Notes under the pieces: model-generated
What the model was told of the DNA's origin: nothing
The model's input: the letters and a program-made list of their open reading frames with translations, nothing else
The model's database searches: none
NCBI GenBank assembly: GCA_009783465.1
Contig: WRDM01000008.1
Location: 2,943 to 66,942 of the forward strand
Length of the DNA: 64,000 bases
Direction of reading: 5' to 3'
Source of the DNA: Phycisphaerae bacterium
GTDB lineage: Bacteria > Planctomycetota > Phycisphaerae > SM23-33
Part shown: positions 1 through 64,000 of the stretch, one piece after another
How the letters are laid out: every line of letters starts with the position of its first letter
How positions within the stretch are numbered: the first letter of the stretch is position 1
Position numbers and translations under genes: made by a program

Positions 1-158
1 TAGCCAGTAGCCAATCGCCAGTAGCCAACAGGTATGGGACGACAAGGGCGAAAGGCAATGAAAGCGGAAACAGGTAAACGCGTAGCGACGAATCGGGATC
101 GTGTGATTTGCGACAGACCTCGCCGTACCTGGTGGCTATTGGCTACTGGCTGTTGGCT
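1..158. repeat. HS-A hairpin element (GCCAGTA/GCCAATA heptad arms), left arm cut by the window edge
   Basis: Arms 1-29 and 123-158. Junctions AGGTATGG / CGTACCT. The loop carries blocks GGCGAAAGGCAATGAA and GGATCGTGTGATTTGCGACAG. Confidence 0.8.
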
Positions 159-189
159 TTTTCCCCACAGACTTTATAGAGTACTCACT

Positions 190-837
190 ATGACAACCCA
201 CGAACCCCATTCGCATCGACACAGGATTCGGCGGCATTATGAGCCGCGGATCGAGGCGGGGCGGGCGAATTATGACATTCTCGACTGGGCCAGTCCGCAG
301 TCGCAGCGGGCGCGGTTTGAGGTGTTGGCGCGGCACGTCGACCTGGCCGGACGGAGCCTGCTGGACATCGGCTGCGGACTTGGCGATCTGCTGGGCTTTT
401 TGCGCGACCGCCGTATCGACATGCGGTATACGGGTGTGGATATTCTCGACAAAATGGTCGCCGCCGCCCGCGACCGCCATCCTGACGGCTTGTTTATCCA
501 CGCCGACATTTTTAGCCAGGACGATCAACCCCACCAGCCTCATCAACCGATTTTCGAAGCCAACTCGTTCGACGTAACGTTCTGTAGCGGCGCGTTCAAT
601 CTCAACCTGGACAACAACGCGCAGTTTCTCCCGCACGCGGTGGCCGAGATGGTCCGCCTCGCCCGCCACGCCGCCGTGTTCAATCTCCTCCATCACCGCG
701 CCCGGCAGGGGGATGAAACCTATTTCTATTACGAGCCGGAAAACATCCCGTCGCTCGTGGCGGGCCTGGACGTGACGGTGCAAATTTTCGACGATTATCT
801 GCACAACGATTTCACGGTGATTTGCCGGAAAAAATAA
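190..837 (+). CDS. class I SAM-dependent methyltransferase
   Basis: ORF 34..837. The first ATG after the upstream hairpin repeat is at 190. SAM motif I 'LLDIGCGLGDLLGFL'. Confidence 0.75.
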   Translation: MTTHEPHSHRHRIRRHYEPRIEAGRANYDILDWASPQSQRARFEVLARHVDLAGRSLLDIGCGLGDLLGFLRDRRIDMRYTGVDILDKMVAAARDRHPDGLFIHADIFSQDDQPHQPHQPIFEANSFDVTFCSGAFNLNLDNNAQFLPHAVAEMVRLARHAAVFNLLHHRARQGDETYFYYEPENIPSLVAGLDVTVQIFDDYLHNDFTVICRKK

Positions 838-839
838 CC

Positions 840-2921
840 ATGCTGGGATTCCTCACATTCCTGGTGCCTGCGGTTCTGGGGGCTGCTGCGGCGGTGGCGG
901 CGCCGGTGGTGATTCATTTGTTGTTGCGGTCCAAGCCGCGGCAGGTGGTGTTTCCGGCGATGCGGTTTGTCCGCAAGACACAGTTGGCGAGTGTGTCCTC
1001 GCAGCGGCTGCGGCAGTTGATTCTGCTGGCGATGCGGATGTTGGTGATCGCGTTGGTGGTGGGGTTGGTCGCGCGGGCACAGTTGCCGGCGTTCAGCCAG
1101 GCGCCGGCGGAGGAACTGCCGTGCGACATGATCGTGATTGTCGACAACAGCGGCTCGATGAATTACCTTCAGGGCGGCGTCAGTCGGCTGGGCAAGGGCA
1201 AGCAGTTGGCCCGCGAGCGGATCGGTCGTCTGCCGGCGGGGTCGCGGGCGGCGGTCATGTGGGTGTCCGACCCGGCGGCGGGCGGGACGTTTCTGGACAC
1301 GTCGACGGCCGTCGGCGAGGTCGATCGCATCGAGCCCACATGGGGCGGTCAGGCGTTGGGCGATTGTCTCCGCCGGGCTGTTGAGTTGGCGGCGAAGGCA
1401 GACAGCGGCCGACGCAAGGAGATCGTGCTCGTCACCGACATGACCGGTCCGGCGTGGCGGGACGTGACGGCGGTCGGCGAAATCGACGCGTGGTTTGTCG
1501 TGCTCGATCCCACGCAGGGGCGGACGAATAATTTGTCGTTGAGCGAGCCGAAACTCAAGGCCAGTGCCGTGCCGGCGGGATCGTCGACGGAGTTGGCGGT
1601 CACGCTGGCCAGCGTGGGGATCGACGGCGAATGCATGGTTCGCCTTGACGTATCAGGCGAGGCGGTCGGTCAATGGGCCCGCGCGGTGCAGGACGGCGTG
1701 TCGTCGCGACTGTCGATGGAGGTTCGTCCGGCGCGGGAGGGCGTGGCGCAGGGTCAGGTTTCGCTGTCGCAGCCGGACAATCTGGAGCTGGACGACGTGC
1801 GGTATTTCACGGTGCGGGTTGGTGCGGCGGCGCGGGTGCTGGTGGTTCGCGACGGCGTGAACGTCGGGCGCGGCGATGCGACGAGCCGGCTGATGACGGC
1901 GGCGATCATGCCGGCCGGCTCGGGCGTGCGTGGCGAGGGCATCACCAGCGGGCCGTTGGGGCGGACGGATTTGTCGTCGTTCGACGGTGTGGTGCTGGCG
2001 AACGTGGCCGGGCTGACGCTCGAGCAGTGGGACGCGCTGGACGCGTACGTTCGCGGCGGGGGGCAGTTGTGGGTGGTGCCGGGCGACCTGGTGTCGGCGG
2101 CGGCGTACAACATTCGGCCAGCGCAGCGGCTGTTGCCGGCGACGCTGGGGGAGGTGCAGTCGCCGTCGGGCGGCGTTCGGCTGCGGGCGGCGGAACTGGA
2201 TCATCCGCTGGTGTCGCCGTTTGCTGGCGGGGAGAATCCGCCGCTGTCGGACGTGGTGGCGGCGCGTCGGTGGGCGATCGAGTCGCGTGCGGAGGACGCG
2301 GAGGTGGCGTTGGCGTACGCTGACGGCGTGCCGGCGATTCTGCGTCGGCCTGTCGGGCTTGGCGCGTGCGTGCTGTGGAATCTTTCGCCGGCGGGCGAAT
2401 TTTCCAACCTCGCGCCGCTCCAGCAGTTTCCGATTCTCGTGCAGCAGACGGTTCGGCTGATGGGGGCCGACCAGGACGCGCGGACGTTGTACAGGCTGGG
2501 CGAAACGGTGTACGTGCCGCTGCCGCGCCAGATGGCTTCGCCGGCGGTCGGCGTCCGCGGGCCCGGCCAGGCGGTAGAGACGGCGGAGGCGTTGCGTGGC
2601 GACGCGCGCGAATTGGCCATGACGGCCGACCGGGTGGGGCACTACGTCGTTTCGTTCACGCAGGACGGGCGGCGGCGGGAGTTCGGCTTCAGCGTGAACG
2701 CGCCGGAGGCAGAGAGTGACCTGGCCGTTGTGGCGGCGGAGCAGGTTCAAGACAAATTTCCCGCCGGCCGATTCCGCGTCCTCACGCCCGACCAGGCCAA
2801 CGACGCCGACGACCGAACCGTGAAAAAAAACCTGGATTTAACCGCTCCGCTGCTGTTGGCCTTATTCGCCCTGCTGACCGGCGAGGCGTTTTTCGCCAAC
2901 CGATTCTACAAACGCGCGTAA
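840..2921 (+). CDS. BatA-N-terminal/VWA-domain membrane protein
   Basis: ORF 822..2921, ATG at 840. N-terminal two-TM 'HLLLRSKPRQVVFPAMRF' (aerotolerance BatA-like). MIDAS-like 'VDNSGSM'. Confidence 0.75.
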   Translation: MLGFLTFLVPAVLGAAAAVAAPVVIHLLLRSKPRQVVFPAMRFVRKTQLASVSSQRLRQLILLAMRMLVIALVVGLVARAQLPAFSQAPAEELPCDMIVIVDNSGSMNYLQGGVSRLGKGKQLARERIGRLPAGSRAAVMWVSDPAAGGTFLDTSTAVGEVDRIEPTWGGQALGDCLRRAVELAAKADSGRRKEIVLVTDMTGPAWRDVTAVGEIDAWFVVLDPTQGRTNNLSLSEPKLKASAVPAGSSTELAVTLASVGIDGECMVRLDVSGEAVGQWARAVQDGVSSRLSMEVRPAREGVAQGQVSLSQPDNLELDDVRYFTVRVGAAARVLVVRDGVNVGRGDATSRLMTAAIMPAGSGVRGEGITSGPLGRTDLSSFDGVVLANVAGLTLEQWDALDAYVRGGGQLWVVPGDLVSAAAYNIRPAQRLLPATLGEVQSPSGGVRLRAAELDHPLVSPFAGGENPPLSDVVAARRWAIESRAEDAEVALAYADGVPAILRRPVGLGACVLWNLSPAGEFSNLAPLQQFPILVQQTVRLMGADQDARTLYRLGETVYVPLPRQMASPAVGVRGPGQAVETAEALRGDARELAMTADRVGHYVVSFTQDGRRREFGFSVNAPEAESDLAVVAAEQVQDKFPAGRFRVLTPDQANDADDRTVKKNLDLTAPLLLALFALLTGEAFFANRFYKRA

Positions 2922-3998
2922 TTCTTGTGGGGTCATATCGGGGGAGTAGTGGATGATCGCGCCGCGTTTGGCGGGGGAAGAGAAGAGGTAGTGGGCGATC
3001 AAGCCCAGGCGGTAGACGTCGGCGGTAGAGGTGGGCGAGGGCTGGGCGGCGGTGTCGCAAGCGGCGGCCATGGCGGCGAGTGTGGCGGCGAGTTGTTCGT
3101 CGGTGGGGGTTTGGCTGAGGGGGGCGATTTTCGTCACGGCGGGGCCGACGGCGAGGAAGACGTCCCGCCATTTTTTTGACGCCGCCGGTTGCACGAGAAT
3201 GAACCGCCACTGCTCCATCGGCCTGACGTGGGCGTAGTCTTCGTGGTCCAGCGTGCGAGTGCGGTCGAGTCGTTTTTTCAGGCCTGCCGCCCGCTCGAAT
3301 TCCGTCGCGTCGGCGGCCTGCCGCATGCGTTCCCGCAGCCGCGAGAGGAATGGTTCGCGTTGCCCGCTTGCGAAGGCGGCCGCCTCGGCGACCTGCTGGC
3401 GATATGGCTCCAGCGAGATCGCGCCGTGGCAAGGCCCGGTGCATCGGCCCATTTGCCAGTACGTGCACGCGGGCCCGTGGGGCGACTGCCGCAGGCACGC
3501 GACGTCGCGGCAAAGGTCGAACAGATCCTCAATGGTTTCGATGAATCCCCGGGCGGCCTGTCCGCTGGGAAAAGGCCCGACGGTCAGCCCGGCCTGCCCC
3601 GGCTGGCGGGTCCGCGAAAAATGCGGGAACTCCTCCGACGGGTCCACGTGCACCAGCCAGGCACGCCGCCAGGAGAGCAGCTCCGCGAACGAGGCCGGGA
3701 ACAGCGATCGGGCCAATTCCAGAAACGTCGCGTCGGCTTCCCAGTGGCTCGGCGTGAGCGTGTAGAGAATTTTCCGCGTGATCTGGCGAAGATCGGCGGA
3801 TTTGCGCCGCGTGTCGTCGGCAGGCTCGGCCAGGCGATGGCGAAGCCGGGCGCGAAGATCCGCCGCCGTCAACAGCAGAATGGGCGCGTCGCGTTCATCG
3901 GCCAACAACAGCACACCGCGCTTGGCGGGAATGTCCGCCAACGCCTCCTCACTCAACGGCGGCTCCACGGCGATTGCATGGGAAAACAACGTGTTCAT
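2862..3998 (-). CDS. UvrC N-terminal-like protein (degenerate GIY-YIG region, Cys-rich segment, UVR-like helix)
   Basis: ORF 2862..4103; the ATG at 3998 ('MNTLFSH') lies outside the hairpin repeat. 'CLRQSPHGPACTYWQMGRCTGPC' resembles the UvrC Cys cluster. 'EFERAAGLKKRL' is UVR-like. Confidence 0.5.
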   Translation of the reverse strand: MNTLFSHAIAVEPPLSEEALADIPAKRGVLLLADERDAPILLLTAADLRARLRHRLAEPADDTRRKSADLRQITRKILYTLTPSHWEADATFLELARSLFPASFAELLSWRRAWLVHVDPSEEFPHFSRTRQPGQAGLTVGPFPSGQAARGFIETIEDLFDLCRDVACLRQSPHGPACTYWQMGRCTGPCHGAISLEPYRQQVAEAAAFASGQREPFLSRLRERMRQAADATEFERAAGLKKRLDRTRTLDHEDYAHVRPMEQWRFILVQPAASKKWRDVFLAVGPAVTKIAPLSQTPTDEQLAATLAAMAAACDTAAQPSPTSTADVYRLGLIAHYLFSSPAKRGAIIHYSPDMTPQELRAFVESVGEKRLAGQQGE

Positions 3999-4030
3999 GG
4001 GTTTCGTTGCTCGATGGTGAAAACGTGCCG

Positions 4031-4208
4031 CGCGTTCGAGGGAACCTAGCCAGTAGCCAATAGCCAGTAGCCAATAGGTATGGGTAAATCTGTGGCGGAT
4101 CACACGATCCTGATTTTGACCACGCTCGTATCCATTCCCACGATCACTGCCAATTTCGCCGTTGTCTTTCCTTACCTACTGGCTACTGGCTTGGTTCCCT
4201 CGAACGCG
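4031..4208. repeat. HS-A hairpin element with TTCGAGGGAAC clamp; loop inverted relative to copies 1 and 3
   Basis: Clamp CGCGTTCGAGGGAACC / GGTTCCCTCGAACGCG. The arms are heptad arrays. The loop blocks are present as reverse complement. Confidence 0.85.
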
Positions 4209-4240
4209 CGGTTCATTTTTACCCGCGTGCCGCGAACAGC

Positions 4241-4714
4241 CTACAGCCACATGCCCGTGATGAGGCCTTCGAAGACGAATTGGTCTTTGACGAAGCCCTG
4301 CACGGCGCCGATGGCGCGGCGGGGGCGGCTTTCGACCATTTTGGCCACCATGATCAGGCGGTCGCCGGGCACGACCTGGCCTCGGAATTTCACGTCCGTC
4401 ACGCCGCCGAACCCCAGGAATCCTTTGCCGGGATTGCGGGACATCTCGAGGTAGCTGACCAGTTGGGCGGCGGTCTCGATCATCAGCACGCCGGGGAACA
4501 GCGGCCGGCCTGGGATGTGCCCGCGAACCCAGAACTCGTCGCTTCGGCAGTCGCGGAAACCGGCCAGCGCGCAGGTGGTTTCGTCGACGAAAAAAATCCC
4601 ATCCAGCAGTTGAAACTCATACGCGTGCGGGTTGACCTTGTAAATGCCGGCCTTGTCGACGGCAATTTTCGATGGGTCCAACGTCGCCAGATCAATGTAC
4701 GGTTGCGGGGGCAT
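4241..4714 (-). CDS. FabA/FabZ-family 3-hydroxyacyl-ACP dehydratase (hotdog fold)
   Basis: ORF 4241..4825, ATG at 4714. Active-site region 'RGHIPGRPLFPGVLMIETAAQ' is typical of FabZ. Confidence 0.75.
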   Translation of the reverse strand: MPPQPYIDLATLDPSKIAVDKAGIYKVNPHAYEFQLLDGIFFVDETTCALAGFRDCRSDEFWVRGHIPGRPLFPGVLMIETAAQLVSYLEMSRNPGKGFLGFGGVTDVKFRGQVVPGDRLIMVAKMVESRPRRAIGAVQGFVKDQFVFEGLITGMWL

Positions 4715-4838
4715 AAGTTTTTCCTCATGAAGACAATGATTGAGCGTATCCGAATCCGCTGGCGGTTTCAACCGGATTGCTGCGCTCGTCCAGGGCGAAC
4801 GCATATGCATTTCTCTTTCTCGCACGGGATCCGTGTGT

Positions 4839-4958
4839 CGGCGCGACTGGCCGCAGGCCCTGCCGTTTTACGCTGTAGATCGGTGTGTACGACGAAGCGT
4901 TCTGTCGCGCATCATGTTTTACAACGCAAAATGGCAGGGCCTGCGGCCAGTCGCGCCG
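4839..4958. repeat. H-family hairpin element, copy 1
   Basis: Arms CGGCGCGACTGGCCGCAGGCCCTGCCGTTTT / AAAATGGCAGGGCCTGCGGCCAGTCGCGCCG. The loop shares ACGAAGCGTTCTGTCGC with copy 2. Confidence 0.85.
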
Positions 4959-5241
4959 ACCGTGAAGGTCGCGCGAAAAGTCGGAAAGTGCCCGTGCGGT
5001 TTCCCACCGCCCTCGTCGGTTCCTGTCGTTCACTTTAGAAAAAAGGCGAAAAAAATTCCCGCGCCATTTGCCTGCCCGCCCATTGCATCGTACGTTCCCG
5101 TTTGAAAAGGAAATATCTGGCAGCGTGGCCCCTTGTGTTTGCAGGGTCGTGTGTCGTGTTCGCTGTCGGATGATGCCTGGTCGAACGCAACCCTGCGGTA
5201 ATCCATTGTGGTTACGGGGTAACTCTCTAGGAAGAGGAGGA

Positions 5242-5916
5242 ATGAACATGAAAAGTCTGGCTCGAAGTCTCATTGTGGTGTTGGCCGTCATGGCTGTTCC
5301 AGCCTATGGGGCCGTTCTATCTATTAACAGCAGTTTTGCCACCGGCCTGGACGGTTGGACCGGGATCAACAACAGCAAACTGGACTGGATAAGTTCAGGA
5401 GGTCCTGACGGCGGCGGGTATCTCCAGTGGACCGATCTGGGCGACGGGTGGGGAACCATTGTCGCCCCCAGCAAGTTCGTGGGCGATTTGCGGGAATTTG
5501 ACGAAGGCGTGTTGGCGTTCGACTACAAAGTGTTCACCTATGGCGACGGGCTCATGCAGTACAACCCCATTATCGTGAAACTCGTCACGGGGGCCCGCAC
5601 CTATGAGTACACGGTGGCCACGGCCGCGGAGGTGGGGGCGCTGGGGACCACGGACTGGCATCACTTCGAGGTGTCGATGACGGCGGCGGCCTGGGGCGTC
5701 ACGGAATTTGAGTGGGAATTGATTCTTCGCAACGTGAAGGGGATTCAGATCGCCGTCGAACCCGCCTTCAACTCGAAGAAACCCTACGATGTCATCGGCG
5801 TCGGCGGCATCATATTGCAGTCGAAGGACGATGTGGGCGACGTTCCCGAACCTGCCACGCTGACGTTGATGGGCATGGGCGCGCTGGCCTTGCTACGCCG
5901 CCGCTGCCGCAAATGA
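5242..5916 (+). CDS. PEP-CTERM-anchored secreted protein
   Basis: SD 'GGAAGAGGAGG' upstream of the ATG at 5242. Signal peptide present. C-terminal 'VPEPATLTLMGMGALALLRRRCRK'. Confidence 0.8.
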   Translation: MNMKSLARSLIVVLAVMAVPAYGAVLSINSSFATGLDGWTGINNSKLDWISSGGPDGGGYLQWTDLGDGWGTIVAPSKFVGDLREFDEGVLAFDYKVFTYGDGLMQYNPIIVKLVTGARTYEYTVATAAEVGALGTTDWHHFEVSMTAAAWGVTEFEWELILRNVKGIQIAVEPAFNSKKPYDVIGVGGIILQSKDDVGDVPEPATLTLMGMGALALLRRRCRK

Positions 5917-5950
5917 CAGGGTACGCGGAACCGGAGTAAGCACACGAAGC

Positions 5951-5985
5951 AACCCTCGGCCTGGCAAACAGACCGAGGGTTTTTC
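5951..5985 (+). terminator. intrinsic terminator after the PEP-CTERM gene
   Basis: Stem CCCTCGGCC/GACCGAGGG followed by TTTTT. Confidence 0.6.
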
Positions 5986-6080
5986 GCGGGACAAACGTAC
6001 GTATAGCCCTTTTTCGCATACAACGGTCATGCAAAAAATCGAGGAATGTGCATGCGATCGTCCTGAGGTTTTTCGTGCGT

Positions 6081-7508
6081 TCACTCCGTCGGAAACGCGA
6101 ACTCCCGCACGCGGCGGACGACGATGGACATCATGCGTTCGAGTGTGGGCAGGTCGATCGCCGGCGGGGGCATGAGCACGATCACATCGTCCAGCGGGCG
6201 GATGATCAGGCCGTCCGGGCGCGCGGTGCGACACACCGCCGAACCGATCCGCCGCGTCCAGTCGTACTGCTCCCAGGGCCGCCGATCCGCGCCGCGCCGC
6301 CCGCGGGATTTCACCAACTCGATGCCCGCCATCAGGCCGCACTGGCGAATGTCGCCCACGTGCGGATGATCCGCCAAGGCCGACAAATGCCGCCGCATCA
6401 ACTCCACCTTCGCCGGCAGCGACGCCAGCAGCCCGCTCGTGAAAATCAACTCCAGACTTGCCACCGCCGCCGCACAACCCAGTGCGTTGCCGGTGAACGT
6501 ATGGCCGTGATAAAACGTTCGCGCCTGTCCCGCTTCGCCGAGGAACGCGTCGAAAATTTCCTGCGTTGCCAGCGTCGCAGACACCGGCAGATACCCGCCC
6601 GTCAGGCCTTTGCCGAGGCACAGCAGGTCCGGCCCGATTTGCTCATGTTCGCACGCGTACAGCGTGCCCGTACGGCAGAATCCTGTGGCCACTTCGTCGG
6701 CGATGAGCAACACGTCGTGTTCGCGCGTCAGTTGACGCAGCGCCCGCATGAATCCCGGCGGTTGCGTGAGCATGCCGCCGGCGCCCTGGATCATCGGTTC
6801 GACGAACACGGCGCAGTACTCGCCCGGCGAAGTTTCGAAGGCATGGCGAGTCTGCGCGAGCGGCCCTGCTTCGTTCTCCGAGCTACGCAGGGTTACATCA
6901 TTTTTTCCGTAGTGTTCGTTGGGGCAATCGACGAACGTCGTTTCGAACAGCAGCGGGCGGAACACGCGGTGGAACAGGTCGATGCCGCCCAGGCTGACCG
7001 CGCCGACGGTGTCGCCGTGATAGCCTTCACGGAAGGCGATGAATTTCCGCCTTGCCGCCTGCCCGCGGTTTTGCCAATACTGGAACGCCATTTTGCAGGC
7101 GATTTCGGTGGCCGTCGCGCCGCTGTCGCTGAAGAATACTTTGCGGAGCCCGCTCATGCACTCCGGCAGCGTGGTGATAAGTTTTTCCGCCAGCCGAATG
7201 CTTGGTGGCGAGGCGAATCCCAGCAGCGTCGAGTGCGCGATGCGATCGAGCTGCTGGCGGATGGCGTCGTCGATTGCCGTCACGCGATGGCCGTGCAGAT
7301 TGCACCACAGGCTGCCGAAGCCGTCGATGTAGCGTCGGCCCTGCACGTCGATCAATTCGAACCCCTCGCCCGCGACGAGGAGCGCGTCGGACAGATCCGC
7401 CGCGTCGAGCCATGGCTGCATCGGCGTGAAGGGGTGCCAGACGTACCGCTTGTCGGCGTCGATGAGTTCGTTCGCATGTTCGGTTGGGATGGACGGTTTT
7501 TCGTTCAT
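6081..7508 (-). CDS. bioA: adenosylmethionine-8-amino-7-oxononanoate aminotransferase
   Basis: 475-aa ORF. 'YVWHPFTPM', 'FFSDSGATATEIACKMAFQYW' and 'LLIADEVATGFCRTG' are BioA/class-III aminotransferase hallmarks. Confidence 0.9.
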   Translation of the reverse strand: MNEKPSIPTEHANELIDADKRYVWHPFTPMQPWLDAADLSDALLVAGEGFELIDVQGRRYIDGFGSLWCNLHGHRVTAIDDAIRQQLDRIAHSTLLGFASPPSIRLAEKLITTLPECMSGLRKVFFSDSGATATEIACKMAFQYWQNRGQAARRKFIAFREGYHGDTVGAVSLGGIDLFHRVFRPLLFETTFVDCPNEHYGKNDVTLRSSENEAGPLAQTRHAFETSPGEYCAVFVEPMIQGAGGMLTQPPGFMRALRQLTREHDVLLIADEVATGFCRTGTLYACEHEQIGPDLLCLGKGLTGGYLPVSATLATQEIFDAFLGEAGQARTFYHGHTFTGNALGCAAAVASLELIFTSGLLASLPAKVELMRRHLSALADHPHVGDIRQCGLMAGIELVKSRGRRGADRRPWEQYDWTRRIGSAVCRTARPDGLIIRPLDDVIVLMPPPAIDLPTLERMMSIVVRRVREFAFPTE

Positions 7509-7523
7509 TTTCGTTGGTTTTTG

Positions 7524-8456
7524 TTATTTTTCGGGGCTGGCTTGGGTGAACAGTCGCGTTTGTCCGGCGTGGAGGGGCAGGGAGATCGCCCGGCCTGGAT
7601 GCACGACGGATTCGTCGGCTCGGAATTCGGCCATGGTCTGGTAGGCGGGCACGAGCGGGCGGTCGGTGGCCCAGTGCGTGCTTCGCAGGGCGGAGATGGC
7701 GGTGAGTTCGCCAGCTCCCGCGCCGCGGACGGCGGGCAGGCGTTGTTCACGAACGTCCGGCTGTGAGTGCAGATACGTGGCGGCGAAGATCGTCAGCCCC
7801 GCTGCCACGGCGACGGCGGCGGCCACACGCCACGCCGGCGCGCGGATCAGCAATGTGGCGGCCAACGCCAGCAGACCCAGCGACAATAGCGTGATCGCGT
7901 TGCGTTTCACGTCGGCAGGCCAGTGGGCTCGTTCGTAATCGGCTTGGATAAACTCGCGGCGGACGTGCTCGACTGGCCATTCGATGGTTGTCTCCGTTAC
8001 GGCGAGGGGGGCGGCGTGAGGCGACTCCTCGGGCAGCAGACTCACCGCGTACGGCTGTGTGTGCGAAAACGGAGGCAGCGGCAGATTCACGGTTTGCCGC
8101 GTACTCGCCGGCACGACGCACGGCCAATAAATGTTCGGCCCGCCTCCGGCGGGCGCCAACAACACCGCGCGAATCGTGTGCGCCGTCGTGTTGTGCACGG
8201 TGAGCGTGGCGGGGCGGAAAAACGTTTCCGTCGCCGCCGTCGAGTCCGCCGCCGGCGCGAGCGTAACGGTGACGGGATCGGCCGACGATTGCGCCGACGT
8301 GGATGCGGTGAGGGTCAACGCAATGCACAGGATGACAGTGTAGACAAACGATTCAACAATGGAAATGGTTGTCGGTATGTGTCGATCAAGCGGATTGTGT
8401 TTTCGTCTTGAAAACAACCGATTGGCCTCCCCGGCCTCGCGTTGGATGGCCGGCAC
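7524..8456 (-). CDS. hypothetical secreted/membrane protein
   Basis: Maximal ORF starting at GTG 8456. A TTG at 8417 would give a plausible signal peptide ('FSRRKH...ILCIALTLTASTSAQS'). C-terminal TM segment. Start uncertain. Confidence 0.5.
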   Translation of the reverse strand: MPAIQREAGEANRLFSRRKHNPLDRHIPTTISIVESFVYTVILCIALTLTASTSAQSSADPVTVTLAPAADSTAATETFFRPATLTVHNTTAHTIRAVLLAPAGGGPNIYWPCVVPASTRQTVNLPLPPFSHTQPYAVSLLPEESPHAAPLAVTETTIEWPVEHVRREFIQADYERAHWPADVKRNAITLLSLGLLALAATLLIRAPAWRVAAAVAVAAGLTIFAATYLHSQPDVREQRLPAVRGAGAGELTAISALRSTHWATDRPLVPAYQTMAEFRADESVVHPGRAISLPLHAGQTRLFTQASPEK

Positions 8457-8508
8457 ACTGTTTCCAACATCCTACATCGCAAAACGGCAAGCCATATCCA
8501 CATCGAAC
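8408..8508. repeat. fragments of the I-family (TTGAAAACAACCGAT...) and of the 34.4-kb palindrome arm
   Basis: Left half of the I hairpin, then 'CTACATCGCAAAACGGCAAGCCATAT', which is similar to the reverse complement of 34445-34475. Confidence 0.4.
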
Positions 8509-8521
8509 GTCCGTGCCGCGT

Positions 8522-9949
8522 TTACACGTTCAATTCGCTTTGTTGTCCCAGTTTTCCGGCGTATTTTTCCAGGATCGGCGCGATTTCGCCGGTGAGGAAT
8601 TCGTCTACCTGCTCGGGTGATCGGCCGATGTAGGCGCGGGGTTCCAGCACGGCGTTGAAATCGACGCGGTCGAATGCGTCGTCGTTTTGCAGGCGGTCCA
8701 GCAGGTCGTTGGGGTGGCCCCAGTTGACCTGTTCGGCCGAGGCGAGGCTGTGCACGCGGATGCGTTCGTGCAGTTTCTGCCGGTCGCCGCCGGCCCGGAC
8801 GGCCGCCATCAGGATGTTTTCCGTGGCCATGTACGGCAGCTCCGCGACGAAGTTCTGCGCGATGATATTCGGGTGCACCACGAGTCCCTGCGCCACGTTG
8901 AGCACGATGCGCAGGCAGGCGTCGGCGGTGAGGAAGGCCTCGGGAATCGCCAGCCGCTTGTTCGCCGAATCGTCGAGTGTGCGTTCGAACCACTGCTCGG
9001 CGGCCGTCTGGAGCGGCTGCGCGCTGATGCCGATCAGCCATCGCGCCAGCCCCGTCGCCCGCTCGCATCGCATGGGGTTGCGTTTGTACGCCATCGCGGA
9101 CGAGCCGACCTGGCTGGAGCCGAACGGTTCCTCGATTTCCCGGCAGTGGGACAGCAGGCGGATGTCATTGCAGAATTTGTGGACGCTGGCGCCGATGCCG
9201 CCCAGGGCGGCCGCGATGGCGGCGTCGATTTTCCGGCTGTAGGTTTGGCCCGTCACGGGGCAGACGCGCGCGAAACCGAATCGCTGCGCCACCGTGCGAT
9301 CGAGCCGCTTGACCTTCTCGTGGTCGCCGTCGAACAGGGCGAGGAAACTCGCCTGCGTGCCCGTGGTGCCCTTGACGCCGCGGAATTCGAGCGTCTCGAG
9401 GCGGTGTTCGAGTTCGCGCAGGTCCATGAGGAAATCCTGACACCAGAGGGTCGCGCGTTTACCGACGGTCGTGAGCTGGGCGGGCTGAAAGTGCGTGAAG
9501 GCCAGGCAGACCGTGTCGCGCTGCTTCCGCGCGAAGTCCGCCAGCGTGGCCGCGATGTTCGCGAGTTGGCCGATCAGGAGGCGCATGCCTTCGCGCATCA
9601 CGATGAGATCGGTGTTGTCGTTGACGTACTGGCTGGTGGCGCCGAGATGGATGATCGGTCTGGCGGCGGGGGCGGCGTCGCCGAACGTGTGAATATGCGC
9701 CATCACGTCGTGGCGGAGCCTGCGTTCGTGATGGCTGGCCGCGGCGAAGTTGATGTTGTCGAGATTCGCCTCCATCTGCGCGATCTGTTCGTCGGTGATG
9801 TCCAGGCCCAGTTCCTTCTGGCACCGGGCCAACTCCAGCCACAGCCGCCGCCACGTGGAGAATTTTTTCTGGTCGCCGAAGAGCGTCCGCATCTCCTTGC
9901 CGGCGTAGCGAGTTTCGAGCGGGCTGGTGTACGTGTTGCGATCTGGCAT
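8522..9949 (-). CDS. purB: adenylosuccinate lyase
   Basis: 475-aa ORF. 'SPLETRYAGKEMRTLF' and 'SSAMAYKRNPMRCE' (fumarate-lyase signature) are typical of PurB. Confidence 0.9.
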   Translation of the reverse strand: MPDRNTYTSPLETRYAGKEMRTLFGDQKKFSTWRRLWLELARCQKELGLDITDEQIAQMEANLDNINFAAASHHERRLRHDVMAHIHTFGDAAPAARPIIHLGATSQYVNDNTDLIVMREGMRLLIGQLANIAATLADFARKQRDTVCLAFTHFQPAQLTTVGKRATLWCQDFLMDLRELEHRLETLEFRGVKGTTGTQASFLALFDGDHEKVKRLDRTVAQRFGFARVCPVTGQTYSRKIDAAIAAALGGIGASVHKFCNDIRLLSHCREIEEPFGSSQVGSSAMAYKRNPMRCERATGLARWLIGISAQPLQTAAEQWFERTLDDSANKRLAIPEAFLTADACLRIVLNVAQGLVVHPNIIAQNFVAELPYMATENILMAAVRAGGDRQKLHERIRVHSLASAEQVNWGHPNDLLDRLQNDDAFDRVDFNAVLEPRAYIGRSPEQVDEFLTGEIAPILEKYAGKLGQQSELNV

Positions 9950-10230
9950 GGTGTTGTCCTGATTGTCCTGGGTTTCGGTTGACGTTTGCGCGCACGAACG
10001 ATCGCGCCGCCGCCGTTGCGGTTTGCGTAAGTATTCCCTGATTCGGCGGCTACGTCAACCCTCACCAAAACTCTGCGCGCGCGGATTCGTCCGCGGCTTG
10101 TGGCGTGAAAAATTTTTCAAAGATTTTTACCGCCTGTAATCGCCGCGAGTTATGTGTTCGAACAGGCCGATGCCGGCCATGCCTGTGCGCAGTCTCCCCA
10201 CCGCGAAACCCCAGGGTGAGGAGACGACAC

Positions 10231-11874
10231 ATGACCTTCGAGATTGAAAGTTTCCAGGACGACACACTTGACGCGGAGTACATCGACCACCTGATCGACC
10301 GTGTGCTGCCCGAACAGATTCAGCAGACCGGGCGGCTGTGGGAGTACTTCCGCAACCCGATGGTGCCGCTTTCGGGGGCCGTTTCGATGGTGGCCAACGC
10401 GGCCACCAGGCCGTACATGCAGGCCCAGGAGCAGGGCTTGCCCGCCCGCATCACGGGCATCGCCGGCGCCAGCCGCGTGGGCGGCGACCGGAACCGCAAA
10501 GAAGTTGTCGTCGAGAACGACATCGCCTGGCGCGTCCACACGATGGTCGATTTTCTCTTCGGCCAGGAACCCACGATCCGCTCGACGGCCAGCGATCCCG
10601 AATTGGCCGGCGCGATCGAAGCCGTCATCGAGGCCATGCTCCAGGCCAACGGCGGCATGGGATTTTTGCAGGAAATGGCCCTGATGGGCAGCGTGTACGG
10701 CCACGTGGACGTGGCCGTCCGCGTGCCGGATGGATTGGTCCTACCCACCCCGGCCCAGGGATCGTGGGCGCCACGCACTTCTCCACGCCAAACGCGCCGA
10801 GTCAATCCCACCGCCGCCGACGAACCTTCCACCGTCGCGGCGGACGGGCCGGGCACTTCTACTACCTCCGACGCCGCGGGCGTCGATCGAGCGGATGCGG
10901 CAGGATCGGCCGGAGATCGGTCTAGCACGTTCGCACGGGCCGTCGAACTGGCCCGATTGATTACGCTGGAGGCCGTCGAGGCTCCGCGAATCCTGCCCAT
11001 CCTCGATGAGGACGACTACCGCACCATTCGCTACTGGGTGCAGGCCTATCACAAACGCCCGGCGCGGATGAACGTCCGCCGCCGGGGCCTGCTGGGACTG
11101 CGACGCGAAGCCAGTCCCGCCGAGGTCGAAGTCGTCGAAATCATCTCGCCGCATTGGTGGCAGCGGTACGAGGACCGCGTGCTGCTGGCCCAGGGCCCCA
11201 ATCGACTTGGCGTGCTGCCGGTGGTGCATGTGCAGAATCTTTCGGTGCCCAACAGCTACGAGGGGCTTTCGGACGTCGAGCCGCTGATTCCGCTCCAGGA
11301 CGAGTTGAACACGCGGTTGTCGGACCGTGCCAACCGCGTGACGTTCCAGTCGTTCAAGATGTACCTGGGCAAAGGTATCGAGGATTTCCTGGAGCGGCCT
11401 GTCGGGCCGGGACAGATGTGGGCGACGCACAACTTGTCCGCCAGCGTCGAGGAGTTCGGCGACGATCACGGCAGTCCCAGCGAGGATGCGCACATCGCAC
11501 AGGTTCGTTCGGCGATGGATAAGGTTTCGGGTGTGACGCCGGTTGCGGCGGGGCTGATCAACGGCAACGTGGGAAATCTCACGAGCGGCACGGCGTTGAA
11601 GATCGTGCTTGGCGGGCTGCTGACGCGGACGAACCGCAAGCGGCTGACGTACGGCGCGGGGTTGGCGGGCATGGTGGAGTTGGCGTTGCGGTATCTCGAT
11701 TACGCCGGCGTGCTGCCGACGCGCAAGGAGGACCGCAACGTGGAGATTCACTGGCCCAATCCGCTGCCCAACGACGAAAGCGAAGCCCTCCGCAACGCAC
11801 AGATCAAGGCCCAGCTCGGCCTGCCGCCCGACCGCGTCCTGGCCGAATTGGGCTATACGCGGGATAACCGGTAA
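10231..11874 (+). CDS. phage portal protein (SPP1 gp6-like)
   Basis: SD GAGGAG upstream of the ATG at 10231. 'GLSDVEPLIPLQDELNTRLSDRANRV' is a portal-family core. Low-complexity insert at about 10725-10960. Confidence 0.8.
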   Translation: MTFEIESFQDDTLDAEYIDHLIDRVLPEQIQQTGRLWEYFRNPMVPLSGAVSMVANAATRPYMQAQEQGLPARITGIAGASRVGGDRNRKEVVVENDIAWRVHTMVDFLFGQEPTIRSTASDPELAGAIEAVIEAMLQANGGMGFLQEMALMGSVYGHVDVAVRVPDGLVLPTPAQGSWAPRTSPRQTRRVNPTAADEPSTVAADGPGTSTTSDAAGVDRADAAGSAGDRSSTFARAVELARLITLEAVEAPRILPILDEDDYRTIRYWVQAYHKRPARMNVRRRGLLGLRREASPAEVEVVEIISPHWWQRYEDRVLLAQGPNRLGVLPVVHVQNLSVPNSYEGLSDVEPLIPLQDELNTRLSDRANRVTFQSFKMYLGKGIEDFLERPVGPGQMWATHNLSASVEEFGDDHGSPSEDAHIAQVRSAMDKVSGVTPVAAGLINGNVGNLTSGTALKIVLGGLLTRTNRKRLTYGAGLAGMVELALRYLDYAGVLPTRKEDRNVEIHWPNPLPNDESEALRNAQIKAQLGLPPDRVLAELGYTRDNR

Positions 11875-11972
11875 GAGGCTGTAGGCTGAAGGCTGTAGGC
11901 GCAGCACAGGCTTATGCGAGTTTAGACCCAACGAGACATAAGCCTCTCCCTACAGCCTACAGCCCACAGCCT
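11875..11972. repeat. HS-C hairpin element (CTGTAGG heptad arms)
   Basis: GAGGCTGTAGGCTGAAGGCTGTAGGC...GGCTTATG-loop-CATAAGCC...CCTACAGCCTACAGCCCACAGCC. Starts 1 nt after the portal stop codon. Confidence 0.85.
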
Positions 11973-12167
11973 GAAACGGCTCACGTCGCGAAGAACCACA
12001 CGAAGACGACACGCTATGGATGCACCCATCTATGAGGCATTCGGGATTCGGCAACGGCGGCGAGCGCCGCGCGAGGGGGATCGGCACGAACCTCCTGCCG
12101 ACCCGAATGCCTGAACGGAACACAGGCCATGGGCCCGGCGCCCATGACACAACGAAAGGAACTCATC

Positions 12168-12713
12168 ATGGCAGAACCCGTGGAAACTCAGCCGTCCTCT
12201 GACGCGTCCGACAAACTCGTCCCGGTGGGCGAGTCGATCAAGTATCGGCGTCGCGCGCAGCAGGCCGAGGGGCGGCTGACCCAGTTGGAGCAGCAGCTCA
12301 CGCAATTGCAGGGGCAATTGCAGACCCGGTCCGATGAGTTGGCGACGGCCGAGGCGCAGCGCGACGAAGCCCGCCAGCACATGACGCAGATGAACAACCA
12401 GTTCTCCGTCGACCGCCTGCTGATCCAGGCCGGCGTCGTGGATATGGAGGCCGCGAGACTGCTGCTGCAAAATCGCGTGGACCTCGGCGAGGAACTGGAG
12501 TCCACCGACATCGAACAGGCGGTGCAGCAACTGTTGGTGGACAAGCCGTTCCTCCGCGTCGGCAGCGCGTTTCCCCCCAAGAGCGCCAGCGCCAGCCGGG
12601 GCGGCGCGTCGCTGACGGCCCGGATCGCCAACGCCGCCGACCGCGCCGTCGAAAGCGGCGATCGACGCGACGTGGCCGAGTACCTCCGCCTGCGACGTCA
12701 GGCGAATCGTTAG
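12168..12713 (+). CDS. phage scaffolding protein (GP20-like coiled coil)
   Basis: SD AAAGGA upstream of the ATG at 12168. Coiled-coil 'LTQLEQQLTQLQGQLQ'. Sits between portal and capsid genes. C-terminal 'VQQLLVDKPFL'. Confidence 0.65.
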   Translation: MAEPVETQPSSDASDKLVPVGESIKYRRRAQQAEGRLTQLEQQLTQLQGQLQTRSDELATAEAQRDEARQHMTQMNNQFSVDRLLIQAGVVDMEAARLLLQNRVDLGEELESTDIEQAVQQLLVDKPFLRVGSAFPPKSASASRGGASLTARIANAADRAVESGDRRDVAEYLRLRRQANR

Positions 12714-12776
12714 CCCGTCCCCGCGGCCGGCACAGTGCCGACCGCACAAACCCACTGAACATCAAGGAGAAACATT

Positions 12777-13934
12777 ATGCCGTTTACTGGCAAGGCAACC
12801 TATTCCGCCGGCAGCACGCTGCCGGAAATCGCCGATGACGTGTCGGACATCGTCAGCATCGTCAGTCCGTACGAAACCCCGCTGCTGGATCACCTGGGCG
12901 ACCCGGCCCGCGCGGCGTCGAGCACGTATCACGAGTGGCTTGAGGACAGCCTGATTCCCAACATGGACGTGATCAACGACACGGTCATGACGGACCCGGC
13001 CAACAAGACCACGATCACGATGACCAACGGTTCGCGGTTCCGCGTCGGCGACCAGATTCGTCCGCACGGCAGTCTCGAGATTCTGTACGTGACCAACGTG
13101 ACGAACAATGTGATCACCGTCACGCGCGGCTACGGCGCAACGCCCAAGACCGCCATCGCCAACGGGCAGACACTGCACATCATCGGCAACGCCGCCCTGG
13201 AAGGCGACGACGCGCCGCTGACCCGATTCACCAGTCGCGTGCGAAAAGGCAACTGGACGCAGATTTTTGTCTCCACCGTCCGCGTCAGCGGCAGCGACCT
13301 GGCCGTCCGCAAACTGGCCGTCAGCGACGAATTGGATTACCAGAAGCAGGAACGTCTGCGCGAGATGCTCCGCGACCTGGAGAGCACCGTGCTTTGTGGC
13401 CGTTCGCCGCTGATGTCGCCCGAGGGCAGTTCCACCGTCCGCCGAACGATGATGGGCATCCTGCCGTCGATCACCACCAACGTGTTCAAGCCCAGCGTCG
13501 GCGGCTTCCCCAACGACACGGCCCTGACCGAGGCCCAACTGAATCTCGCGATGCGGCGGATCTGGGAAGGTTCCAGCGCCCGCGTGGACACGATCGTCGT
13601 TGGCGGCTTCCAGAAGCGGCGGATCAACGGCTTCATCGCGTCGGGGGCGAGGAATATCAACGGCCGCGAGACGACCTACCGTGATCTGGTGAGCGTGTAC
13701 GAGAGCGATTTCGGCGTGTGCCGGATCATTCTCAGCCGCTCGCTGCCGGCTGACAGCGTGCTGCTGCTGGACTCCAGCCGCGTGAGCGTGATGCCGCTGA
13801 ACGGACGACACTTCCACTACAAACCGCTGGCCACCACTGGCGATTACGAAGCCGGCGAAGTCATCGGCGAGTACACGGTCGAACTGCGTAACGAAATCGC
13901 CCACGGCATCATCACGGGCCTGGATGCGAGCTAA
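12777..13934 (+). CDS. phage major capsid protein (DUF5309/SU10-like)
   Basis: SD AAGGAG. 'VSIVSPYETPLLDHLG...YHEWLEDSL' and 'NWTQIF...VSGS' match the DUF5309 capsid pattern as I recall it. Confidence 0.7.
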   Translation: MPFTGKATYSAGSTLPEIADDVSDIVSIVSPYETPLLDHLGDPARAASSTYHEWLEDSLIPNMDVINDTVMTDPANKTTITMTNGSRFRVGDQIRPHGSLEILYVTNVTNNVITVTRGYGATPKTAIANGQTLHIIGNAALEGDDAPLTRFTSRVRKGNWTQIFVSTVRVSGSDLAVRKLAVSDELDYQKQERLREMLRDLESTVLCGRSPLMSPEGSSTVRRTMMGILPSITTNVFKPSVGGFPNDTALTEAQLNLAMRRIWEGSSARVDTIVVGGFQKRRINGFIASGARNINGRETTYRDLVSVYESDFGVCRIILSRSLPADSVLLLDSSRVSVMPLNGRHFHYKPLATTGDYEAGEVIGEYTVELRNEIAHGIITGLDAS

Positions 13935-13937
13935 CGG

Positions 13938-14094
13938 CAGCCAATAGCCAGTAGCCAATAGCCAATAGGTACGGAACGATATTGGCGAAAGGCAATGAAT
14001 GTGGGAGTTGGCATAAATCTCAAACAGATCACGATCGTGTGATTTTCGACAGGTTTCACCATACCTATTGGCTACTGGCTGCTGGCTACTGGCT
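13938..14094. repeat. HS-A hairpin element, copy 3
   Basis: Arms 13938-13969 and 14061-14094. Loop blocks are the same as in copy 1. Confidence 0.85.
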
Positions 14095-14111
14095 TTTTCA
14101 GGAGAATTCCC

Positions 14112-14762
14112 ATGACCCCACAATGTACCGACCGTGATTTGCTGGCCTTGGAAACGATTCTGTTTCTCGGCGCCGGCGGGACGCAGCAGTTGACTGGCGG
14201 AGCGAACGGGCAGTTGAGCGGCACGACGTTCACCGCCGCCGGCGCCGATTTTCCGGAGGCCGGCATTCAGCCCGGCATGGTGCTGACCACGTACGACCCC
14301 GCCCGCGGGCCGGCGGAAGGGCGGGCCTGCGAAATCGTCGCCGTGCGGGCGGCGACGCAACTGGACGTCTCCGTCCTCCGCGCCGCCGCGGACGCCCCGT
14401 CCGTCGCGCCGTATCCAGGGGGAACCCACTTTCTCATCCGCACCTATCAGCCGCAAATCCAGGCCGTCCATGACGCACTGATGGAGCGGCTGATGCGGGC
14501 GCGTGCGGCCGACCGGGCCAATGTTGGTTCGTTTCTGCCTTCGCCGCAACTGCGGCAGGCCCTGGCGTGCGGGACGCTGGCGGCCGTGTTTGTCAGCCGG
14601 GCGCAGGATGGCACCGCCGCCGACGCCAACTGGCTCAAGGCCGAGCACTACCGCCGCGAGTTCGAGCGGCTCTCGTCCTCGCTGCAACTGACGCCCGAAT
14701 CCTCCGACGGCCTGGGCGGTGGCGTAGTTGCGATGGGCAACGTGACATTGAGGAGGGTGTGA
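14112..14762 (+). CDS. phage structural protein, head-tail connector candidate
   Basis: SD CAGGAGAA. Position immediately after the capsid gene. No recognisable motif. Confidence 0.5.
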   Translation: MTPQCTDRDLLALETILFLGAGGTQQLTGGANGQLSGTTFTAAGADFPEAGIQPGMVLTTYDPARGPAEGRACEIVAVRAATQLDVSVLRAAADAPSVAPYPGGTHFLIRTYQPQIQAVHDALMERLMRARAADRANVGSFLPSPQLRQALACGTLAAVFVSRAQDGTAADANWLKAEHYRREFERLSSSLQLTPESSDGLGGGVVAMGNVTLRRV

Positions 14763-14764
14763 TC

Positions 14765-15883
14765 ATGACCGACAACCCTCTTCCGAACGGATTCAAACGC
14801 CTGGAGCACATGCTGTTCCTTCGCACGCCAGCCCTGTTTGTGACGGACTGGCTGCTGGCGGAGACGGACGGCGTCTGGGTGGATTATCAGCCGCGAAACG
14901 ACATGCCCAGCGTCACCTACGGAAACTATTTCGGCGTGGCGTTTGGCTCGTCCTCCACGGTGTCGATGGGTGCCGCGTCCTATTCCGTCGGGAGAAACTG
15001 GCCCGTCACGACGCAGAACGGGCATATCTATTGGGGCGGGCGATACCGCAGCATCACGGGCATCGGCGACGTGGACAATCAGAGGCACACCCATTCGGTG
15101 AACTGGCTCAACGACCGGACGACGCGATGGGATGGGTCGATCCGCGATACGCTGCCCTCCACGTCGGGCAGTTTTTACACCGAGCCGCTCTGCATCGGCG
15201 GATCGAGCCAGATGGGCGCGCCTAACAGTTACTTCATGTTCGCCGGCGAGATCTACCGGCTGAAGGTCAGCCGCGACGACCAGGTCGTCCGCGACTACGT
15301 TCCCTCCCTCGACGCCTCCGGCGTGCTGGTGTGGTGCTGCCTGCTGACAGGCCACGTAGCCCGGCGACTGGAACACACGACATCGACTTGGCCGGAAGCG
15401 GGGCCCGTCGTGCCCGACGATCCCGTCGAGCCTCCGCCACCGTCACCGATTGCGCCGCACTCCACGGCCACAAAGATTCTGAATCATATCGTCGCGACGC
15501 TGCGGGACACGGGTGCGTTTGCCGAGGTGTCGCTGGCCGCCACCGACGCGGCGCGGATGACCTTACCACGGGCCGACGTGACGTTCGACGGCCTGGAACG
15601 GCTGGCCTTGGACGACGCGCCCGTTGCGGCCTGGCGACTGGCGGCCGTCGTGCGAATCCGCGTCCGCAACGAGCACAACGACGACGCGCTGCGGCGGGCG
15701 CTGGACCTGGCCGACAAGGCCGTTACGACCCTGCGGAACAGCCGGTTCCGTGGCGGACTTTGCCAGGACATCCCTCGCGGCCTGGCGACCGTGGTAACGG
15801 AAACCAAGCCGGCGTCGCCGCATCGGCCGGACGCGGAAGTCCGGCTGTTGGTCCACTGTCATTATCTGGAGGCATCGACATGA
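14765..15883 (+). CDS. phage tail/fibre-like fusion protein
   Basis: The N-terminal domain resembles the fibre-associated 'LEYIESTGTQYIDTG ... VRDFVP' jelly-roll ('FKRLEHMLF...IYRLKVSRDDQVVRDYVPS'). A Pro-rich linker follows, then a C-terminal tail-completion-like domain. Confidence 0.55.
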   Translation: MTDNPLPNGFKRLEHMLFLRTPALFVTDWLLAETDGVWVDYQPRNDMPSVTYGNYFGVAFGSSSTVSMGAASYSVGRNWPVTTQNGHIYWGGRYRSITGIGDVDNQRHTHSVNWLNDRTTRWDGSIRDTLPSTSGSFYTEPLCIGGSSQMGAPNSYFMFAGEIYRLKVSRDDQVVRDYVPSLDASGVLVWCCLLTGHVARRLEHTTSTWPEAGPVVPDDPVEPPPPSPIAPHSTATKILNHIVATLRDTGAFAEVSLAATDAARMTLPRADVTFDGLERLALDDAPVAAWRLAAVVRIRVRNEHNDDALRRALDLADKAVTTLRNSRFRGGLCQDIPRGLATVVTETKPASPHRPDAEVRLLVHCHYLEAST

Positions 15884-16284
15884 TGCGATTTGCGACGATC
15901 GTTTCCGCCCGCTTCGGCGAGGTGGAGTTGCCGCTGCCGATGTCGGCGCGGATTGGCCGGCGAAGCCAGGTGCTGCCGGCCGCCGGAGATGCCGACCGGT
16001 TTGTCCGCAGCGTGCAACTGGCCCCGGCGATGCTGACGGGCGAAGTGACGCTTCGCGGTATCGCCGCCGCGGAGGAGCTGGCGCTCGGGCAGTCGGGCGA
16101 ACTCTCGCTCACGCTGGGCGCGACGCAGGCGGGTCAGCCGCCACGAGTGGTCCGCCTGAGCGGGGCCGTCCTGCACGACATCGAACTGACGTACACGCAA
16201 CAGGGCATGGCGCAGGCGACACTGAAATTCGCCGCCCAGGCCGACGACGACTGCGAACCCTTTGTCGCCAACGACGACGAATAG
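15880..16284 (+). CDS. phage structural protein (small)
   Basis: ATGA start/stop overlap with the upstream gene indicates translational coupling. 134 aa. Confidence 0.5.
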   Translation: MMRFATIVSARFGEVELPLPMSARIGRRSQVLPAAGDADRFVRSVQLAPAMLTGEVTLRGIAAAEELALGQSGELSLTLGATQAGQPPRVVRLSGAVLHDIELTYTQQGMAQATLKFAAQADDDCEPFVANDDE

Positions 16285-16286
16285 CA

Positions 16287-16390
16287 GACTGTAGGCTGTA
16301 GGCTGAAGGCTGTAGGCTGTAGGCGCGGGCTTATGAAACATTAGGCCTAATCCTTCATAAGCCTGCCCCCACAGCCCACAGCCCACAGCC
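16287..16390. repeat. HS-C hairpin element
   Basis: 5 CTGTAGG-type units, core GGCGCGGGCTTATG...CATAAGCCTGCC, then CACAGCC x3. Confidence 0.85.
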
Positions 16391-16409
16391 TTACAACCAC
16401 GAGGAACGT

Positions 16410-16775
16410 ATGACGACGATTGATACCGACAACCTGTTTTCCTCCGGGCCTTGCCGTGTCAGGCCGACGTCGTGGCACCGCCAACTGGAACGCCGCGCCT
16501 TTGCCGGCCTGCACGGCGAACTGGTGCTGGACCTCGGCGCCCGAAGCCGCACGATCGTGCAGCAGGGCCGGCTACAGGCCGCCACCGCTGCCGGCCTGCA
16601 CGCGATCATCGAGAGCATCGAAGCCTACGCCGACGGCGCCTTCCACACACTGGTCGACAACCACGGCCATCCGTATGAACGCGTGCTGCTGGAATCATTC
16701 GAGCCCACAACGCCCGTCGCCCACGGCAACGCATTCTGGTGCGAGTACACCCTCACCTGGCGGCAGATGCCATAA
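16410..16775 (+). CDS. phage structural protein (small)
   Basis: SD GAGGAA upstream of the ATG at 16410. 121 aa. Bounded by hairpin repeats on both sides. Confidence 0.5.
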   Translation: MTTIDTDNLFSSGPCRVRPTSWHRQLERRAFAGLHGELVLDLGARSRTIVQQGRLQAATAAGLHAIIESIEAYADGAFHTLVDNHGHPYERVLLESFEPTTPVAHGNAFWCEYTLTWRQMP

Positions 16776-16780
16776 CTCAG

Positions 16781-16921
16781 GCGTCTGACGTGGCGAGGGC
16801 GTTTCGCCCTCGCGTCTCGCGGGCATCTTGCCCGCACCGGATAACGAAGTCGATTCGACGTTTTCCACTGACTAGGCCAATGGAGCACACAACGCGGGCG
16901 AGACGCCCGCGTCACGTGACG
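16781..16921. repeat. GC-rich palindromic element (GC-pal, CACGTGACGCGGGCG subtype), intergenic
   Basis: Three small hairpins: GGCGAGGGCG-TTT-CGCCCTCGC, GCGGGCA-TCT-TGCCCGC and GCGGGCG-AGA-CGCCCGC. Terminus CGTCACGTGAC. Confidence 0.75.
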
Positions 16922-16938
16922 GCCACAAGGAGTCACAG

Positions 16939-18660
16939 ATGACAACAACCCTTTCCGAAGACGCCGACCGCGCGATGCCCGCCGTGACGCCGGCGGTGTT
17001 TGTGGACGGCCTGCTGCGCGAGGATCTGGTGTGCGTGCGGTGGCAGTGGCTTGGCGGGCCAGAGTTCGGGCGGGCCGTCGTGCAGGCCCGTGGCGGCGGC
17101 GACGGGCGGCTGCCGCGCGTCGAGGAGATCGACGTTCTGCCGCCCATCGGGGCCGACGTGTGCATCGCCGGCGAGCCGGGCGGGATGGCCGACACGGAGT
17201 TCATAGGCCGGGTCGCTGCACACGAACTCGTCGCCGGACCCGAGGGCGAACAACTTTCCGCCGTCGTCGAACACCAACTCAACGATGTATTGGCCGGCAC
17301 GATCACGTCGTCGTTTCACGTGGGTGTCGGCCAGGGGCTGGTGGAACTGCCGGAGGCGGCGATTCGTTTTGGCCCGCCCGACGGCCTGTGTTCGACGCAC
17401 ACGGTCCTGCACAACGGGCGAATGACGCCCGCGTTCTCTGCCGCCGCCGATGCCACCGTCTGGACCGTCGCCGACGCGCTGGCGTATCTGCTCGCGACGG
17501 CCGTGCCCTCCACCGTCAACGCGCCGACGCATGCGCAGCTTCAACTGCTGACGAACTTTCTGCCGCTGGACGACCTGAGCATCACCGGCAAGAGCGTGGC
17601 GGCGGCGTTGCAGGCGGTGGCGGAGTTGGCCGGCCTGTCGCTACGGGCCGCCCGAGAGAATGTGGGGCTGGTGTTCTACCGCGCTGGATTCGACGGGCGG
17701 GATGCAAATGTCGCCCTTCAGCCGGCAATGGAACCGTTCTCCGCCGAGGCGACGAATCTGTGGCGCGGGCGGATCGCTTTTCGCCGCCGCCCCAGCCGCC
17801 GCGGCGTGTTGATGCTCGGCGAACGCAGACGCTACGAACTCTCCACCGGCATGCTGCCCGGCTGGAACCCGGCAAGACACACCACGCGATGGCGCGACTG
17901 CGTCCGCAGCCTGTCGCCCAACTGGGCAGCCTACGGCGACGTGTATCGCAAATGGGTGCTCAACGAACACGCGTGGTACGGCGGTTCGCCGTGGAATTTG
18001 CCGACGTGGACCGGCGCGCAGGTCAACGCGAACCATTTTCTGCTTTGCCAGCCGCGACAATTTCTGCCGTGTCTTTCCGCCAACCAGGCCAACAAAAGCA
18101 TGGGCATCGTGGTGGAAGTCAGTTGGCCCAACAGCCCGTGGCGGCGTTGGCGCGGGCCGTTGTGGGTCAGCCGCGACGAGTGCTCGGTGTACCTGGGAGG
18201 CGACGCGTTGCCGGGAGAATTTTTCCAGGCCGCCGCTGCCGGCACGGCAGGCGTTCGCGTGACGGCGTGCGTCGACGCCGACGCGAGGCTGACGGCTTCG
18301 CTGCCCGGCGACGGCGGCGCGTGGATCGTCGTGCCGGCGCCGAAAGGCCAGGGACTGTGGCGGCAGATTCACAACAGCAGCGTTTTCCTTGGCGCCTCCG
18401 GCATGGGCCAACCGGGCGTCTGCGACGACAGCGAGGTCCTGTCCCGCCTGGCCACGCGACGCCAGGAACGCCCGCCCGATGCGGTCGATGCTGATTTCGA
18501 ACTGGCGTGGGTGGATCTGGGCGTCGGCGTCGGCGACGTCGTGGACCGCGTGGCCGGCCGCGAGATCGACCTGACCGCGTGGGCCGACGCCACGCCCAGC
18601 GTGAAGGCCGTTACGCACGATTTTCTCAAACAGACCACGCGCCTGGAGGTGCACGGATGA
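16939..18660 (+). CDS. phage tail/baseplate-like large protein
   Basis: SD AAGGAG. 573 aa. Largest ORF of the module, in the tail-gene position. Confidence 0.55.
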   Translation: MTTTLSEDADRAMPAVTPAVFVDGLLREDLVCVRWQWLGGPEFGRAVVQARGGGDGRLPRVEEIDVLPPIGADVCIAGEPGGMADTEFIGRVAAHELVAGPEGEQLSAVVEHQLNDVLAGTITSSFHVGVGQGLVELPEAAIRFGPPDGLCSTHTVLHNGRMTPAFSAAADATVWTVADALAYLLATAVPSTVNAPTHAQLQLLTNFLPLDDLSITGKSVAAALQAVAELAGLSLRAARENVGLVFYRAGFDGRDANVALQPAMEPFSAEATNLWRGRIAFRRRPSRRGVLMLGERRRYELSTGMLPGWNPARHTTRWRDCVRSLSPNWAAYGDVYRKWVLNEHAWYGGSPWNLPTWTGAQVNANHFLLCQPRQFLPCLSANQANKSMGIVVEVSWPNSPWRRWRGPLWVSRDECSVYLGGDALPGEFFQAAAAGTAGVRVTACVDADARLTASLPGDGGAWIVVPAPKGQGLWRQIHNSSVFLGASGMGQPGVCDDSEVLSRLATRRQERPPDAVDADFELAWVDLGVGVGDVVDRVAGREIDLTAWADATPSVKAVTHDFLKQTTRLEVHG

Positions 18661-19220
18661 CCGCGCCGAAATTCCATGATTCGCTGTATCGGCTTGCCCA
18701 GATCGGCACGAGCCTGGGCGTGCAACTGGTTCGACTGACCGCATGCCACGGCGACAATCAGTACGCCGCCCTGCCGGTGGAGTTCGATTCCGCCGGCCTG
18801 ACGCAGGTGGCGGAGAACGCGCCGCTGACCGTATTGAACCTGGCCGAGCCTGCCGACGCGGCGGGCACGCTGCCGGCCGACACGGAGGCCGTCGCCATCG
18901 ACGTCGAGGGCAAGTGGGTGATTTTTGTCCGGCAGGCGCCGTCGTCGAATCCCTCGTCGACGCGGCTGGCCCGCGTCAGCGGCGTGCAGTCCGGCGTGGG
19001 GCGGTATTACATCCGCTGGCAGGAGTGCCTCGCGAACGGGCAGTTCCAGGACACCAGCGATCCAGACCCCGCCGTCGCGACGAACCTGGCCGAGCTGTCG
19101 TTCGGCTCGGTGGCGGCGGTGGATCTCAACACCATCGTGCCGATTCTGACCGTCGTCGACGTCACCGGCGTCGCACGGTACGTCTTCGACCATCCGGCGT
19201 ACGCGAAGTATCTGGATTAA
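18657..19220 (+). CDS. phage structural protein
   Basis: ATGA overlap with the upstream gene. 187 aa. Confidence 0.5.
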   Translation: MTAPKFHDSLYRLAQIGTSLGVQLVRLTACHGDNQYAALPVEFDSAGLTQVAENAPLTVLNLAEPADAAGTLPADTEAVAIDVEGKWVIFVRQAPSSNPSSTRLARVSGVQSGVGRYYIRWQECLANGQFQDTSDPDPAVATNLAELSFGSVAAVDLNTIVPILTVVDVTGVARYVFDHPAYAKYLD

Positions 19221-19225
19221 TTGCA

Positions 19226-19453
19226 AAAGCCACTAGCCACCAGCCACCAGGGCTTGCGTGACGCGTAGGTGAAGGAAAACCATTTGCCAGAGGGAAACGT
19301 TTCGTTGACTCGTTAACTGGTTAACTCGTTAATTCGGCGCCAAGTCAACCAGTTAACGAGTTAACCAGTTAACGAAAATGTTCCCTCGAATCTGCGACAT
19401 GATTTCACCGCCGAGCAGTCGAAAAACCTATGTGCTACGTAGCTGGTGGCTTT
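19226..19453. repeat. HS-B hairpin (GCCACTA/GCCACCA arms) containing a nested HS-E (GTTAAC) hairpin at 19290-19387
   Basis: Outer arms 19226-19252 and 19441-19453 (right arm short). The inner element is flanked by GAGGGAAAC / GTTCCCTC. Confidence 0.7.
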
Positions 19454-19470
19454 CTGAAGGGGACTTAACC

Positions 19471-20583
19471 ATGACGACAATCTATACGCCGCAGTGGGCC
19501 AATGCCAACTCGGCGGGTCTGGTGGATTCGAGCCGGTATATCCGTCGTTGTGATCTGGACGAGCTGGCCGCGGCGATCAATCGGCGGCGGCTGCTGGTGA
19601 TTCAGAATCCGTACGAGTACGGCCCGCTGCTGGATGCCCGTCCGTACGTCAGCCAGTATGCGATCGACGACAGCTCCGAGATGTCCGCGCAGGATCACTA
19701 CGCGATGGCCATGCGGCATGCGGTGATTAACAGAATTCTCTACGCGCAGCCAGGCCGCGACACCCTGCATCAGCCGGCATCGCCGAAGTCGATCACGTGG
19801 CTGTGGCCTCTGGCGGACGCCGACGAAAACAAGGCCATCACGACCTGGCTGGCGTCGCCGTCGTCGACCGCGGTAGGCCTGTTCAACCGGCTCAACGGTT
19901 CGGCCACGTGGACTCAGCCCACGCTGCACGCCAACGGCGTGGATTACGCCAAGGCCGTCCACGTCAACGAGCTTCGTCAGGCCCTCGAATGGCTGCGGCG
20001 AGGACGATGGGAACTTCCGATCTATTGGAATCTGGGGATGCTCTCGGAGGTTCCCGACACGGGGTGGTTTGGCGACAGCATCGCCAACACCGGTTCGGGC
20101 GAGTTGCGAAGTCTCGGCCTGTTGCGGGCGGTTCTTCTGGCGTCGGAAATTGGCGGCGGGATGGCGCCAAACGTGTACGGGCTTCACGGCGTGCGGGTGC
20201 TGTCGGCGTCGATTTCCATCGCGGTGAACACCGCGTGCGTCGTGGAGCTTCGCCAGGTGTTGCGTCCAATTTCGCTGGTGCGGACCGCGGGCGACTTGCC
20301 GACGTGGAATCACTATCGCGGCACGAGCAAGCTGGCATGGGCGCAGCCGGGTGGCATGGGGGCGGGCGACAGCGTGGCGATCGGCGGCGGCGCGACATCG
20401 GCGTCCCCCGGCTCGCCAGCCGTCTTCAGCGGCGGCGATCTGCTGCCGGTGTTGCAGGCAATGTTCGATCAGGAGGCGGGCCAGTTCTTCCTGCTCCGCC
20501 GCGTCGACGTCGCCAACACGATGGTCGACATCACCGGCACGACGTTGACGGTGGATTTCGAACTCACCTCGCCGCCGGCGTGA
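19471..20583 (+). CDS. phage tail-fibre-like protein
   Basis: ATG at 19471. Two 'xxNELRxAxxxLR'-type motifs ('DLDELAAAINRRR', 'HVNELRQALEWLRR'), which I have seen in phage fibre/structural proteins. Confidence 0.5.
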   Translation: MTTIYTPQWANANSAGLVDSSRYIRRCDLDELAAAINRRRLLVIQNPYEYGPLLDARPYVSQYAIDDSSEMSAQDHYAMAMRHAVINRILYAQPGRDTLHQPASPKSITWLWPLADADENKAITTWLASPSSTAVGLFNRLNGSATWTQPTLHANGVDYAKAVHVNELRQALEWLRRGRWELPIYWNLGMLSEVPDTGWFGDSIANTGSGELRSLGLLRAVLLASEIGGGMAPNVYGLHGVRVLSASISIAVNTACVVELRQVLRPISLVRTAGDLPTWNHYRGTSKLAWAQPGGMGAGDSVAIGGGATSASPGSPAVFSGGDLLPVLQAMFDQEAGQFFLLRRVDVANTMVDITGTTLTVDFELTSPPA

Positions 20584-20593
20584 AGATGCAGAT

Positions 20594-20805
20594 GCCACAA
20601 GCCACCAGCCACAAGCCACCAGGGCTTGTGGGGCGCGACGGTAAATTTTTCCATCGCGGTGGCGAGAGAGGTCCCGATGCTTCGCGGATACGGCGGTCAA
20701 GGCGGATAACTTACGTTTCGAGTCAGCGAAGCATCGGGACCTCTCTCTCTCGGACAAACGGAACGATTTTCCATTCATGCACCGCAAACCCTTGTCGCTT
20801 GTGGC
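20594..20805. repeat. HS-B hairpin with nested inner hairpin (20664-20748)
   Basis: Arms GCCACAAGCCACCAGCCACAAGCCACCAGGG / CCCTTGTCGCTTGTGGC. Inner hairpin GAGAGAGGTCCCGATGCTTCGC...GCGAAGCATCGGGACCTCTCTC. Confidence 0.8.
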
Positions 20806-20844
20806 TTTGTACCTGCGTGACGAACCACCCGAGAGGAGGGCAGC

Positions 20845-21159
20845 ATGATCAGCGTGATCACGGATTTGACGAGCATGGGGGCGGCGGGGGTGATGGGGGC
20901 GATGTGGCTGTGGGAGCGGCGTGCATCGGCCCAGCGGGAGCGGGAGTTGACCGAGTCGCACGGGCGGATCCTGCGGGACGAGCAGCGGTTGGACAAACTC
21001 ACGCACGTCGTGGAGCAGGCGACGGCGGCCATCACCCGGTTTCAGCAGACGCAGCAGGAGATGAGCGAGTTGATCAAGCACGTTCTTAAGGAGATTCATC
21101 ATGGCGGCACAACGGAAACTCGAAATCAGAAACCCGAAACTCGAAACAAACCCCAATGA
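20845..21159 (+). CDS. small N-terminal-TM coiled-coil protein (i-spanin/holin-like)
   Basis: SD GAGAGGAGGG. TM 'MGAAGVMGAMWLW' followed by a coiled coil. The last ~15 codons are encoded by a repeat arm. Confidence 0.45.
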   Translation: MISVITDLTSMGAAGVMGAMWLWERRASAQRERELTESHGRILRDEQRLDKLTHVVEQATAAITRFQQTQQEMSELIKHVLKEIHHGGTTETRNQKPETRNKPQ

Positions 21160-21342
21160 ACGGCGGAAGTTCGAAATCCAAAGCATGAAATCCGAAACAA
21201 ATTTCAAACAACAAATTCGAAACTCGAAACGGCGCCGCCAAACATCATGCCTGCGCTCCAAGGCGTCATGCGTTACCGTTTGGAATTTGCTGTTTGGGTC
21301 ATTGGGGTTTGTTTCGAATTTCGAATTTCGAATTTCGAATTT
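21114..21342. repeat. HS-F hairpin (GAAACNC / CGAATTT heptad arms)
   Basis: Left arm GGAAACTCGAAATCAGAAACCCGAAACTCGAAACAAACCCCAATGA. Right arm TCATTGGGGTTTGTTTCGAATTTCGAATTTCGAATTTCGAATTT. Confidence 0.75.
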
Positions 21343-21370
21343 ATCACGCCTGGCGATCGTGGCGTGTCTT

Positions 21371-21829
21371 ATGACGTTGCTGGGCGGCTGTGCGGCGCCG
21401 ACGGCCACGCTGGATTTGATTGCCGTCGCCCGCGCGGGATTGGCCGACGCGCGGGATGCGCAGCGGCAGTCGCACGAGACCTTGATACGGCAGTTCTCTC
21501 AGCAGCAGGCGGCGCTCGACGCGGCCTTCGACGCCGACGTCCGGCTGGCGGAGGCCGGGGCGATCCGCGACGCGCAGGGCAACCCCGTCGCGCTGGACGG
21601 GCGATGGGTGATCGCCGCCCGCAAAGGCTATGTGGCCGCCCGCGACGCCGTGGCACAACAGGCCGTTGCCGCGCAGGCCGCCCACGCCACGCGGCTGGAC
21701 AACCTCGCCGCCGCCGACGACGCGCTCCACATGGCCTGCACGCTCATCATCGAACAACAGGGCCTGAACATCCGCATGCGGCAGTACCTCCAGAAAGCCA
21801 CAAGCCACAAGCCACTAGCCACAAGGTAA
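21371..21829 (+). CDS. helical lipoprotein
   Basis: Lipobox 'LLGGC'. Start ambiguous (GTG 21359 or ATG 21371). The C-terminal 'KATSHKPLATR' is encoded by a repeat arm. Confidence 0.45.
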   Translation: MTLLGGCAAPTATLDLIAVARAGLADARDAQRQSHETLIRQFSQQQAALDAAFDADVRLAEAGAIRDAQGNPVALDGRWVIAARKGYVAARDAVAQQAVAAQAAHATRLDNLAAADDALHMACTLIIEQQGLNIRMRQYLQKATSHKPLATR

Positions 21830-21947
21830 GGATAGTCTCTGGCTAAAAGACAATGATCGCGGAAATGGCTGTACCTGTTCGATGAACCAGGATCGGCTGA
21901 TGGGTAACAGGTTTTGCCATACCTGGTGGCTAGTGGCTAGTGGCTTT
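21794..21947. repeat. HS-B hairpin
   Basis: Arms AAAGCCACAAGCCACAAGCCACTAGCCACAAGGTAAGG / CCATACCTGGTGGCTAGTGGCTAGTGGCTTT. Confidence 0.85.
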
Positions 21948-21983
21948 TTTCGTTTATCGCCGAATCACAATAAAAGGAAAACC

Positions 21984-22238
21984 GTGGACAATCAACTTAA
22001 CGACATCGTTTCTCGGGCCGTGGGACAACGCTACGACGAATGGGCGACGCAGCATCCGTCGCTGGCGAGCGTGATCGACCACGTGGAACTTTCGCAACAG
22101 ACGGCCGAGAGGCTCCGCGAAACCCCCGCGTACTGGCAGGCCGTCAACGAGTACCACACCAGCCGCAACGAACTGAACTTCCTCACCCGCCTGCTGGACC
22201 TGGCCGGCCCGGTTCTCCGGGATATCCTGGCGAAGTGA
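21984..22238 (+). CDS. hypothetical small protein
   Basis: GTG at 21984 preceded by AAAAGGAAA. 84 aa, helical. Confidence 0.35.
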   Translation: MDNQLNDIVSRAVGQRYDEWATQHPSLASVIDHVELSQQTAERLRETPAYWQAVNEYHTSRNELNFLTRLLDLAGPVLRDILAK

Positions 22239-22265
22239 GGCGACGTCAGGACGGTTCGTTTCGCC

Positions 22266-23504
22266 CTACGGCGTTTCGAGGAGATTCTGCCAGCAGCACT
22301 TGGCCGTGACGTTGTGGCGGCGGCATATGTCCAGCAGTGGGGCGGTGATGGCGGATTGGGCGGTTGGCGGCAGTCGCCAGCTTCCGCCGCGGAAGGTCAG
22401 GCGTTCGGGCGGCTGGGATTCGTGGGCGATGGATTCGTAGAGGGTTCGCATGTGTCGCATCGTGGGCGAGAGCGGGCGGTTTCGCGGCTGGACGATTTTG
22501 GCCGTGGAATATACGACGTGACGGACGCCGACCTCTTTGGCGAACGCGACCAGCCGTTCCAGGTCGTCGAGCGTTTGCGGCCATTCTCGTGACGCGGGCG
22601 TCTCGCCCGCGTTGTGTGTTCCATGGGCTTGGCCGTTGAAAGACGAAAAATCTTTTTCATCGGCTGACGGCGAGGGCTGGAAGCCCTCGCGACACGCGGG
22701 CGAGACGCCCGCGTCACGTTTTTCGGCACGCGGGAACAGCGGGTCGATTCGCAGGACCACGTCCACGCCGGCCTGGCGGAGACGGCGGATGCCTGCAACG
22801 CGGTCTTCAACGCTCGGCGCGCCGGGATCATAGAGTTTCCTGGCCTCGTCACGCCAGAACGCCAGGCTGACCTCGAGGAGAAAACCAGGCCGTGGCGAGT
22901 TGTGTTTGGACGCGTGGAGTTTTCGGAACAGTTCGTCGCAGCCCAACTCCACGGCCAGGCGTGGATTTTTCGTCAGGACGACGACGCTCGTGAATCGGTT
23001 GCGATGGTCGAGGATCCGCCGCAGCGTCAGTCGCGTGTGGCCGGCGTCGGCTTCGAGCGGTTGAAACGCGTCGGTGCTGTTGGACAGATGAATCGGCGCG
23101 GGCGGGACGTTGAAGCGTTCCAGATCGGCGAGGTCCTTATCGAGCGACCGTGCGAAATCCCGCTTCACGCCCGCTTCGGACGGCTCGTATGCGGCGGCGT
23201 AACAGTACTCGCACGCGTGCGAACAGCCGGTGTAGACGTTGACGCAGTAGCGATGCCCGCTGGGAAAATACCGTTGGCTGGCGAACGGACAATACCACTT
23301 GACGACGCGAGGCCGCGTGGGGCAGAGCGTCGGCTTTTTCGATCCGTGCGGCAGAAAATACAACGCCATGGCCGCCTGCTCTCGCGGCGTTTTTTTTTGC
23401 CAGGCCGGCGCGTATTTTTCGTCGATCCGCCGAACCAGCGACAGGCCCTCATCGATGTGGGTTGAGTTGATTGAGAACAGGCTCAATCCGCCTCCTCCGG
23501 CCAC
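22266..23504 (-). CDS. radical SAM protein (COG1533 'DNA repair photolyase'/SplB-like) carrying an in-frame repeat insertion
   Basis: 'NVYTGCSHACEYCYA' is the CxxxCxxC cluster. The central ~44 aa are encoded by the palindromic element 22588..22718. Confidence 0.8.
   Translation of the reverse strand: MAGGGGLSLFSINSTHIDEGLSLVRRIDEKYAPAWQKKTPREQAAMALYFLPHGSKKPTLCPTRPRVVKWYCPFASQRYFPSGHRYCVNVYTGCSHACEYCYAAAYEPSEAGVKRDFARSLDKDLADLERFNVPPAPIHLSNSTDAFQPLEADAGHTRLTLRRILDHRNRFTSVVVLTKNPRLAVELGCDELFRKLHASKHNSPRPGFLLEVSLAFWRDEARKLYDPGAPSVEDRVAGIRRLRQAGVDVVLRIDPLFPRAEKRDAGVSPACREGFQPSPSADEKDFSSFNGQAHGTHNAGETPASREWPQTLDDLERLVAFAKEVGVRHVVYSTAKIVQPRNRPLSPTMRHMRTLYESIAHESQPPERLTFRGGSWRLPPTAQSAITAPLLDICRRHNVTAKCCWQNLLETP
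22588..22718. repeat. GC-pal element inserted in frame in the radical SAM gene
   Basis: Termini CGTGACGCGGGCGTCTCGCCCGCG / CGCGGGCGAGACGCCCGCGTCACG. Internal GGCGAGGGCTGGAAGCCCTCGC hairpin. Confidence 0.8.
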
Positions 23505-25909
23505 CAGTCGCCGCCGGGGGGCATTTCACAGGTGCCGAGCGTTTGGAGGATGCCGCCCATGGCGGCCATGACGCCGACGAGGGCGCCCTCGTAGCCGCAC
23601 GGGTAGCCGTCCCATGTGAAGAATTCCGTTCCGGTGCGATAGCCGCCGGTGAACAGGCCTCGCTCGAAGCCGCGGTCGACGCCGCGGGCGATCGTTTCTG
23701 CCTCGGCGGCCATCCCGTACTTGCGCAGGGCGTAAAGAAAATAGGTAACCCAGAGCGGCGTGAGGCAGCCGTTGACGTAGATGCCGAAACTGTCCCAACT
23801 GTCCTGGCGGCGCGACTCCTGCACCGGCGGAATGTCCGAATGCGGCAGCGGGATCAGGTTGACCGGCAGGCCGTAGGTGAAGTAGTCCAGGCCCATATCC
23901 CGCATGTTGTTCCACAGGCCCGTCAGGGCGCGCTGGGCGGCGGCATCGTCCAGCAGGCCGAAACAGATCGGCAGAGCGGTGAACGCGACGAACGCGTGAT
24001 CGTGCAAGGCGCCGTCCTGGCTGCGCCAGCCGGCCACGAAACCGGTCTCCGGGTTGACCAGGACCTTCTGGAAGGAGGCCTTGATGCCGTCGGCCGCCGC
24101 CCTGGCCGTGGCCGACATCTCCGCGTCGCCGGCCGCCGTCGCCATCGCCTGAACATTTCGCAACCCGCGATACGCCAGGGCGTTCGTATACGCGTCGATG
24201 TGGCCGCTGCTGATGACGTCCCACCCCATGCAACTCCACAGCTTGGTGCCGCTGTTGCCGGTGAGCGTCCGGCAGCACACCAGGCCGGATTCCGTGTCAA
24301 TGTTCGCCAGCACGCGACGCGTCACTTGGAGGATCCACGGCCACATCTCGCCAAGCCAGGTCTTGTCGCGCTGGAGTTGGTACACCCGTCCGGAGGCGAT
24401 CAGCAGGCTGGGGTCGGCGTCGATGTACAGGTCGCGCACGTCGCCGTAGCCGGGCCCGCCCGTCAGCGCCATCTGGATCGTGTAACGCAGCAGATCCGCC
24501 GTGGTCGGCATGCCGGCGGGGGTGTCGGCCAGATGCGCCATGTCGGCTGGCGGATACTGCGACAGGTGGCAGTTGCACGAGACGTTGTTGTTGCTGTAGC
24601 CGCCGAACTCGGCACGGAACGTGTACGCCGACGCGAACGCACGCCGCATGCCCGCGGGAATGTCCCGCTCGGTTTTGCCGGGGGCCAACTTCGGCAGCAG
24701 CGGCGTCACCGCGAAGGACAGGTTGGCCTTGTACGTGCCCGGCGGAATCGTGAATAGGCCGTGCGGGTCCTCCGTGGCGCCGTCCAGGAGAATGCCCGCC
24801 CACGCGATGTTACGATTCCGCCAGGAGTCCACCTTCAGGCGGGCGTTCGTGCCCGACACCAGCACCGTGCCCCGGCCTGGCGCGTTGAGCATCGCCGGCA
24901 GCGACACCAGGCCGCACCGGCCTGTCGCGAACCGCGGCATGCCCAGCACGCCCGTCAGCGTCGTGCAGATGTCCCAGCAGAAGCGGAAGTCGTCCATGTC
25001 GGCCGCGACGATCGTTCGGTCCACGTGGCGGGTGATGTCGATGTCCACGCCCTTTTCGTTGACGGTGAAGCACAGGTCGAGTTTCATGCCAGGCCGGCTG
25101 CCGCTGATGTCGGTGTACACAACGCGGTTGCCCTCGACGCGTACCTGCCCGCCCATGGCCATGGCGGAGTAGTCGTCCTCAACAACGCGGAGCGACGGCC
25201 CGCTGAGCAGATCGCCGTGATAGCGGCTGGAACCGCTCCCGCTGCCGAAATCCCAGATCGTGTTTTTTGTCGTGAGGCTGGCCGTGTTTCCGAGACCGCG
25301 ATCGTCCCAGCCCAGGGCGGTGACCATCGGACGGCGCAGCGAGAAGGCGATGGCGAAGTGTGGGCTTTCGTAAAAGACCTGCGCGCCTTCGACGCGTGCC
25401 TGCATCCCCGGCGCCGCGGGCTTGCCGACGCCCGCGGGCGTCAGCGGCGGCTGATACGGCGGTTCGTAGGCGGGCCTCATCGTGCCGAGAAAATCGACCT
25501 TGTTCAGCGTGTCAAACGGAACGACGCGCTGGCTGGCCCAGAACTCCCCGTGCGACGGGCCGACGGGATACTCGTCGTCGCACACGAGCCGGAAAAGCCG
25601 CCCGCTCTCGGGGCCAGGCAGCGGGAGCTGGTGCGGCTGGGGATTCTCGGTGTCGAAGGCCGGCAGCACGCGGTCGAGGATTGTGACGAATTCCTGCGAC
25701 GATTCGCGAAAGACGTCAAGCCGTACGTGGCGAGGCAGCGCGATGCGGTAGGGCGTGTATCGCGTGCCGACCGGATGAATCACGATGGCATCGACGTCGG
25801 CGTCGCCGGCCATGCGGAAATATCGCACGCAGGCCAACCCGAGCGGCTGGCCTGGCTGAATATCAAACGCGGCGTTGGCGAAGGTCGTGAAGGCGAGCGG
25901 TGTTGTCAT
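23483..25909 (-). CDS. large hypothetical protein, C-terminal (alpha/alpha)6-barrel glycoside-hydrolase-like region (tentative)
   Basis: 808-aa ORF with ordinary composition. The C-terminal half resembles six-hairpin glycosidases by eye only. Confidence 0.55.
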   Translation of the reverse strand: MTTPLAFTTFANAAFDIQPGQPLGLACVRYFRMAGDADVDAIVIHPVGTRYTPYRIALPRHVRLDVFRESSQEFVTILDRVLPAFDTENPQPHQLPLPGPESGRLFRLVCDDEYPVGPSHGEFWASQRVVPFDTLNKVDFLGTMRPAYEPPYQPPLTPAGVGKPAAPGMQARVEGAQVFYESPHFAIAFSLRRPMVTALGWDDRGLGNTASLTTKNTIWDFGSGSGSSRYHGDLLSGPSLRVVEDDYSAMAMGGQVRVEGNRVVYTDISGSRPGMKLDLCFTVNEKGVDIDITRHVDRTIVAADMDDFRFCWDICTTLTGVLGMPRFATGRCGLVSLPAMLNAPGRGTVLVSGTNARLKVDSWRNRNIAWAGILLDGATEDPHGLFTIPPGTYKANLSFAVTPLLPKLAPGKTERDIPAGMRRAFASAYTFRAEFGGYSNNNVSCNCHLSQYPPADMAHLADTPAGMPTTADLLRYTIQMALTGGPGYGDVRDLYIDADPSLLIASGRVYQLQRDKTWLGEMWPWILQVTRRVLANIDTESGLVCCRTLTGNSGTKLWSCMGWDVISSGHIDAYTNALAYRGLRNVQAMATAAGDAEMSATARAAADGIKASFQKVLVNPETGFVAGWRSQDGALHDHAFVAFTALPICFGLLDDAAAQRALTGLWNNMRDMGLDYFTYGLPVNLIPLPHSDIPPVQESRRQDSWDSFGIYVNGCLTPLWVTYFLYALRKYGMAAEAETIARGVDRGFERGLFTGGYRTGTEFFTWDGYPCGYEGALVGVMAAMGGILQTLGTCEMPPGGDWWPEEAD

Positions 25910-25924
25910 GGGGACCTCGTTTCA

Positions 25925-26105
25925 AACGTAGCACCGGGCGTCCCGCCCGTGAGTCGCATGGGCGTCTCGCCCATGCGACGCCCCAGCATGGGCGTCGTGG
26001 AGTTCGCGTGGGCGGTATAAGGGTTTCGCGTCACAAAATTTCAGCCAGCCGCTGCCACGGGCGAGACGCCCGTGGGACTCATGGGCGGGACGCCCATGCT
26101 ACGTT
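25925..26105. repeat. GC-pal element (GTAGCACGGGCG subtype), intergenic
   Basis: Arms of about 50 nt, each made of two CA(C/T)GGGCG-NNN-CGCCC(G/A)TG mini-palindromes. Termini AACGTAGCA / TGCTACGTT. Confidence 0.8.
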
Positions 26106-26115
26106 ACGCCCCGCG

Positions 26116-28428
26116 TCACGCCGATTTCGGCATCGCCGGGCTCAGATGCGTCGGGATGGCGGTGCCTTCGTTGAGTTTTCGGCGGTTGGCGATGAGGGCT
26201 TCGACGATCAGCAGGAGGATGACGAGGGGCAGGAATTTGTCCCACCACGGGGCGCCCTGGCTGGCTTCGGCGGCGCGTTCCTGGACGTCCTTGAGGGACG
26301 AGCCGACGAAGACGGTGTTGAAATCGCGGTCGTCGCAGGCGTTTTGCATTTCCTCGGTGCCCAGGGCGAGCAGGAAGGATTCGTCGCCGTCGGGGTTGAC
26401 GGCGAAGGCGCCTTCGGATCGTCGGGTGGCCAGGTCGTCGGGGGCGTCCTGGAGGGTCCAGGTGTAGACGCCCGGCAGGGCGTTTTCCTTCGACAGTCGG
26501 ACGGTGTATCCGGTGGCGTTGTCGAGTTCGGCGGTCAGGGGCAGGATTTTTTTGTCGGGCGTGGTGACGGCGAAGGTGACGGTATTGGGCCTGGAGGAGT
26601 CGGCGCGGAGCGGGCCTGTGCTGATGGGCACGTTCGTCTGCGCGAGGAAGATTTGCTGGGACTGCATTTGTTGCGGCGCCGCCAGGGCCATGCGATAGAG
26701 CATGGAGAAGAAGACGGGGCTTCCGCCGGCACAGAAGTTGGACCATCTCGGCGAGGCGGTGGTGGGGAAGACGACGGCGCGGCCCTTGCCGAAGGGCCTG
26801 GTGGCCACGAGGGGCGATCCGCTGCGGAGGGTCATGATGGCCGAGGCGGGCGCGACGACGTCTTCGATGGTGTAGTATCGGTTGACCATCATGACGCGGT
26901 AGCTTTCGGCGTTGGGGTACAGGCCGGCCAGGAAGGGGCTGGTCAGGTCCATGAGTTCGACGTCCTCGGCCATCGCGCCCGGCCCGACGTCGCCCTGGGC
27001 TCCGCCGATTTTCCCCGGCAGCAGCGGCCCCATGCCGGCGATGCCCAGGTCGTCGTAGAACATCTTATTGTAATTCGCCACGTCGCACTCGGGGCCCAGG
27101 AAGAACAAGGCCGTGCCGCCGGCGTCCACGAAGTCGATGACGCACTGCGCCTGCTCGTCGGTGAAGTGGTCCACCTCGTTGAGCAGCAGCATCGACGCGT
27201 TGGTCAACGCCTCCGGGCCGAAATCCGCGATGTCGATGACGTCCGGCTCGATCGACCACGGGCGATTGACGTTTCGCAGCCCGTCCAGGGCGGGCTTGAG
27301 ATAGGTCGTGCCGTCCAGGCCGCTGCCGTCCTCGCCCGCGTGGCCTCTGACGATGACCGCCCGCACGCGATCGCCGATCTCCAGCGCGAAGTACCTCCGG
27401 TTGTCGGTGTCGAGCTGGTCCACCAGCGAATTGGCGTTGCCGGCTTCGCTGATGATGGCCACGCTCACGCTGCCCGAGAACATGTCCGGCCGCGTGAACG
27501 TGTGGCGGAACTGCCGCGTCTCCTTGCCCATCGGCGGCAGGGTGATCGTCTGGCGGTCGGAGGCCGACATGCCCTCGATGTGCAGGTCGACGTTGACGCG
27601 GATGTTTTCGTTGGTGGAGTTGGTCAGCGTGACGTTGAACTGGATGGGTTGATCGGCGATCCGCCGCCCGGCGATTTCCAGATCGGTCACGCCGACGTTC
27701 ACGGCGTTGGGTTGGCCGACATTGACGATGAGCACGTGGACGCCGTTGTCGCGGGCCAGTTGGAGCACGTTGTCTTCGGCTTCGCCGAGCAGATCGTCGA
27801 TGCTTTCGCGTTGCAGGTCGGTGAGGATGTAGACGGTTTTTTCGGGCGTGGATCCGACGTTGGACAACTGGGCGACGGCCTCGCGCACGCGGGCGGCGAT
27901 GGGCGTTCCCTTGCCGTAGCCGACCGTCATGGTTTTGAGCGGCTCTTCGATGCTCTTGATGTTGCCGGTGAGGTTGACGGATCGTTTGTCGTCGTGGGTC
28001 AGCAGCAGGGCGGCTTCCTTGGGGCGTTTTCGTTCGTCGTCGTTGAAGAGCAGTTCGCGGGCTTCGGTGCGGGCCAACTCCAGGCGGGAGCCTTTTTCCT
28101 CCAGCGTGTTCATGGAGTAGCTGTTGTCGATAATGACGACGCAGGCGGCGTTGTTGGCGTTGAACCACTCCTTGCCGCCCTTGAAAAGCGGCTCGGACAC
28201 CACGATGGCCAGCAGCCCCAGCATGAGCGCGCGGATGATCAGCAGCAGCCAGTGCTGCAAGTGCCGCCGCCGGGCGGTCTTTTCCATCGAGAGCTTCAGG
28301 AACCGCAGCGTCGGGTAGTACACTTCCTGCGCGCGGACCGACGAGAGCAGGTGCAGCACAAACGGAATCGCCGCGGCCAGCAGGCCCAGCAACATCGCCG
28401 GGGCGCCAAATTGTAAGCCTTCAAACAT
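26116..28428 (-). CDS. BatA-N-terminal/VWA-domain membrane protein
   Basis: 'IPFVLHLLSSVRAQEVYYPTLRFL' N-terminal domain. MIDAS-like 'IDNSYSM'. C-terminal TM segment. Confidence 0.8.
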   Translation of the reverse strand: MFEGLQFGAPAMLLGLLAAAIPFVLHLLSSVRAQEVYYPTLRFLKLSMEKTARRRHLQHWLLLIIRALMLGLLAIVVSEPLFKGGKEWFNANNAACVVIIDNSYSMNTLEEKGSRLELARTEARELLFNDDERKRPKEAALLLTHDDKRSVNLTGNIKSIEEPLKTMTVGYGKGTPIAARVREAVAQLSNVGSTPEKTVYILTDLQRESIDDLLGEAEDNVLQLARDNGVHVLIVNVGQPNAVNVGVTDLEIAGRRIADQPIQFNVTLTNSTNENIRVNVDLHIEGMSASDRQTITLPPMGKETRQFRHTFTRPDMFSGSVSVAIISEAGNANSLVDQLDTDNRRYFALEIGDRVRAVIVRGHAGEDGSGLDGTTYLKPALDGLRNVNRPWSIEPDVIDIADFGPEALTNASMLLLNEVDHFTDEQAQCVIDFVDAGGTALFFLGPECDVANYNKMFYDDLGIAGMGPLLPGKIGGAQGDVGPGAMAEDVELMDLTSPFLAGLYPNAESYRVMMVNRYYTIEDVVAPASAIMTLRSGSPLVATRPFGKGRAVVFPTTASPRWSNFCAGGSPVFFSMLYRMALAAPQQMQSQQIFLAQTNVPISTGPLRADSSRPNTVTFAVTTPDKKILPLTAELDNATGYTVRLSKENALPGVYTWTLQDAPDDLATRRSEGAFAVNPDGDESFLLALGTEEMQNACDDRDFNTVFVGSSLKDVQERAAEASQGAPWWDKFLPLVILLLIVEALIANRRKLNEGTAIPTHLSPAMPKSA

Positions 28429-28430
28429 TC

Positions 28431-28550
28431 GTTAACTCGTTAACTGGTTGATTCGTTAACTCGCTAACGGGTCGACTAGCTAACTGATTGACTAGTTAAC
28501 TAGTTAACTAGTTAACTAGTTAACTAAAGCGTTTCCCTCGAACCACGGGT
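28431..28550. repeat. HS-E element (GTTAACNN octad arrays) with a right-hand GTTTCCCTCGAAC clamp
   Basis: GTTAACTC GTTAACTG ... then GTTAACTA x4. Arm pairing is imperfect. Confidence 0.65.
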
Positions 28551-28559
28551 TCCATATCA

Positions 28560-29465
28560 CTATCGTCTGGCCATGTTTCGCCGGGCCAGGTAATTCAGCA
28601 GCATTTTCTCATACGGCGTGTCGGTGGGCGTCAGGACGTATTCCACGTGCCGGTTGGAGCATTCCTTGCGGTAGCGGTCGATGAACGCGTTCATCTCGGT
28701 CAGGTACTGATCGCGAATGAACCGCGGGTCCACCTGGAGCTTCTCGTTGTTCTCCATGTCCACGAACGTCATGACCTTCTTGAACGGGAAATCCAGCTCC
28801 GACGGGTCCATCAGGTGGAACAGGATAATCTGGTGCTTCTTGAACACAAAGTGCTGAATGGCCTTGAGGACCTCGCTCTGCTCGTCGTAGAGATCGCTGA
28901 TGATGATGACCAGGCTGCGCTTGCCGAGCGTGGCCGCCAGTTCGTGAAACACCGGGCCGATCTTCGTGTCCTTGCCGGGCTTGAGTTCTTCGAGATTTTT
29001 GAACATCCGGTCCAGGTGGGCCGGCGTGGAGCCGGGGGGCATGTGGAACTTCATCTCGTTGTCGAAGGCGATCATGCCCACCACGTCCTGCTGTTGGCAC
29101 ATCAGGTAGCTCAGGCAGGCCGACAGAAAACAGCCGTACACGAACTTGGTGGCCGTTCCGCCGTACTTATAGCCCATGGACCCTGACACATCCAGCAGGA
29201 TGTACGTTCGCAGGTTGGTCTCCTGCTCGTACTGCTTGATGTAGTAGCGGTCGGAGCGGGCGTAGGCGACCCAGTCGAGGTGGCGGATGTCGTCGCCGGC
29301 CACGTATTCGCGGTGCTCGGCGAACTCGACGCTGAACCCCTTGTGCGGACTGCGGTGCAGGCCCGAAATAAACCCCTCCACCGCCGACCGCGCCAACAAG
29401 CTGATATTCCGAAGCCGTCCAATTTTGTCCGGCTCGTAGTACGTGTATTTGTTTTCGTCAGCCAT
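28560..29465 (-). CDS. DUF58 domain protein (MoxR/VWA-associated)
   Basis: 'HRSPHKGFSVEFAEHREYVAGDDIRHLDW' and 'LLDVSGSM' are the DUF58 hallmark. Confidence 0.85.
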   Translation of the reverse strand: MADENKYTYYEPDKIGRLRNISLLARSAVEGFISGLHRSPHKGFSVEFAEHREYVAGDDIRHLDWVAYARSDRYYIKQYEQETNLRTYILLDVSGSMGYKYGGTATKFVYGCFLSACLSYLMCQQQDVVGMIAFDNEMKFHMPPGSTPAHLDRMFKNLEELKPGKDTKIGPVFHELAATLGKRSLVIIISDLYDEQSEVLKAIQHFVFKKHQIILFHLMDPSELDFPFKKVMTFVDMENNEKLQVDPRFIRDQYLTEMNAFIDRYRKECSNRHVEYVLTPTDTPYEKMLLNYLARRNMARR

Positions 29466-29493
29466 GGTTGTATTTTACCAACAAGTACCCCGC

Positions 29494-29806
29494 AGCCACA
29501 AGCCACAAGCCACCAGCCACAAGGTATTCGAAATTCGGTGCTCCCATCGTAGCAAAATTTTCCGCGATTGGCATGCCGAATAGCGAATACTTTCAGGGCC
29601 ATCGCATCGTAAAAGGCCCATTTTTCGGCTGTAGGCTGTGGGCTGTAGGCTGTAGGTTGATTTTCCTTTGCGAAACATCGGTCGCAAAGGCATGTCTCCT
29701 ACAGCCTACAGCCCACAGCCTACAGCCTTTTCGCGAAAAAACGCGGAAATTTAGATGCGATGGCCCTGGCGAATACCTTGTGGCTAGTGGCTGGTGGCTT
29801 GTGGCT
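29494..29806. repeat. four-level nested hairpin (HS-B outer, HS-C inner)
   Basis: Level 1: 29494-29527/29770-29806. Level 2: CAGGGCCATCGCATC/GATGCGATGGCCCTG. Level 3: CTGTAGG arrays 29626-29727. Level 4: CCTTTGCGA..TCGCAAAGG. Confidence 0.85.
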
Positions 29807-30380
29807 GGGTCTTCAGGAAAAACCGCACCGCCATGTCGCCGTACGCCTTGACCCGTGTGCAGGTCAACGGCCCGAGGGTGTCCGGGACGTCGGCGTGTTC
29901 GTCGGTTCGCAGGACGACGCAGCCGTCGTTTTCGGACAGTTTCGGCGCCAGCGGCATGAAAATCGCGTCAGCCGCCCGCTGCCAGTCCCACTGCCGCGCG
30001 TCGGCGTAGGGCGGATCGACGAAGGCGACGTCCACCGGGGCCTGCACCTGCGTCAGCCACTCCGTCAGCCGGGCCTCCACGTCGCCGCGCCAGACCGTCG
30101 CCCGGTCCGTCGCGCGCAGGTCGCGCAGATTCCGCGCCAGCCGCTCCAGAACGCGCGGATCCTTCTCGGCAAAGAAACACCGCGCCGCGCCACGCGATAA
30201 ACACTCAATCCCCATCGTGCCCGTGCCGCAGTACAGGTCAATCACCGTCTGGCCATGCAATTCCTCGCCCAGCATGGCAAAGAGCGACTTCTTCACCAGT
30301 CCCGTCACGGGTCGGGTGATACTCTTGCCAGGCGGCGGCAAAATCTCCCGCCCACGAAATTCACCAGCCAGGATGCGCAT
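29784..30380 (-). CDS. rsmD: 16S rRNA (guanine966-N2)-methyltransferase
   Basis: 'RPVTGLVKKSLFAML', 'DLYCGTGTMGIECLSRGA' and 'FVDPPY' motifs. The last 7 codons lie in a repeat arm. Confidence 0.8.
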   Translation of the reverse strand: MRILAGEFRGREILPPPGKSITRPVTGLVKKSLFAMLGEELHGQTVIDLYCGTGTMGIECLSRGAARCFFAEKDPRVLERLARNLRDLRATDRATVWRGDVEARLTEWLTQVQAPVDVAFVDPPYADARQWDWQRAADAIFMPLAPKLSENDGCVVLRTDEHADVPDTLGPLTCTRVKAYGDMAVRFFLKTQPQATSH

Positions 30381-30430
30381 GCTACATGGAACGTTTGGCG
30401 CGGAGGGGAGTTTCGGAATTTTCGATACGA

Positions 30431-30748
30431 AAAGCCAGTAGCCAATAGCCAGTAGCCAATAGGTATGGAACGTCTCTGGTTATGAGGTAGTGTAAGCGGG
30501 AATGGTTACGCCTGTCGGGGTGGTTGAGTTTCCTGCACGACGAAAGCATCTGGTTTTGTGAGGAAAACAACCGATTATCCTCCCCGGTCTCGTACGGCAG
30601 TGCCGGTTCTTCCGCGCGAGACCGGGGAGATCAATCGGTTGTTTTCCACATCGAATCCGCACAGGCCAGCAACACGACAGTCACCACAAAATCATCCATC
30701 ATACCTGCTGGCTACTGGCTGGTGGCTATTGGCTTTGTTCCTTCGAAC
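30431..30748. repeat. HS-A hairpin with nested I-family hairpin (30562-30647)
   Basis: Arms 30431-30461 and 30701-30736. Inner hairpin GGAAAACAACCGATTATCCTCCCCGGTCTCG...CGAGACCGGGGAGATCAATCGGTTGTTTTCC. Confidence 0.8.
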
Positions 30749-31073
30749 GAGTGGTTCGCCTTTGCCGTTATGTACACGGAGACCGAATAAAAAGTGCCCC
30801 GGTCGGGCAAGACCGGGGCTGGGGGCATCAGTGCCGGAACTGCAAGGGGAGGCAGAACCGGCTGCGGTTGGGTACGTTTGGGGTCGCCTTCGGAGGCGTG
30901 AAGCGGTGGGAGGTTCCCGTCGCGTGTCTGGGCGTCATGTCCATTCCGCGTCGGCTCGTCTCGGTTACGGCTGTTGCTTCAATCGAATAGTACGATATAA
31001 TCCCGACACGAGCAAAATTCCGCGACGCTTTTACGATGGTTTTATTTTGCTGCCTTGGGAGACATATTCCGTG

Positions 31074-31295
31074 ACAAGCCACAAGCCACTAGCCACCCGG
31101 CTCCGCCAAAGCTACGTCGGGCAAGCAAGCCACAAGGTATGGCGAAATCTTTTTCGCGCCAGACGATCCCCGTTTCGGCTGGTGGTATCGTTGTTTCCGC
31201 TTTTATTGTCGTTTCGCCCTGTGCGTCCCTTACCTTGTGGCTTGCTTGCCCGACGTAGCCTTGGCGGAGCCGGGTGGCTAGTGGCTTGTGGCTTG
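31074..31295. repeat. HS-B-related hairpin with ~65-nt near-perfect arms
   Basis: Left arm ACAAGCCACAAGCCACTAGCCACCCGGCTCCGCCAAAGCTACGTCGGGCAAGCAAGCCACAAGGTA. The right arm is its reverse complement. Confidence 0.85.
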
Positions 31296-31862
31296 CTGTT
31301 CTCCGGCTGCGCGAATTACACGACGCCGATTGTGTCGGAGTCCGACCTGACGCCGGCGGAGCGGAATTTCAATGTGGTGTGGCGGGGCACGATGGACACG
31401 CTGACGGAGTTGGGGTTCACCGTCGATCAGCAGGACCGCCGCGAGGGCCTGATGGCCACGCTGCCCCTGACCGGGCAGCAGTGGTTCGAGTTCTGGCTCC
31501 AGGATGCCGCCACGCCGCGCGACGTGGCCGAGGGCTCGCTTCAGACGATCTACCGGACCGTTCGCGTGTACGTCGAGCCGGTGACCGGCGTCGAGGGCCA
31601 GTTCGCCGCGCGCGTCGAGGTGATCGCGTCGCGTTCGGAGCGGACGGTCGCCCCGATGACCAACACGGTGCAGGCGTACAATCTGTTCGCGATTCCAGGC
31701 CAGCCGTACCGCATGGAGTCCATGTTGATCCGCCAGAGCGTCGAGGACATTCCCGAGGCGAAGGTCAAACGCATCGGCCGCGATGTCGGGCTCGAATCGA
31801 ACATCGCCATGGCCATCGCCGTCCGCGTGGCGGGAAGACAGGAAGCCGCGACAAGCGACTAG
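31242..31862 (+). CDS. lipoprotein whose signal peptide is encoded by a repeat arm
   Basis: A TTG at 31242 gives 'LARRSLGGAGWLVACGLLFSGC' (n-region, h-region, lipobox). GTG 31281 is an alternative start. The ORF upstream of 31242 is repeat sequence. Confidence 0.5.
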   Translation: MLARRSLGGAGWLVACGLLFSGCANYTTPIVSESDLTPAERNFNVVWRGTMDTLTELGFTVDQQDRREGLMATLPLTGQQWFEFWLQDAATPRDVAEGSLQTIYRTVRVYVEPVTGVEGQFAARVEVIASRSERTVAPMTNTVQAYNLFAIPGQPYRMESMLIRQSVEDIPEAKVKRIGRDVGLESNIAMAIAVRVAGRQEAATSD

Positions 31863-32022
31863 CCCCCCGGCCCTCGTGATTCGAGGGTATCCATGAGCGT
31901 ATGGCAAGCAACGCAGACATCATTCGTCGCAAGTATGGTGTTTTCCCGGAGCTTCCTCTGAGTCGCAGCGCCTGTAGTAAAAAGTAGCGGTGCCTTCCGC
32001 GTCTCTGTGGTACATTCCCCCC

Positions 32023-34431
32023 ATGCCACAACACTACATCGACGCCATTCTGAAGTATCTCGCCGACCGCAGTTATCGCCCCGTCAAGCCGCGGCAGTTT
32101 GCGAGGCAGCTTGGCATTGACGACAACGAGTACGGCGCGTTTCGCGAGGCCGTCAAGCAGTTGCGTGACGAAGGCCGCGTCGTGCTCGGCGCCAACAACG
32201 CGCTGACGCTGCCGGAAATTTCCTCGCAAATCACGGGGTTTTACAGGCCGAATCCTCGCGGGTTCGGCTTCGTCATCCCGGAGACGCCCAACGCGCACGG
32301 GGATTTGTTCATTCCCGAAGGCTCCGCCGGCACGGCGATGGCGGGGGACCTGGTGGTCGCCCGCGTGTTTCATCAAGGCAAAAAAGCGGGCAAGGCCATG
32401 TATGCCGGCGAGATCATTCAGATCGTTCGTCGCGGGCGGAACCGCTTCGTGGGCACGATGGCGCGGGCCGACGACGGCACGTGGTTCGTCCTGCCCGACG
32501 GGGCGGCGATGACCCAGCCGATCGTCGTTCGCGACGTCTCCACCGCCAGCCCGAAGGCGGGCACGAAAGTCGTCGTCGAAATCACCGAGTATCCCAAGCC
32601 CGGCCGGCTGCCCATCGGCGTCATCGTCGAGCGGCTCGGCGAGGCCGGCGAACTTGACGTGGAAACGCGGGCCGTCATCCGCGCCCATGGTCTGTCGGAC
32701 GAATGGCCCGCCGCCGCGCTGACCGACGCCCGCGACGCCATCGCGGCGTTCGACCGTAGCACGGGCGTCTCGCCCGTGCCGTCTCGCGCCGCAAAGGAAA
32801 CGTCCGCTGTACGGACGGACCGCCACGGGCAAGATGCCCGTGCTACGGGTCGCGAGGACCTCACCGCGATGACCGTCGTCACGATCGATCCGCCCGACGC
32901 GCGGGATTACGACGACGCGATATCGATTCAGCCGGGGCCGGACGGCTCCGTTGTGCTGGGCGTGCACATCGCCGACGTGTCGCATTTCGTCCGCGAAGGC
33001 TCGGCGTTGGATCGCGAAGCCCGGCAGCGCGGCAACAGCACGTACTTCCCGCGACGCGTCGTGCCCATGCTGCCGGAAATTCTCTCCAACGGCGTGTGCA
33101 GTCTCCAGGCCGGCCAACGGCGATTCTGCAAGAGCGTGTTCATCCGTTACGACGACGAGGGCAACGTGCTCGGCACGCGATTCGCCGACAGCGTGATCCG
33201 CTCCGCCGGGAGGCTGACGTACATCGAGGCGCAGGGCATCATCGACCGTGGTGCGGGCATCTCACGTGACGCGGGCATCTTGCCCGCGTTGATCACGCCT
33301 GCGCCGTCAGCCAATGTTGACGGCAAATCCACGCACAACGCGGGCGAGACGCCCGCGTCACGTGAGACGCCACGGTCGGGCGGCTTCGCGCCTGGCGTCG
33401 CTGAACTCGTCCTTGCGATGAACGTGCTGGCGAAAACCATCGAAGCCCGTCGCCGCCGGGCCGGCATGCTGCACCTGGACCTGCCCGAAGTCGAACTGGT
33501 CTTCGACGAACAGGATCACGTCGTCGACGCGACGCCCCGCGACGATTCCTACACGCACACCGTCATCGAAATGTTCATGGTCGAAGCCAACGAAGCCGTC
33601 GCGACCCTGCTCGATCGGCTCGGCAGGCCTTGCGTGCGGCGAATCCACCCTCAGCCCGACGACGCCGGCGCCAAGCAGCTCCGCACGTTCGTGCACGCGT
33701 GCGGCCACAAGCTGCCGGGCAACCTCTCGCGGCGGGACATGCAGGAACTGCTCCGCGCCGTCCGCGGCAAGCCCGAAAGTTACGCGGTGAATCTGGCCCT
33801 GCTCAAAACGTTCGAGCAGGCGGTGTACAGTCCGATGACGGTCGGCCATTTTGCGCTGGCCAGCGAACATTACTGCCATTTCACGAGCCCGATCCGCCGC
33901 TACGCGGACCTGACGGTGCACCGCCTGCTGGGCGAGCACATTCGCGGCACGCTCGAAAGCAGGCCCGGCGAGGACAGGAGCGAACTGGTCCACCTCGGCG
34001 AAAATCTCACCGCGACGGAGCGCCGCAGCAAGGCGGCAGAGGATGAACTGCGCGAGGTGCTGATTCTCGAATTTCTCGCCACCAAAATCGGCGAGGATTT
34101 CGACGGCGTGGTGACGGGCGTGACGAGTTTCGGCCTGTTCGTGCAGTCGATGCGGTTCCTCATCGAGGGCCTGGTCCGGCTGGAGGATCTTGGCGACGAC
34201 TGGTGGGAAGTGGATCCGAAAACCGGCACGGTGGTCGGGGAGCGTACGCGGCGGAAGATACGGCTCGGCGACATGATGCGCGTCCGCATCGCCAGCGTGG
34301 ACATCGCCAAACGCCAACTCAACCTCTCGCCGACACGCGAGCGAAAGAGCGGACGGGTGACGAAAAAGGTGAAAAAACCAAACAAAAACAAGAAAACCTT
34401 CACATCTCGCAAGAAACGTCGAGGGCGGTGA
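32023..34431 (+). CDS. rnr: ribonuclease R with two in-frame repeat insertions
   Basis: 'YRPVKPRQFARQLG' N-terminus, RNB core 'TIDPPDARDYDDAISI' and 'HFALASEHYCHFTSPIRRYADL', S1 domain and a basic tail. Confidence 0.9.
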   Translation: MPQHYIDAILKYLADRSYRPVKPRQFARQLGIDDNEYGAFREAVKQLRDEGRVVLGANNALTLPEISSQITGFYRPNPRGFGFVIPETPNAHGDLFIPEGSAGTAMAGDLVVARVFHQGKKAGKAMYAGEIIQIVRRGRNRFVGTMARADDGTWFVLPDGAAMTQPIVVRDVSTASPKAGTKVVVEITEYPKPGRLPIGVIVERLGEAGELDVETRAVIRAHGLSDEWPAAALTDARDAIAAFDRSTGVSPVPSRAAKETSAVRTDRHGQDARATGREDLTAMTVVTIDPPDARDYDDAISIQPGPDGSVVLGVHIADVSHFVREGSALDREARQRGNSTYFPRRVVPMLPEILSNGVCSLQAGQRRFCKSVFIRYDDEGNVLGTRFADSVIRSAGRLTYIEAQGIIDRGAGISRDAGILPALITPAPSANVDGKSTHNAGETPASRETPRSGGFAPGVAELVLAMNVLAKTIEARRRRAGMLHLDLPEVELVFDEQDHVVDATPRDDSYTHTVIEMFMVEANEAVATLLDRLGRPCVRRIHPQPDDAGAKQLRTFVHACGHKLPGNLSRRDMQELLRAVRGKPESYAVNLALLKTFEQAVYSPMTVGHFALASEHYCHFTSPIRRYADLTVHRLLGEHIRGTLESRPGEDRSELVHLGENLTATERRSKAAEDELREVLILEFLATKIGEDFDGVVTGVTSFGLFVQSMRFLIEGLVRLEDLGDDWWEVDPKTGTVVGERTRRKIRLGDMMRVRIASVDIAKRQLNLSPTRERKSGRVTKKVKKPNKNKKTFTSRKKRRGR
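32756..32846. repeat. GC-pal element (GTAGCACGGGCG subtype) in frame in rnr
   Basis: GTAGCACGGGCGTCTCGCCCGTGC ... CCACGGGCAAGATGCCCGTGCTAC. Confidence 0.8.
33261..33366. repeat. GC-pal element (CACGTGACGCGGGC subtype) in frame in rnr
   Basis: CTCACGTGACGCGGGCATCTTGCCCGCGTT ... AACGCGGGCGAGACGCCCGCGTCACGTGAG. Confidence 0.8.
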
Positions 34432-34435
34432 GGAT

Positions 34436-34537
34436 GTGTAAATTTGGCTTGCCTCTTTGCGATGTAAGACGTTGTGGACTACAAAACGTTTGTAGTCCAC
34501 AACGTCTTACGGCGCAAAGAGGCAAGCCAAATTTACG
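34436..34537. repeat. ~100-bp near-perfect palindrome between convergent genes (probable bidirectional terminator)
   Basis: GTGTAAATTTGGCTTGCCTCTTTGCGATGTAAGACGTTGTGGACTACAAAACGTTTGTAGTCCACAACGTCTTACGGCGCAAAGAGGCAAGCCAAATTTACG. Confidence 0.8.
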
Positions 34538-34552
34538 TCTGTCTGTTTGTTC

Positions 34553-35623
34553 TTACTTCCGTCGCCGCAGCAGCGCCAGGCCGCCCAGGGCCAGCAGGCT
34601 CATCGTTGCCGGTTCGGGAATGGCGGAGACGTACAGTTCCATTTCGCTCATGGCGTTTCCGCCGGCGAATCGCACGCGGATCCACTTGGCCTCCACGCCG
34701 TCGCCCTCGTTCAGCCAGATGAACTGGGTGGACTGAGCCGCAGGATTGGCGTAGATGCTGGTCCACGCGTCGGCGTCATAGCCGTCGGTCAGCGCGCTGG
34801 CAATGGGCATCTCGTCGGCGGTGGAGACGTCGATATAGCAGCAGCCCCACCCGTCGAGGAAGCCCATGTTGATGCCCCACAATTCCTTGACCTCGCCCAG
34901 CGGCACGACGAACCAAGCCAATCCATCCGCCTGTCCTTCCGCCCCATACGCACGCACCCAGCCGTTTCGGCTGTTATTGAACGCGATGGTGGGATTTTCC
35001 GACACGAACGTCACCCCATTGTCACTGCCGGCATACGTGGGGCGGTTGACCGCGTTGACCATGATATTGAAGCCGTCCTTCTGGTCGTCAAACGTATTGT
35101 TGGCGGCGGCGAAGAGGTAGATGCTGTCCATGCGGATGTGATTGTCCACCGAACTGGGTTCCTGAACGATTTTCAGGTACTTGATGGCCGTGCCGTCGTC
35201 CCCGCCAGGCAGCATGAACACCCATTTGTCCTGGTGCGAGGTCATCTGCGAGGTTTCGTTCAGCACCAGCGGTGTCCAATCGTCATCCAGCCCCGTTGTC
35301 GAATAATAAATCGAGAACGAATCGGGGTGATAGTTCGTGTAGTACAACTCCAGTCTGGAGGCGTAGTACACGTCGTTCAGGGTGAACAGCATGTCCCACC
35401 GCGCGGTGTTGCCGTCGACCTGCTGGTTTTGCCGGCCGCCGTCGATCAGCACGTCGGTGCGACTGTTCTGCGCGCTCTCAACGGTCACCAACTGTTGACC
35501 GGTCGCGCGGTCGTAGTGGCGGAACAGGTCGATCTGGGTCTGATCCGCGTAGATCGCGCCCATCGCGGGCAGCGCCGCCGCGGCCAGCAGCATGCACGTC
35601 AGGATACGAAACACGTTGGTCAT
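34553..35623 (-). CDS. PEP-CTERM-anchored secreted protein
   Basis: Signal peptide present. C-terminal 'IPEPATMSLLALGGLALLRRRK'. Confidence 0.8.
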   Translation of the reverse strand: MTNVFRILTCMLLAAAALPAMGAIYADQTQIDLFRHYDRATGQQLVTVESAQNSRTDVLIDGGRQNQQVDGNTARWDMLFTLNDVYYASRLELYYTNYHPDSFSIYYSTTGLDDDWTPLVLNETSQMTSHQDKWVFMLPGGDDGTAIKYLKIVQEPSSVDNHIRMDSIYLFAAANNTFDDQKDGFNIMVNAVNRPTYAGSDNGVTFVSENPTIAFNNSRNGWVRAYGAEGQADGLAWFVVPLGEVKELWGINMGFLDGWGCCYIDVSTADEMPIASALTDGYDADAWTSIYANPAAQSTQFIWLNEGDGVEAKWIRVRFAGGNAMSEMELYVSAIPEPATMSLLALGGLALLRRRK

Positions 35624-35835
35624 GAGAGGCTCCTTCTCCGTTCAAAAGACTGGATCGAAAATGGCAACGGCCACGGCACACGACGCCGCGACACACATAC
35701 TTACCTATATAGTTGTATCACTAAATGGCAGGGCGTCAATCGGAAAACAGGTCCTTTGCATTCGCGCTTGTGATTTCGGTTTCTTTTTGGTACCGTTCTC
35801 GCACGCAACGATAACGCGATATGAAGGAACCGATC

Positions 35836-38598
35836 ATGCGAGCATTTCTGGTGACGGCGGTGGTGTTGACGGCGGTGGCGACGGGGTTGGTGATTGCGCA
35901 GGACGGTGGCGAGGCGGCGGCGCCGTTGAAGGGGGTTTTCCCGACGGCCACGGCGGCCCCGGCGGTGGCGCTCGACGGGGCGGCCACGATATTGCCCTGC
36001 TACGAACTGCCCGCCGACGCGGCGGCGGACGGCAACCTTGAAAAGTGGCGAGGCGTGCAGCCGGCGGTGTCGGCCCACTGGTTTAAACACAACGACTCCA
36101 ACGCGATCATGACGCCCAGCGACGACTTCTCGCCGGCGCTCTACGTCGGGCGGCCCAAGGGCACCAACGACCTCATGGTTCTCGTCGTCATCCAGGACCG
36201 CTGCGTATTCGGCGACGTCTCGTCCGGGTGGACCTTCGCCGACAACGTGGAGCTCTTCCTCGACTTCGGCAGGCAGGCGCGGCTGAAGGACAACCCCGGC
36301 GCGACCACGCAGCCGGACAAATACCAAAACCCGCCCGAGCACGCTCAAATCGGGCTGCTGCCGCGCACGCCGCTGGCCAAGGGCACCATGCTCCACTCCA
36401 AGCACTCCTCACGGCAGTGGAACGTGACCTACACCTCCACGCCTGTCTCCGGCGGAATCGCCTACGAGGTCAAGGTCGACGGCAAGGCCCTGCTGGAGTA
36501 CCTCAACAAGGCCCTCCTGGCGAGCATCAACAAGGACCTGGCGGAGGATGCCAAGGTCGAGGACCTGCCGGAGAACCTCACGATCGCCGCCCTGCCTGAG
36601 ATCATCGGCATCGACCTGGCGATCCTGGCTGTGGATTATCCGCTGCTGCTGGAGACCGGCGCGTGGAAGAACCATCGCGGGTATTTCCGCATTTTCGGCG
36701 ACCACACGGTGGTTGGATCGCCGGTTCGTCTGGGTGGGTTGAGCACCACGCCGCTTTCGCCCGAAGGCGACGCGCTGCCGGGCGTCACGCTGGCGTCGAA
36801 ATTCGGCAGCGACAAAGAAGAACTCGCCAAGCAGGTGAAGGATCTCAAGGAAACCCTGCACGAAAGGCCCTGGTCGGAATCGGGCGAGCTGATCTACTGG
36901 GCCTCCTGCAACGGCGTAGTGATCGACAAGGAAGCCTTGCTGCCGTTCACGGGCCTGGGCTGGGAGAGGGAGTTGACCATCGCCGAATGGGTGCGGGCGC
37001 AGGAGTTGGTCGCGCAGGCGATGCTTAATCCGGCCCAGGATGTGGACGCGCGTCGTGAAATGGTGGCGGCGATTCACGCGAATCTCGGCGACGACAAGCG
37101 GGCGCCCACGCATCGGGCCATCGTCACCGCCAACGTGATCGCCACCGAGTTGAAGTGCGGCGATCCCGTCGCCCTGGGGGCCATGCTTAACCACGAGGAC
37201 ATGACGGTCGTCGTGTCGGCCTCCAAGGCGCTGTCGGCGGTGGGCGAAAAGAAGCAGGCCAAGGACTTCCGCGCGATGTATGACGAGAAGGTGGCCGCCC
37301 TGGCCGCGAGCAAAAGACCCGACGACCGCGCGACGTTGCTGGCGATGCGCGTGTTCGTCATGCCGGAGCTGGAGTTGCTGGAGTACCGCGTCGATCCGCC
37401 GGCCGAGCCGAAGACGGCGCTGCGACGCGAGATTCAGCAGGCCAACACCGATCTGCCCCGCATGATGCCTCTGGACAACAATCACGTGTATAACGGCAAG
37501 CTGCTCCGCGAATGGCCCAAGGAAGGCCCGACGAAGCTGTGGGAGTTGAAAATCGGCAGCGGCGTGACGGCGGCGGTCGAGGTCGGCGGCAAGACGTTCG
37601 CGATGGGCGGTGAGGGCGAAGGCGAGGAGGCCGGCACGCACGGCTACTGCATCGACGCCGCCAGCGGCTCGGTGATCTGGAAGCAATTTTTGAACAAGGG
37701 CAGGCCTCACTGGGCGGCGGCAGGCCCCGTCGTCGACGGCGAGAATGTCTACTTCTTCACCGACGGCGGCGCGGTCGTCTGTCTCAAGGTCGAAAACGGC
37801 GAGGAAGTCTGGCGCGAGGACAAGGCCTACCGAGGCCCGTCGTTCTCCTGCCCGCTGATCGTCGGCAACATCCTCTATCTGCCGGGCAAGTCGCTGCTGG
37901 CGATCGACAAGGCCGACGGCAAGGTGCTCTGGACCGCGCCGGAAAAACCGGAAGAACGCCGCGACACCAGCCCGGCCTCGCTCGCCTACGGCGAGATCGA
38001 CGGCGTGGGCGTGATCGTGATGGGATTCGGCAACGGCGCCGACGCCGAAGTGATGGGCCTGTCCGCCGCCACCGGCGAGGTCTTCTTCCGCAAGGCGATC
38101 CAGATCGGCTTTGGCCTCTGCACGTCGCCGGTGATCGACGGCTCGCGGCTGTACGTCTCCAGCGGTCAGCCGGGGCAGGAATTTTTCGTCGCCTACCAGA
38201 TGTTCGTCAAGGACGGCAAGGTCAACGCGCTGCCGATGTTCAGCCGCAAGGACACCCAGTGCAACTACGCCAACACGCTGACGGTGTGGGACGGCGCGGT
38301 GTACGGCTTCAGCAACCATCAGCTCGAGTGCAGCGACGCGACGACCGGCGACCGGCTGTGGGCGACCCGCCCGCACGGCGTGCACAACGGCAGCCACCTG
38401 CTCCTGGCCGACGGGCTGCTGCTCATCCAGGCCAGCGCGGACATGGTGCTTGCCGAGGCGAACAAAACCGAATACCGCGAACTGGGCCGCTTCACCGTCC
38501 CCGTGCCGGTGGGCGAGCAGCAGCACACCCTCGCCAACGGCCGGCTGTACATCCGAGGCCGAGACACGCTCGTCGTGTACGACGTGGGGGCGAAGTAG
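35836..38598 (+). CDS. secreted multidomain protein with C-terminal PQQ-like beta-propeller
   Basis: SD AAGGAA upstream of the ATG at 35836. Signal peptide present. Repeated 'G..lW...' propeller blades ('GSVIWKQ', 'GEEVWRE', 'GKVLWTA', 'GDRLWAT'). Confidence 0.7.
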   Translation: MRAFLVTAVVLTAVATGLVIAQDGGEAAAPLKGVFPTATAAPAVALDGAATILPCYELPADAAADGNLEKWRGVQPAVSAHWFKHNDSNAIMTPSDDFSPALYVGRPKGTNDLMVLVVIQDRCVFGDVSSGWTFADNVELFLDFGRQARLKDNPGATTQPDKYQNPPEHAQIGLLPRTPLAKGTMLHSKHSSRQWNVTYTSTPVSGGIAYEVKVDGKALLEYLNKALLASINKDLAEDAKVEDLPENLTIAALPEIIGIDLAILAVDYPLLLETGAWKNHRGYFRIFGDHTVVGSPVRLGGLSTTPLSPEGDALPGVTLASKFGSDKEELAKQVKDLKETLHERPWSESGELIYWASCNGVVIDKEALLPFTGLGWERELTIAEWVRAQELVAQAMLNPAQDVDARREMVAAIHANLGDDKRAPTHRAIVTANVIATELKCGDPVALGAMLNHEDMTVVVSASKALSAVGEKKQAKDFRAMYDEKVAALAASKRPDDRATLLAMRVFVMPELELLEYRVDPPAEPKTALRREIQQANTDLPRMMPLDNNHVYNGKLLREWPKEGPTKLWELKIGSGVTAAVEVGGKTFAMGGEGEGEEAGTHGYCIDAASGSVIWKQFLNKGRPHWAAAGPVVDGENVYFFTDGGAVVCLKVENGEEVWREDKAYRGPSFSCPLIVGNILYLPGKSLLAIDKADGKVLWTAPEKPEERRDTSPASLAYGEIDGVGVIVMGFGNGADAEVMGLSAATGEVFFRKAIQIGFGLCTSPVIDGSRLYVSSGQPGQEFFVAYQMFVKDGKVNALPMFSRKDTQCNYANTLTVWDGAVYGFSNHQLECSDATTGDRLWATRPHGVHNGSHLLLADGLLLIQASADMVLAEANKTEYRELGRFTVPVPVGEQQHTLANGRLYIRGRDTLVVYDVGAK

Positions 38599-38631
38599 TC
38601 GGATTTTCGCGGCGTGTGGGTGAAGAGGAAT

Positions 38632-38764
38632 CGTTGGTTCGAGGGAACGGTTTTAGTTGACTGGTTAACTGGTTAACTGGTTAACTGGTGGCTTCGCGAA
38701 TGAATTAACTAGTTAACCAGTCAACCAGTTAACTAGTTACCATCATGATTCCCTCGAACCAACG
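38632..38764. repeat. HS-E hairpin with full TTCGAGGGAAC clamp
   Basis: CGTTGGTTCGAGGGAAC, then GACTGGTTAACTGGTTAACTGGTTAACTGG ... TTAACTAGTTAACCAGTCAACCAGTTAACTAGTTA, then TTCCCTCGAACCAACG. Confidence 0.85.
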
Positions 38765-38799
38765 GTCCGCTTTCACCGTCACGCAAAGGAGAACGCACA

Positions 38800-40206
38800 A
38801 TGTCCCTCGAAGTGAACGTCGTGATCGACAGCGGGCCTGGCGATTGGCAGATTGTTCAGCAGGTCGGCGGGGCGGCGGATATTCCGCTGGCCGGGCGATG
38901 GCAGACGGTGACGAGTGAGACGTGGGCGTCGCACATCGTGTTGGCCCGGCTGGTGAAGGAGGAGACCGGCGTGCTGCTGACGCCGTGGACGGCGATGAAA
39001 ACCGCCGCCGACGGCACGTGGCGTGGCGTGTTGCGCTGCGTGCCCGCGGGCGGGCTGTATCGGCTGGAGACGATGCTCGTGCCCAAACCGCACGTGCAGT
39101 GGGGGGCGATCGGGCAGGCCAGGCACCACCTCGGCGTGGGGGATCTGTGGATTATCGCCGGCCAGTCGAACTCCGCCGGTTACGGCCAGGGGCCTGTGTG
39201 GGACCCGCCCGAGAACGGCGTGCATCTGTTCAATAACGCGATGCGTTGGGGCCAGGCCTGCCATCCGCTCAACGAGTCGACGCACACCGCGCACGCGGCC
39301 AATCGCGAGTGGACCAACCCGATGCACTCGCCGTGGCTGCACTGGGCGCGGCGCGTGAAGCAGGAGATCGGTTGGCCGATCGGGCTGATTCAGACGTCGC
39401 TGGGCGGCTCGCCGCTGGTGAGCTGGAACCCCACCGAGCCGGGTGAGCACGCGTTGTTCGACGCCATGGTGCAGGCCGTTCGCGCCGCGGGCGGGGCGGC
39501 GCGAGGCATGCTGTGGTATCAAGGCTGTTCCGACGCCAACCCCGTCGCGGGTAAAACGTATTTGAAGCGGTTCACCAGCGCGGTGAAGGCCTGGCGGAAG
39601 GCGCTGAAGAATCCGCGGCTGTTTGTGCTGACCGTGCAGATCAATCGCGCCTACGCGCCGCCGTCCGCCGAGGGCGACCTCGGCTGGTCGACGGTTCGCG
39701 AAGCCCAGCGGCAGGCCGCCCGGACGATCGAACACTGCTGCGTGATCCCGACGATCGACCTGCCGCTCAGCGACGTCGTGCACAACTCGGCGCACGGCAA
39801 CCTGGTGATCGCCGAACGCTCCGCCCTGGCCGCCCTCGGCGCTGCCTACGGCAAACCGACCGCCTGGCAAGCGCCGGAAATCGCCTCCGCCCAGGTCAGC
39901 CGCGACGGCATGAGCGTCGCCCTCGCCTTCGACCACGTCACCAACGCCCTCTACCGCTGCGACGAACAAACCATCCCGTTCGCCGTCACCGACGCGCAAG
40001 GCCCCGTGCCGATCACCAAACTGGATATCACACCGCCGAACGTCGTGCAACTCACGCTGGGCCGAAAACTCCAAGCCCCCGCCACCCTCGACGGCGCGCC
40101 GGGCATCAACCCGCCCCGCGCCCTCCACGACTGGGGCCGCTTCCAGTCCATGCTCGCGTTCGCAAAATTCCCGATCGCGCCGGCGGCGAAGAAAAAACGT
40201 TCGTAG
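38800..40206 (+). CDS. sialate O-acetylesterase-like (DUF303/SGNH) protein
   Basis: SD AAAGGAGAA. 'DLWIIAGQSNSAGYG' and 'GLIQTSLGGSPL' are typical of the family. Confidence 0.75.
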   Translation: MSLEVNVVIDSGPGDWQIVQQVGGAADIPLAGRWQTVTSETWASHIVLARLVKEETGVLLTPWTAMKTAADGTWRGVLRCVPAGGLYRLETMLVPKPHVQWGAIGQARHHLGVGDLWIIAGQSNSAGYGQGPVWDPPENGVHLFNNAMRWGQACHPLNESTHTAHAANREWTNPMHSPWLHWARRVKQEIGWPIGLIQTSLGGSPLVSWNPTEPGEHALFDAMVQAVRAAGGAARGMLWYQGCSDANPVAGKTYLKRFTSAVKAWRKALKNPRLFVLTVQINRAYAPPSAEGDLGWSTVREAQRQAARTIEHCCVIPTIDLPLSDVVHNSAHGNLVIAERSALAALGAAYGKPTAWQAPEIASAQVSRDGMSVALAFDHVTNALYRCDEQTIPFAVTDAQGPVPITKLDITPPNVVQLTLGRKLQAPATLDGAPGINPPRALHDWGRFQSMLAFAKFPIAPAAKKKRS

Positions 40207-40275
40207 CCCGCAAGACGTCTCTGAGGCCAAGAGAACAGCCACCGCCGGGAGTGCGGGCGTGACCGGAGAAACCCG

Positions 40276-40616
40276 ATGAACGGATTGAATGTCACCCTGT
40301 TGGCTCACGGCGGGTTGGAAGGCCTGCTATATCTGTTCGCTATTCCCTCGATTTTTTTGCCGTCGTGGGGTTGATTTGTTCGTTCTTTCCACAAGGCAAA
40401 TCGTGGGCGCTCGGGATGGCCGCCCTGAGTTGCGGCATTCCCATGGTGTTCGCGTCGCAAAGGGGAATGGAGGCAATCTTCCTGGATTGGGACGTGTATT
40501 CATTGCTCCTGAAAGCCCCGTTTCTCCTCGGACTGATTACTGCCGGCCTGGTATATTACTGGCATCGGAAAGAGAAACCGCTACGACAGGAAACGGTGAA
40601 TGGCGAACGCGAGTGA
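40276..40616 (+). pseudogene. small multi-TM protein, paralogue of 40726..41121, interrupted at a T7 tract
   Basis: The ATG 40276 frame stops at about 40372. Homology to the paralogue continues in the frame of ORF 40365..40616. One extra T in T7 (40352-40358) would fuse the two frames. Confidence 0.4.
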
Positions 40617-40725
40617 CCTCCTTTCCCAACATGGTTTCGCGCAGTGGTGGAACGGCTACGCAAATTCTATGGCTGAATTGTCCGACAGGCTGGATTTTCC
40701 AAGCCCCGGCAGGGGCTAAGACAGG

Positions 40726-41121
40726 ATGAACCCGATGGACGGATTGAACATGGTCATGCTCGCTGACGCTCCCATGATTATGTCGTCCCAAGCGGCCATT
40801 CTCGCAGCGTTGATCTTTTTGGGGCCGATCCCGGTGGCCCTGGCGGGGCTGATTCTCGCGTTGAATCAACGAAAAAAGTGGGCGCTCGCGATGGTGACCG
40901 TCAGTTGCGGCACGATGCCGGTGTTCGCGTTGATAAAAGGCGAACTGCTGACGGTGTGCGGATTCATCTTCCTGGAGTGGGACGCGAAGGGCGATGACAT
41001 GGAGTGGATACTCCTGTTCTTTTTGAAATTGCCGTTTATACTTGGCGTGATAACCCTCGTCCGGGTGGGTGCCTTGTATTGGTATGAGAAAAACCAAAGG
41101 AGAAACGACGATGCCACGTAA
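40726..41121 (+). CDS. small multi-TM membrane protein
   Basis: 131-aa ORF with 3-4 hydrophobic segments. Nucleotide-level similarity to 40276.. ('CCCGATGxACGGATTGAA'). Confidence 0.5.
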   Translation: MNPMDGLNMVMLADAPMIMSSQAAILAALIFLGPIPVALAGLILALNQRKKWALAMVTVSCGTMPVFALIKGELLTVCGFIFLEWDAKGDDMEWILLFFLKLPFILGVITLVRVGALYWYEKNQRRNDDAT

Positions 41122-42544
41122 GATCGCGATGATTGGCGCCGGGTCGGTGATTTTCTGCAAGACGTTGATGAGTGACATCATGGCCACGCCGGCGTTGTCG
41201 GATTGTGAGTTTGCGTTGATGTCGCCGACGGAGGGCAAGCTTCGCCGCATGGAAGCGTTTGCCAAACGGATGATCAAGGATAACGGCCTGAAGGCGACGG
41301 TGTGGGCGACCACGGACCGTCGCGAGGCCATCCGCGGCGCGGACTTTGTCGTCGTGATGATCCAGGTCGGCGGGGTGGAGGCGTTTGGGATTGACTACGA
41401 AATCCCGATGAAATACGGCGTGGACCAGTGCATCGGCGACAGCCTCGGGCCTGGCGGCGTGTTCCGGGGCCTGCGGAGCGTGCCGGTGCTGTCGGCCATC
41501 GCCAGGGACATGGAAGAACTCGCCCGCCCCGGCGCGATCATGTTGCAGTACGCCAACCCGATGGCGGGCAACTGCCTCGCGCTGGGCAGGGTAACGAACG
41601 TGCCGTTCGTGGGCCTCTGCCACGGCGTGCAGACGACGCTCGATCTGATCGCCGGCTACTGCCGCGTGCCCAAGGATGAAATTTCGTACACCTGCGGCGG
41701 CATCAATCACATGGACTGGTTCCTGACGCTCCAGCACAAAGGCCGCGACTTGTACCCGATGCTTCGCGAGCTGTTCGAGATGCCCGAGTACTACAAGAAC
41801 GAAAAAGTTCGCGGCGAGGTGTTCCGCCAGTTTGGCTATTTCATGACCGAATCGACAGGCCATCTGAGCGAGTACGTGCCCTGGTTCCGCAAGAACAAAA
41901 AGGCGTTGGATCTGTACTGCGACGAGCCGGCCTTCGGCGGCGAGACGGGCGCCTACTATAATTACTGCAAGGCCCTGGCGGAGAAATACAAGCAGCACGA
42001 CCCGCTGGAGTTCGAGTCGACGACGATCGACACGCGGTCGTGCGAGTATTGTTCGTACATCCTGGAGGCCGTCGTGACGGGCAAGCCGTTCCGGCTGATG
42101 GGCAACGTTCGCAACGACGGGTACATCGCGAATCTGCCGGCGGGCTGCTGCGTGGAAGTGCCGGTGTTCGCCGACGACACGGGGCTGCATCCGACGTTCG
42201 TCGGGGCGTTGCCTGCCCAATGTGCGGCCTTGTGCCAGACGAATATCAACGTGCAGACACTCGGCGCGATCGCGGGCATCGAGGGCGACACGGAGGCGGT
42301 CGTTCACGCGGCGGCGCTGGATCCGCTGGCCTCGGCGGTGTGCACGCTGAAGGAGATCCGCCAGATGTGCTCCGAGATGCTCGAAGCCCAGCGGGCGTGG
42401 CTGCCGCAATTCGCCGGTAAAACGATTCGCTCGACGCCGACGATTTCGATTCCGCCCAATTGTCAGCCGGCCGAAGTCCCGACCGACCCGGCCCTGGCGA
42501 TCAGCAAACGCTTCGGCACGCTGATAACGCAGAAGACCGAATAG
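41111..42544 (+). CDS. glycoside hydrolase family 4 (alpha-gluco/galactosidase-type, NAD/Mn-dependent)
   Basis: 'KIAMIGAGSVIF' Rossmann motif, 'GDSLGPGGVFRGLR' and 'GLCHGV' are typical GH4. Confidence 0.85.
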   Translation: MPRKIAMIGAGSVIFCKTLMSDIMATPALSDCEFALMSPTEGKLRRMEAFAKRMIKDNGLKATVWATTDRREAIRGADFVVVMIQVGGVEAFGIDYEIPMKYGVDQCIGDSLGPGGVFRGLRSVPVLSAIARDMEELARPGAIMLQYANPMAGNCLALGRVTNVPFVGLCHGVQTTLDLIAGYCRVPKDEISYTCGGINHMDWFLTLQHKGRDLYPMLRELFEMPEYYKNEKVRGEVFRQFGYFMTESTGHLSEYVPWFRKNKKALDLYCDEPAFGGETGAYYNYCKALAEKYKQHDPLEFESTTIDTRSCEYCSYILEAVVTGKPFRLMGNVRNDGYIANLPAGCCVEVPVFADDTGLHPTFVGALPAQCAALCQTNINVQTLGAIAGIEGDTEAVVHAAALDPLASAVCTLKEIRQMCSEMLEAQRAWLPQFAGKTIRSTPTISIPPNCQPAEVPTDPALAISKRFGTLITQKTE

Positions 42545-42585
42545 GCACACGCGGCCGTGTGGGAATAAACGCCATTAGCGATAAC

Positions 42586-42711
42586 AGCCACAAGCCACTA
42601 GCCACAAGCCACCAGGTAAGGAATGACGACGGCGAAAACGAAATTTTTGTTTCGATTCGCGGCAGGTTTTCCATACCTTGTGGCTTGTGGCTAGTGGCTT
42701 GTGGCTAGTGG
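42586..42711. repeat. HS-B hairpin
   Basis: AGCCACAAGCCACTAGCCACAAGCCACCAGGTAAGG ... CCATACCTTGTGGCTTGTGGCTAGTGGCTTGTGGCTAGTGG. Confidence 0.85.
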
Positions 42712-42717
42712 AGAGTC

Positions 42718-43605
42718 ATGATGTTGTCCATGTTCGTGTTGTCGGTGTTCGAATGGAATCTGGACCCGGTGCTGGTGCAGTGGGGGTCGTTGACGATTCG
42801 GTATTATGGCGTGATGTTTTCGTTGACGTTGCTGGTGGGGTATTTTTTGTGGCGGTGGCAGGTGTTGCGCGGGGGGTATGGGATGAAGATTGCGGACGGT
42901 TTTTTGTTGTGGGGCGTGGTGGGCGTGGTGGTTGGCGCGAGGCTGGGGCATTGTTTGTTTTACGATCCGCACATTTATCTGCCGCATCCCGAGCGGATTA
43001 TCGAGGTCTGGCACGGCGGGCTTTCCAGTCATGGGGCGCTGGTGGGGCTGGCGCTGGTGTTGTGGCTGTTTTCGCGGCGGCACAAGTTGCGAACGCTGGA
43101 GGTGATGGATCGTTTTTCGTTCGCGGCGGCGGCGGGGGCGGTCGGGATTCGCGTGGCGAATTTTCTCAATTCCGAAATCATCGGCCGGGTCACCGACGTG
43201 CCGTGGGCGGTGGTGTTTCTTCATTCGGAAGATCAATCCCTTCGCACGGAACCGCGTCACCCGGCCCAGTTGTACGAAGGCCTGCTGGCGTTGTTCGTGT
43301 TGATGGTGTTGTGGCTGGTGGATCGCCGGGCCGGCAAGGAGAAGCGTCCGCTGGGCCTGCTGACGGGGTTGTTTTTCGCGTTGTATTTCGGCGGGCGGAT
43401 TGTTACGGAGTTTTTCAAGGAATACCAAACGGATTGGGAGGAGGCCATTCGCGTCAACGCGGGGCAGTTGCTGTCGATTCCGCCGTTCGTGGTGGGCGTG
43501 GCGATCTTGTGGTGGACGTGGCGCAAACGCATCCCCGGCGGACGGCTGGTGGAGCCGGAAATACCGTCGCCGCCAAAGCCGAAAAAAACGGCGAAAAAAC
43601 GGTAA
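42718..43605 (+). CDS. lgt: prolipoprotein diacylglyceryl transferase
   Basis: 'IRYYGVMF', 'WHGGLSSHGALVG' and 'HPAQLYEGL' are Lgt signatures. Confidence 0.85.
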   Translation: MMLSMFVLSVFEWNLDPVLVQWGSLTIRYYGVMFSLTLLVGYFLWRWQVLRGGYGMKIADGFLLWGVVGVVVGARLGHCLFYDPHIYLPHPERIIEVWHGGLSSHGALVGLALVLWLFSRRHKLRTLEVMDRFSFAAAAGAVGIRVANFLNSEIIGRVTDVPWAVVFLHSEDQSLRTEPRHPAQLYEGLLALFVLMVLWLVDRRAGKEKRPLGLLTGLFFALYFGGRIVTEFFKEYQTDWEEAIRVNAGQLLSIPPFVVGVAILWWTWRKRIPGGRLVEPEIPSPPKPKKTAKKR

Positions 43606-43651
43606 TTCCGCGGGGCAATCGCATGGGTTTGGATCGTGTTCCCGTTGTGGA

Positions 43652-43710
43652 CGCAGGCGGATGAATCATTAGGCCAAATCGTTCATAAGCCTGCGCCTAC
43701 AGCCTACAGC
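43652..43710. repeat. HS-C partial element (core plus right arm only)
   Basis: GCAGGCGGATGAATCATTAGGCCAAATCGTTCATAAGCCTGCGCCTACAGCCTACAGCC. No left heptad array. Confidence 0.6.
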
Positions 43711-44678
43711 CGCAACGTCAATTCGCCGCCGTTGGCGTCGAGGGTGACGCTGAAGGTGTCGATTCGCAGCACGCGCATGCCGTCGACATTGTCGCCCACG
43801 CGCACGTTTCTGTTATTGACGATGGCGGTCGGTTGGCCGTCGACGATCATGATGGCGCTGAGCAGGGGTCGCCCGTCGAAGGGCTTGGCCCTGGCGACGG
43901 TTTTCGCGCTGCCGCTGCCACCGCTGCTCTTGGCGGGGACGGGTTTTTTCGTCAACTGATTGAGGCGGATGATGCCGTAGGCGAACGGGTCCTCGAAAAA
44001 CGCGTCCAGCGGATCGGGGGTTTCCACGGCGACGGGTGTCCGTGCCGCCAGCAACACCGCCGCGCGATTCATCCAGGGCGTTTCGGGGGAAATCCGGCTC
44101 AGATCGGCCAGCATTTCCTGATGCTTCGCGCAGGCCTCCTCACTTTCCTTGCCTTTTCCATAGCCGAAGATGGCTGCCAGTTGGCTTGCCAACCCCTTGA
44201 GTCCGTTGGTGGCGGGGGGGGGCTCGCTTTGGGGGACCACCTTTTTGTGTGCCGGCGGTATCGCGGGCTTGTTTTTGGGCAGCAGATTGGTGTTGATTTT
44301 CACCGAGGCCTGCGCCTTCTTCATCGTGGTCAACTGCTTGAGCTCCTGCGTGACCCACCACGCCACGCCCGCCAACACGCCGATCATGACCATGTACATC
44401 AAGACTTCCTTGCCCGTCAGCGAGGGCTTGGCCATCTCCTCATAGTTGGGGATATTATTCTGGTACTTCGGCGTTCTCGTGGGCGAAGGCGCTGGCGCCG
44501 CGAAGGACGGTTCCGTCGTCACGGGAGGCTGATCGGGGGCATCCAGGTCGGGCAGCGGCGGAAATTCATCGAGCGGTTCGAACGCGAGATCGTCCGAATC
44601 ATCCAACGGACCGATATCCGCATCGGTCAACTCGGATGGAGGTTCCTGCCTGCCGTGTTGTGCGTCAAAGCCCATCAT
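43704..44678 (-). CDS. hypothetical single-pass membrane protein
   Basis: Acidic/Pro-rich N-terminus, one TM ('VLMYMVMIGVLAGVAWWV'), C-terminal small beta-domain. Confidence 0.5.
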   Translation of the reverse strand: MMGFDAQHGRQEPPSELTDADIGPLDDSDDLAFEPLDEFPPLPDLDAPDQPPVTTEPSFAAPAPSPTRTPKYQNNIPNYEEMAKPSLTGKEVLMYMVMIGVLAGVAWWVTQELKQLTTMKKAQASVKINTNLLPKNKPAIPPAHKKVVPQSEPPPATNGLKGLASQLAAIFGYGKGKESEEACAKHQEMLADLSRISPETPWMNRAAVLLAARTPVAVETPDPLDAFFEDPFAYGIIRLNQLTKKPVPAKSSGGSGSAKTVARAKPFDGRPLLSAIMIVDGQPTAIVNNRNVRVGDNVDGMRVLRIDTFSVTLDANGGELTLRL

Positions 44679-44800
44679 CGCGAATCTCCCGGCGCAGCCG
44701 CCGCGCGGGCGGCATAGTACGCCGTAGTTTCTATTGTCGGTCGATCCCGCGGCTTGGTTTATTAGGAAATATAAGTAGAAGGAATATTGTGAAGAGGCGG

Positions 44801-44895
44801 TTAGACTGTTAGGCTGTTAGGCGCGGGCTTATGCGAATTCAGGCCGAAATGCTCCATAAGCCTCTCCCTAACAGTCTAACAGCCTAACAGTCTAA
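44801..44895. repeat. HS-D hairpin (CTGTTAGG octad arms)
   Basis: TTAGACTGTTAGGCTGTTAGGCGCGGGCTTATG...CATAAGCCTCTCCCTAACAGTCTAACAGCCTAACAGTCTAA. Confidence 0.85.
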
Positions 44896-44896
44896 A

Positions 44897-45496
44897 ATGA
44901 TGAAACGTACGATGGACATTCTCCTGAGCCTGTCGGCGACGATGGTGTTGGCCGGCGTGATGCTGTTGATTGCGGCGGCGGTTCGGCTGGAGTCGCCGGG
45001 GGCGGCCATTTTCCGCCAGCGGCGGGCCGGGTGGCGCGGTCGGGCGTTCGTTATGCTCAAATTCCGCTCGATGCGGAGCGACGTGGATCCGTACGGCGGG
45101 TCGCCGCATTCGGGCGCGGACGCCCGCCTGACGCGGGTGGGACGGTTCCTTCGCGAAACCAGCCTCGACGAACTGCCCCAACTGCTCAACGTGCTCCGCG
45201 GCGACATGAGTCTCGTCGGCCCACGCCCGCTGTACGAACGCCAGGCGGCCGAGTGGGACAGCAACCAACGTCGCCGCCTCGACGTTCGCCCCGGCATCAC
45301 CGGCTATGCCCAGGCCTATGGCCGCGGCGAGCTGCCCATCGAAGACAAAATCGAAATGGATCTGTATTACGTGGATCATCAGTCGTTCTGGCTGGACGCG
45401 CGGATCATGGTTCGCACGGTGCTGAATATGTTCTTCCGGCGAGGCGACGTGTACGAAAAGCAGTACAGCCGCGACAAAAAACACGAGACGGACTGA
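44897..45496 (+). CDS. undecaprenyl-phosphate sugar phosphotransferase (bacterial sugar transferase family)
   Basis: 'FRQRRAG..GRAFVMLKFRSM', 'DELPQLLNVLRGDMSLVGPRP' and 'RPGITG'. Confidence 0.85.
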   Translation: MMKRTMDILLSLSATMVLAGVMLLIAAAVRLESPGAAIFRQRRAGWRGRAFVMLKFRSMRSDVDPYGGSPHSGADARLTRVGRFLRETSLDELPQLLNVLRGDMSLVGPRPLYERQAAEWDSNQRRRLDVRPGITGYAQAYGRGELPIEDKIEMDLYYVDHQSFWLDARIMVRTVLNMFFRRGDVYEKQYSRDKKHETD

Positions 45497-45498
45497 GG

Positions 45499-45638
45499 CG
45501 TCGCATGGGCGTCCCGCCCATGAGTCCCACGGGCATCTTGCCCGTGGTGGCCTGTCTGGAGTACAAACGGTTCGTCTACAGGCTGGCGTTGCATGGGCGA
45601 GACGCCCATGCGACTCACGGGCAAGATGCCCGTGCTAC
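45499..45638. repeat. GC-pal element (GTAGCACGGGCG subtype), intergenic
   Basis: GCATGGGCGTCCCGCCCATGAGTCCCACGGGCATCTTGCCCGTGG ... GCATGGGCGAGACGCCCATGCGACTCACGGGCAAGATGCCCGTGCTAC. Confidence 0.8.
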
Positions 45639-45649
45639 GACGGAGCGAT

Positions 45650-46666
45650 ATGACGGAACTGAACATCCTGTTCACGTGCGCCGGGCGGCGTGTCGCCTTG
45701 ATGGAGACGTTTCGGCAGGCCTTGGCGGCGGTGGGGGCGCGCGGGAAACTATTGGCCGTCGATGCCACGGCCGCCTCGCCGGCATACCATAAAGCCGACG
45801 TCGGCCTGCTCGCGCCGCGCACGCGCGACGAGGCGTACATTCCCACGCTGCTGGAGTACGTGCGCCGCCATCGTGTCGCCCTGCTGGTGCCGATGACCGA
45901 TCTGGATCTGCTGCCGTTGGCGAGGCGGCGGGAGGAGTTCGCCCAGGCCGGCTGTACTGTGATGGTCGGCAGCGAATCCGCCGTGGCCGTCTGTTCGAGC
46001 AAGTCCGCCGTCAACGACGCCATCGCCCGCGCGGGGCTGGACACCGTGCACACGGCCGCGCTCGACGAATTTTTCGCCGCGCCGTTTTATCCGTGTTTCG
46101 CCAAGCCGACGCACGGCTCGGCCGGCGTGGGGGCCCTCCGCGTCGAGAACGAAAACCAACTCCGCCAGCACGTCGCGGCGCACGGGCGGGACCTGGTGGT
46201 GCAGGAATATCTCGACGGGCAGGAGTACACGATCGACGTCTACCGCAGCCGCGACGGCCTGGTGCGGAGCGTCGTGCCGCGGCAGCGGTTGCTGGTCCGT
46301 AGCGGCGAGGTGGAAAAAGGCGTGACGGTCCGCGACGACGGATTGATCGACGCCGGGCGGCGGCTTGGCGAAGCGGTCGAGGGGCTGTGGGGCGCCTTCT
46401 GCTGCCAGTGCCGCCGCGAGCGCGACGAGGGGCGCATCCGCTTTTTCGAAATCAATCCGCGGTTCGGCGGAGGCATGCCGCTGTCCATCGCCGCCGGCGC
46501 CAACCTGCCGCTCTACCTGTTACAGGAAGTCCTCGGCCTGCCCATCACCGCGCGACTGGGCGACTTCACCGACCGCCTCCTCATGCTCCGCTACGACGAG
46601 GCCGTGTACACGCAAGTGGATGACCCACGTGAATTGCCAGGATATGATAAGCCGCAGTTTCGATAG
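45650..46666 (+). CDS. ATP-grasp domain enzyme (polysaccharide-cluster type)
   Basis: ATG at 45650, downstream of the repeat. 'FAKPTHGSAGVG', 'VVQEYLDGQEYTIDV' and 'FFEINPRFGGG'. Confidence 0.7.
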   Translation: MTELNILFTCAGRRVALMETFRQALAAVGARGKLLAVDATAASPAYHKADVGLLAPRTRDEAYIPTLLEYVRRHRVALLVPMTDLDLLPLARRREEFAQAGCTVMVGSESAVAVCSSKSAVNDAIARAGLDTVHTAALDEFFAAPFYPCFAKPTHGSAGVGALRVENENQLRQHVAAHGRDLVVQEYLDGQEYTIDVYRSRDGLVRSVVPRQRLLVRSGEVEKGVTVRDDGLIDAGRRLGEAVEGLWGAFCCQCRRERDEGRIRFFEINPRFGGGMPLSIAAGANLPLYLLQEVLGLPITARLGDFTDRLLMLRYDEAVYTQVDDPRELPGYDKPQFR

Positions 46667-46750
46667 AAACGAGCCACAAGCGACAAGAGCAGGAGAAGCT
46701 TGTCTTTCAAAGCGTTCGCATGGAGCGAGAACATGAAATAAGACAAGACA

Positions 46751-47206
46751 GTAGCGTTGCAGGTGTGTCATTTCGACGTTGAAAACAAATCGAACGGCCT
46801 TCCCGGTCTCACGTGGAAGGGCCGGCGCACAGCCGCGAAGCGGCGTCGTGTATAGCCTAGGGCGAGCCGTACTCGGCGAGCCCTGGGGCAGGCATTGGGG
46901 CAGTTCGTTTATCGTGCCTGACGCCACTGGCCGAGGTCACACCGTCGCGCGAAGGCGGCCTCGAACGGCCCGCACGTTCCCCTGTGATGCCATTCGAAGC
47001 CGTACAGGCCCGCGTGCGCGGCCTCGGCCAGTGGCGTCAGGCACGATGTGGGAACAAAAATAGCTTGTCCCCAGGGCTCGCCGAGTACGGCTCGCCCTGG
47101 GCTATACACGACGCCGCTTCGCGGCTGTGCGCCGGCCCTTCCACGTCAGGCCGGGGAGGCCGCTCGATTTGTTTTCAACGTCGAAATGACACACCAGCAA
47201 CGCTAT
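46751..47206. repeat. ~456-bp multi-level palindrome (I-family termini)
   Basis: Arms of about 140 nt (46751-46890 and 47065-47206). Inner palindrome 46913-47045 (CGTGCCTGACGCCACTGGCCGAGG / CCTCGGCCAGTGGCGTCAGGCACG). Confidence 0.85.
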
Positions 47207-47276
47207 AGTCTTACAAAACGGACGCAGCTTGCGCTTGTCGCTGGTCAGTAACTGCCTAACCAAAGGATTTATAACA

Positions 47277-47687
47277 ATGTCCGACTGTATTTTCTGCAAC
47301 ATCGTGGCGGGGCGGATTCCGTGCGCGAAGCTTCTGGAGGATGACGCGGCGCTGGCGTTTATGGATATCGGCCCGCTGGCGCCGGGGCATGCGATGCTGA
47401 TTCCCAAGGGGCACTACGAAACCGTCGACCAGATCCCCGCCGACGAAGCCGCCGCCGTGTTGCGGCATTTGCCTGCCCTGGTCAAGGCGGTGCGGGCCGC
47501 TACCGGGGCCACCGGCGTGAACGTGCTGCAAAACAACGGTCGATCCGCCAACCAACTCGTGCCGCACGTCCATTTCCACATCATCCCCCGCCGCGAAGGC
47601 GACGCCTGGCACTTCAATTGGCCCGCCGGCAAATACGGACCCGGCGAGATGGACGACATGGCCAGGCGAATCCGTGAGGGCTTGTAA
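47277..47687 (+). CDS. HIT-family (histidine triad) hydrolase
   Basis: 'CIFCNIVAG' and 'HVHFHIIPR'. Confidence 0.85.
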   Translation: MSDCIFCNIVAGRIPCAKLLEDDAALAFMDIGPLAPGHAMLIPKGHYETVDQIPADEAAAVLRHLPALVKAVRAATGATGVNVLQNNGRSANQLVPHVHFHIIPRREGDAWHFNWPAGKYGPGEMDDMARRIREGL

Positions 47688-47705
47688 ATCCAGCGACAAG
47701 CGAAG

Positions 47706-47892
47706 AAAGCCACAAGCCACTAGCCACCAGGTATTGCAGCGTTTGCTGTCATCACAGGGCACACTGCCGGTGTGCGAATGAAAACGTGATCACGAGTCCG
47801 CGAAGCATCGAGACCACTCTCTCGAACGAGAGGAGCGGTTTTACCGTCGTGCCGCGAAAACCCTGGTGGCTAGTGGCTTGTGGCTAGTGGCT
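47706..47892. repeat. HS-B hairpin
   Basis: AAAGCCACAAGCCACTAGCCACCAGGTA ... GGTTTTACCGTCGTGCCGCGAAAACCCTGGTGGCTAGTGGCTTGTGGCTAGTGGCT. Confidence 0.85.
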
Positions 47893-47942
47893 CGGATGTG
47901 GTAAAGTTTTTCCTCCGGACGAATCCGGGAAAAGGATAAACC

Positions 47943-48452
47943 ATGACCCAAGCGAATCCCAGTGTTGTGATCGAAACGTCCAAGGGCGATATCACCGTCG
48001 AGTTGAATGCCGAGAAGGCGCCGTTGACGGTGGCGAATTTTCTCGCGTATGTTGAGGAAGATTTTTTCGCCGGCACGATTTTTCATCGCGTGATTTCGAA
48101 TTTCATGATCCAGGGCGGCGGCATGACGCCGGACATGCGGCAAAAGCCCACCAAGTCGCCGGTGAAAAATGAAGCCGACAACGGCTTGAAGAACGACCGC
48201 GGCACGATCGCGATGGCCCGCACGGGCGTGGTGGACAGCGCGACGGCCCAGTTTTTCATCAACGTCGAAAACAACACGTTCCTCAATTTCCGAGGCAAAA
48301 GTCCCGACGCGTACGGCTACGCGGTGTTCGGCAAGGTGACGGCAGGCCTGGAGGTCGTCGACGCCATCCGCGCCGTCAAAACCACCAGCAAAGGCATGCA
48401 CGACGACGTCCCCGCCGAGGCGATCACGATCAAAACGATCCGCAGGGCGTGA
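47943..48452 (+). CDS. ppiB: cyclophilin-type peptidyl-prolyl cis-trans isomerase
   Basis: 'TIFHRVISNFMIQGGG' and 'GTIAMARTG..DSATAQFFIN'. Collinear with E. coli PpiB as recalled. Confidence 0.9.
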   Translation: MTQANPSVVIETSKGDITVELNAEKAPLTVANFLAYVEEDFFAGTIFHRVISNFMIQGGGMTPDMRQKPTKSPVKNEADNGLKNDRGTIAMARTGVVDSATAQFFINVENNTFLNFRGKSPDAYGYAVFGKVTAGLEVVDAIRAVKTTSKGMHDDVPAEAITIKTIRRA

Positions 48453-48464
48453 GGCGGGACGCGA

Positions 48465-48583
48465 AAAGACTGTTAGCCTGTTAGGCTATTAGCCTGTTAG
48501 GCGCAGGCGTACGGAATGTTGGGCCAAATCTTTCATAAGCCTGCGCCTAACAGTCTAATAGCCTAACAGGCTAACAGTCTTTT
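48465..48583. repeat. HS-D hairpin between convergent ppiB and marC-family genes
   Basis: AAAGACTGTTAGCCTGTTAGGCTATTAGCCTGTTAGGCGCAGG ... CATAAGCCTGCGCCTAACAGTCTAATAGCCTAACAGGCTAACAGTCTTT. Confidence 0.85.
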
Positions 48584-48584
48584 C

Positions 48585-49166
48585 TCATGCCTCCATCATA
48601 AACGCCTTGACGCCTTCGAGGAACATTTGGACGGCCAGGACGATCAGGAGCATGCCCATGAGGCGTTCGAGGGCTTCGAGGCCTCGCGGGCCCAGGAGGC
48701 GTTGCAGGACGTCCGAGAGCATGAGGATGGCGGCGACGGCCAGCCATGCCAGTCCCAGTGCCGCGGCCACTTGGGGCAGCGGGGCGGTCCGGGAGAGGAT
48801 CAGCAGGGTGGTCATGGCCGAGGGCCCGGCGATCAGCGGGACGGCCAGCGGCACGATGAACGGTTCTCGCGGTGGCGTGCCCGGCTGAACGCTGGGGATC
48901 GGAAACACCATGCGGATCGAGATGACGAACAGGATCACTCCGCCGGAAATGTACAGGGCAGGCGGGGAGATTTTCAGCGTGGCCAGCAGGTACGAGCCGG
49001 TCAGCAGGAACGCCGCCAGCACCGCCAGCGCGATGAGCAACTCCCGCGCCAACACCCGTCGTCGCCGCGGGCGGGGCATCTCGCGCAGCGCGGCGGCGAA
49101 CAGCGGCAGATTCCCCAGCGGGTCCATCACCACAAACAACAAAATGGCAGCCGACGCGAGCGACAT
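48585..49166 (-). CDS. MarC-family (UPF0056) membrane protein
   Basis: 'LFVVMDPLGNLPLF' N-terminal motif. Six hydrophobic segments. Confidence 0.85.
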   Translation of the reverse strand: MSLASAAILLFVVMDPLGNLPLFAAALREMPRPRRRRVLARELLIALAVLAAFLLTGSYLLATLKISPPALYISGGVILFVISIRMVFPIPSVQPGTPPREPFIVPLAVPLIAGPSAMTTLLILSRTAPLPQVAAALGLAWLAVAAILMLSDVLQRLLGPRGLEALERLMGMLLIVLAVQMFLEGVKAFMMEA

Positions 49167-49201
49167 GGTACACGATAGGCGCGTGGGTGAACGGGGCGGT
49201 T

Positions 49202-49451
49202 GGTTCGAGGGAACAGCTTAGCCACAAGCCACCAGCCACCAGGGTTTTCGTGTGTCCGATGGTGAAAGTGAACATCACGTACGAGAGAGGGGACTCAATG
49301 CTTCGCAGACTCGGGAGGTAATTCACAGGCCTTGCGTTTCGTGTCTGCGAAGCATTGGGACCATTCTCGCCAGCGTGAGGTGTGGTTTTACCGTCGCGCT
49401 GCGAAAGCCCTGGTGGCTAGTGGCTGTTGGCTAGTGGCTTTCGTTCCCTCG
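49202..49451. repeat. HS-B hairpin with TTCGAGGGAAC clamp and nested inner hairpin
   Basis: GGTTCGAGGGAAC, arms 49219-49244 and 49408-49440, then CGTTCCCTCG. Inner hairpin ...CAATGCTTCGCAGAC...GTCTGCGAAGCATTG... Confidence 0.85.
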
Positions 49452-49654
49452 TCCCGTCGGTCCGCTTTTGCCGTCGAGAAAAGAAAGTAATTCGCACAAC
49501 CAGCGAAAAAACTATTGACGAGGCTGGGCATGAAACGGGATACTGGCAGTACTTGGGCTTAGAGTGAGATGCCACAGAGCGGGCGACATGGAGTTCCCCG
49601 TGACGCGTCGAATGTCTCCCTGGGTCCCTTGAGCATTTTATTGAGGAGTAGCGC

Positions 49655-51058
49655 ATGGCACGCGTGGTTCAGCGACGCAGCACCCCCCCGTATCTCCTGA
49701 TTGTTTTTGTGTTTTTGTTCCTGATCGCCACCGTGGTGGCCGTCCTGATGTATCTCAAGAGCGACGAACTCACCGCGCAGTTGGCGGCTGAGAAGGACAA
49801 GACCAAGGCGGTCGGCACCACGGAAGAACTGAACGCCGCCAGGGCGTTGGCCAGCGGGGCCCCGAAGGGCACGTCCTACCTGAAGGCCTATCAGGACGAG
49901 TTGAGGAAACTCGCCCAACTCGTCGATTCCCGCGCCACCGCTGCCGACGCGTACGGCCGCGTGGAGAATCTCGACGTGGCCGAGCCGTTCACCAAGAACA
50001 AGGGTGTGCTTCCCCTGGTCGACGACCTCAAGGAGGCGTTGACGGCCAAGGATGTGACCATCCGCGAACTGACCGGGAAGTTCGATCTTGCCAGGGAGAA
50101 TCAGGCCAAGGCCGAGCAGGCCCTTGAGGCCGTCTCGGACATGGTCAAGGAATTGCAGGCCCAGAGCGAAGCCGGCACCGCGAAGGTCGTCGCGGACATC
50201 GCGAACCTGAAAGAAGCCGACGCCGCCGAACGGCAGGAGATCCGGCGGGAGTTGGAGAAGAAGCAGGCCGACATCATGAACCAGGTGGTTCAACTGGAGG
50301 CGGAGAAGCGAGGGCTTCACCGGCGAATCGCCGACCTCGAACGCGACAAGCAGGAAATCGTCGACGCCAAGCGGGAAGCCGCCGCCCAGATGAGGGTCTC
50401 GGAAAACATCGCGTCTTCCATGACCAATCAGCCCGCCGGAAAAATCATGAAGGTGTACGACGACACCGTATACATCAACCTGGGCAAGAACGACAAGGTG
50501 CTGCCGACCATGACGTTCTCCATCTACCCGGCCGGGCCTGTCACGGATGAGAACAAGCTTAAGGGCACGCTGGAGATTCTCCAGGTCAGCGACACCACGT
50601 CGGAGTGCCGCATTACCAATCGCTACGCCTCCTCCGGGACGATCACGGCTGGCGACATCATCGGCAACATCACCTTCGTCCGCAACCGGACGTTCGTTTT
50701 CGTCGTCAAGGGCGGGTTCGACATGAGTGGTTCCGGCAGGGCCACCGCCGAAGGCGCCTCCGCCATCCGGGACATGGTTGTCCGCAACGGCGGGAAGCTG
50801 ATGGACAATGTCACGATCGCGACCGATATCCTCGTCATTGGCGCCGAGCCGCCCACGCCCCCCAGGCCTGGCGACGATGCCACCGAAGCGGAAATCGACA
50901 TCTTCACCCAGCAAATGCAGGTCGTGCGGGAGTACAACAAGGCCATCGAAGAGGCCGACAAGTACAAAATCCCCATCCTGAACGCCAACCGCTTCATGGC
51001 CCTGATCGGCCACCAGCCAGGCAGCGTCGAATTGCCCAGACTCGTCCAGGGCAACTAG
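49655..51058 (+). CDS. membrane-anchored coiled-coil protein
   Basis: N-terminal TM, long coiled coil, C-terminal globular (BRCT-like?) domain. Confidence 0.55.
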   Translation: MARVVQRRSTPPYLLIVFVFLFLIATVVAVLMYLKSDELTAQLAAEKDKTKAVGTTEELNAARALASGAPKGTSYLKAYQDELRKLAQLVDSRATAADAYGRVENLDVAEPFTKNKGVLPLVDDLKEALTAKDVTIRELTGKFDLARENQAKAEQALEAVSDMVKELQAQSEAGTAKVVADIANLKEADAAERQEIRRELEKKQADIMNQVVQLEAEKRGLHRRIADLERDKQEIVDAKREAAAQMRVSENIASSMTNQPAGKIMKVYDDTVYINLGKNDKVLPTMTFSIYPAGPVTDENKLKGTLEILQVSDTTSECRITNRYASSGTITAGDIIGNITFVRNRTFVFVVKGGFDMSGSGRATAEGASAIRDMVVRNGGKLMDNVTIATDILVIGAEPPTPPRPGDDATEAEIDIFTQQMQVVREYNKAIEEADKYKIPILNANRFMALIGHQPGSVELPRLVQGN

Positions 51059-51089
51059 CGCACAGGTTGTGCACAACTCATGATAATGC

Positions 51090-51120
51090 AAAACGCCCCG
51101 GAAACGGGGCGTTTTGTGTT
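51090..51120 (+). terminator. intrinsic terminator
   Basis: AAAACGCCCCG-GAAA-CGGGGCGTTTT followed by GTGTT, 31 nt after the stop at 51058. Confidence 0.65.
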
Positions 51121-51129
51121 GATGAGTCG

Positions 51130-51292
51130 GTTTCCATGATCGTCATATTCCGGCGCCACTGGCCACAGGCCCTGCCATTTTGCGTTGCAGATCGTTGTGA
51201 CAGACGAAGCGTTCTGTCGCTCAACAACATTTTACAACGCAAAATGGCAGGGCCTGTGGCCAGTGGCGCCGGAATATGACGATCATGGAAAC
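51130..51292. repeat. H-family hairpin element, copy 2 (longer arms)
   Basis: GTTTCCATGATCGTCATATTCCGGCGCCACTGGCCACAGGCCCTGCCATTTTGCGTTG ... reverse complement. Confidence 0.85.
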
Positions 51293-51335
51293 AACGGGAA
51301 CATGTGATGCGATCGCTCGGCCTACAGCCTGTAGT

Positions 51336-51881
51336 CTATTTTTTCTTTTTCTTGTCGTCGGCCATGGCTTCGAGGGCGGAGAAGATGTCGTCGTCATCGC
51401 CGTCATCGCTGCCGGCTTCGCCGAGTTGGGCCAGCGCGTCGGCGGCGTCATCGTCGTCTTCGTCGAGGACGATGGCTTCTTCCTCGTCGTCGACGTCGAG
51501 TTCGACGACTTCGTCGTCATCGTCGGCCATCGGGGCCGCGGCGGATTTTTTCTTCTTCGTTGCCGCCGGGGCCGTCACGCCTGCCGGCTTGCCGTCGAGT
51601 TGCACGACGAACGAGACAGGCCCGAGCGTCAGCAGGTCGCCCGCCCGCAGCGGCGACTCCGTCACGCGTTTGTTGTTGACGAACGTGCCGTTGGACGACC
51701 CCAGATCGGCGACGACCAGTTTGCCGCCCTCGATCCGCAGTTCGCAGTGCCGCCGGCTGACATCCGTCAACGGCACACGGAGGTCGCACTCATCGCCGCG
51801 CCCCACGATGGTGACGTCGCCCGCCACGGGAAAATCTTTGCGCTGACCATTGGCCTTGAACATTACGAGTTTTACGTCCAT
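51336..51881 (-). CDS. FHA-domain protein with acidic/basic tail
   Basis: 'IVGRGDECDLRV..VSRRHCEL...DLGSSNGTFVNN' is the FHA core. Confidence 0.8.
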   Translation of the reverse strand: MDVKLVMFKANGQRKDFPVAGDVTIVGRGDECDLRVPLTDVSRRHCELRIEGGKLVVADLGSSNGTFVNNKRVTESPLRAGDLLTLGPVSFVVQLDGKPAGVTAPAATKKKKSAAAPMADDDDEVVELDVDDEEEAIVLDEDDDDAADALAQLGEAGSDDGDDDDIFSALEAMADDKKKKK

Positions 51882-51958
51882 GATTCACCTATGTCGCCGC
51901 ACGGGAAAGGGTTTTACCGAACACCGAAACCTGAACACGAACTTCACGCATTGTAAAA

Positions 51959-53248
51959 ATGACCAACGCGCCCTGCAAACAAAATAGCGACGGACTTTCG
52001 TATCTTCCGCCAGGAGCATTATATCTCCATGTGCCGTTCTGTCTGGCCAAGTGTCGATATTGCGATTTTTATTCCCGTCCCATCCGCGCCGCCGACGCGG
52101 ACCGTTACACTGCCGCCGTTACGCGGCAGTTGCGACGGCTATGTAGCACGGGCGTCTCGCCCGTGAGTCGCATGGGCGTCCCGCCCATGCAAAACCAACC
52201 TGTCGGCGAAACGTGCGACCATGGCCAGATCGCTATGGGCGAGACGCCCGTGCTGCGGACGCCTCTGGCGACGGTGTTCCTCGGCGGCGGCACGCCGACG
52301 GCCCTTGGCGGGGAGCGGCTTGGGGACATTTTTCGCGCCGTCGCGCCGCTGTGCGACGCCCGCACGGAAATCTCCGTCGAAGCCAATCCCGGCGCGTTCG
52401 ACGGGCCGCTGGCGCGTCGGCTGATCGCGGCGGGCGTCAATCGCGTGAATATCGGCGTGCAGTCGTTTCAAGGCGACGAATTGGCCGTGCTGGGCCGTCT
52501 GCACGACGCCGCGGCGGCGAGGCACGCGGTGGCCCTCGCGAGGGACGCGGGGTTCGCGAATGTCGGCATCGACCTCATGTACGGCCTGCCGGGCCAAACG
52601 TTGGCGTCCTGGCGGGATTCGCTGCGGCAGGCGTTCGATCTGGGCGTGGAGCACCTCAGCGGCTACGCGTTGAGCATCGAGCCAGGCACGCCGCTGCACG
52701 CCGATTGGCAGGCCGGCGCGGTCGAGGAGATGGACGAAACCCTGCAACGTGAGATGTACTACGCGATGATCGAGCAGGCCGGCGGGGCGGGGTTGGCACA
52801 CTATGAAATGTCCAATTTCGCCAGGCCCGGTTTTGCGTGCCGACACAATCTGACGTACTGGCACAATTGGCCGTACCTTGGCCTTGGCCCGGCGGCGGCG
52901 AGTTACATGGCCGGCGTGCGTCGCACGAATCGCCCGGACGCCGACGCGTGGGCGACGGCGGTGCTGGCGGATCGGCCCCCGCCCGCGGACGAAGAGCGGC
53001 TGCCGCGGCATCTCCGCATGGCCGAGACGTTGATGCTAGGCCTTCGCCTGACGGCGGGCGTGGATCGGTCCGCCTTCGCGTCGCGTTTTGGCCTGGACGC
53101 ATTGGCCGCCTTCCCGCACTCCCTGCCACGCTACGCCGCGCAAGGCGCACTGCTCATCGAGGCCACGCACATCCGCCTGGCGAGTTGGGCGCTGTTCGGC
53201 GCGGACACGATTTTGGCGGATATCGTCGAGGAGGGGCGGCGAGAGTAG
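51959..53248 (+). CDS. hemW: radical SAM heme chaperone/coproporphyrinogen-oxidase-like protein with in-frame repeat insertion
   Basis: 'LYLHVPFCLAKCRYCDFYS', 'VFLGGGTPT' and 'NIGVQSF'. About 38 extra aa between the cluster and GGGTP are encoded by 52143..52256. Confidence 0.8.
   Translation: MTNAPCKQNSDGLSYLPPGALYLHVPFCLAKCRYCDFYSRPIRAADADRYTAAVTRQLRRLCSTGVSPVSRMGVPPMQNQPVGETCDHGQIAMGETPVLRTPLATVFLGGGTPTALGGERLGDIFRAVAPLCDARTEISVEANPGAFDGPLARRLIAAGVNRVNIGVQSFQGDELAVLGRLHDAAAARHAVALARDAGFANVGIDLMYGLPGQTLASWRDSLRQAFDLGVEHLSGYALSIEPGTPLHADWQAGAVEEMDETLQREMYYAMIEQAGGAGLAHYEMSNFARPGFACRHNLTYWHNWPYLGLGPAAASYMAGVRRTNRPDADAWATAVLADRPPPADEERLPRHLRMAETLMLGLRLTAGVDRSAFASRFGLDALAAFPHSLPRYAAQGALLIEATHIRLASWALFGADTILADIVEEGRRE
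52143..52256. repeat. GC-pal element (GTAGCACGGGCG subtype) in frame in the hemW-like gene
   Basis: GTAGCACGGGCGTCTCGCCCGTGAGTCGCATGGGCGTCCCGCCCATGC ... TATGGGCGAGACGCCCGTGCTGC. Confidence 0.8.
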
Positions 53249-53335
53249 CGATCAGAAGCACAGCCAATCGGGTTGTTTTGCGCCCAAGTCGTACGTACAA
53301 TTACACGATAGATGATACGTACAGGAGTTGCGACG

Positions 53336-53587
53336 ATGCAAAAACTCACGCTCAGTATGGACCCGGAAGTGATTGACATGGCCAAGCAATTGGCCAAACA
53401 ACGAGGTATCAGCGCTTCGGAAATGATTAGCCGGATCATCCGGGTGATGGCAGACCCAGAACGTCCCGCCCGAATTGGCCCCCTGACTCGGCAGGCCACC
53501 GGTATGTTTAAGCTTCCCGAAGGAAAGTCTGTCGAGGAACTGATTGAAGAGGCGAAAGCGGAACGGGCGGCGAGATATCTACGATGA
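53336..53587 (+). CDS. type II antitoxin (RHH/DUF6364-like)
   Basis: 83 aa. 'LSMDPEVIDMAKQLAKQRGISASEMISRII'. ATGA overlap with the PIN gene. Confidence 0.6.
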   Translation: MQKLTLSMDPEVIDMAKQLAKQRGISASEMISRIIRVMADPERPARIGPLTRQATGMFKLPEGKSVEELIEEAKAERAARYLR

Positions 53588-54006
53588 GCCGGCGAATTCT
53601 TGTGGACATCAACGTGTTGGTGGACGTGCTGATGCAGCGTCATCCGCACTATGCCGCTTCGGCCGCGGTTTGGACGGCCGTTGAACAGCACGGTTTGTCT
53701 GGTTGGGTATCGGCCGACAGTTTTACCACATTGTACTACCTGCTACGCAAAACGTCGGACCATATCGAGGCATGTCGTGGCATTCAAAGGGTCCGCAAGG
53801 TGTTTGTCATTGTCCCGGTGGATGCGGCCTTGATTGAAGACGCGTTGCATTCGCCTCTCAACGATTTTGAAGACGCCGTGCAGCATGAGTGTGCCCTGCG
53901 TGTCAAAGCCACATCGATTGTCACCCGCAACATCCGCCATTTTCGCAACACCTCCGTCCCGGCGGTGACTCCAGAAGCCTTCGTCGCCACGCTCGACCTT
54001 ACGTGA
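53584..54006 (+). CDS. vapC: PIN-domain toxin
   Basis: 'ILVDINVLVDVL' and '...DFEDAVQ...IVTRNIRHF' carry the PIN acidic residues. Confidence 0.8.
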   Translation: MSRRILVDINVLVDVLMQRHPHYAASAAVWTAVEQHGLSGWVSADSFTTLYYLLRKTSDHIEACRGIQRVRKVFVIVPVDAALIEDALHSPLNDFEDAVQHECALRVKATSIVTRNIRHFRNTSVPAVTPEAFVATLDLT

Positions 54007-54607
54007 CCAGCAATCGTTTCACCGTGTGCACGATGTTCGGCAGGGATGTTACGAGTGCGTCTCGGCCGGTGGGGGCGGGGGTGGCCAGGAGGATCGCGTG
54101 GCGGCGGATTTCCACACAGCCGCCGTGCGCGAACCATTCGTCGCCGGCGGCGATGAAGCCGTCGGCCAACTCCGCGTTGCCGAGGAAACTCCAGGGGCCG
54201 CGAGTTTGCGTCGCCTGTCTCGCGGGGATTGGCGTGAAGTCGCCGTTGTGCCACATCAGCAGGCGCGGCAGCGGCGAAGGCATTTCGACGACAACCACAC
54301 CGTACTGTCGCGTCATGCGGCGCGTGCCGTGTCCGACCTCGTATTGGAAATCGAACGCGCGAACGGCCAGGCCTTCGAGGTGCCCGGAAATCACGTTGGA
54401 GGCCAAGAGGCAGTGCCCGCTGGTGACGAGGGCGAATTCCGCGTATCGCACCGGAACGTTGAAGAGGTCCTCCCGCGAGTAGCGAAACCCGAGGTCGCTG
54501 GCGACCCTGGCCAGCCGCATCCGCCGCCGCTGCCGCAGCGACACGACGGTCAGCACCGCCAGGCCGGCCGCCGCCAGCGACAACACCAACAACAAAAGTA
54601 TCCCCAT
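53999..54607 (-). CDS. hypothetical membrane protein
   Basis: ATG at 54607 gives the N-terminal TM 'MGILLLLVLSLAAAGLAVLTVV'. Confidence 0.45.
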   Translation of the reverse strand: MGILLLLVLSLAAAGLAVLTVVSLRQRRRMRLARVASDLGFRYSREDLFNVPVRYAEFALVTSGHCLLASNVISGHLEGLAVRAFDFQYEVGHGTRRMTRQYGVVVVEMPSPLPRLLMWHNGDFTPIPARQATQTRGPWSFLGNAELADGFIAAGDEWFAHGGCVEIRRHAILLATPAPTGRDALVTSLPNIVHTVKRLLVT

Positions 54608-54632
54608 CGGTTGCGGCACGGTTGCGTCCTGC

Positions 54633-55865
54633 TTACTCTTCCGGCTCGGTGGACACGTCATCGTCCTCTTCGGTGCTGTCGAATCGGCTGTCGTCGCTGC
54701 CGAGTTTTCGTCCGACGGGGGGCTGATATTTCGTGTCGTACATGGCCTCGGGCGAACGGACGGCTTCGAGTTCCCGGATGAACTGCGCGAGTTTTTTGTA
54801 ATTGGTTACGTTTTTGTTGGCGAAGATGACCTTCATCTGCGGCGTCAGTTCCGGGTGTTTGTACCGCGCGTTGGCATGGGGCAGGCCGTACTGAAGCACC
54901 AGCGAATCCTCGGGCCTGTCGCGGTCGAAGAGCCGTTTGCCGTCTTTTTCCCACAGATTGAGGATGAGGTAGTTGGTGTAGTCGATGCGGTCGTTCTTGG
55001 CGTTGCCTTTGGGGAAGAGCTTGAGTTCGCCTTTGCCCTTCGCGCCGCCGTGACAGTTGATGGAGGCGCAGTTCTGGTCGATCGTTGGCCAGATCGTGCG
55101 GAAATCCTTCATGAATTTCGGATCGCTCTTGATGATGATGTCGTCTTTCACCCCGCCGTACCCTGGCGTCTCGCGGATGAAGATGACCTGCCTGACGTTG
55201 CTGAGCTTACGGAATCGGTCAATTTCCTCTTTGCTTTCCAGGCCTCGCTGGCCCTGCTCGGCCTTGATGAAATTGTTGAGCGCCTGATTCTTGAACTCAA
55301 TGCTCATGCCCGTGTCGCTGGGCCGCAGATCGGCGAAACGGATTTTGTTGATGTCCTCGTCGGTGATGAGATCCTTGACGTCGATGCCGCCCGACGCGCC
55401 CGAGGAGGTCGACTTGTTCGAGGACGCCGTCGTCGCCGGCTTGGTGGCGGGCTCGGCGGGGGGCGCCAGGGCGGCCTCGATCCGGCGGAGCCGCATCCGC
55501 GCCTCTTCATGATCCTTCGCCAGTGTCAGGCAACGCTTGAGTTCGGTTTGCGCGATTTTCAATTGGCCGTTCTGCTCGGCCCATTTCGCCAACTCCAGAT
55601 GGGCGTCGGCGTCTTTGTCGCCGATCTTCGCGAGGCGGTCCTTGTATTCTTTTTCGAAGGCGGCGTGATCGACCACGCGGTCGACTTCGGTGGTTTTGTA
55701 CAGCATCTCGCCGTTTTCGGTTTTGACGCGGTAGCCCGAGTCGGTCCGCGTGACGTCGCCGGCGATTTTCCGCCCGTCTTTGAGAATGATCGTTTGGCTG
55801 GCCCCGTAGGCGACCGCGGAGAACACGCCGCACATCACAAGCGCCAGGAGGATGGTTCGTGTCAT
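54633..55865 (-). CDS. secreted hypothetical protein
   Basis: ATG at 55865. Signal peptide present. TPR-like helix pair. The C-terminal domain contains 'NCASINCHGGAKGKGELKLF'. Confidence 0.55.
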   Translation of the reverse strand: MTRTILLALVMCGVFSAVAYGASQTIILKDGRKIAGDVTRTDSGYRVKTENGEMLYKTTEVDRVVDHAAFEKEYKDRLAKIGDKDADAHLELAKWAEQNGQLKIAQTELKRCLTLAKDHEEARMRLRRIEAALAPPAEPATKPATTASSNKSTSSGASGGIDVKDLITDEDINKIRFADLRPSDTGMSIEFKNQALNNFIKAEQGQRGLESKEEIDRFRKLSNVRQVIFIRETPGYGGVKDDIIIKSDPKFMKDFRTIWPTIDQNCASINCHGGAKGKGELKLFPKGNAKNDRIDYTNYLILNLWEKDGKRLFDRDRPEDSLVLQYGLPHANARYKHPELTPQMKVIFANKNVTNYKKLAQFIRELEAVRSPEAMYDTKYQPPVGRKLGSDDSRFDSTEEDDDVSTEPEE

Positions 55866-55903
55866 GGCATACCTCAAGGTAAAAAGTTCACGGGCAGTAA
55901 AAC

Positions 55904-55977
55904 AGGCGGCGGTGGGATTCGAACCCACGAATGAGCGATTTGCAATCGCTTCCCTTGGTCCGCTTGGGTACGCCGCC
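55904..55977 (-). tRNA. tRNA-Cys (anticodon GCA)
   Basis: Hand-folded 74-nt cloverleaf: acceptor GGCGGCG/CGCCGCC, anticodon stem AGCGA/TCGCT with loop TTGCAAA, T-arm GTGGG-TTCGAAT-CCCAC. Confidence 0.85.
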
Positions 55978-56200
55978 GGAGCGGATTCACTACTGCATAT
56001 TATCGGCCGGCGGTGGCGGGGTCAATGAGACTTTTCTTTTCATGGCGCGCGGGTGGGTGCACGTCACGTTTGTCGGTGGTGGTAACCTTGTGATCGTGAG
56101 GCGTGGAAAACAACCGGGCGGCCTGGCAGGGCGATGTGTTGTTGTTTCATACCAGCCGTGCTACAGTCTCCATCATCCAAAACGTCAATGGAGACATCTC

Positions 56201-56770
56201 ATGACGACACGGTGGACTGTTGTGGCGGCCTTTGTTCTGGCGGGCGCGGTGACGATGGGGTGTTCCCATGCGCCGTTGAATCCAGGCCTGGAACCTACTC
56301 CGCCTCAAAGTCGTCCTGATGTGTATCGCAGCCAGGAGCACGGGTACTCGTTCATTCCGCCGGCGTCGTGGGAGTTGGGGGCCAGCGGCGGCATGATTGA
56401 CGTGATCTACATGAGGCCTGCCGCCGCGCAGCCGGAGGTTTTTCGCGAAAATCTCAACGTCGCGGTGGAAAAACTGCCCCAGGTCCTGACGCTGGATGAG
56501 TACGCGCAGGCCGCCCAGGCGATGATGGCCTTGGCATTCCGTGAGTTTGAGGTGGTTTCGCTCACGGACATCGTCATGGGCAACATCCAGGGAAAGCGGC
56601 TGGTCTGCACGTACTCTTGGGGCGGCATCGAGCTTTTTGTCCAGTCGGCCTTCTATATCGCCGTGAAGGACCAAAAGGCGTACGTCATGACCTGCGGGTC
56701 CACGCCGGAGAATTTCGCGGCATACGAGAAAACGTTCGACGAGTGCGCCAGAACGTTTCGGGTAGAGTAG
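56201..56770 (+). CDS. lipoprotein (DcrB/PsbP-like, tentative)
   Basis: SD GGAGA upstream of the ATG at 56201. 'VLAGAVTMGC' lipobox. Confidence 0.55.
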   Translation: MTTRWTVVAAFVLAGAVTMGCSHAPLNPGLEPTPPQSRPDVYRSQEHGYSFIPPASWELGASGGMIDVIYMRPAAAQPEVFRENLNVAVEKLPQVLTLDEYAQAAQAMMALAFREFEVVSLTDIVMGNIQGKRLVCTYSWGGIELFVQSAFYIAVKDQKAYVMTCGSTPENFAAYEKTFDECARTFRVE

Positions 56771-56783
56771 GCGGGCACATTCG

Positions 56784-57860
56784 ATGTTCAATTTCTTCAA
56801 GAAAAAGAAAAAAACTCCTTCGCCTTCCCCGCCTCCTCCCGCCGCGTCGCTGGAAGGGATTGATCTTTACCTCAAGGACATTCCCGGCGCGATCGAACAG
56901 GCCGGCGACGACATGCCTCGCGTCGACTGGTCGAAGGTCGCCCAGGCCGTTCGTCCCTATGACGATCATGCCGCCATTGACCTGTTGTGGACAGAGTTGG
57001 CCGCCCAATGGCTGGGCATCCTTGGCCGCCATTTCGAGCTCGACGACGAGTACCGTCTCTACGAGGGCAACCATCTGCTGATGCTCAGCGCCGACGAGCC
57101 GCAACAGGTCACGGAACTCATGAACGCCGGCGACGTGGCCTGGCAGCGCCTCGACGAGTTGGTCCAACGCACCCCGAAAGAACGCGGCTTCGGCAAGCAC
57201 GCGGTCCTCGTGCTCGCCGACCAGAACACCTACTACGATTATATCAGCCATTACGATCCCGGCTCGGCCGAGACCTACGGCACTTCCAGCGGCGTGCACA
57301 TTTCCGAGGGGTATCGGCACACGGTCATCAACGGCGTGCTGCGTTCGCAGGAAGGCACCCTTGTTCACGAGTTGGCCCACACCATGCTGTGCGGGCGCGG
57401 TGTTCCCGTATGGGTGGACGAAGGCTTGGCGCAATGGGCGGCGAGCACGGTCGGCTTCAATCAGGGCTGGGGCGGCGGGGGGCCTCGTCTCGACGCCCGC
57501 CAGACCCGCATCGTCCGCCGGTACTGGAACGGGAAAGGTGTCGGCACGTTCTGGAGCGGCCAATCGTTTTCGCTTGCCACCTCGCAACGGGCCAGTTACC
57601 AGTTGGCGGACGTCCTGTTTCGCAATCTGCTGGGCCATCCATCCCGCCGCGATCGGCTTGGCGAATTCCTTGCCACCGCCACGCACCACGACGCCGGCGA
57701 TGCCGCATGCCGGACCTGCTTCGGCGTCCCGCTGGCGTTGTTGGTGGAAGAGTTTCTAGGCCCAGGCCCCTGGCAGCCCGCAGCGCCACGGGATCGCAGG
57801 CCCTCGCGAGGCGATTCCTGGCCGCCCGGAGCCTCCCCGGTGCCCTCTAGGCCTTCATGA
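56784..57860 (+). CDS. putative zinc metallopeptidase (HExxH)
   Basis: 'LVHELAHTM' followed by 'WVDEGLAQW'. Confidence 0.5.
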   Translation: MFNFFKKKKKTPSPSPPPPAASLEGIDLYLKDIPGAIEQAGDDMPRVDWSKVAQAVRPYDDHAAIDLLWTELAAQWLGILGRHFELDDEYRLYEGNHLLMLSADEPQQVTELMNAGDVAWQRLDELVQRTPKERGFGKHAVLVLADQNTYYDYISHYDPGSAETYGTSSGVHISEGYRHTVINGVLRSQEGTLVHELAHTMLCGRGVPVWVDEGLAQWAASTVGFNQGWGGGGPRLDARQTRIVRRYWNGKGVGTFWSGQSFSLATSQRASYQLADVLFRNLLGHPSRRDRLGEFLATATHHDAGDAACRTCFGVPLALLVEEFLGPGPWQPAAPRDRRPSRGDSWPPGASPVPSRPS

Positions 57861-57903
57861 TGAAAAAAAACTCGAAATCACAAAAAAACTTGTCGGAAAA
57901 GAA

Positions 57904-57931
57904 TTGACATTGCGATTGGCGTCAGTACACT
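57904..57931 (+). promoter_or_regulatory. sigma70-type promoter candidate for the S10 operon
   Basis: TTGACA, 16 nt spacer, TACACT. Preceded by A-tracts (57849-57900) that could act as an UP element. Confidence 0.45.
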
Positions 57932-57990
57932 AGCTAAGCTCTATTCCTGTTTGCCCTATGGCGGGGCGGGCGGCGTCGGAGAATGGTTTT

Positions 57991-58299
57991 ATGGTGCAAG
58001 ACAAGATACGTATTCGTATGGAAGCCTACGATCACCGGGCGCTGGACGCGTCGGCGAAGGAGATCGTGGATCATGCCGAACGGACGGGCGCTCGTGTCCG
58101 CGGGCCCATCCCGCTGCCGACACGCGTTGAGCGGTACACCGTGCTTCGCAGCCCGCACGTGGATAAGAAGTCCCGCGAGCAGTTCGAGATGCGGACGCAC
58201 AAGCGGGTCATCGACATTTACGAACCGACCGTTCGGACGATCGAGGCCCTCAACCGCCTCGTGGTCCCCGCGGGCGTCTTTATCAAGATCAAGGCCTAG
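57991..58299 (+). CDS. rpsJ: 30S ribosomal protein S10
   Basis: '[14 protein letters not shown]...GPIPLPT' and operon position. Confidence 0.95.
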
Positions 58300-58307
58300 G
58301 TGCAGTC

Positions 58308-59012
58308 ATGAAGTCGATCCTCGGTAAAAAAATAGGCGTCACGCAGGTCTACGACGACGCCGGCGTGCTCCAGCAGGTGACGGTCGTGCAGGCCGGCCCG
58401 TGCCGCGTGCTTCAGGTCAAGACCCCGGACGTGGACGGCTATCATGCCGTTCAGTTGGGTTTCGGCGAGGCGAAGGCGTCACAGGCCCGGCTGCCGGAGA
58501 TCGGTCATGCCGCCAAAGTCGGCGCCAGGCCGTCGCGGTTCGTCCGCGAGGTGCGTCTCCAGGCCGCCGCCGACGGCGTGGAAGCGGGCCAGCAGGTCAC
58601 GCTGGAGATTTTCGACGGCGTGTATGCGGTGGACGTGATCGGCACGAACAAGGGCAAAGGTTTCGCCGGCGGCATGAAGCGTTGGCACTTTGCCGGTCAG
58701 CCGATGAGCCACGGCACCGAACGCAAGCACCGCAGCCCGGGCGCCATCGCAGGCCACGGCACCAACCGTGGTTTCGGCGGCGACATCAAGAAGGGCAAAA
58801 AGATGGCCGGCCACATGGGCGACGCCCGTGTCACCAGCCGAAACCATCGAATCATCAAGATTGACAAAGACAACAACCTCCTGTTGGTCAAGGGCAGCGT
58901 TCCCGGAGCCAAAGGAGGTTTCGTTTTTATCCGCGCCAGCAAGAAGTTGGCGCCCCAGCCCAAGGCGGCCCCGGTGTCCAAGAAGGGCGCGATGAAGGCG
59001 GGCAAGAAGTAG
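58308..59012 (+). CDS. rplC: 50S ribosomal protein L3
   Basis: 'ILGKKIGVTQVY' and 'GKGFAGGMKRW'. Confidence 0.95.
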   Translation: MKSILGKKIGVTQVYDDAGVLQQVTVVQAGPCRVLQVKTPDVDGYHAVQLGFGEAKASQARLPEIGHAAKVGARPSRFVREVRLQAAADGVEAGQQVTLEIFDGVYAVDVIGTNKGKGFAGGMKRWHFAGQPMSHGTERKHRSPGAIAGHGTNRGFGGDIKKGKKMAGHMGDARVTSRNHRIIKIDKDNNLLLVKGSVPGAKGGFVFIRASKKLAPQPKAAPVSKKGAMKAGKK

Positions 59013-59150
59013 GGTAAACCGCGGGAATAATCGTTGCCGGATTGTTCTTGCCAGGTTTTCCGGTGTGTAGTACACTCACGGTTTCGCGAAAATTCGCGGA
59101 ATTTGCGGCCGGGCCAGTGGGCCTGGAGATAGTCGAACCAGGATACGAAC

Positions 59151-59789
59151 ATGTTGGAAGTCCCCGTATACAACACAGAAGGCCAGCAGGTCGACACGGT
59201 GCAGGTCGACGAGGCCTTGTTCGGCGGTGAAGTGAACATTTCACTGCTCAAGCAGGCGTTGACGACGTACCACGCCAACCGCCGGCAGGGCACGGTCGGG
59301 ACGAAGAGCCGAGGCATGATCGAAGGCTCGACGCGGAAGCTCTTCAAGCAGAAGGGCACGGGCAACGCCCGCCGCGGCGCGGTCCGCTCGCCGGTGATGA
59401 AGGGCGGCGGCGTCACGTTCGCCAAGGGCCCGGTGCGCGACTTCCGAAAGACCTTCCCGAAAAAGATGCGACAGGCCGCCGTGGACTCCGCTCTGTTGGC
59501 CAAAATGCAGGACAACAGCCTGATGGTCGTCAAAGGCCTCAAAGCCGACGCCCCGAAAACCAAAACGATGGTGTCGGTCCTCCGCAATCTCAAGATCAAT
59601 CGCCGCTGCCTGCTGACCCTGGCGGCCCCCGATAAAAATATCTACCTCAGTTCCCGCAATATTTCCGACTTGGCCGTCTGCCCGCTGGCCGAGTTGAACG
59701 CGTGGGACATCCTCACCCGCCCCAAGATGCTCCTGACCGACGACGCGATGCAGGCCATCATGGCGCGCAAGCAGGAGGCCGCCAAGTGA
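59151..59789 (+). CDS. rplD: 50S ribosomal protein L4
   Basis: 'KQKGTGNARRGAVRSPVMKGGGV'. Confidence 0.95.
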   Translation: MLEVPVYNTEGQQVDTVQVDEALFGGEVNISLLKQALTTYHANRRQGTVGTKSRGMIEGSTRKLFKQKGTGNARRGAVRSPVMKGGGVTFAKGPVRDFRKTFPKKMRQAAVDSALLAKMQDNSLMVVKGLKADAPKTKTMVSVLRNLKINRRCLLTLAAPDKNIYLSSRNISDLAVCPLAELNAWDILTRPKMLLTDDAMQAIMARKQEAAK

Positions 59790-60070
59790 AAAACGATATC
59801 TATGCCGTGTTGATCCGCCCGCTGGTGACGGAAAAGGGCACGAAGCTCTCCCAGACCCGCCACGCGTTCTCGTTCCAGGTGAATCCCAACGCGAACAAGG
59901 CGCAGATCAAGCAGGCCGTCGAGAAGATTTACAACGTCCGCGTGCTGGAAGTCCGCACCGCCAACCGTAAGGGCAAACCCCGCCGTGCCGGCTATCGCTG
60001 GAGCGAGACGTCGCAGTGGAAAAAAGCCGTTGTCGTCCTTCACCCGGATCACAACATCGACCTGTTCTAA
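59786..60070 (+). CDS. rplW: 50S ribosomal protein L23
   Basis: GTG start overlapping the rplD stop. 'IRPLVTEKGT' and 'KKAVVVL'. Confidence 0.9.
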   Translation: MKNDIYAVLIRPLVTEKGTKLSQTRHAFSFQVNPNANKAQIKQAVEKIYNVRVLEVRTANRKGKPRRAGYRWSETSQWKKAVVVLHPDHNIDLF

Positions 60071-60088
60071 AAGACGACCGAGACAGTC

Positions 60089-60937
60089 ATGATTAAAATC
60101 TACAAAAAAACGAGTCCGGGCCGACGATTCAGCTCCGTGCTCATCCGCGAAGACGTGACGACGGATAAGCCGGAAAAATCGCTGCTCCGTCCGCTGAAGA
60201 GGCGCGGTGGCCGAAACCACCTGGGCGTCATCACCGTGCGACATCGCGGCGGCGGTGCGAAAAAGATGTACCGCGTGATCGACTTCAAACGCAACAAGGA
60301 CGGGCAGGCCGCCACCGTCAAGACGATTGAATACGATCCCAACCGCAACTGCAATATCGCTCTGGTCCAGTATGAGGACGGCGAGAAACGATACATCCTT
60401 GCCCCGCAAGGGCTGAAAATCGATCAGAAAATCTATAACGGCGAGACGGCCGAGCCTCGTATGGGCAACTGCCTGCCGCTGAGCAAAATCCCGGCCGGCT
60501 TGGAAATCCACAACGTCGAGCTGCGTCCGGGGCAGGGCGGCAAACTGGTCCGCTCCGCCGGTGGTGTCGCCCGATTGGCCGCCAAAGACGGCAAGCACGC
60601 CCACCTGGTGATGCCCTCCGGCGAAATGCGCATGGTGAACGTCAAGTGCCGCGCGACGATCGGGCAGTTGAGCAACATCGACTACGCGTCGATCCGCTGG
60701 GGCAAAGCAGGCCGAAAACGCCATCTGGGCATCCGCCCGACGGTCCGCGGCTCGGCGATGAACCCGCACGCTCACCCGATGGGCGGCGGCGAAGGCCGAC
60801 GAAGCGGTGGTCGTCACCCGGTCAGCCCGTGGGGTCAGCTCGCCAAGGGCGGCAAGACCCGCAAGCGTCGCAACACGAATAACAAGATGATCCTGCGGCG
60901 TCGCCGCAACGTCCGCACAGGCCAGTTGGTGCTGTAA
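60089..60937 (+). CDS. rplB: 50S ribosomal protein L2
   Basis: '[16 protein letters not shown]' and '[16 protein letters not shown]'. Confidence 0.95.
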
Positions 60938-60951
60938 GAGGAAATTAGAGC

Positions 60952-61233
60952 ATGACTCGAAGCACGAAAAAAGGCCCTTACGTGGATGAAAAGCTCTATC
61001 GTAAGGTGCAGAAGAACATTCAGACCGGCAGCCGCGAACCGATCAAGACGTGGGCGCGGGCCAGCACGATCGTGCCGGAGATGTTGGGCTATACGTTTAT
61101 GGTCCACAACGGCAAGCTGTTTCACAAGGTGTTCGTGACGGAAGATATGGTCGGTCACAAACTGGGCGAGTTCAGCCCGACGCGCGTCTTCCGCGGCCAC
61201 AGCGGCGGGAAGAAGGAAGCCGCTTCGAAGTAA
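60952..61233 (+). CDS. rpsS: 30S ribosomal protein S19
   Basis: '[11 protein letters not shown]' and 'VHNGK.F..V.V...MVGHKLGEF'. Confidence 0.95.
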
Positions 61234-61246
61234 ATGAAGGTGTCTC

Positions 61247-61576
61247 ATGGCATGGCGAGCAACATATAAGTACGCACGTGGCAGCGCCCGTAAGGCCCGT
61301 TGGATGGTCGATATGATCCGAGGCCGAGCGGTGCAGGATGCCCTGAACATTCTGAAGTTCACGCCGAATCTGGCGGCGACGCAGGTCCGCAAGGTGCTGA
61401 CGTCGGCCGTGGCCAACGCCAACGAAGCCGAGGCCAAGGTCGAAAGCCTGGTCGTCCAGGAGGCGTTCGTGAATGACGGGCCCGTGATGAAGCGGTTCCA
61501 CCCCAAGGACCGCGGCCGGGCGCACTCGATTCTCAAGCGAACCAGCCACATTACCGTGGTGGTCGAAGAGGCGTAA
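61247..61576 (+). CDS. rplV: 50S ribosomal protein L22
   Basis: 'SARKARWMVDMIRG' and operon order. Confidence 0.95.
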   Translation: MAWRATYKYARGSARKARWMVDMIRGRAVQDALNILKFTPNLAATQVRKVLTSAVANANEAEAKVESLVVQEAFVNDGPVMKRFHPKDRGRAHSILKRTSHITVVVEEA

Positions 61577-61587
61577 CGAAGGACACT

Positions 61588-62484
61588 ATGGGTCAAAAAG
61601 TAAATCCCACTGGTTTTCGCACAGGCGTGACGATCGGCTGGAAGAGCCGTTGGTTTGCCCCCAAGGCCAACTACGGCGAATTCCTGGTCGAGGATGAAAA
61701 AATCCGCCGTTTCGTCGACGACAAACTCAGCCGCCAACCCCCGCACGCGGCCATCAGCTGCGTCGAGATCGAGCGGACCCGCGAGGAAGTGAAGGTTCTT
61801 CTCAAGACCGCCAGGCCTGGCTTGGTCATCGGCCCCAAGGGCGCCGAAGTGGACAAGCTCAAGGGCCATCTTGAGGACCTCACCAACCGCCGCGTGAGCA
61901 TCAATATTCTTGAGATCAAGAATCCTGATATCGACGCGCGTCTGGTGGCCGAGAATATCGCCGAGCAGCTCAAGCGTCGCGCGAGTTTCCGTCGGACGCT
62001 CAAGCAGCGGGCCGACGCGGCGATGCAGGCCGGCGCCAAGGGCGTGAAGATCCAGGTGTCAGGCCGGCTGGGCGGGGCGGAGATGAGTCGCACCGAGCAG
62101 ATTATTCTGGGCAGCATTCCGCTGCACACGCTGGAAGCGGACGTGGATTTTGGCTTCGTGCCGGCCTTCACGACATACGGCGTGATCGGCTGCAAGGTGT
62201 GGGTGTATCGCGGGATGTTCGGCGAGACGCCGAGCGAGGAAGAGCAGGCCGCTGCGGCGGCGATGACGCGGGCGCGTCGTCGTCGCGAGCGTGGCGGCCC
62301 GGGCGGCGGTCCTGGTGGCGGCGGTGGTGACCGTCGCGGTGGTGGCCGAGGCGGGCGTGACGATCGTCGTCCGACGGTCGAGGGCGGCGCGTCCAGGCCC
62401 GGCGGCAGCCGGCTTGGCAGCCTCAAGCAGCAACCGCAGCAGGCCCCGCAGGCGGCCCCGGAAGAGCCGTCGCAGCCGCAATAA
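61588..62484 (+). CDS. rpsC: 30S ribosomal protein S3 with long Gly/Arg- and Gln/Pro-rich C-terminal tail
   Basis: 'MGQKVNPTGFR' and the KH domain 'GPKGAEVDKL'. About 75 extra low-complexity residues. Confidence 0.95.
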   Translation: MGQKVNPTGFRTGVTIGWKSRWFAPKANYGEFLVEDEKIRRFVDDKLSRQPPHAAISCVEIERTREEVKVLLKTARPGLVIGPKGAEVDKLKGHLEDLTNRRVSINILEIKNPDIDARLVAENIAEQLKRRASFRRTLKQRADAAMQAGAKGVKIQVSGRLGGAEMSRTEQIILGSIPLHTLEADVDFGFVPAFTTYGVIGCKVWVYRGMFGETPSEEEQAAAAAMTRARRRRERGGPGGGPGGGGGDRRGGGRGGRDDRRPTVEGGASRPGGSRLGSLKQQPQQAPQAAPEEPSQPQ

Positions 62485-62590
62485 CGCGTCCGTCGCGGCG
62501 GAATGGAATGGATGTAAACCGCAGTGTTGTTGTAACGCAGAGTTTATTGACGGGTGAGACCCCCGTGTTACGGATAAGACAGGTGCCCTT

Positions 62591-63010
62591 ATGGCGATGA
62601 TGCCAAAACGAATCAAGTACCGTAAGATGCAGCGTGGCAAGATGCCCGGCATGGCCACGCGAGGCAATACGGTTTCTTACGGTGAATACGGCCTCCAGAG
62701 CATGATGGCGGCATGGATTTCCGGCAAGCATCTGGAAGCCGGTCGCGTGGCGGCGACGCACTTCCTGCACCGCGAAGGCCGCGTGTATATTCGCGTCTTC
62801 CCGGACAAACCGATCTCCGCCAAGCCGCTGGAAGTCCGCATGGGCACCGGCAAGGGCGAGACGGACGACTGGGTGGTTCCGATCAAGCCGGGCACGATTC
62901 TGTTCGAGGTGGGCGGCGTGGATGAAGCCACCGCCAAGGGCGCGCTGCGTCGCATCGCGGCCAAGATGCCCGTGAAATGCCGCCTGATTCACCGACGACA
63001 TGGCCACTAA
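62591..63010 (+). CDS. rplP: 50S ribosomal protein L16
   Basis: 'MPKRIKYRKMQRG'. The start could instead be 62597. Confidence 0.95.
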   Translation: MAMMPKRIKYRKMQRGKMPGMATRGNTVSYGEYGLQSMMAAWISGKHLEAGRVAATHFLHREGRVYIRVFPDKPISAKPLEVRMGTGKGETDDWVVPIKPGTILFEVGGVDEATAKGALRRIAAKMPVKCRLIHRRHGH

Positions 63011-63030
63011 AGGCCGAAGGATTGCAAGCG

Positions 63031-63231
63031 ATGAAGATCAGTGAAATACGAAACTTGTCTGACGACGAGTTGCAGATCGAGATGGATCGGCTTCGCCGGC
63101 ACCTCTTCGACCTTCGGTCGCAGTCGGTGACGGAGAAGCTGGAGAATCCGACGCAGATCGGCAAGGCGCGTCGGGATGTGGCGAGAATTTTGACGGTCAA
63201 GCGTCAGCGTGAGCTGGCCGCCCAGAAATAG
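63031..63231 (+). CDS. rpmC: 50S ribosomal protein L29
   Basis: 'EIRNLSDDELQIEMDRLRRHLFDLR'. Confidence 0.9.
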   Translation: MKISEIRNLSDDELQIEMDRLRRHLFDLRSQSVTEKLENPTQIGKARRDVARILTVKRQRELAAQK

Positions 63232-63243
63232 CGAGTGGTTTCG

Positions 63244-63561
63244 ATGGAAAACGCACAGACGACCCCGCAGACCCAGGAACAGGAAGCGCATCGCCCCCGC
63301 CGGACGGGACTGGTGACGTCGGCTTCGGGCAACAAGACGATCCGCGTGCTGGTGGAATCGCAGGTACAACACCCGATGTACGGCAAGTACCTTCTCCGCC
63401 GGACGAAGCTGGCCGCCCACGATCCGGCCAATGAGGCCAAGAAGGGCGACACGGTGGAGATCATCACCTGCCGCCGGATCAGCAAGATGAAGAGCTGGCG
63501 TCTGGTGCGGGTGGTCAAGAAGGCGACCATCTCCTCGCAGGCCAAAGCGGAACGAGGTTAA
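63244..63561 (+). CDS. rpsQ: 30S ribosomal protein S17
   Basis: 'GLVTSASGNKTIRVLVE...HPMYGKY'. ATG 63244 (GTG 63235 is possible). Confidence 0.9.
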   Translation: MENAQTTPQTQEQEAHRPRRTGLVTSASGNKTIRVLVESQVQHPMYGKYLLRRTKLAAHDPANEAKKGDTVEIITCRRISKMKSWRLVRVVKKATISSQAKAERG

Positions 63562-63564
63562 GCC

Positions 63565-63948
63565 GTGATACAACAGGAAACCAGGTTAGACTGTGCCGAC
63601 AATACCGGCGCCAACGAGCTGTACTGCATCAAGGTGCTGGGCGGCTCGACCCGCGCGGGCGGCTTTTACCGCCGCACGGCCAGTTTGGGCGACGTGATCA
63701 TCTGTTCGGTGAAGAAGGCCGTTCCCGACGGCACGGTGAAGTCCGGCGACGTGGTTCGCTGCGTCATCGTGCGGACGGCGAACCCGGTCCGTCGGGCCGA
63801 CGGCAGTTATGTGCGGTTCGACCGTTCGGCGGCCGTCATTATCGACGAGAACGGCAACCCGCGAGGCACCCGCATTTTCGGCGCGGTCGCCCGCGAGTTG
63901 CGAGAGAACTTCATGAAGATCGTCTCGCTGGCGTCGGAGGTGGTGTAA
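63565..63948 (+). CDS. rplN: 50S ribosomal protein L14
   Basis: GTG start. '[15 protein letters not shown]'. Confidence 0.95.
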
Positions 63949-63950
63949 TT

Positions 63951-64000
63951 ATGTCGATACACGTGAAAAAAGGCGACATCGTCGTGGTGCTCGCCGGCGA
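63951..64000 (+). CDS. rplX: 50S ribosomal protein L24 (5' fragment, runs off the window)
   Basis: 'MSIHVKKGDIVVVLAG' and operon order. Confidence 0.85.
   Translation, partial: MSIHVKKGDIVVVLAG

Follow-up and report, generated by a model that had tools for sequence, protein, structure and literature searches.

An undescribed family of composite intergenic palindromes with an Acido-Lenti-1-like motif in its arms

The longest local inverted repeat of the window, by which we mean the whole 64-kb stretch of DNA analyzed here, is a palindrome of 468 bp that a repeat search places in the gap between an ATP-grasp gene and a HIT gene. We asked whether this structure is an RNA gene, a mobile element, a DNA-level site, an artefact of assembly, or part of something larger. 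The account that we favor, with a probability of roughly 0.6, is that the palindrome belongs to a multicopy family of ~420–500-bp composite palindromic intergenic elements, each a giant REPIN/BIME-like mosaic that would act as a hairpin in transcripts. The hosts of this family are probably uncultured planctomycetes, likely of the Phycisphaerae type.

Geometry and coding content of the window palindrome

Two nested palindromes were recovered, in agreement with the composite, multilevel structure of the original prediction. The outer arms (46745–46888 and 47069–47212; 144 nt each, 94% complementary, 180 nt apart) are real and slightly wider in extent than the 46751–46890 and 47065–47206 first proposed. 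They enclose an inner palindrome (46911–46969 and 46989–47047; 59-nt arms, 76% complementary), the well-paired base of which had been recognized at 46913–46937 and 47021–47045. The "I-family" motif described at the outer arm ends (pattern GAAAACAANNCGANNNNCCTYCCCGGTCTC) recurs at 46781, 47147 (minus strand), and 30562, with 0 matches expected. Predicted folding energies are −418.4 kcal/mol for the plus strand and −418.1 kcal/mol for the minus strand against −195 ± 6.4 for shuffled sequences (z-scores −35 and −33, respectively), and the palindrome is confirmed as real and extremely stable.

Flanking heptads of the GCGACAA type, also part of the original prediction, are present, but a match of 16 nt at 88% could by itself be chance; it agrees with a habit seen throughout the window, where inverted heptad arrays bracket almost every intergenic region. 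Features of the element are collected in Table 1. In the central module, the basal stem CTGACGCCACTGGCCG / CGGCCAGTGGCGTCAG is invariant and carries inner stems above it, its 13 basal pairs being nearly invariant across 12 complete elements, and the apex is asymmetric (GCACGTTCCCCTGTG, about 46975–46989).

Table 1. Features of the window element (R1, covariance model of the arm; P1 and P2, hairpins of the Acido-Lenti-1-like motif)
Feature	Position	Strand	Evidence or remark
Left flanking heptads (GCCACAA GCGACAA G...)	46673–46691		Starts 7 nt past the ATP-grasp stop codon
Inverted heptad pair, ACAAGCGACAAGAGCA / TGCGCTTGTCGCTGGT	46676–46691 / 47230–47245		16 nt, 88%
Left tail, reverse complement of the unit 3′ tail, with ..GACAGTAGCGTTGCAGGTGTG..	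46745–46778	−	Pairs with 47179–47212
Left I-stem half (GTTGAAAACAAATCGAACGGCCTTCCCGGTCTCACG...) and GCCGGCGCACA linker	46779–46831	−	Pairs with 47126–47178; arm-to-arm covariation
R1 match, left unit	46779–46886	−	118.5 bits
Left Acido-Lenti-1-like motif (P1 + P2)	46831–46887	−	RF01687, 28.9 bits, E = 1.2e-4
Left-unit P2 hairpin (GCCGCGAAGCGGC, then GTC = CGTC tag)	46832–46844	−	Rfam alignment
Left-unit P1 hairpin (CCTAGGGCGAGCCGTACTCGGCGAGCCCTGGG), TATAG tag before it	46856–46887	−	RF01687; P1 covariation
Terminator-like site AGTTCGTTTA	46880–46901	+	Terminator scan
Left spacer; T-containing run (GTTCGTTTAT) inward of P1	46889–46910		T-run enrichment across units
Central hairpin module	46911–47047		Inverted-repeat search; conserved in 12 complete elements
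Right spacer, A-rich on +, T-rich on − (CTATTTTTGTT)	47048–47068		Sequence
Right Acido-Lenti-1-like motif: P1 47070–47101, GGCTA linker, P2 47113–47125	47070–47126	+	RF01687, 34.0 bits (gathering score 37), E = 5.3e-6
R1 match, right unit	47071–47178	+	119.1 bits
Right I-stem half (..CGTCAGGCCGGGGAGGCCGCTCGATTTGTTTTCAAC)	47126–47178	+	Pattern, R1 match, covariation
Right tail	47179–47212	+	Outward promoter-like TCGAAA-N17-TATAGT, 65 nt before the HIT start codon
Right flanking heptads (CTTGCGC TTGTCGC TGG)	47230–47245		Inverted partner of 46676–46691

Mirror-image ORFs exist at 46779–47063 (plus strand) and 46909–47109 (minus strand), and neither is called as a gene in the source assembly. A Pfam scan of both gave no match, and a three-frame translation of the plus strand, compared with a collection of 5.8 billion proteins so as to catch spurious ORFs of sister copies too, found no homolog; owing to the palindromy, the minus-strand frames give much the same peptides. 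Judged by these searches, the element is noncoding and the mirror ORFs are artefacts, as had been supposed.

A family kept palindromic at two levels

A search for further copies, which had been recommended at the outset, was productive: they turned up elsewhere in the window and within its microbial community. The source sample is ENA ERZ27257304, from the community also sequenced as JGI 3300010167. Counting matches to R1 at E below 1e-14, we find 35 units; apart from those in the window, they lie on 16 contigs of this one community. Fourteen complete inverted pairs of the same architecture occur on independently assembled contigs and the window; besides these, there are one pair with a single P1 common at the apex, solo units, and truncated forms. 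Reduced copies lie in the window at 30558–30651 and 8408–8497, and the central basal stem is also found by alignment in stand-alone hairpins at 4830–4965 and 51130–51292. A candidate 20-nt match of the center to the hairpins at 4840 and 51152 failed, the basal stem alone being shared on alignment. The remainder of the source contig is, by its gene list, a ribosomal-protein operon, in which the unit model detected no additional copy.

A unit of ~145 nt comprises the Acido-Lenti-1 motif (the hairpins P1 and P2, tagged nTAG and CGTC), an I-stem half, and a tail. Two units stand head-to-head with P1 inward and a separate central hairpin module between them, giving a doublet of about 420–500 nt (468 bp in the window) that is usually bracketed as a whole by short inverted heptad arrays. 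The tails fall into two types, and the window's left-tail type is common to L012, L014, L015, L019, L023, L025, and L027.

Pairing between the arms is conserved despite sequence change. Across 12 elements, 93% of cells are paired over 116 long-range pairs, and 37 pairs have changed on both sides, compared with 20.7 ± 2.8 in shuffles; long-range covariation is 0.213 against 0.115 in shuffles (0 of 500 reach it) and falls to ~0.04 when partners are slid. The local hairpins P1 and P2 are 96.9% paired, and double changes occupy 36 cells where shuffles give 10.5. In four elements (L015, L020b, L022, and L023), P1 differs between the two arms, and each variant is compensated inside its own arm. On this covariation, palindromy is kept by compensatory change at two levels, the long arm-to-arm pairing and the local hairpins. 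Arms are more similar within one element (0.84) than between elements (0.755), and for 11 of 28 arms the nearest relative is the partner arm. Copies diverge by 15–25%, which gives no hint of a recent burst.

Outside the community, a scan of the contigs of representative genomes with the I-stem pattern gave two chance matches, both inside coding sequence, and the family is absent there. The same pattern had 0 matches in viral contigs. Four viral matches to the center pattern were rejected as chance because they had no R1 match and no inverted partner in their flanks. Plasmids and phages searched by blastn contained no match to the element, and in the literature on Planctomycetes and Phycisphaerae we found no description of this repeat family. 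The family is a previously undescribed set of hairpin repeats, whose arms hold a motif hitherto catalogued as the small RNA Acido-Lenti-1.

Acido-Lenti-1 and other described repeats

The Rfam comparison suggested for the palindrome proved informative, with RF01687 (Acido-Lenti-1) matching in both arms. The window units score 34.0 and 28.9 bits, short of the gathering threshold of 37 because of a 14-nt insertion in the P1 loop; a sister copy (L018:1508–1563) reaches 38.2 bits, and others score 30.7–30.8. Other Rfam matches, to snaR-A and microRNA families, were far below threshold and were disregarded as generic similarity of long hairpins. Acido-Lenti-1 has been catalogued since 2010 as an sRNA without assigned function (Weinberg et al. 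2010, PMC2864571; Rfam "Gene; sRNA"), and its seed alignment contains tandem arrays and head-to-head pairs (PMC2864571, supplement 5). The 35 units contain the two hairpins and the conserved GGCUA-containing linker that mark this motif, and both stems covary: P1 shows the compensatory pairs UA (21) / CG (13) and GC (27) / CG (6), and the fourth pair of P2 alternates between GC (23) and CG (12). Two seed sequences carry the accession NC_005027, which we take to be the planctomycete Rhodopirellula baltica. RF01687 also has sequences from Lentisphaera araneosa and Koribacter versatilis, and PMC3733652 describes Y1 transposases in Koribacter that are associated with terminal inverted repeats ("TIRYTs").

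The likeness resides in the inner 57 nt of the arm, which read as P1, GGCUA, a linker of ~10 nt, CG, P2, and CU; the conserved letters are common to motif and arm, and both are multicopy. The differences concern context. P1 is extended here by 12–14 nt, the motif forms just the 5′ third of a 145-nt unit, and the units occur as inverted pairs flanking a further hairpin; the Rfam entry is for an sRNA that stands alone, whereas our evidence favors a module within a repeat element.

The REP, REPIN, and BIME elements of proteobacteria (Bertels & Rainey 2011, PMC3116915; PMC3733652) are likewise extragenic and multicopy and are built of small hairpins with a short unpaired tag, GTAG or CGTC; their head-to-head doublets fold as one long hairpin, with singlets as remnants. 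They share with the present family the formation of mosaics with other motifs, nesting in larger palindromes (described for REP dimers with GTAG and CGTC tags by Di Nocera et al. 2013, PMC3733652), a preference for gaps between co-directional or convergent genes, and the maintenance of hairpins by compensatory change. Here, 14 inverted pairs are foldable into one hairpin and are accompanied by singlet remnants, and extragenic copies are many at the level of the community. The tags are represented in part: GGGCTA(C/T/A) follows P1 and reads nTAGCCC on the opposite strand, GTAG being exact in 5 of 17 right-arm units; in nearly all units GACG precedes P2, giving CGTC on the opposite strand; and the tails contain CTGTAGC. 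Size sets the family apart, with a unit of 145 nt against 20–40 and a doublet of ~470 nt against ~100, or four to five times the size of the REPs and REPINs described to date. Each unit has two different tagged hairpins, a conserved central module is present, and GTAG is partly conserved; no RAYT was found among the scanned flanking genes, and the host phylum is not proteobacteria.

The MITE-like families ERIC/IRU, Correia (CREE/NEMIS), RUP, and BOX, of 100–200 bp, are also intergenic, cotranscribed imperfect palindromes in which internal insertions yield size variants. Members of these families are known to affect mRNA stability or processing, RNase III cutting Correia hairpins, and some have outward promoters. 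They differ from the present element in their defined terminal repeats, to which Correia elements add a TA target duplication and an IHF site; we saw none of these here. The present element also exceeds them two- to fourfold in length and is internally modular.

Placement, mobility, and competing explanations

Every copy is intergenic. Most lie 0–150 nt past a stop codon, most have co-directional genes on either side, and the neighbors are housekeeping genes by Pfam. One copy (L010) lies inside an Ech hydrogenase operon, where the gap between echC and echD is about 455 bp; the same gap is 8 bp in L035 and L036, 4 bp in L039 and L040, and 144 bp containing only heptads in L037, relatives whose EchE is 79–83% identical. 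Heptads are also present at the junction in L010. Occupied and unoccupied states at one orthologous site, the behavior of an insertable element, are thus documented by the kind of comparison among relatives that had been proposed. At the window locus, relatives of the ATP-grasp gene (nearest 69% identity) have downstream gaps of 8–80 bp without the palindrome, but they give no clean empty site because the gene downstream differs. On these comparisons, the best reading is that the element is gained and lost at intergenic sites, operon interiors included. Flanks of 16 copies showed no consistent direct repeat that would indicate a target-site duplication and no evident excision footprint, and they often run on as more inverted repeats or heptads. 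A Pfam survey of 20 genes flanking 13 copies and of the two genes flanking the window copy found no RAYT, TnpB, reverse transcriptase, or DDE transposase. Nor was an autonomous relative found in plasmids, phages, or viral contigs, or as a protein homolog of the plus-strand frames.

Bidirectional intrinsic terminators resemble the element in being palindromic, in giving the same signal from both sides just past stop codons, and in having a GC-rich hairpin (P1 or an alternative) before a T-rich run. A T-rich run inward of P1 is present in 25 of 35 units, compared with 11% of background windows. It starts 8–14 nt past P1 rather than directly adjoining it, a departure from the textbook intrinsic terminator; the element is also far oversized, and the copy inside the Ech operon speaks against full termination. 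Separate textbook terminators occur in the same community (L035, 5690–5740). Terminator-like sites coincide with the P1 inner edge in four elements (the window, L015, L019, and L023, the last on both strands); terminator-scan counts per region are near chance. In the right tail, a promoter-like site at 47181–47209 matches 9 of 12 consensus positions and faces outwards, and by inspection the arrangement TCGAAw-N17-TAyAGT is repeated in type-A tails. Two tests left RNA- and DNA-level action undivided: a sense-strand wobble bias (G·U versus A·C, 50:36, P = 0.16) and the orientation of the apex relative to flanking genes, which is 9:3 among 12 elements with both directions occurring.

Several other explanations bear on these data. 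Structured ncRNA genes, either two sRNA genes in convergent or divergent arrangement or a single long functional RNA, would accommodate the Rfam match and its sRNA typing, the strong covariation of P1, P2, and the long stem, the invariant nucleotides of the unpaired linkers, and the conserved asymmetric apex loop. Such genes would not be expected to recur many times within a community in truncated, solo, and reduced versions as well, to fold equally on both strands, to lack a fixed apex orientation and a G·U bias, or to sit wedged behind stop codons and inside an operon; the units also have no consistent upstream promoter and no terminator after them in their own orientation. Copy number, forms, strand symmetry, and placement are those of a repeat element and not of a gene family, and the single discrete ncRNA of the original prediction, set against many copies in both orientations to genes and their truncated or reduced relatives, appears unlikely. 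The alternative offered with it, a MITE, fares no better in its strict sense. As an IS deletion derivative whose DDE transposase recognizes terminal inverted repeats, be they tails or heptad arrays, it would explain the inverted termini with their conserved ..GAGACTGTAGC.. end, the multiple copies, the echC–echD polymorphism, and a tail with an outward promoter-like sequence of the kind that some IS elements have. A transposase that recognizes ends needs neither a wholly palindromic element nor internal hairpins under selection, and the termini vary, with two tail types and locus-specific heptad units; given also the absence of a consistent target-site duplication, of a transposase among the flanking genes scanned, and of a related coding element in the collections searched, we consider this origin improbable.

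A role at the DNA level, in which the transcript is irrelevant and the element is a cruciform or hairpin site for host proteins or an obstacle to replication or recombination, draws on the perfect strand symmetry, the lack of strand-specific substitution bias, and the AT-rich spacers flanking the center. The 13-bp central basal stem CGCCACTGGCC is invariant in sequence, beyond mere pairing, which suggests sequence-specific recognition, and gyrase, nucleoid proteins, or a recombinase have been proposed as binders of BIMEs. We know of no protein that binds this element, and its placement is linked to gene ends. P1 and P2 are compensated within a single arm even at the cost of arm-to-arm pairing, which points to single-stranded folding; this only weakens a DNA-level role, because the single-stranded DNA of replication would explain local hairpins too, and we rate that role as a poor prospect when taken as the sole one. 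A fold-back artefact has to be considered for a contig from a short-read (MEGAHIT k141) metagenome assembly, in which chimeric reads can yield palindromes. The two arms differ at 8 of 144 positions, the asymmetric center is conserved, and 13 other complete copies with the same architecture and compensatory differences occur in JGI assemblies. With these arm differences and copies from another assembly pipeline, an artefact can be set aside for practical purposes without recourse to the long reads originally envisaged.

Under the favored reading of a giant REPIN/BIME-like mosaic, the hairpins probably act at the transcript level, as a terminator, an insulator, or a protector of 3′ ends. In this model, the element would be transcribed within neighboring mRNAs, and a polymerase arriving from either side would meet P2, P1, and then the T-rich run, where it may pause or terminate; the 3′ end of a terminated transcript would be shielded by the hairpins. 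On read-through, the arms would zip into a hairpin stem of ~230 bp that separates or processes the flanking cistrons, and the outward promoter-like tail could reinitiate transcription. Spread would depend on an enzyme encoded elsewhere in the genome; the prime candidate is a RAYT-type HUH/Y1 transposase, which would act on single-stranded hairpins. A more tentative and rather doubtful extension is a self-propagating "Russian-doll" system with its own dedicated enzyme, in which nested hairpin modules that also occur independently (from the outside in, heptad arrays, I-stem, Acido-Lenti-1 hairpins, and central hairpin) insert into, or grow from, each other's apex. If true, this would amount to a new class of mobile or structural DNA in bacteria, in which near-perfect palindromes of ~470 bp are stable in vivo, and the orphan Acido-Lenti-1 motif would gain a biological role.

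For Acido-Lenti-1 itself, the finding supplies context, in that the orphan motif behaves here as the core of a large palindromic repeat element, and suggests re-examining that family as REP-like DNA. Palindromes in Escherichia coli are subject to SbcCD-dependent inviability, and instability is expected of near-perfect ones that span several hundred base pairs. A lineage in which many such palindromes persist, even in operons, and are maintained by compensatory change is a natural system for studying palindrome tolerance and function. Together with the window-wide heptad arrays, these palindromes point to an unusual, undescribed organization of intergenic DNA in a poorly studied phylum.

A nested palindrome and its repeat family

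The intergenic region between the ATP-grasp and HIT-family genes is occupied by a palindrome within a palindrome (Table), as the original prediction held, and its outer arms form the longest local inverted repeat in a window-wide search. Either strand folds as RNA into one almost unbroken hairpin (−418 kcal/mol versus −195 ± 6 for shuffled sequences; z ~−35). The mirror-image ORFs, previously dismissed as artefacts, exist on both strands but have no Pfam match and no protein homologs, and are absent from the source-contig gene calls; our reading of them is the same. The source is a short-read MEGAHIT metagenome contig (k141_2390043, 85 kb; ENA ERZ27257304), and an assembly fold-back had been a stated concern. 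That explanation is ruled out: artefactual arms would be identical, whereas these differ at 8 positions, and many copies of the same architecture occur in independent assemblies.

Other copies of the arm, whose existence had been left as a question, were found as reduced forms in the window—the outer part of the arm as a simple I-stem hairpin, and a solo half-unit (Table)—and as sister loci elsewhere. None of 185,579 representative genomes gave a real match to a degenerate pattern derived from the arm copies and the I-stem hairpin; JGI metagenome contigs yielded 20 loci, 17 of them real, 16 of these from the single sample Ga0123353. A 9.1-kb stretch is 99.98% identical between ERZ27257304 and JGI 3300010167 (Ga0123353; L035 versus L036), which argues that the assemblies represent the same or a near-identical community and that the sister copies come from the window's own.

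The real JGI loci share a ~145-nt unit, the counterpart of the window arm, consisting of hairpin P1 (CCCAGGGyTCGCGGAGTACCGCTCrCCCTGGG), GCTA with a short linker, GACG with hairpin P2 (GCCGCTTCGCGGC), TGTGTGCCGGC..CGCGAGACCGGGGAGGCCnnTCGGTTGTTTTC, and a tail. Searching with R1, a covariance model built on the unit core, retrieved 35 units at E below 1e-14. Fourteen complete inverted pairs occur (the window, L010, L013, L014, L015, L016, L019, L020b, L021, L022, L023, L025, L026, and L027), together with a short pair sharing one P1 at its apex (L008), a pair with one degenerate arm (L018), and solo or truncated units (L009, L012, L016b, and L020a). The central module is conserved across elements, with a basal stem (CTGACGCCACTGGCCG / CGGCCAGTGGCGTCAG) that is invariant and an apex (GCACGTTCCCCTGTG) that is asymmetric; L010 and L022 have a center of another type. 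Two stand-alone hairpins lie elsewhere in the window; their basal stem (GGCGCSACTGGCC..AGGCC) matches that of the central module, and their inner parts differ. The element is thus a mosaic whose modules can also be found on their own. L035, which shares its ENA assembly with the window, carries a solo partial unit directly 3′ of echF, with a textbook bidirectional terminator (AAAAAAGAACGTCA...TGACGTTCTTTTTT) after it.

An Acido-Lenti-1-like core and two levels of structure

Weinberg et al. 2010 (PMC2864571) list 89 copies of the Acido-Lenti-1 motif, the majority from two genome accessions, assign it no function, and mention that it can lie close to group II introns. Tandem arrays and head-to-head pairs are already present in the published seed alignment, the pairing being inferred here from its coordinates (Table). 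The Rfam scan proposed with the original prediction matched this motif (RF01687) to the inner 57 nt of each arm, with scores just under the gathering score of 37 because of a 14-nt insertion in P1; one sister copy scores above it. We read the two main accessions as those of Lentisphaera araneosa and Koribacter versatilis.

RNAalifold applied to the 12 aligned complete elements (A4) returned one long 116-pair hairpin, with standard pairs in 93% of cells. Two-sided changes affected 37 pairs versus 20.7 ± 2.8 after shuffling, and the covariation score was 0.213 versus 0.115 (0/500 shuffles reached 0.213), although the sequences are related copies, so both significances are overstated; with partners slid, the score fell to ~0.04. 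The clearest long-range covariation lies in the P2–P1 linker, which is incapable of local pairing (e.g., UA:8 / GC:3 and AU:6 / GC:4 / UA:1). Locally, P1 and P2 are 96.9% paired over 35 units in an alignment fitted to the model, with 36 double-change cells versus 10.5 shuffled, again overstated by relatedness. In L015, L020b, L022, and L023 the P1 variant differs between arms, and each variant has its compensating change in the same arm, which sacrifices matches between the arms; the small hairpins thus matter in their own right. The slid controls and this independent local compensation are stronger arguments than the shuffle statistics, and together the alignments indicate that evolution maintains both the long arm-to-arm stem and the local hairpins. 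Arm similarity is 0.84 within an element versus 0.755 between elements, and the closest relative is the arm's own partner for 11 of 28 arms.

Intergenic setting and bracketing arrays

All copies are intergenic; they usually lie 0-150 nt past a stop codon, and the genes on either side are mostly co-directional. The neighbors are ordinary: Ech hydrogenase subunits, phosphofructokinase, phosphoglycerate mutase, MiaA, aldo-keto reductase, RNase E/G, PTS EIIA, and others. One copy (L010) lies inside an Ech hydrogenase operon, between the echC stop (10355) and the echD start (~10815). Among relatives with EchE 79-83% identical, echC–echD appears to be a clean presence/absence difference, in operons that may be paralogous, and the L037 gap looks like the outer layer of such an element devoid of its inner palindrome (Table). 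No palindrome follows the ATP-grasp gene in relatives (nearest protein 69% identical), where gaps are 8-80 bp, though the next gene differs. By the names of homologs at ~61% identity, the window organism is probably a Phycisphaerae-type planctomycete.

Short tandem arrays, paired in inverted orientation, bracket nearly every intergenic region of the window; each array repeats a 7- or 8-nt unit 3-5 times, and the unit varies by locus (AGCCACA, AGCCAAT, AGGCTGT, GTTAACTN, TTTCGAA, and CTGTTAGC). The GCCANNAGCCANNAGCCA pattern has 37 matches in the window versus 0 expected, and three related loci (L004, L010, and L037) carry the same brackets with other units. We know of no description of such intergenic inverted heptad brackets. 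The window also holds a second family, of paired small hairpins of the CACGGGCGAGACGCCCGTG / CATGGGCGTCCCGCCCATG types (families D6, D8, D15, D16, and D19). The opening codons of the ATP-grasp ORF (MGETPMRLTGKMPVL...) fall within one copy (45592-45639); this overlap, and homologs of 331-345 aa versus 357 aa for the ORF, suggest that the true start codon is probably further downstream than called. One further palindrome, nearly perfect and AT-richer, shows no sequence relation to the element; plant microRNA Rfam matches there are spurious, drawn by the near-perfect hairpin.

Coordinates of the palindrome, related loci, and other repeats (window positions unless a locus or accession is named; array pairs are examples)
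Feature	Position	Strand	Details
ATP-grasp gene	45593-46666	+	Pfam and source-contig gene calls; upstream flank
HIT-family gene	47277-47687	+	Pfam and source-contig gene calls; downstream flank
Main inverted arms	46745-46888 / 47069-47212		144 nt, 94% complementary, 180 nt between
Inner palindrome	46911-46969 / 46989-47047		59-nt arms, 76%; inside the 180-nt inter-arm stretch
RF01687 match	47070-47126	+	34.0 bits
RF01687 match	46831-46887	-	28.9 bits
RF01687 match, sister copy	L018:1508-1563		38.2 bits
I-stem hairpin	30558-30651		42-nt arms; AGCCAAT heptad arrays on both sides
Solo half-unit	8408-8497		I-stem half and GTGTGCCGGC; partnerless
Stand-alone hairpins	4830-4965; 51130-51292		41-69-nt arms
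Solo partial unit	L035:5573-5667		P2, I-stem half, tail; 35 bits with R1
Head-to-head seed pair	NZ_ABCK01000016.1 15957-15912 / 16051-16096
Head-to-head seed pair	wf3_AHAI13594_y1 575-530 / 682-727
echC–echD gap	L035 / L036		8 bp
echC–echD gap	L039 / L040		4 bp
echC–echD gap	L037 (3429-3573)		144 bp; AGCGACA-type inverted heptad pair alone, around ~70-nt non-palindromic core
echC–echD gap	L010		~455 bp; CGAAATY heptad arrays and palindrome
AT-richer palindrome	34438-34536		48-nt arms, 96% complementary, 3-nt loop
Paired small hairpins	16789-16919; 22585-22730; 25933-26103; 33256-33371; 45499-45640; 52142-52214
Inverted array pair	1-27/133-158
Inverted array pair	4047-4077/4176-4191
Inverted array pair	13939-13968/14065-14094
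Inverted array pair	16289-16324/16368-16390
Inverted array pair	19302-19336/19343-19375
Inverted array pair	21115-21147/21312-21342
Inverted array pair	29494-29523/29780-29806
Inverted array pair	30433-30462/30708-30734
Inverted array pair	31074-31096/31274-31295
Inverted array pair	38656-38689/38705-38739
Inverted array pair	42586-42612/42677-42711
Inverted array pair	47707-47727/47866-47892
Inverted array pair	49220-49242/49413-49439

Possible action and affinity to REP-like elements

In 25 of the 35 units, versus 11% of background windows, a T-rich run comes after P1 when the element is read inwards from either flank; the run begins 8-14 nt past P1. A consensus scan placed a hairpin-plus-T-run at the P1 inner edge in the window, L015, L019, and L023 (the last on both strands), with per-region counts near chance. 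In the window copy, an outward-facing TCGAAA-N17-TATAGT lies in the right tail, 65 nt upstream of the HIT start codon, and similar hexamers recur in the tails of other copies. The favored model is a symmetric pause or termination module that would protect 3′ ends; on read-through, the arms would zip into a ~230-bp stem separating the cistrons, and transcription might re-initiate from the tail. A role at the DNA level, as a cruciform or protein-binding site, is also possible. An RNA-only reading is weakened by several observations: both strands are equivalent, sense-strand G.U versus A.C stands at 50:36 (p=0.16), apex orientation relative to genes is 9:3, one copy sits within an operon, and canonical terminators are present separately (L035).

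The original prediction, which had offered a structured ncRNA or a composite MITE, is partly right. Membership in a repeat family holds, whereas a unique RNA does not, and of the two marks of a strict MITE, a target-site duplication and a parent IS, the first is not evident at the flanks of the copies. By our comparison, the closest in kind are REP, REPIN, and BIME elements (PMC3116915; PMC3733652). In common are small hairpins with a tag (only partly conserved here in its GTAG form), an extragenic location, head-to-head doublets foldable into a long hairpin, remnant singlets, a mosaic make-up, and nesting in larger palindromes. Unlike them, the element has a 145-nt unit and a 470-nt doublet, two different tagged hairpins per unit, a conserved central module, and no cognate transposase found: none of the 20 scanned genes flanking 13 copies encodes a transposase, a RAYT, a TnpB, or a reverse transcriptase. 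We class it as a variant of the REP-like kind, outside every named family, with an Acido-Lenti-1-like arm core. Unusually large and layered, it puts an orphan Rfam motif in a new context, in a host genome whose intergenic DNA is organized in an undescribed way.

Follow-up and report, generated by a model that had tools for sequence, protein, structure and literature searches.

Between its iron–sulfur motif and its GGGTP motif, the heme-chaperone gene hemW of the 64-kb window (the whole stretch of DNA analyzed, from a genome that we take to be that of a Phycisphaerae bacterium with 63% GC) carries an in-frame palindromic insert, which is very probably a copy of a GTAG-tagged REP/REPIN, most likely one that a RAYT transposase integrated and that persists as tolerated selfish DNA. 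The evidence comprises the membership of the insert in a dispersed repeat family, the empty site in the closest orthologue, the intact and conserved reading frame, the disorder predicted for the encoded loop and the association of the same hairpins with RAYT genes in related loci. The positions of all features are collected in Table 1.

Table 1. Features of the hemW Locus and Further Copies of the Repeat Family in the 64-kb Window
Feature	Position	Strand	Description
hemW CDS, host gene	51959..53248	+	429 aa plus stop; one uninterrupted ORF
CxxxCxxC [4Fe-4S] motif, C28/C32/C35	52040..52063	+	sequence and translation; invariant columns in a 102-sequence alignment
GGGTP motif, aa 109-113	52283..52297	+	end of strand β2; sequence, alignment, AF2 model
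REP/REPIN-type element, subtype A	52143..52256	.	114 bp; GTAG head to degenerate CTGC tail; net 36 codons
Left REP unit 1	52143..52165 (hairpin 52147-52165)	+	GTAG tag and hairpin CACGGGCG-TCT-CGCCCGTG
Left REP unit 2	52170..52190	+	hairpin (G)CATGGGCG-TCC-CGCCCATG(C), i.e., GCATGGGCG-TCC-CGCCCATGC
Spacer	52191..52233	.	43 nt; includes what is left of another, decayed right-hand hairpin, as seen when aligned to E3 and E6
Right REP unit, inverted	52234..52256	-	hairpin with one stem mismatch (52234-52252); tail CTGC (consensus CTAC)
Copy E1, subtype B	16789..16918	.	intergenic
Copy E2, subtype B	22588..22719	.	in frame in SPL-type radical SAM gene 22266-23504 (-)
Copy E3, subtype A	25926..26105	.	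intergenic
Copy E4, subtype A	32756..32850	.	in frame in RNase R gene 31990-34431 (+)
Copy E5, subtype B	33264..33364	.	in frame in RNase R gene 31990-34431 (+), which also carries E4
Copy E6, subtype A	45499..45638	.	intergenic

Host Gene and Predicted Structure of Its Product

The gene had originally been predicted to encode a HemW-like radical SAM protein, and this is corroborated by the properties of its product. The ORF translation reaches 257 bits on the TIGR00539 HemW model, above the curated cut-off of 205.4, and combines the CxxxCxxC motif with the HemN_C domain, the other features of HemW membership. Pfam detects Radical_SAM (PF04055) and HemN_C (PF06969) and nothing else, all invariant motif residues of the 102-sequence alignment are kept, and the best PDB match of the AF2 model is HemN (1OLT, TM 0.75). 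The match to TIGR00539 comes in two pieces, the latter of which begins at residue 100.

The AF2 model has an overall pLDDT of 92.1. Residues from about 65 to 100, located between helix 44-64 and strand 105-110, show pLDDT values of 43-70 and lack secondary structure. The structure prediction proposed as a check on the gene thus yields a confident model, in which the insert is predicted to form a disordered loop joining helix α1 to strand β2. Judging from the general radical-SAM TIM-barrel topology, and not from a measured distance, this loop probably lies at the end of the barrel ("bottom") away from the [4Fe-4S]/SAM site. The peptide encoded by the insert is rich in Gly, Pro, Val, Ser and Thr. 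Stop codons interrupt all but one of the three forward frames of the element, and this open frame is the one used by seven of the nine intragenic subtype-A heads that were read, which encode S-T/M-G-V/I-S/P/L-P-V/M. GC3 is 0.79 in the insert and 0.79 in the host gene; consequently, codon position bias fails to separate the two.

Organization of the Inserted Element

The extra residues between the 4Fe-4S and GGGTP motifs had been attributed to a palindromic repeat, an attribution that holds. The element lies within one open ORF. Its layout comprises a GTAG head, two tandem hairpins with 8-bp stems, a 43-nt spacer and one inverted hairpin. The stem–loop units are short and GC-rich, with stems of 8-9 bp and loops of 3 nt. 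The outer arms, as located by a repeat finder, form a perfect 18-nt inverted repeat (AGCACGGGCGTCTCGCCC at 52145-52162 and GGGCGAGACGCCCGTGCT at 52237-52254) with 74 nt between them; the element therefore has the REPIN arrangement, in which two inverted REPs around a spacer can form one long hairpin. The RNA fold of a 127-nt stretch has a free energy of -74.9 kcal/mol (z = -7.0), and its minimum-free-energy structure pairs the arms; for the DNA fold of the inverted arms, z = -6.1. The GTAG tag occupies 52143-52146, and the right end, CTGC, is one change away from CTAC. Neither a target-site duplication nor a common target motif was recognized on inspection of the element flanks. In hemW, the insertion boundaries can be placed only to within a few bases, since orthologues differ in the loop as such.

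Other kinds of insert were considered and rejected. An Rfam scan of the window placed no family on the element, its sole match being a tRNA at 55904-55977, which argues against a self-splicing intron or a curated RNA family. Translational bypassing was discarded, since the insert contains no in-frame stop that would need to be bypassed. A promoter and terminator scan of 51800-53400 returned nothing bearing on the insert.

Repeat Family in the Window and RAYT Association

The hemW element is one of seven copies of a repeat family dispersed over the window, which fall into two subtypes, A and B. As originally predicted, it shares its subtype with the intergenic copies E3 and E6, both of which align with it over the arms, and it is identical to other window copies over 19-23 nt. 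The abundance of the family is readily apparent from pattern counts over the 64 kb: CAYGGGCGNNNCGCCCRTG, with at most one mismatch, gives 10 matches against 0.04 expected, while the hairpin pattern CRYGGGCRNNNYGCCCRYG gives 21 against 0.54, a number reached in none of 100 shuffles, although at least three of these 21 matches, outside the elements, are due to chance or unverified. The match at 62956 was rejected as an element, as it belongs to native coding sequence (…AAKMPVK…). The four subtype-A copies have eight outer ends, and in six of them the tetranucleotide is GTAG or CTAC without any change. The family also extends beyond the window, and at least 120 metagenome stretches contain the exact 23-mer of left unit 1.

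Four of the seven copies are in frame within genes: the one in hemW, the two in the RNase R gene and the one in the SPL radical-SAM gene. Copies E2, E4 and E5 coincide with alignment gaps with respect to homologues, and RNase R, with its two inserts, reaches 592 bits, slightly less than its cut-off of 597.85. In-frame insertion of a REP is a known kind of event, yet it is unusually frequent in this genome. With the hemW copy and three others within ORFs, the family departs from the extragenic location typical of REPs; its membership nevertheless stands, because intragenic exceptions have been published (PMC3733652).

The association with transposase genes comes from related metagenome loci. 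In four of them (L183, L210, L211 and L212), subtype-A hairpins flank Y1_Tnp/RayT genes. RayT homologues number 3608, many of them labeled "REP element-mobilizing transposase RayT" by JGI. GTAG-tagged REPs with RAYT (TnpA_REP) transposases were reportedly described by Nunvar in 2010. Since the RayT genes are flanked by identical hairpins, the hemW element is assigned to the GTAG-tagged REP/REPINs, and from this sequence association it was probably mobilized by a RAYT transposase. Neither a six-frame search with a Y-motif regular expression nor tblastn with the L183 RAYT revealed a RAYT in the 64-kb window; the mobilizing enzyme would presumably be a RAYT encoded elsewhere in this particular genome.

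A separate observation concerns the location of some RayT genes themselves, which appear to lie whole and in frame inside alaS (L183) and nadE (L210 and L211). A literature search on intragenic RAYTs or REPs in Planctomycetes proteins returned general papers only.

The HemW Loop among Orthologues

The spacing from CRYCDFYS to FLGGGTP amounts to 67 residues in the window HemW, less than the approximately 72 first estimated, whereas the closest orthologue, P0003, has 31. This leaves a net surplus of 36 residues (108 nt), instead of the 37 implied by the first estimate. The comparison with orthologues that had been proposed favors the original prediction. The closest one (L081/P0003, syntenic, with 80% amino acid identity) has an empty site exactly at this loop, which is 36 residues shorter. 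In a second orthologue (L084/P0002, 78%), the same loop contains a subtype B element, the whole of which is homologous to copies E1 and E2 of the window. The original prediction had named orthologues of equal length without the palindrome as evidence against it; instead, only 1 of 119 other HemW orthologues has an insert of at least 10 residues in this loop, and that one is a REP of another subtype. The 41-residue insert of the orthologue P0086 was considered as a further repeat element and ruled out, as it is not palindromic; not every long HemW insert is thus a repeat element, and the loop varies in length among orthologues.

The loop is accordingly occupied in two of three related lineages, which are nearly equidistant for HemW (dS 0.52-0.71), while the radical-SAM gene suggests a topology of these lineages different from that of HemW. 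Among the GTDB representative genomes, the best HemW match has 54% identity, and the 90% cluster of the window HemW consists of only three gene calls, all from the same locus. A similar situation is found in the SPL radical-SAM protein, one loop of which is occupied in both the window and L208 by subtype B, in opposite orientations. The occupancy in two of three lineages could reflect a preference of the element for this target, or some advantage of having the site occupied.

The latter possibility leads to the first alternative, namely, that the REP-derived loop gives HemW a new property, for example, a partner-binding or regulatory surface, or that the mRNA hairpin controls hemW translation or decay, with selection keeping the loop occupied. 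The presence of two different subtypes in the same HemW loop, the recurrent occupation of the SPL radical-SAM loop and the very stable RNA structure (-74.9 kcal/mol) are all consistent with such a role. However, except for GVSP and GETP, which the hairpins encode, the peptides of the two HemW-loop occupants are wholly different; no insert at all is present in this loop in the closest orthologue or in 117 others; the loop is predicted to be disordered; and the same element also occurs in unrelated proteins and in intergenic DNA. Taking these points together, a selected function of the insert is considered unlikely.

Integrity of the Reading Frame and Origin of the Copy

An insertion of this kind could also have damaged its host, so that hemW would be a young pseudogene or would be expressed only from an internal ATG (M72 or M77), giving a product without CxxxCxxC. 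Public gene calls for the locus differ in this respect: two of the three, those of ENA and JGI (358 and 353 aa), begin inside the insert and drop the iron–sulfur motif, whereas the NCBI call covers the full 429 aa. Furthermore, the mRNA would contain a 23-bp stem, a possible obstacle to ribosomes. Such damage is nevertheless quite improbable, as the full 429-aa frame is open and conservation extends over the 60 residues before the insert, with the N-terminal PCKQN.D motif and the three cysteines among them. The codons flanking the insert have dN/dS values of about 0.2 (0.18-0.27), from which HemW appears to remain under purifying selection, and the comparable inserts in other housekeeping genes of the window, three in number, leave the frames open. 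As the short hemW calls start within the insert and the invaded RNase R falls below its cut-off, REP-rich Planctomycetota genomes are likely to be systematically misannotated.

The copy could in principle have been introduced by the metagenome assembler, through wrong threading of a dispersed repeat into hemW, given that the window apparently comes from a metagenome contig (about 85 kb) and that the element is multicopy. This is very improbable. The sequences on either side are two contiguous halves of a single gene, in phase; the spacer and the decayed right arm are unique to the hemW copy, which was therefore not copied from another locus of the window; and the same phenomenon is observed in independent assemblies of related organisms (L084, L208, L134 and L203). 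Finally, an ancient, lineage-specific HemW loop that is palindromic by chance and is not mobile DNA would agree with the variable loop length among orthologues and with nothing else, and this reading, which retains hardly any probability, is already refuted by the exact matches to other window copies, the recurrence of the same 23-mer in metagenome stretches and the empty site in the closest orthologue.

Proposed Integration and Tolerance

The preferred reading remains that of a tolerated REP/REPIN copy, belonging to a class of non-autonomous, multicopy, GC-rich palindromic repeats composed of inverted REP hairpins. Such a copy would have been integrated into the codons of the loop joining α1 to β2 of the HemW radical-SAM barrel, most likely by a RAYT (a REP-associated Y1/HUH transposase) acting on single-stranded hairpin DNA. 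Its survival would be explained by the addition of a multiple of three bases (36 codons), by its placement in the one stop-free forward frame of the element, and by the nature of the Gly/Pro/Val/Ser/Thr-rich peptide, which is predicted to be a disordered loop, probably away from the [4Fe-4S]/SAM site. The insert is presumably transcribed and translated and would have no effect on HemW function; we infer tolerated selfish DNA and not a functional module of HemW.

The REP–RAYT system of this Phycisphaerae clade may even have an intragenic lifestyle, in which REPINs insert and are replaced in the same permissive loops of housekeeping proteins of sister lineages and whole REP-RayT-REP units reside in frame in essential genes; this proposal is tentative, and we regard it as possible rather than probable. 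If true, it would imply that sites occupied beforehand or predisposed by their structure are targeted in a homing-like manner. Rather like an intein, the RayT would then be translated within the host protein, or protected by it from deletion, which would represent a new route for the persistence of a domesticated transposase. The RayT genes in alaS and nadE, if confirmed, could in any case bear on how RAYTs persist.

The single HemW loop is represented by three allele states (empty, subtype A and subtype B), which can be used to study the target choice of REPINs and whether or not their excision is precise. The in-frame copies also mark, as a natural map, the loops of radical-SAM enzymes and RNase R that tolerate insertions.

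Comparison with Known Systems

The closest known systems are the REP/REPINs and their RAYT (TnpA_REP) transposases (Bertels and Rainey 2011, PMC3116915; Di Nocera 2013, PMC3733652), in which a GTAG head is located 5' of the hairpin (PMC3733652). The family described here shares with them the GC-rich stem–loop with a stem of 8-9 bp and a loop of 3-5 nt, the GTAG tetranucleotide at the outer end, the inverted dimers with a spacer of 20-100 nt and a possible long hairpin, the presence of several subfamilies per genome that differ by compensatory stem changes, and, in the related loci L183 and L210-L212, the RayT genes flanked by the same hairpins. It differs in that four of the seven window copies are intragenic and in frame, whereas REPs are extragenic by name and rule; in that subtype B carries GTGA, and not GTAG, at the tag position; and in that the 64-kb window of this genome shows no RAYT.

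Intragenic REPs tagged with GTAG or CGTC are themselves on record, most numerous in Opitutus terrae, of the PVC superphylum, and in R. conorii (Di Nocera 2013, PMC3733652). As in the present case, they are in-frame singletons or dimers that encode 20-30 or more residues in genes of known proteins, sometimes with two inserts per gene, like the RNase R gene here, and their hosts include PVC bacteria. The differences are the host class Phycisphaerae, another REP sequence and other host genes (HemW, RNase R and the SPL radical-SAM protein), together with the evidence given here on the loop, namely, its empty state in an orthologue, its occupation by a second subtype and its predicted structure.

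A resemblance in behavior also exists to the Rickettsia palindromic elements, RPEs (Ogata et al. 2000, Science, as cited in PMC3184786 and PMC3733652). RPEs are palindromic repeats of about 100-150 bp, in frame in many unrelated protein genes, kept in the product at fold-compatible positions and regarded as selfish DNA. The hemW element is likewise inserted in frame at a position compatible with the fold, which is a likeness of behavior and not proof of membership. RPEs have a CGTC tag, in contrast to the GTAG of subtype A in the window, and no known dedicated transposase (PMC3733652). Their host is an AT-rich, obligate intracellular alphaproteobacterium. The present host is presumably, in contrast, a Phycisphaerae bacterium with 63% GC. 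The hemW element is not known to be related in sequence to the RPEs.

The MITE-like ERIC/YPAL, Correia and BOX/RUP/SPRITE elements of bacteria are also small, non-autonomous inverted repeats, occasionally in frame with ORFs, but they originate from DDE-type insertion sequences and show target-site duplications, and their fusions are mostly located at gene ends and not internally (PMC3184786, PMC10969869). Mini-inteins, like the hemW insert, are in-frame selfish inserts in genes of the essential type. The Hint domain encoded by inteins has at least about 130 residues, and inteins are removed from the protein by self-splicing. The hemW insert, in contrast, comprises just 36 residues, has no Hint match (Pfam yields only Radical_SAM and HemN_C) and is defined by its DNA palindrome, and it was rejected as an intein for these reasons.

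Collectively, intragenic REPs and the Rickettsia RPEs are already published, and the present family extends the in-frame REP colonization of proteins, earlier known from Rickettsia, Opitutus and some Proteobacteria, to the Phycisphaerae. What stands out in comparison is the in-frame location of four of the seven copies, the re-occupation of loops in related lineages, and the RayT genes in frame in alaS and nadE.

Anatomy of the HemW element and its repeat family

A repeat finder identifies a perfect 18-nt inverted repeat at 52145-52162 and 52237-52254, within the hemW gene. The element itself runs from a GTAG tetranucleotide beginning at 52143 to a CTGC ending at 52256, which is exactly the extent given by the original prediction (52143-52256), and its component hairpins are listed in the table below. 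Folding of a 127-nt stretch gives a long hairpin, with an RNA energy of -74.9 kcal/mol (z = -7.0) and a DNA z-score of -6.1.

The hairpin motif is strongly enriched in the window: CAYGGGCGNNNCGCCCRTG occurs 10 times vs 0.04 expected, and the broader CRYGGGCRNNNYGCCCRYG 21 times vs 0.54 expected. The match of the latter at 62956 was rejected as an element, being native coding sequence. A hairpin census combined with inspection yields seven elements of two subtypes, A with the head CGTAGCA followed by CAYGGGCG…, and B with the head CGTGACG followed by CGGGCG…, and compensatory changes set their stems apart. The arms can be aligned among the subtype A copies; for E1 and E2 of subtype B the alignment extends over most of the spacer as well, and the shorter E5 aligns with the subtype B copies mainly in the arms. 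Four of the seven copies are intragenic and in frame. GTAG-tagged REPs and REPINs are defined by a GTAG head beside a GC-rich hairpin, by inverted dimers and by several sub-families per genome (PMC3733652; PMC3116915).

Hairpins, repeat elements and genes in the window
Feature	Position (strand)	Subtype	Sequence or remark
Left hairpin 1 of E7	52147-52165		CACGGGCG-TCT-CGCCCGTG; tandem with hairpin 2
Left hairpin 2 of E7	52170-52190		GCATGGGCG-TCC-CGCCCATGC; tandem with hairpin 1
Right hairpin of E7	52234-52252		inverted; single stem mismatch
E1	16789-16918	B
E2	22588-22719	B	in frame, SPL-type radical-SAM gene
E3	25926-26105	A
E4	32756-32850	A	in frame, RNase R gene
E5	33264-33364	B	in frame, RNase R gene
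E6	45499-45638	A
E7	52143-52256	A	HemW copy
SPL-type radical-SAM gene	22266-23504 (-)		E2 insert of about 44 residues
RNase R gene	31990-34431 (+)		813 residues
hemW	51959-53248 (+)		429 residues, uninterrupted ORF
tRNA gene	55904-55977 (-)		sole Rfam match in the window

The hemW host gene and its annotation

Against NCBIfam TIGR00539 ('radical SAM family heme chaperone HemW'; cut-off 205.4), the 429-residue ORF reaches 257 bits; it also carries the Pfam domains Radical_SAM and HemN_C. The TIGR00539 match is split in two, its second stretch starting from residue 100 at profile position 49, and the element falls within the gap. The 60 HemW residues that precede the insert are conserved, the three cluster cysteines among them; every invariant column of a 102-sequence alignment is kept, and dN/dS over the shared HemW codons is 0.18-0.27.

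The same locus has received three different gene calls (proteins P0001, P0121 and P0122), of 429 aa at NCBI, 358 aa at ENA and 353 aa at JGI. Both short calls begin inside the insert, where the REP hairpins encode the methionines taken as starts, and so lack the CxxxCxxC motif. In the ATP-grasp-like gene 3' of E6, the longest ORF likewise begins within the REP (MGETPMRLTGKMPVL…, 45593-45650); the true start probably lies near 45650, at the methionine of MTELNILF, which makes E6 one more annotation trap of REP origin. A conserved N-terminal extension, M..PCKQN.D..S, is common to Phycisphaerae HemW (window 51959-52000; L081 2640-2700; L084 4040-4075). In L081, the locus of one of the closest orthologues, its DNA sequence is conserved, but its frame differs from that of the remainder of hemW; a frameshift, an error in sequencing or a non-coding role of the stretch could account for this.

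Empty and occupied sites in HemW orthologues

The homologues of the window protein are Phycisphaerae/Planctomycetota HemW sequences, mostly of 390-400 residues. No close relative was found among GTDB representative genomes, where the best match has 54% identity. Two closer relatives, both metagenomic, are syntenic with the window: hemW is preceded by the same FHA-domain gene. In the first (P0003/L081, 80% identical), the loop reads RQLRGLAAPHPLATVF, vs RQLRRLCSTGVSPV…GETPVLRTPLATVF in the window, and the distance from CRYCDFYS to FLGGGTP is 31 residues vs 67, a surplus of 36 residues for the latter. The P0003 loop is an empty site. The original prediction of an in-frame palindromic insert in a HemW-like gene is confirmed by the intact ORF, the TIGR00539 score above cut-off and the 36-residue surplus, and its interpretation is supported by the empty site.

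The second relative (P0002/L084, 78% identical) has a subtype B element in this loop, at most a few codons from the window site and homologous to E1 and E2 over its full length. The element is present in tandem at L084 4262-4507, as two 123-bp units of 41 codons each with one mismatch; the duplication is either recent or an effect of the assembly. Among 119 other orthologues, P0002 alone has an insert of at least 10 residues at this position. The occurrence of two subtypes in one loop requires at least two events, either independent insertions or the replacement of one element by another. The near-equal distances among the three lineages (dS 0.52-0.71) do not allow gain to be told from loss. 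Two further Phycisphaerae HemW orthologues contain long in-frame palindromic inserts at other positions, with 63-nt arms in P0053 (L205 932-1120) and 27-nt terminal inverted repeats in P0077 (L207 2299-2420); these belong to repeat families unrelated to the window REP.

Predicted structure and tolerance of the insert

The AlphaFold2 model obtained with the 102-sequence alignment has a mean pLDDT of 92.1 and a pTM of 0.89, and its top PDB match is HemN 1OLT (TM 0.75). Low pLDDT values (43-70) are confined to residues 1-6 and about 65-100. The insert is devoid of predicted secondary structure and sits between helix 44-64 and strand 105-110. In radical-SAM barrels, α-to-β connections lie at the N-terminal strand ends, and the cluster and SAM are bound at the opposite end; on this general knowledge of the fold, the loop is presumably directed away from the active site.

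Only one of the three forward frames of the element is free of stops, the other two ending at a TAG in the head or a TGA in the GTGAGTC linker. The HemW copy lies in the open frame, with a net length of 36 codons, and the same frame is used by seven of the nine intragenic subtype A heads read (peptide S-T/M-G-V/I-S/P/L-P-V/M). Insertions in other phases would give truncated proteins and would be purged by selection, and this survivorship filter suffices to account for the insert being in frame. The element is a selfish repeat of REP/REPIN type, tolerated in HemW as what the model predicts to be a disordered loop.

Other invaded genes and wider spread

The alignment of the RNase R protein to B. 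subtilis RNase R (PDB 8cdu) is interrupted at query residues 250-287 and 417-476, and each break contains one insert, from E4 and E5; the score on TIGR02063 is 592 bits, slightly under the cut-off of 597.85. Beyond its stop codon by 33 nt lies a perfect hairpin with a 22-bp stem (34464-34510, GTAAGACGTTGTGGACTACAAA-CGT-…), unrelated to the REP family and possibly a terminator or a repeat of another kind. For the SPL-type gene, the site is empty in one orthologue (P0125/L209, about 80% identical) and occupied in another (P0124/L208) by subtype B, in the orientation opposite to E2, through either an independent insertion or an in-place inversion between the arms.

The 23-nt head plus hairpin was found in at least 120 metagenome stretches. 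Outside the window the family is mostly intergenic, with coding-like frames in at least 8 of 148 matches, including AspRS, SelB, a Ser/Thr kinase and AlaRS. Planctomycetota MAGs with only 52-54% HemW identity also have subtype-A-like hairpins beside hemW (L001 2019-2135; L006 4770-4812). The REP sequence is therefore conserved over deep divergence, a pattern that co-evolution with a RAYT would predict. Two other palindromic features were observed in the window: a short tandem array, (ACTAGTTA)n at 28491-28526, unusually AT-rich vs the 63% GC of the sequence, and a GC-rich hairpin with a 12-bp stem at 51089-51116 (CAAAACGCCCCG-GAAA-CGGGGCGTTTTG), 3' of the ORF at 49655-51058, which looks like a terminator.

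Association with RayT genes

At locus L183, a Y1_Tnp domain with the HUH motif PNHVHVVV and the Y motif YVLSNPERAGL lies between subtype A REP dimers; this segment has 3608 homologues, many of them named 'REP element-mobilizing transposase RayT' by JGI. Subtype-A-like hairpins flank three further RayT homologues (L210, L211 and L212), the last from a Phycisphaeraceae genome. A search for a RAYT in the window found none. Mobilisation of the repeat family by RAYT is well supported, and presumably takes place in the source genome itself.

Complete REP-RayT-REP units also occur in frame within essential genes. That of L183 lies in alaS (2951-5452, minus strand), adding about 260 residues, and the AlaRS sequence runs on seamlessly on both sides. 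Two independent samples show such a unit in nadE (L210, about 1650-3977; L211, about 1750-4100), with RayT (83% and 74% identical) between the CN_hydrolase and NAD_synthase domains and junctions in frame where the contigs are free of indel breaks. These arrangements represent either a new intragenic lifestyle of RAYT or repeat-induced misassembly. The latter is possible for any single contig, but is less likely for nadE, where the arrangement is seen twice. RayT genes in frame inside host genes may so far have been overlooked.

Comparison with known systems

As PMC3184786 relates, the RPEs of Rickettsia were the first in-frame palindromic repeats described in protein genes (Ogata 2000). Intragenic GTAG and CGTC REPs were reported in several species by Di Nocera et al. 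(2013, PMC3733652), most numerously in Opitutus terrae, a PVC bacterium, with inserts typically of 20-30 residues and two in some genes. The HemW insert is the same kind of event and therefore belongs to an already published phenomenon. Further work is merited by the repeated occupation of the same loops and by the intragenic RayT genes. Compared with the published cases, the novelty lies in the clade of the host, the sequence of the REP, the large proportion of intragenic copies in the window, the three documented states of one HemW loop (empty, subtype A and subtype B), and the structure prediction together with the consequences for annotation.
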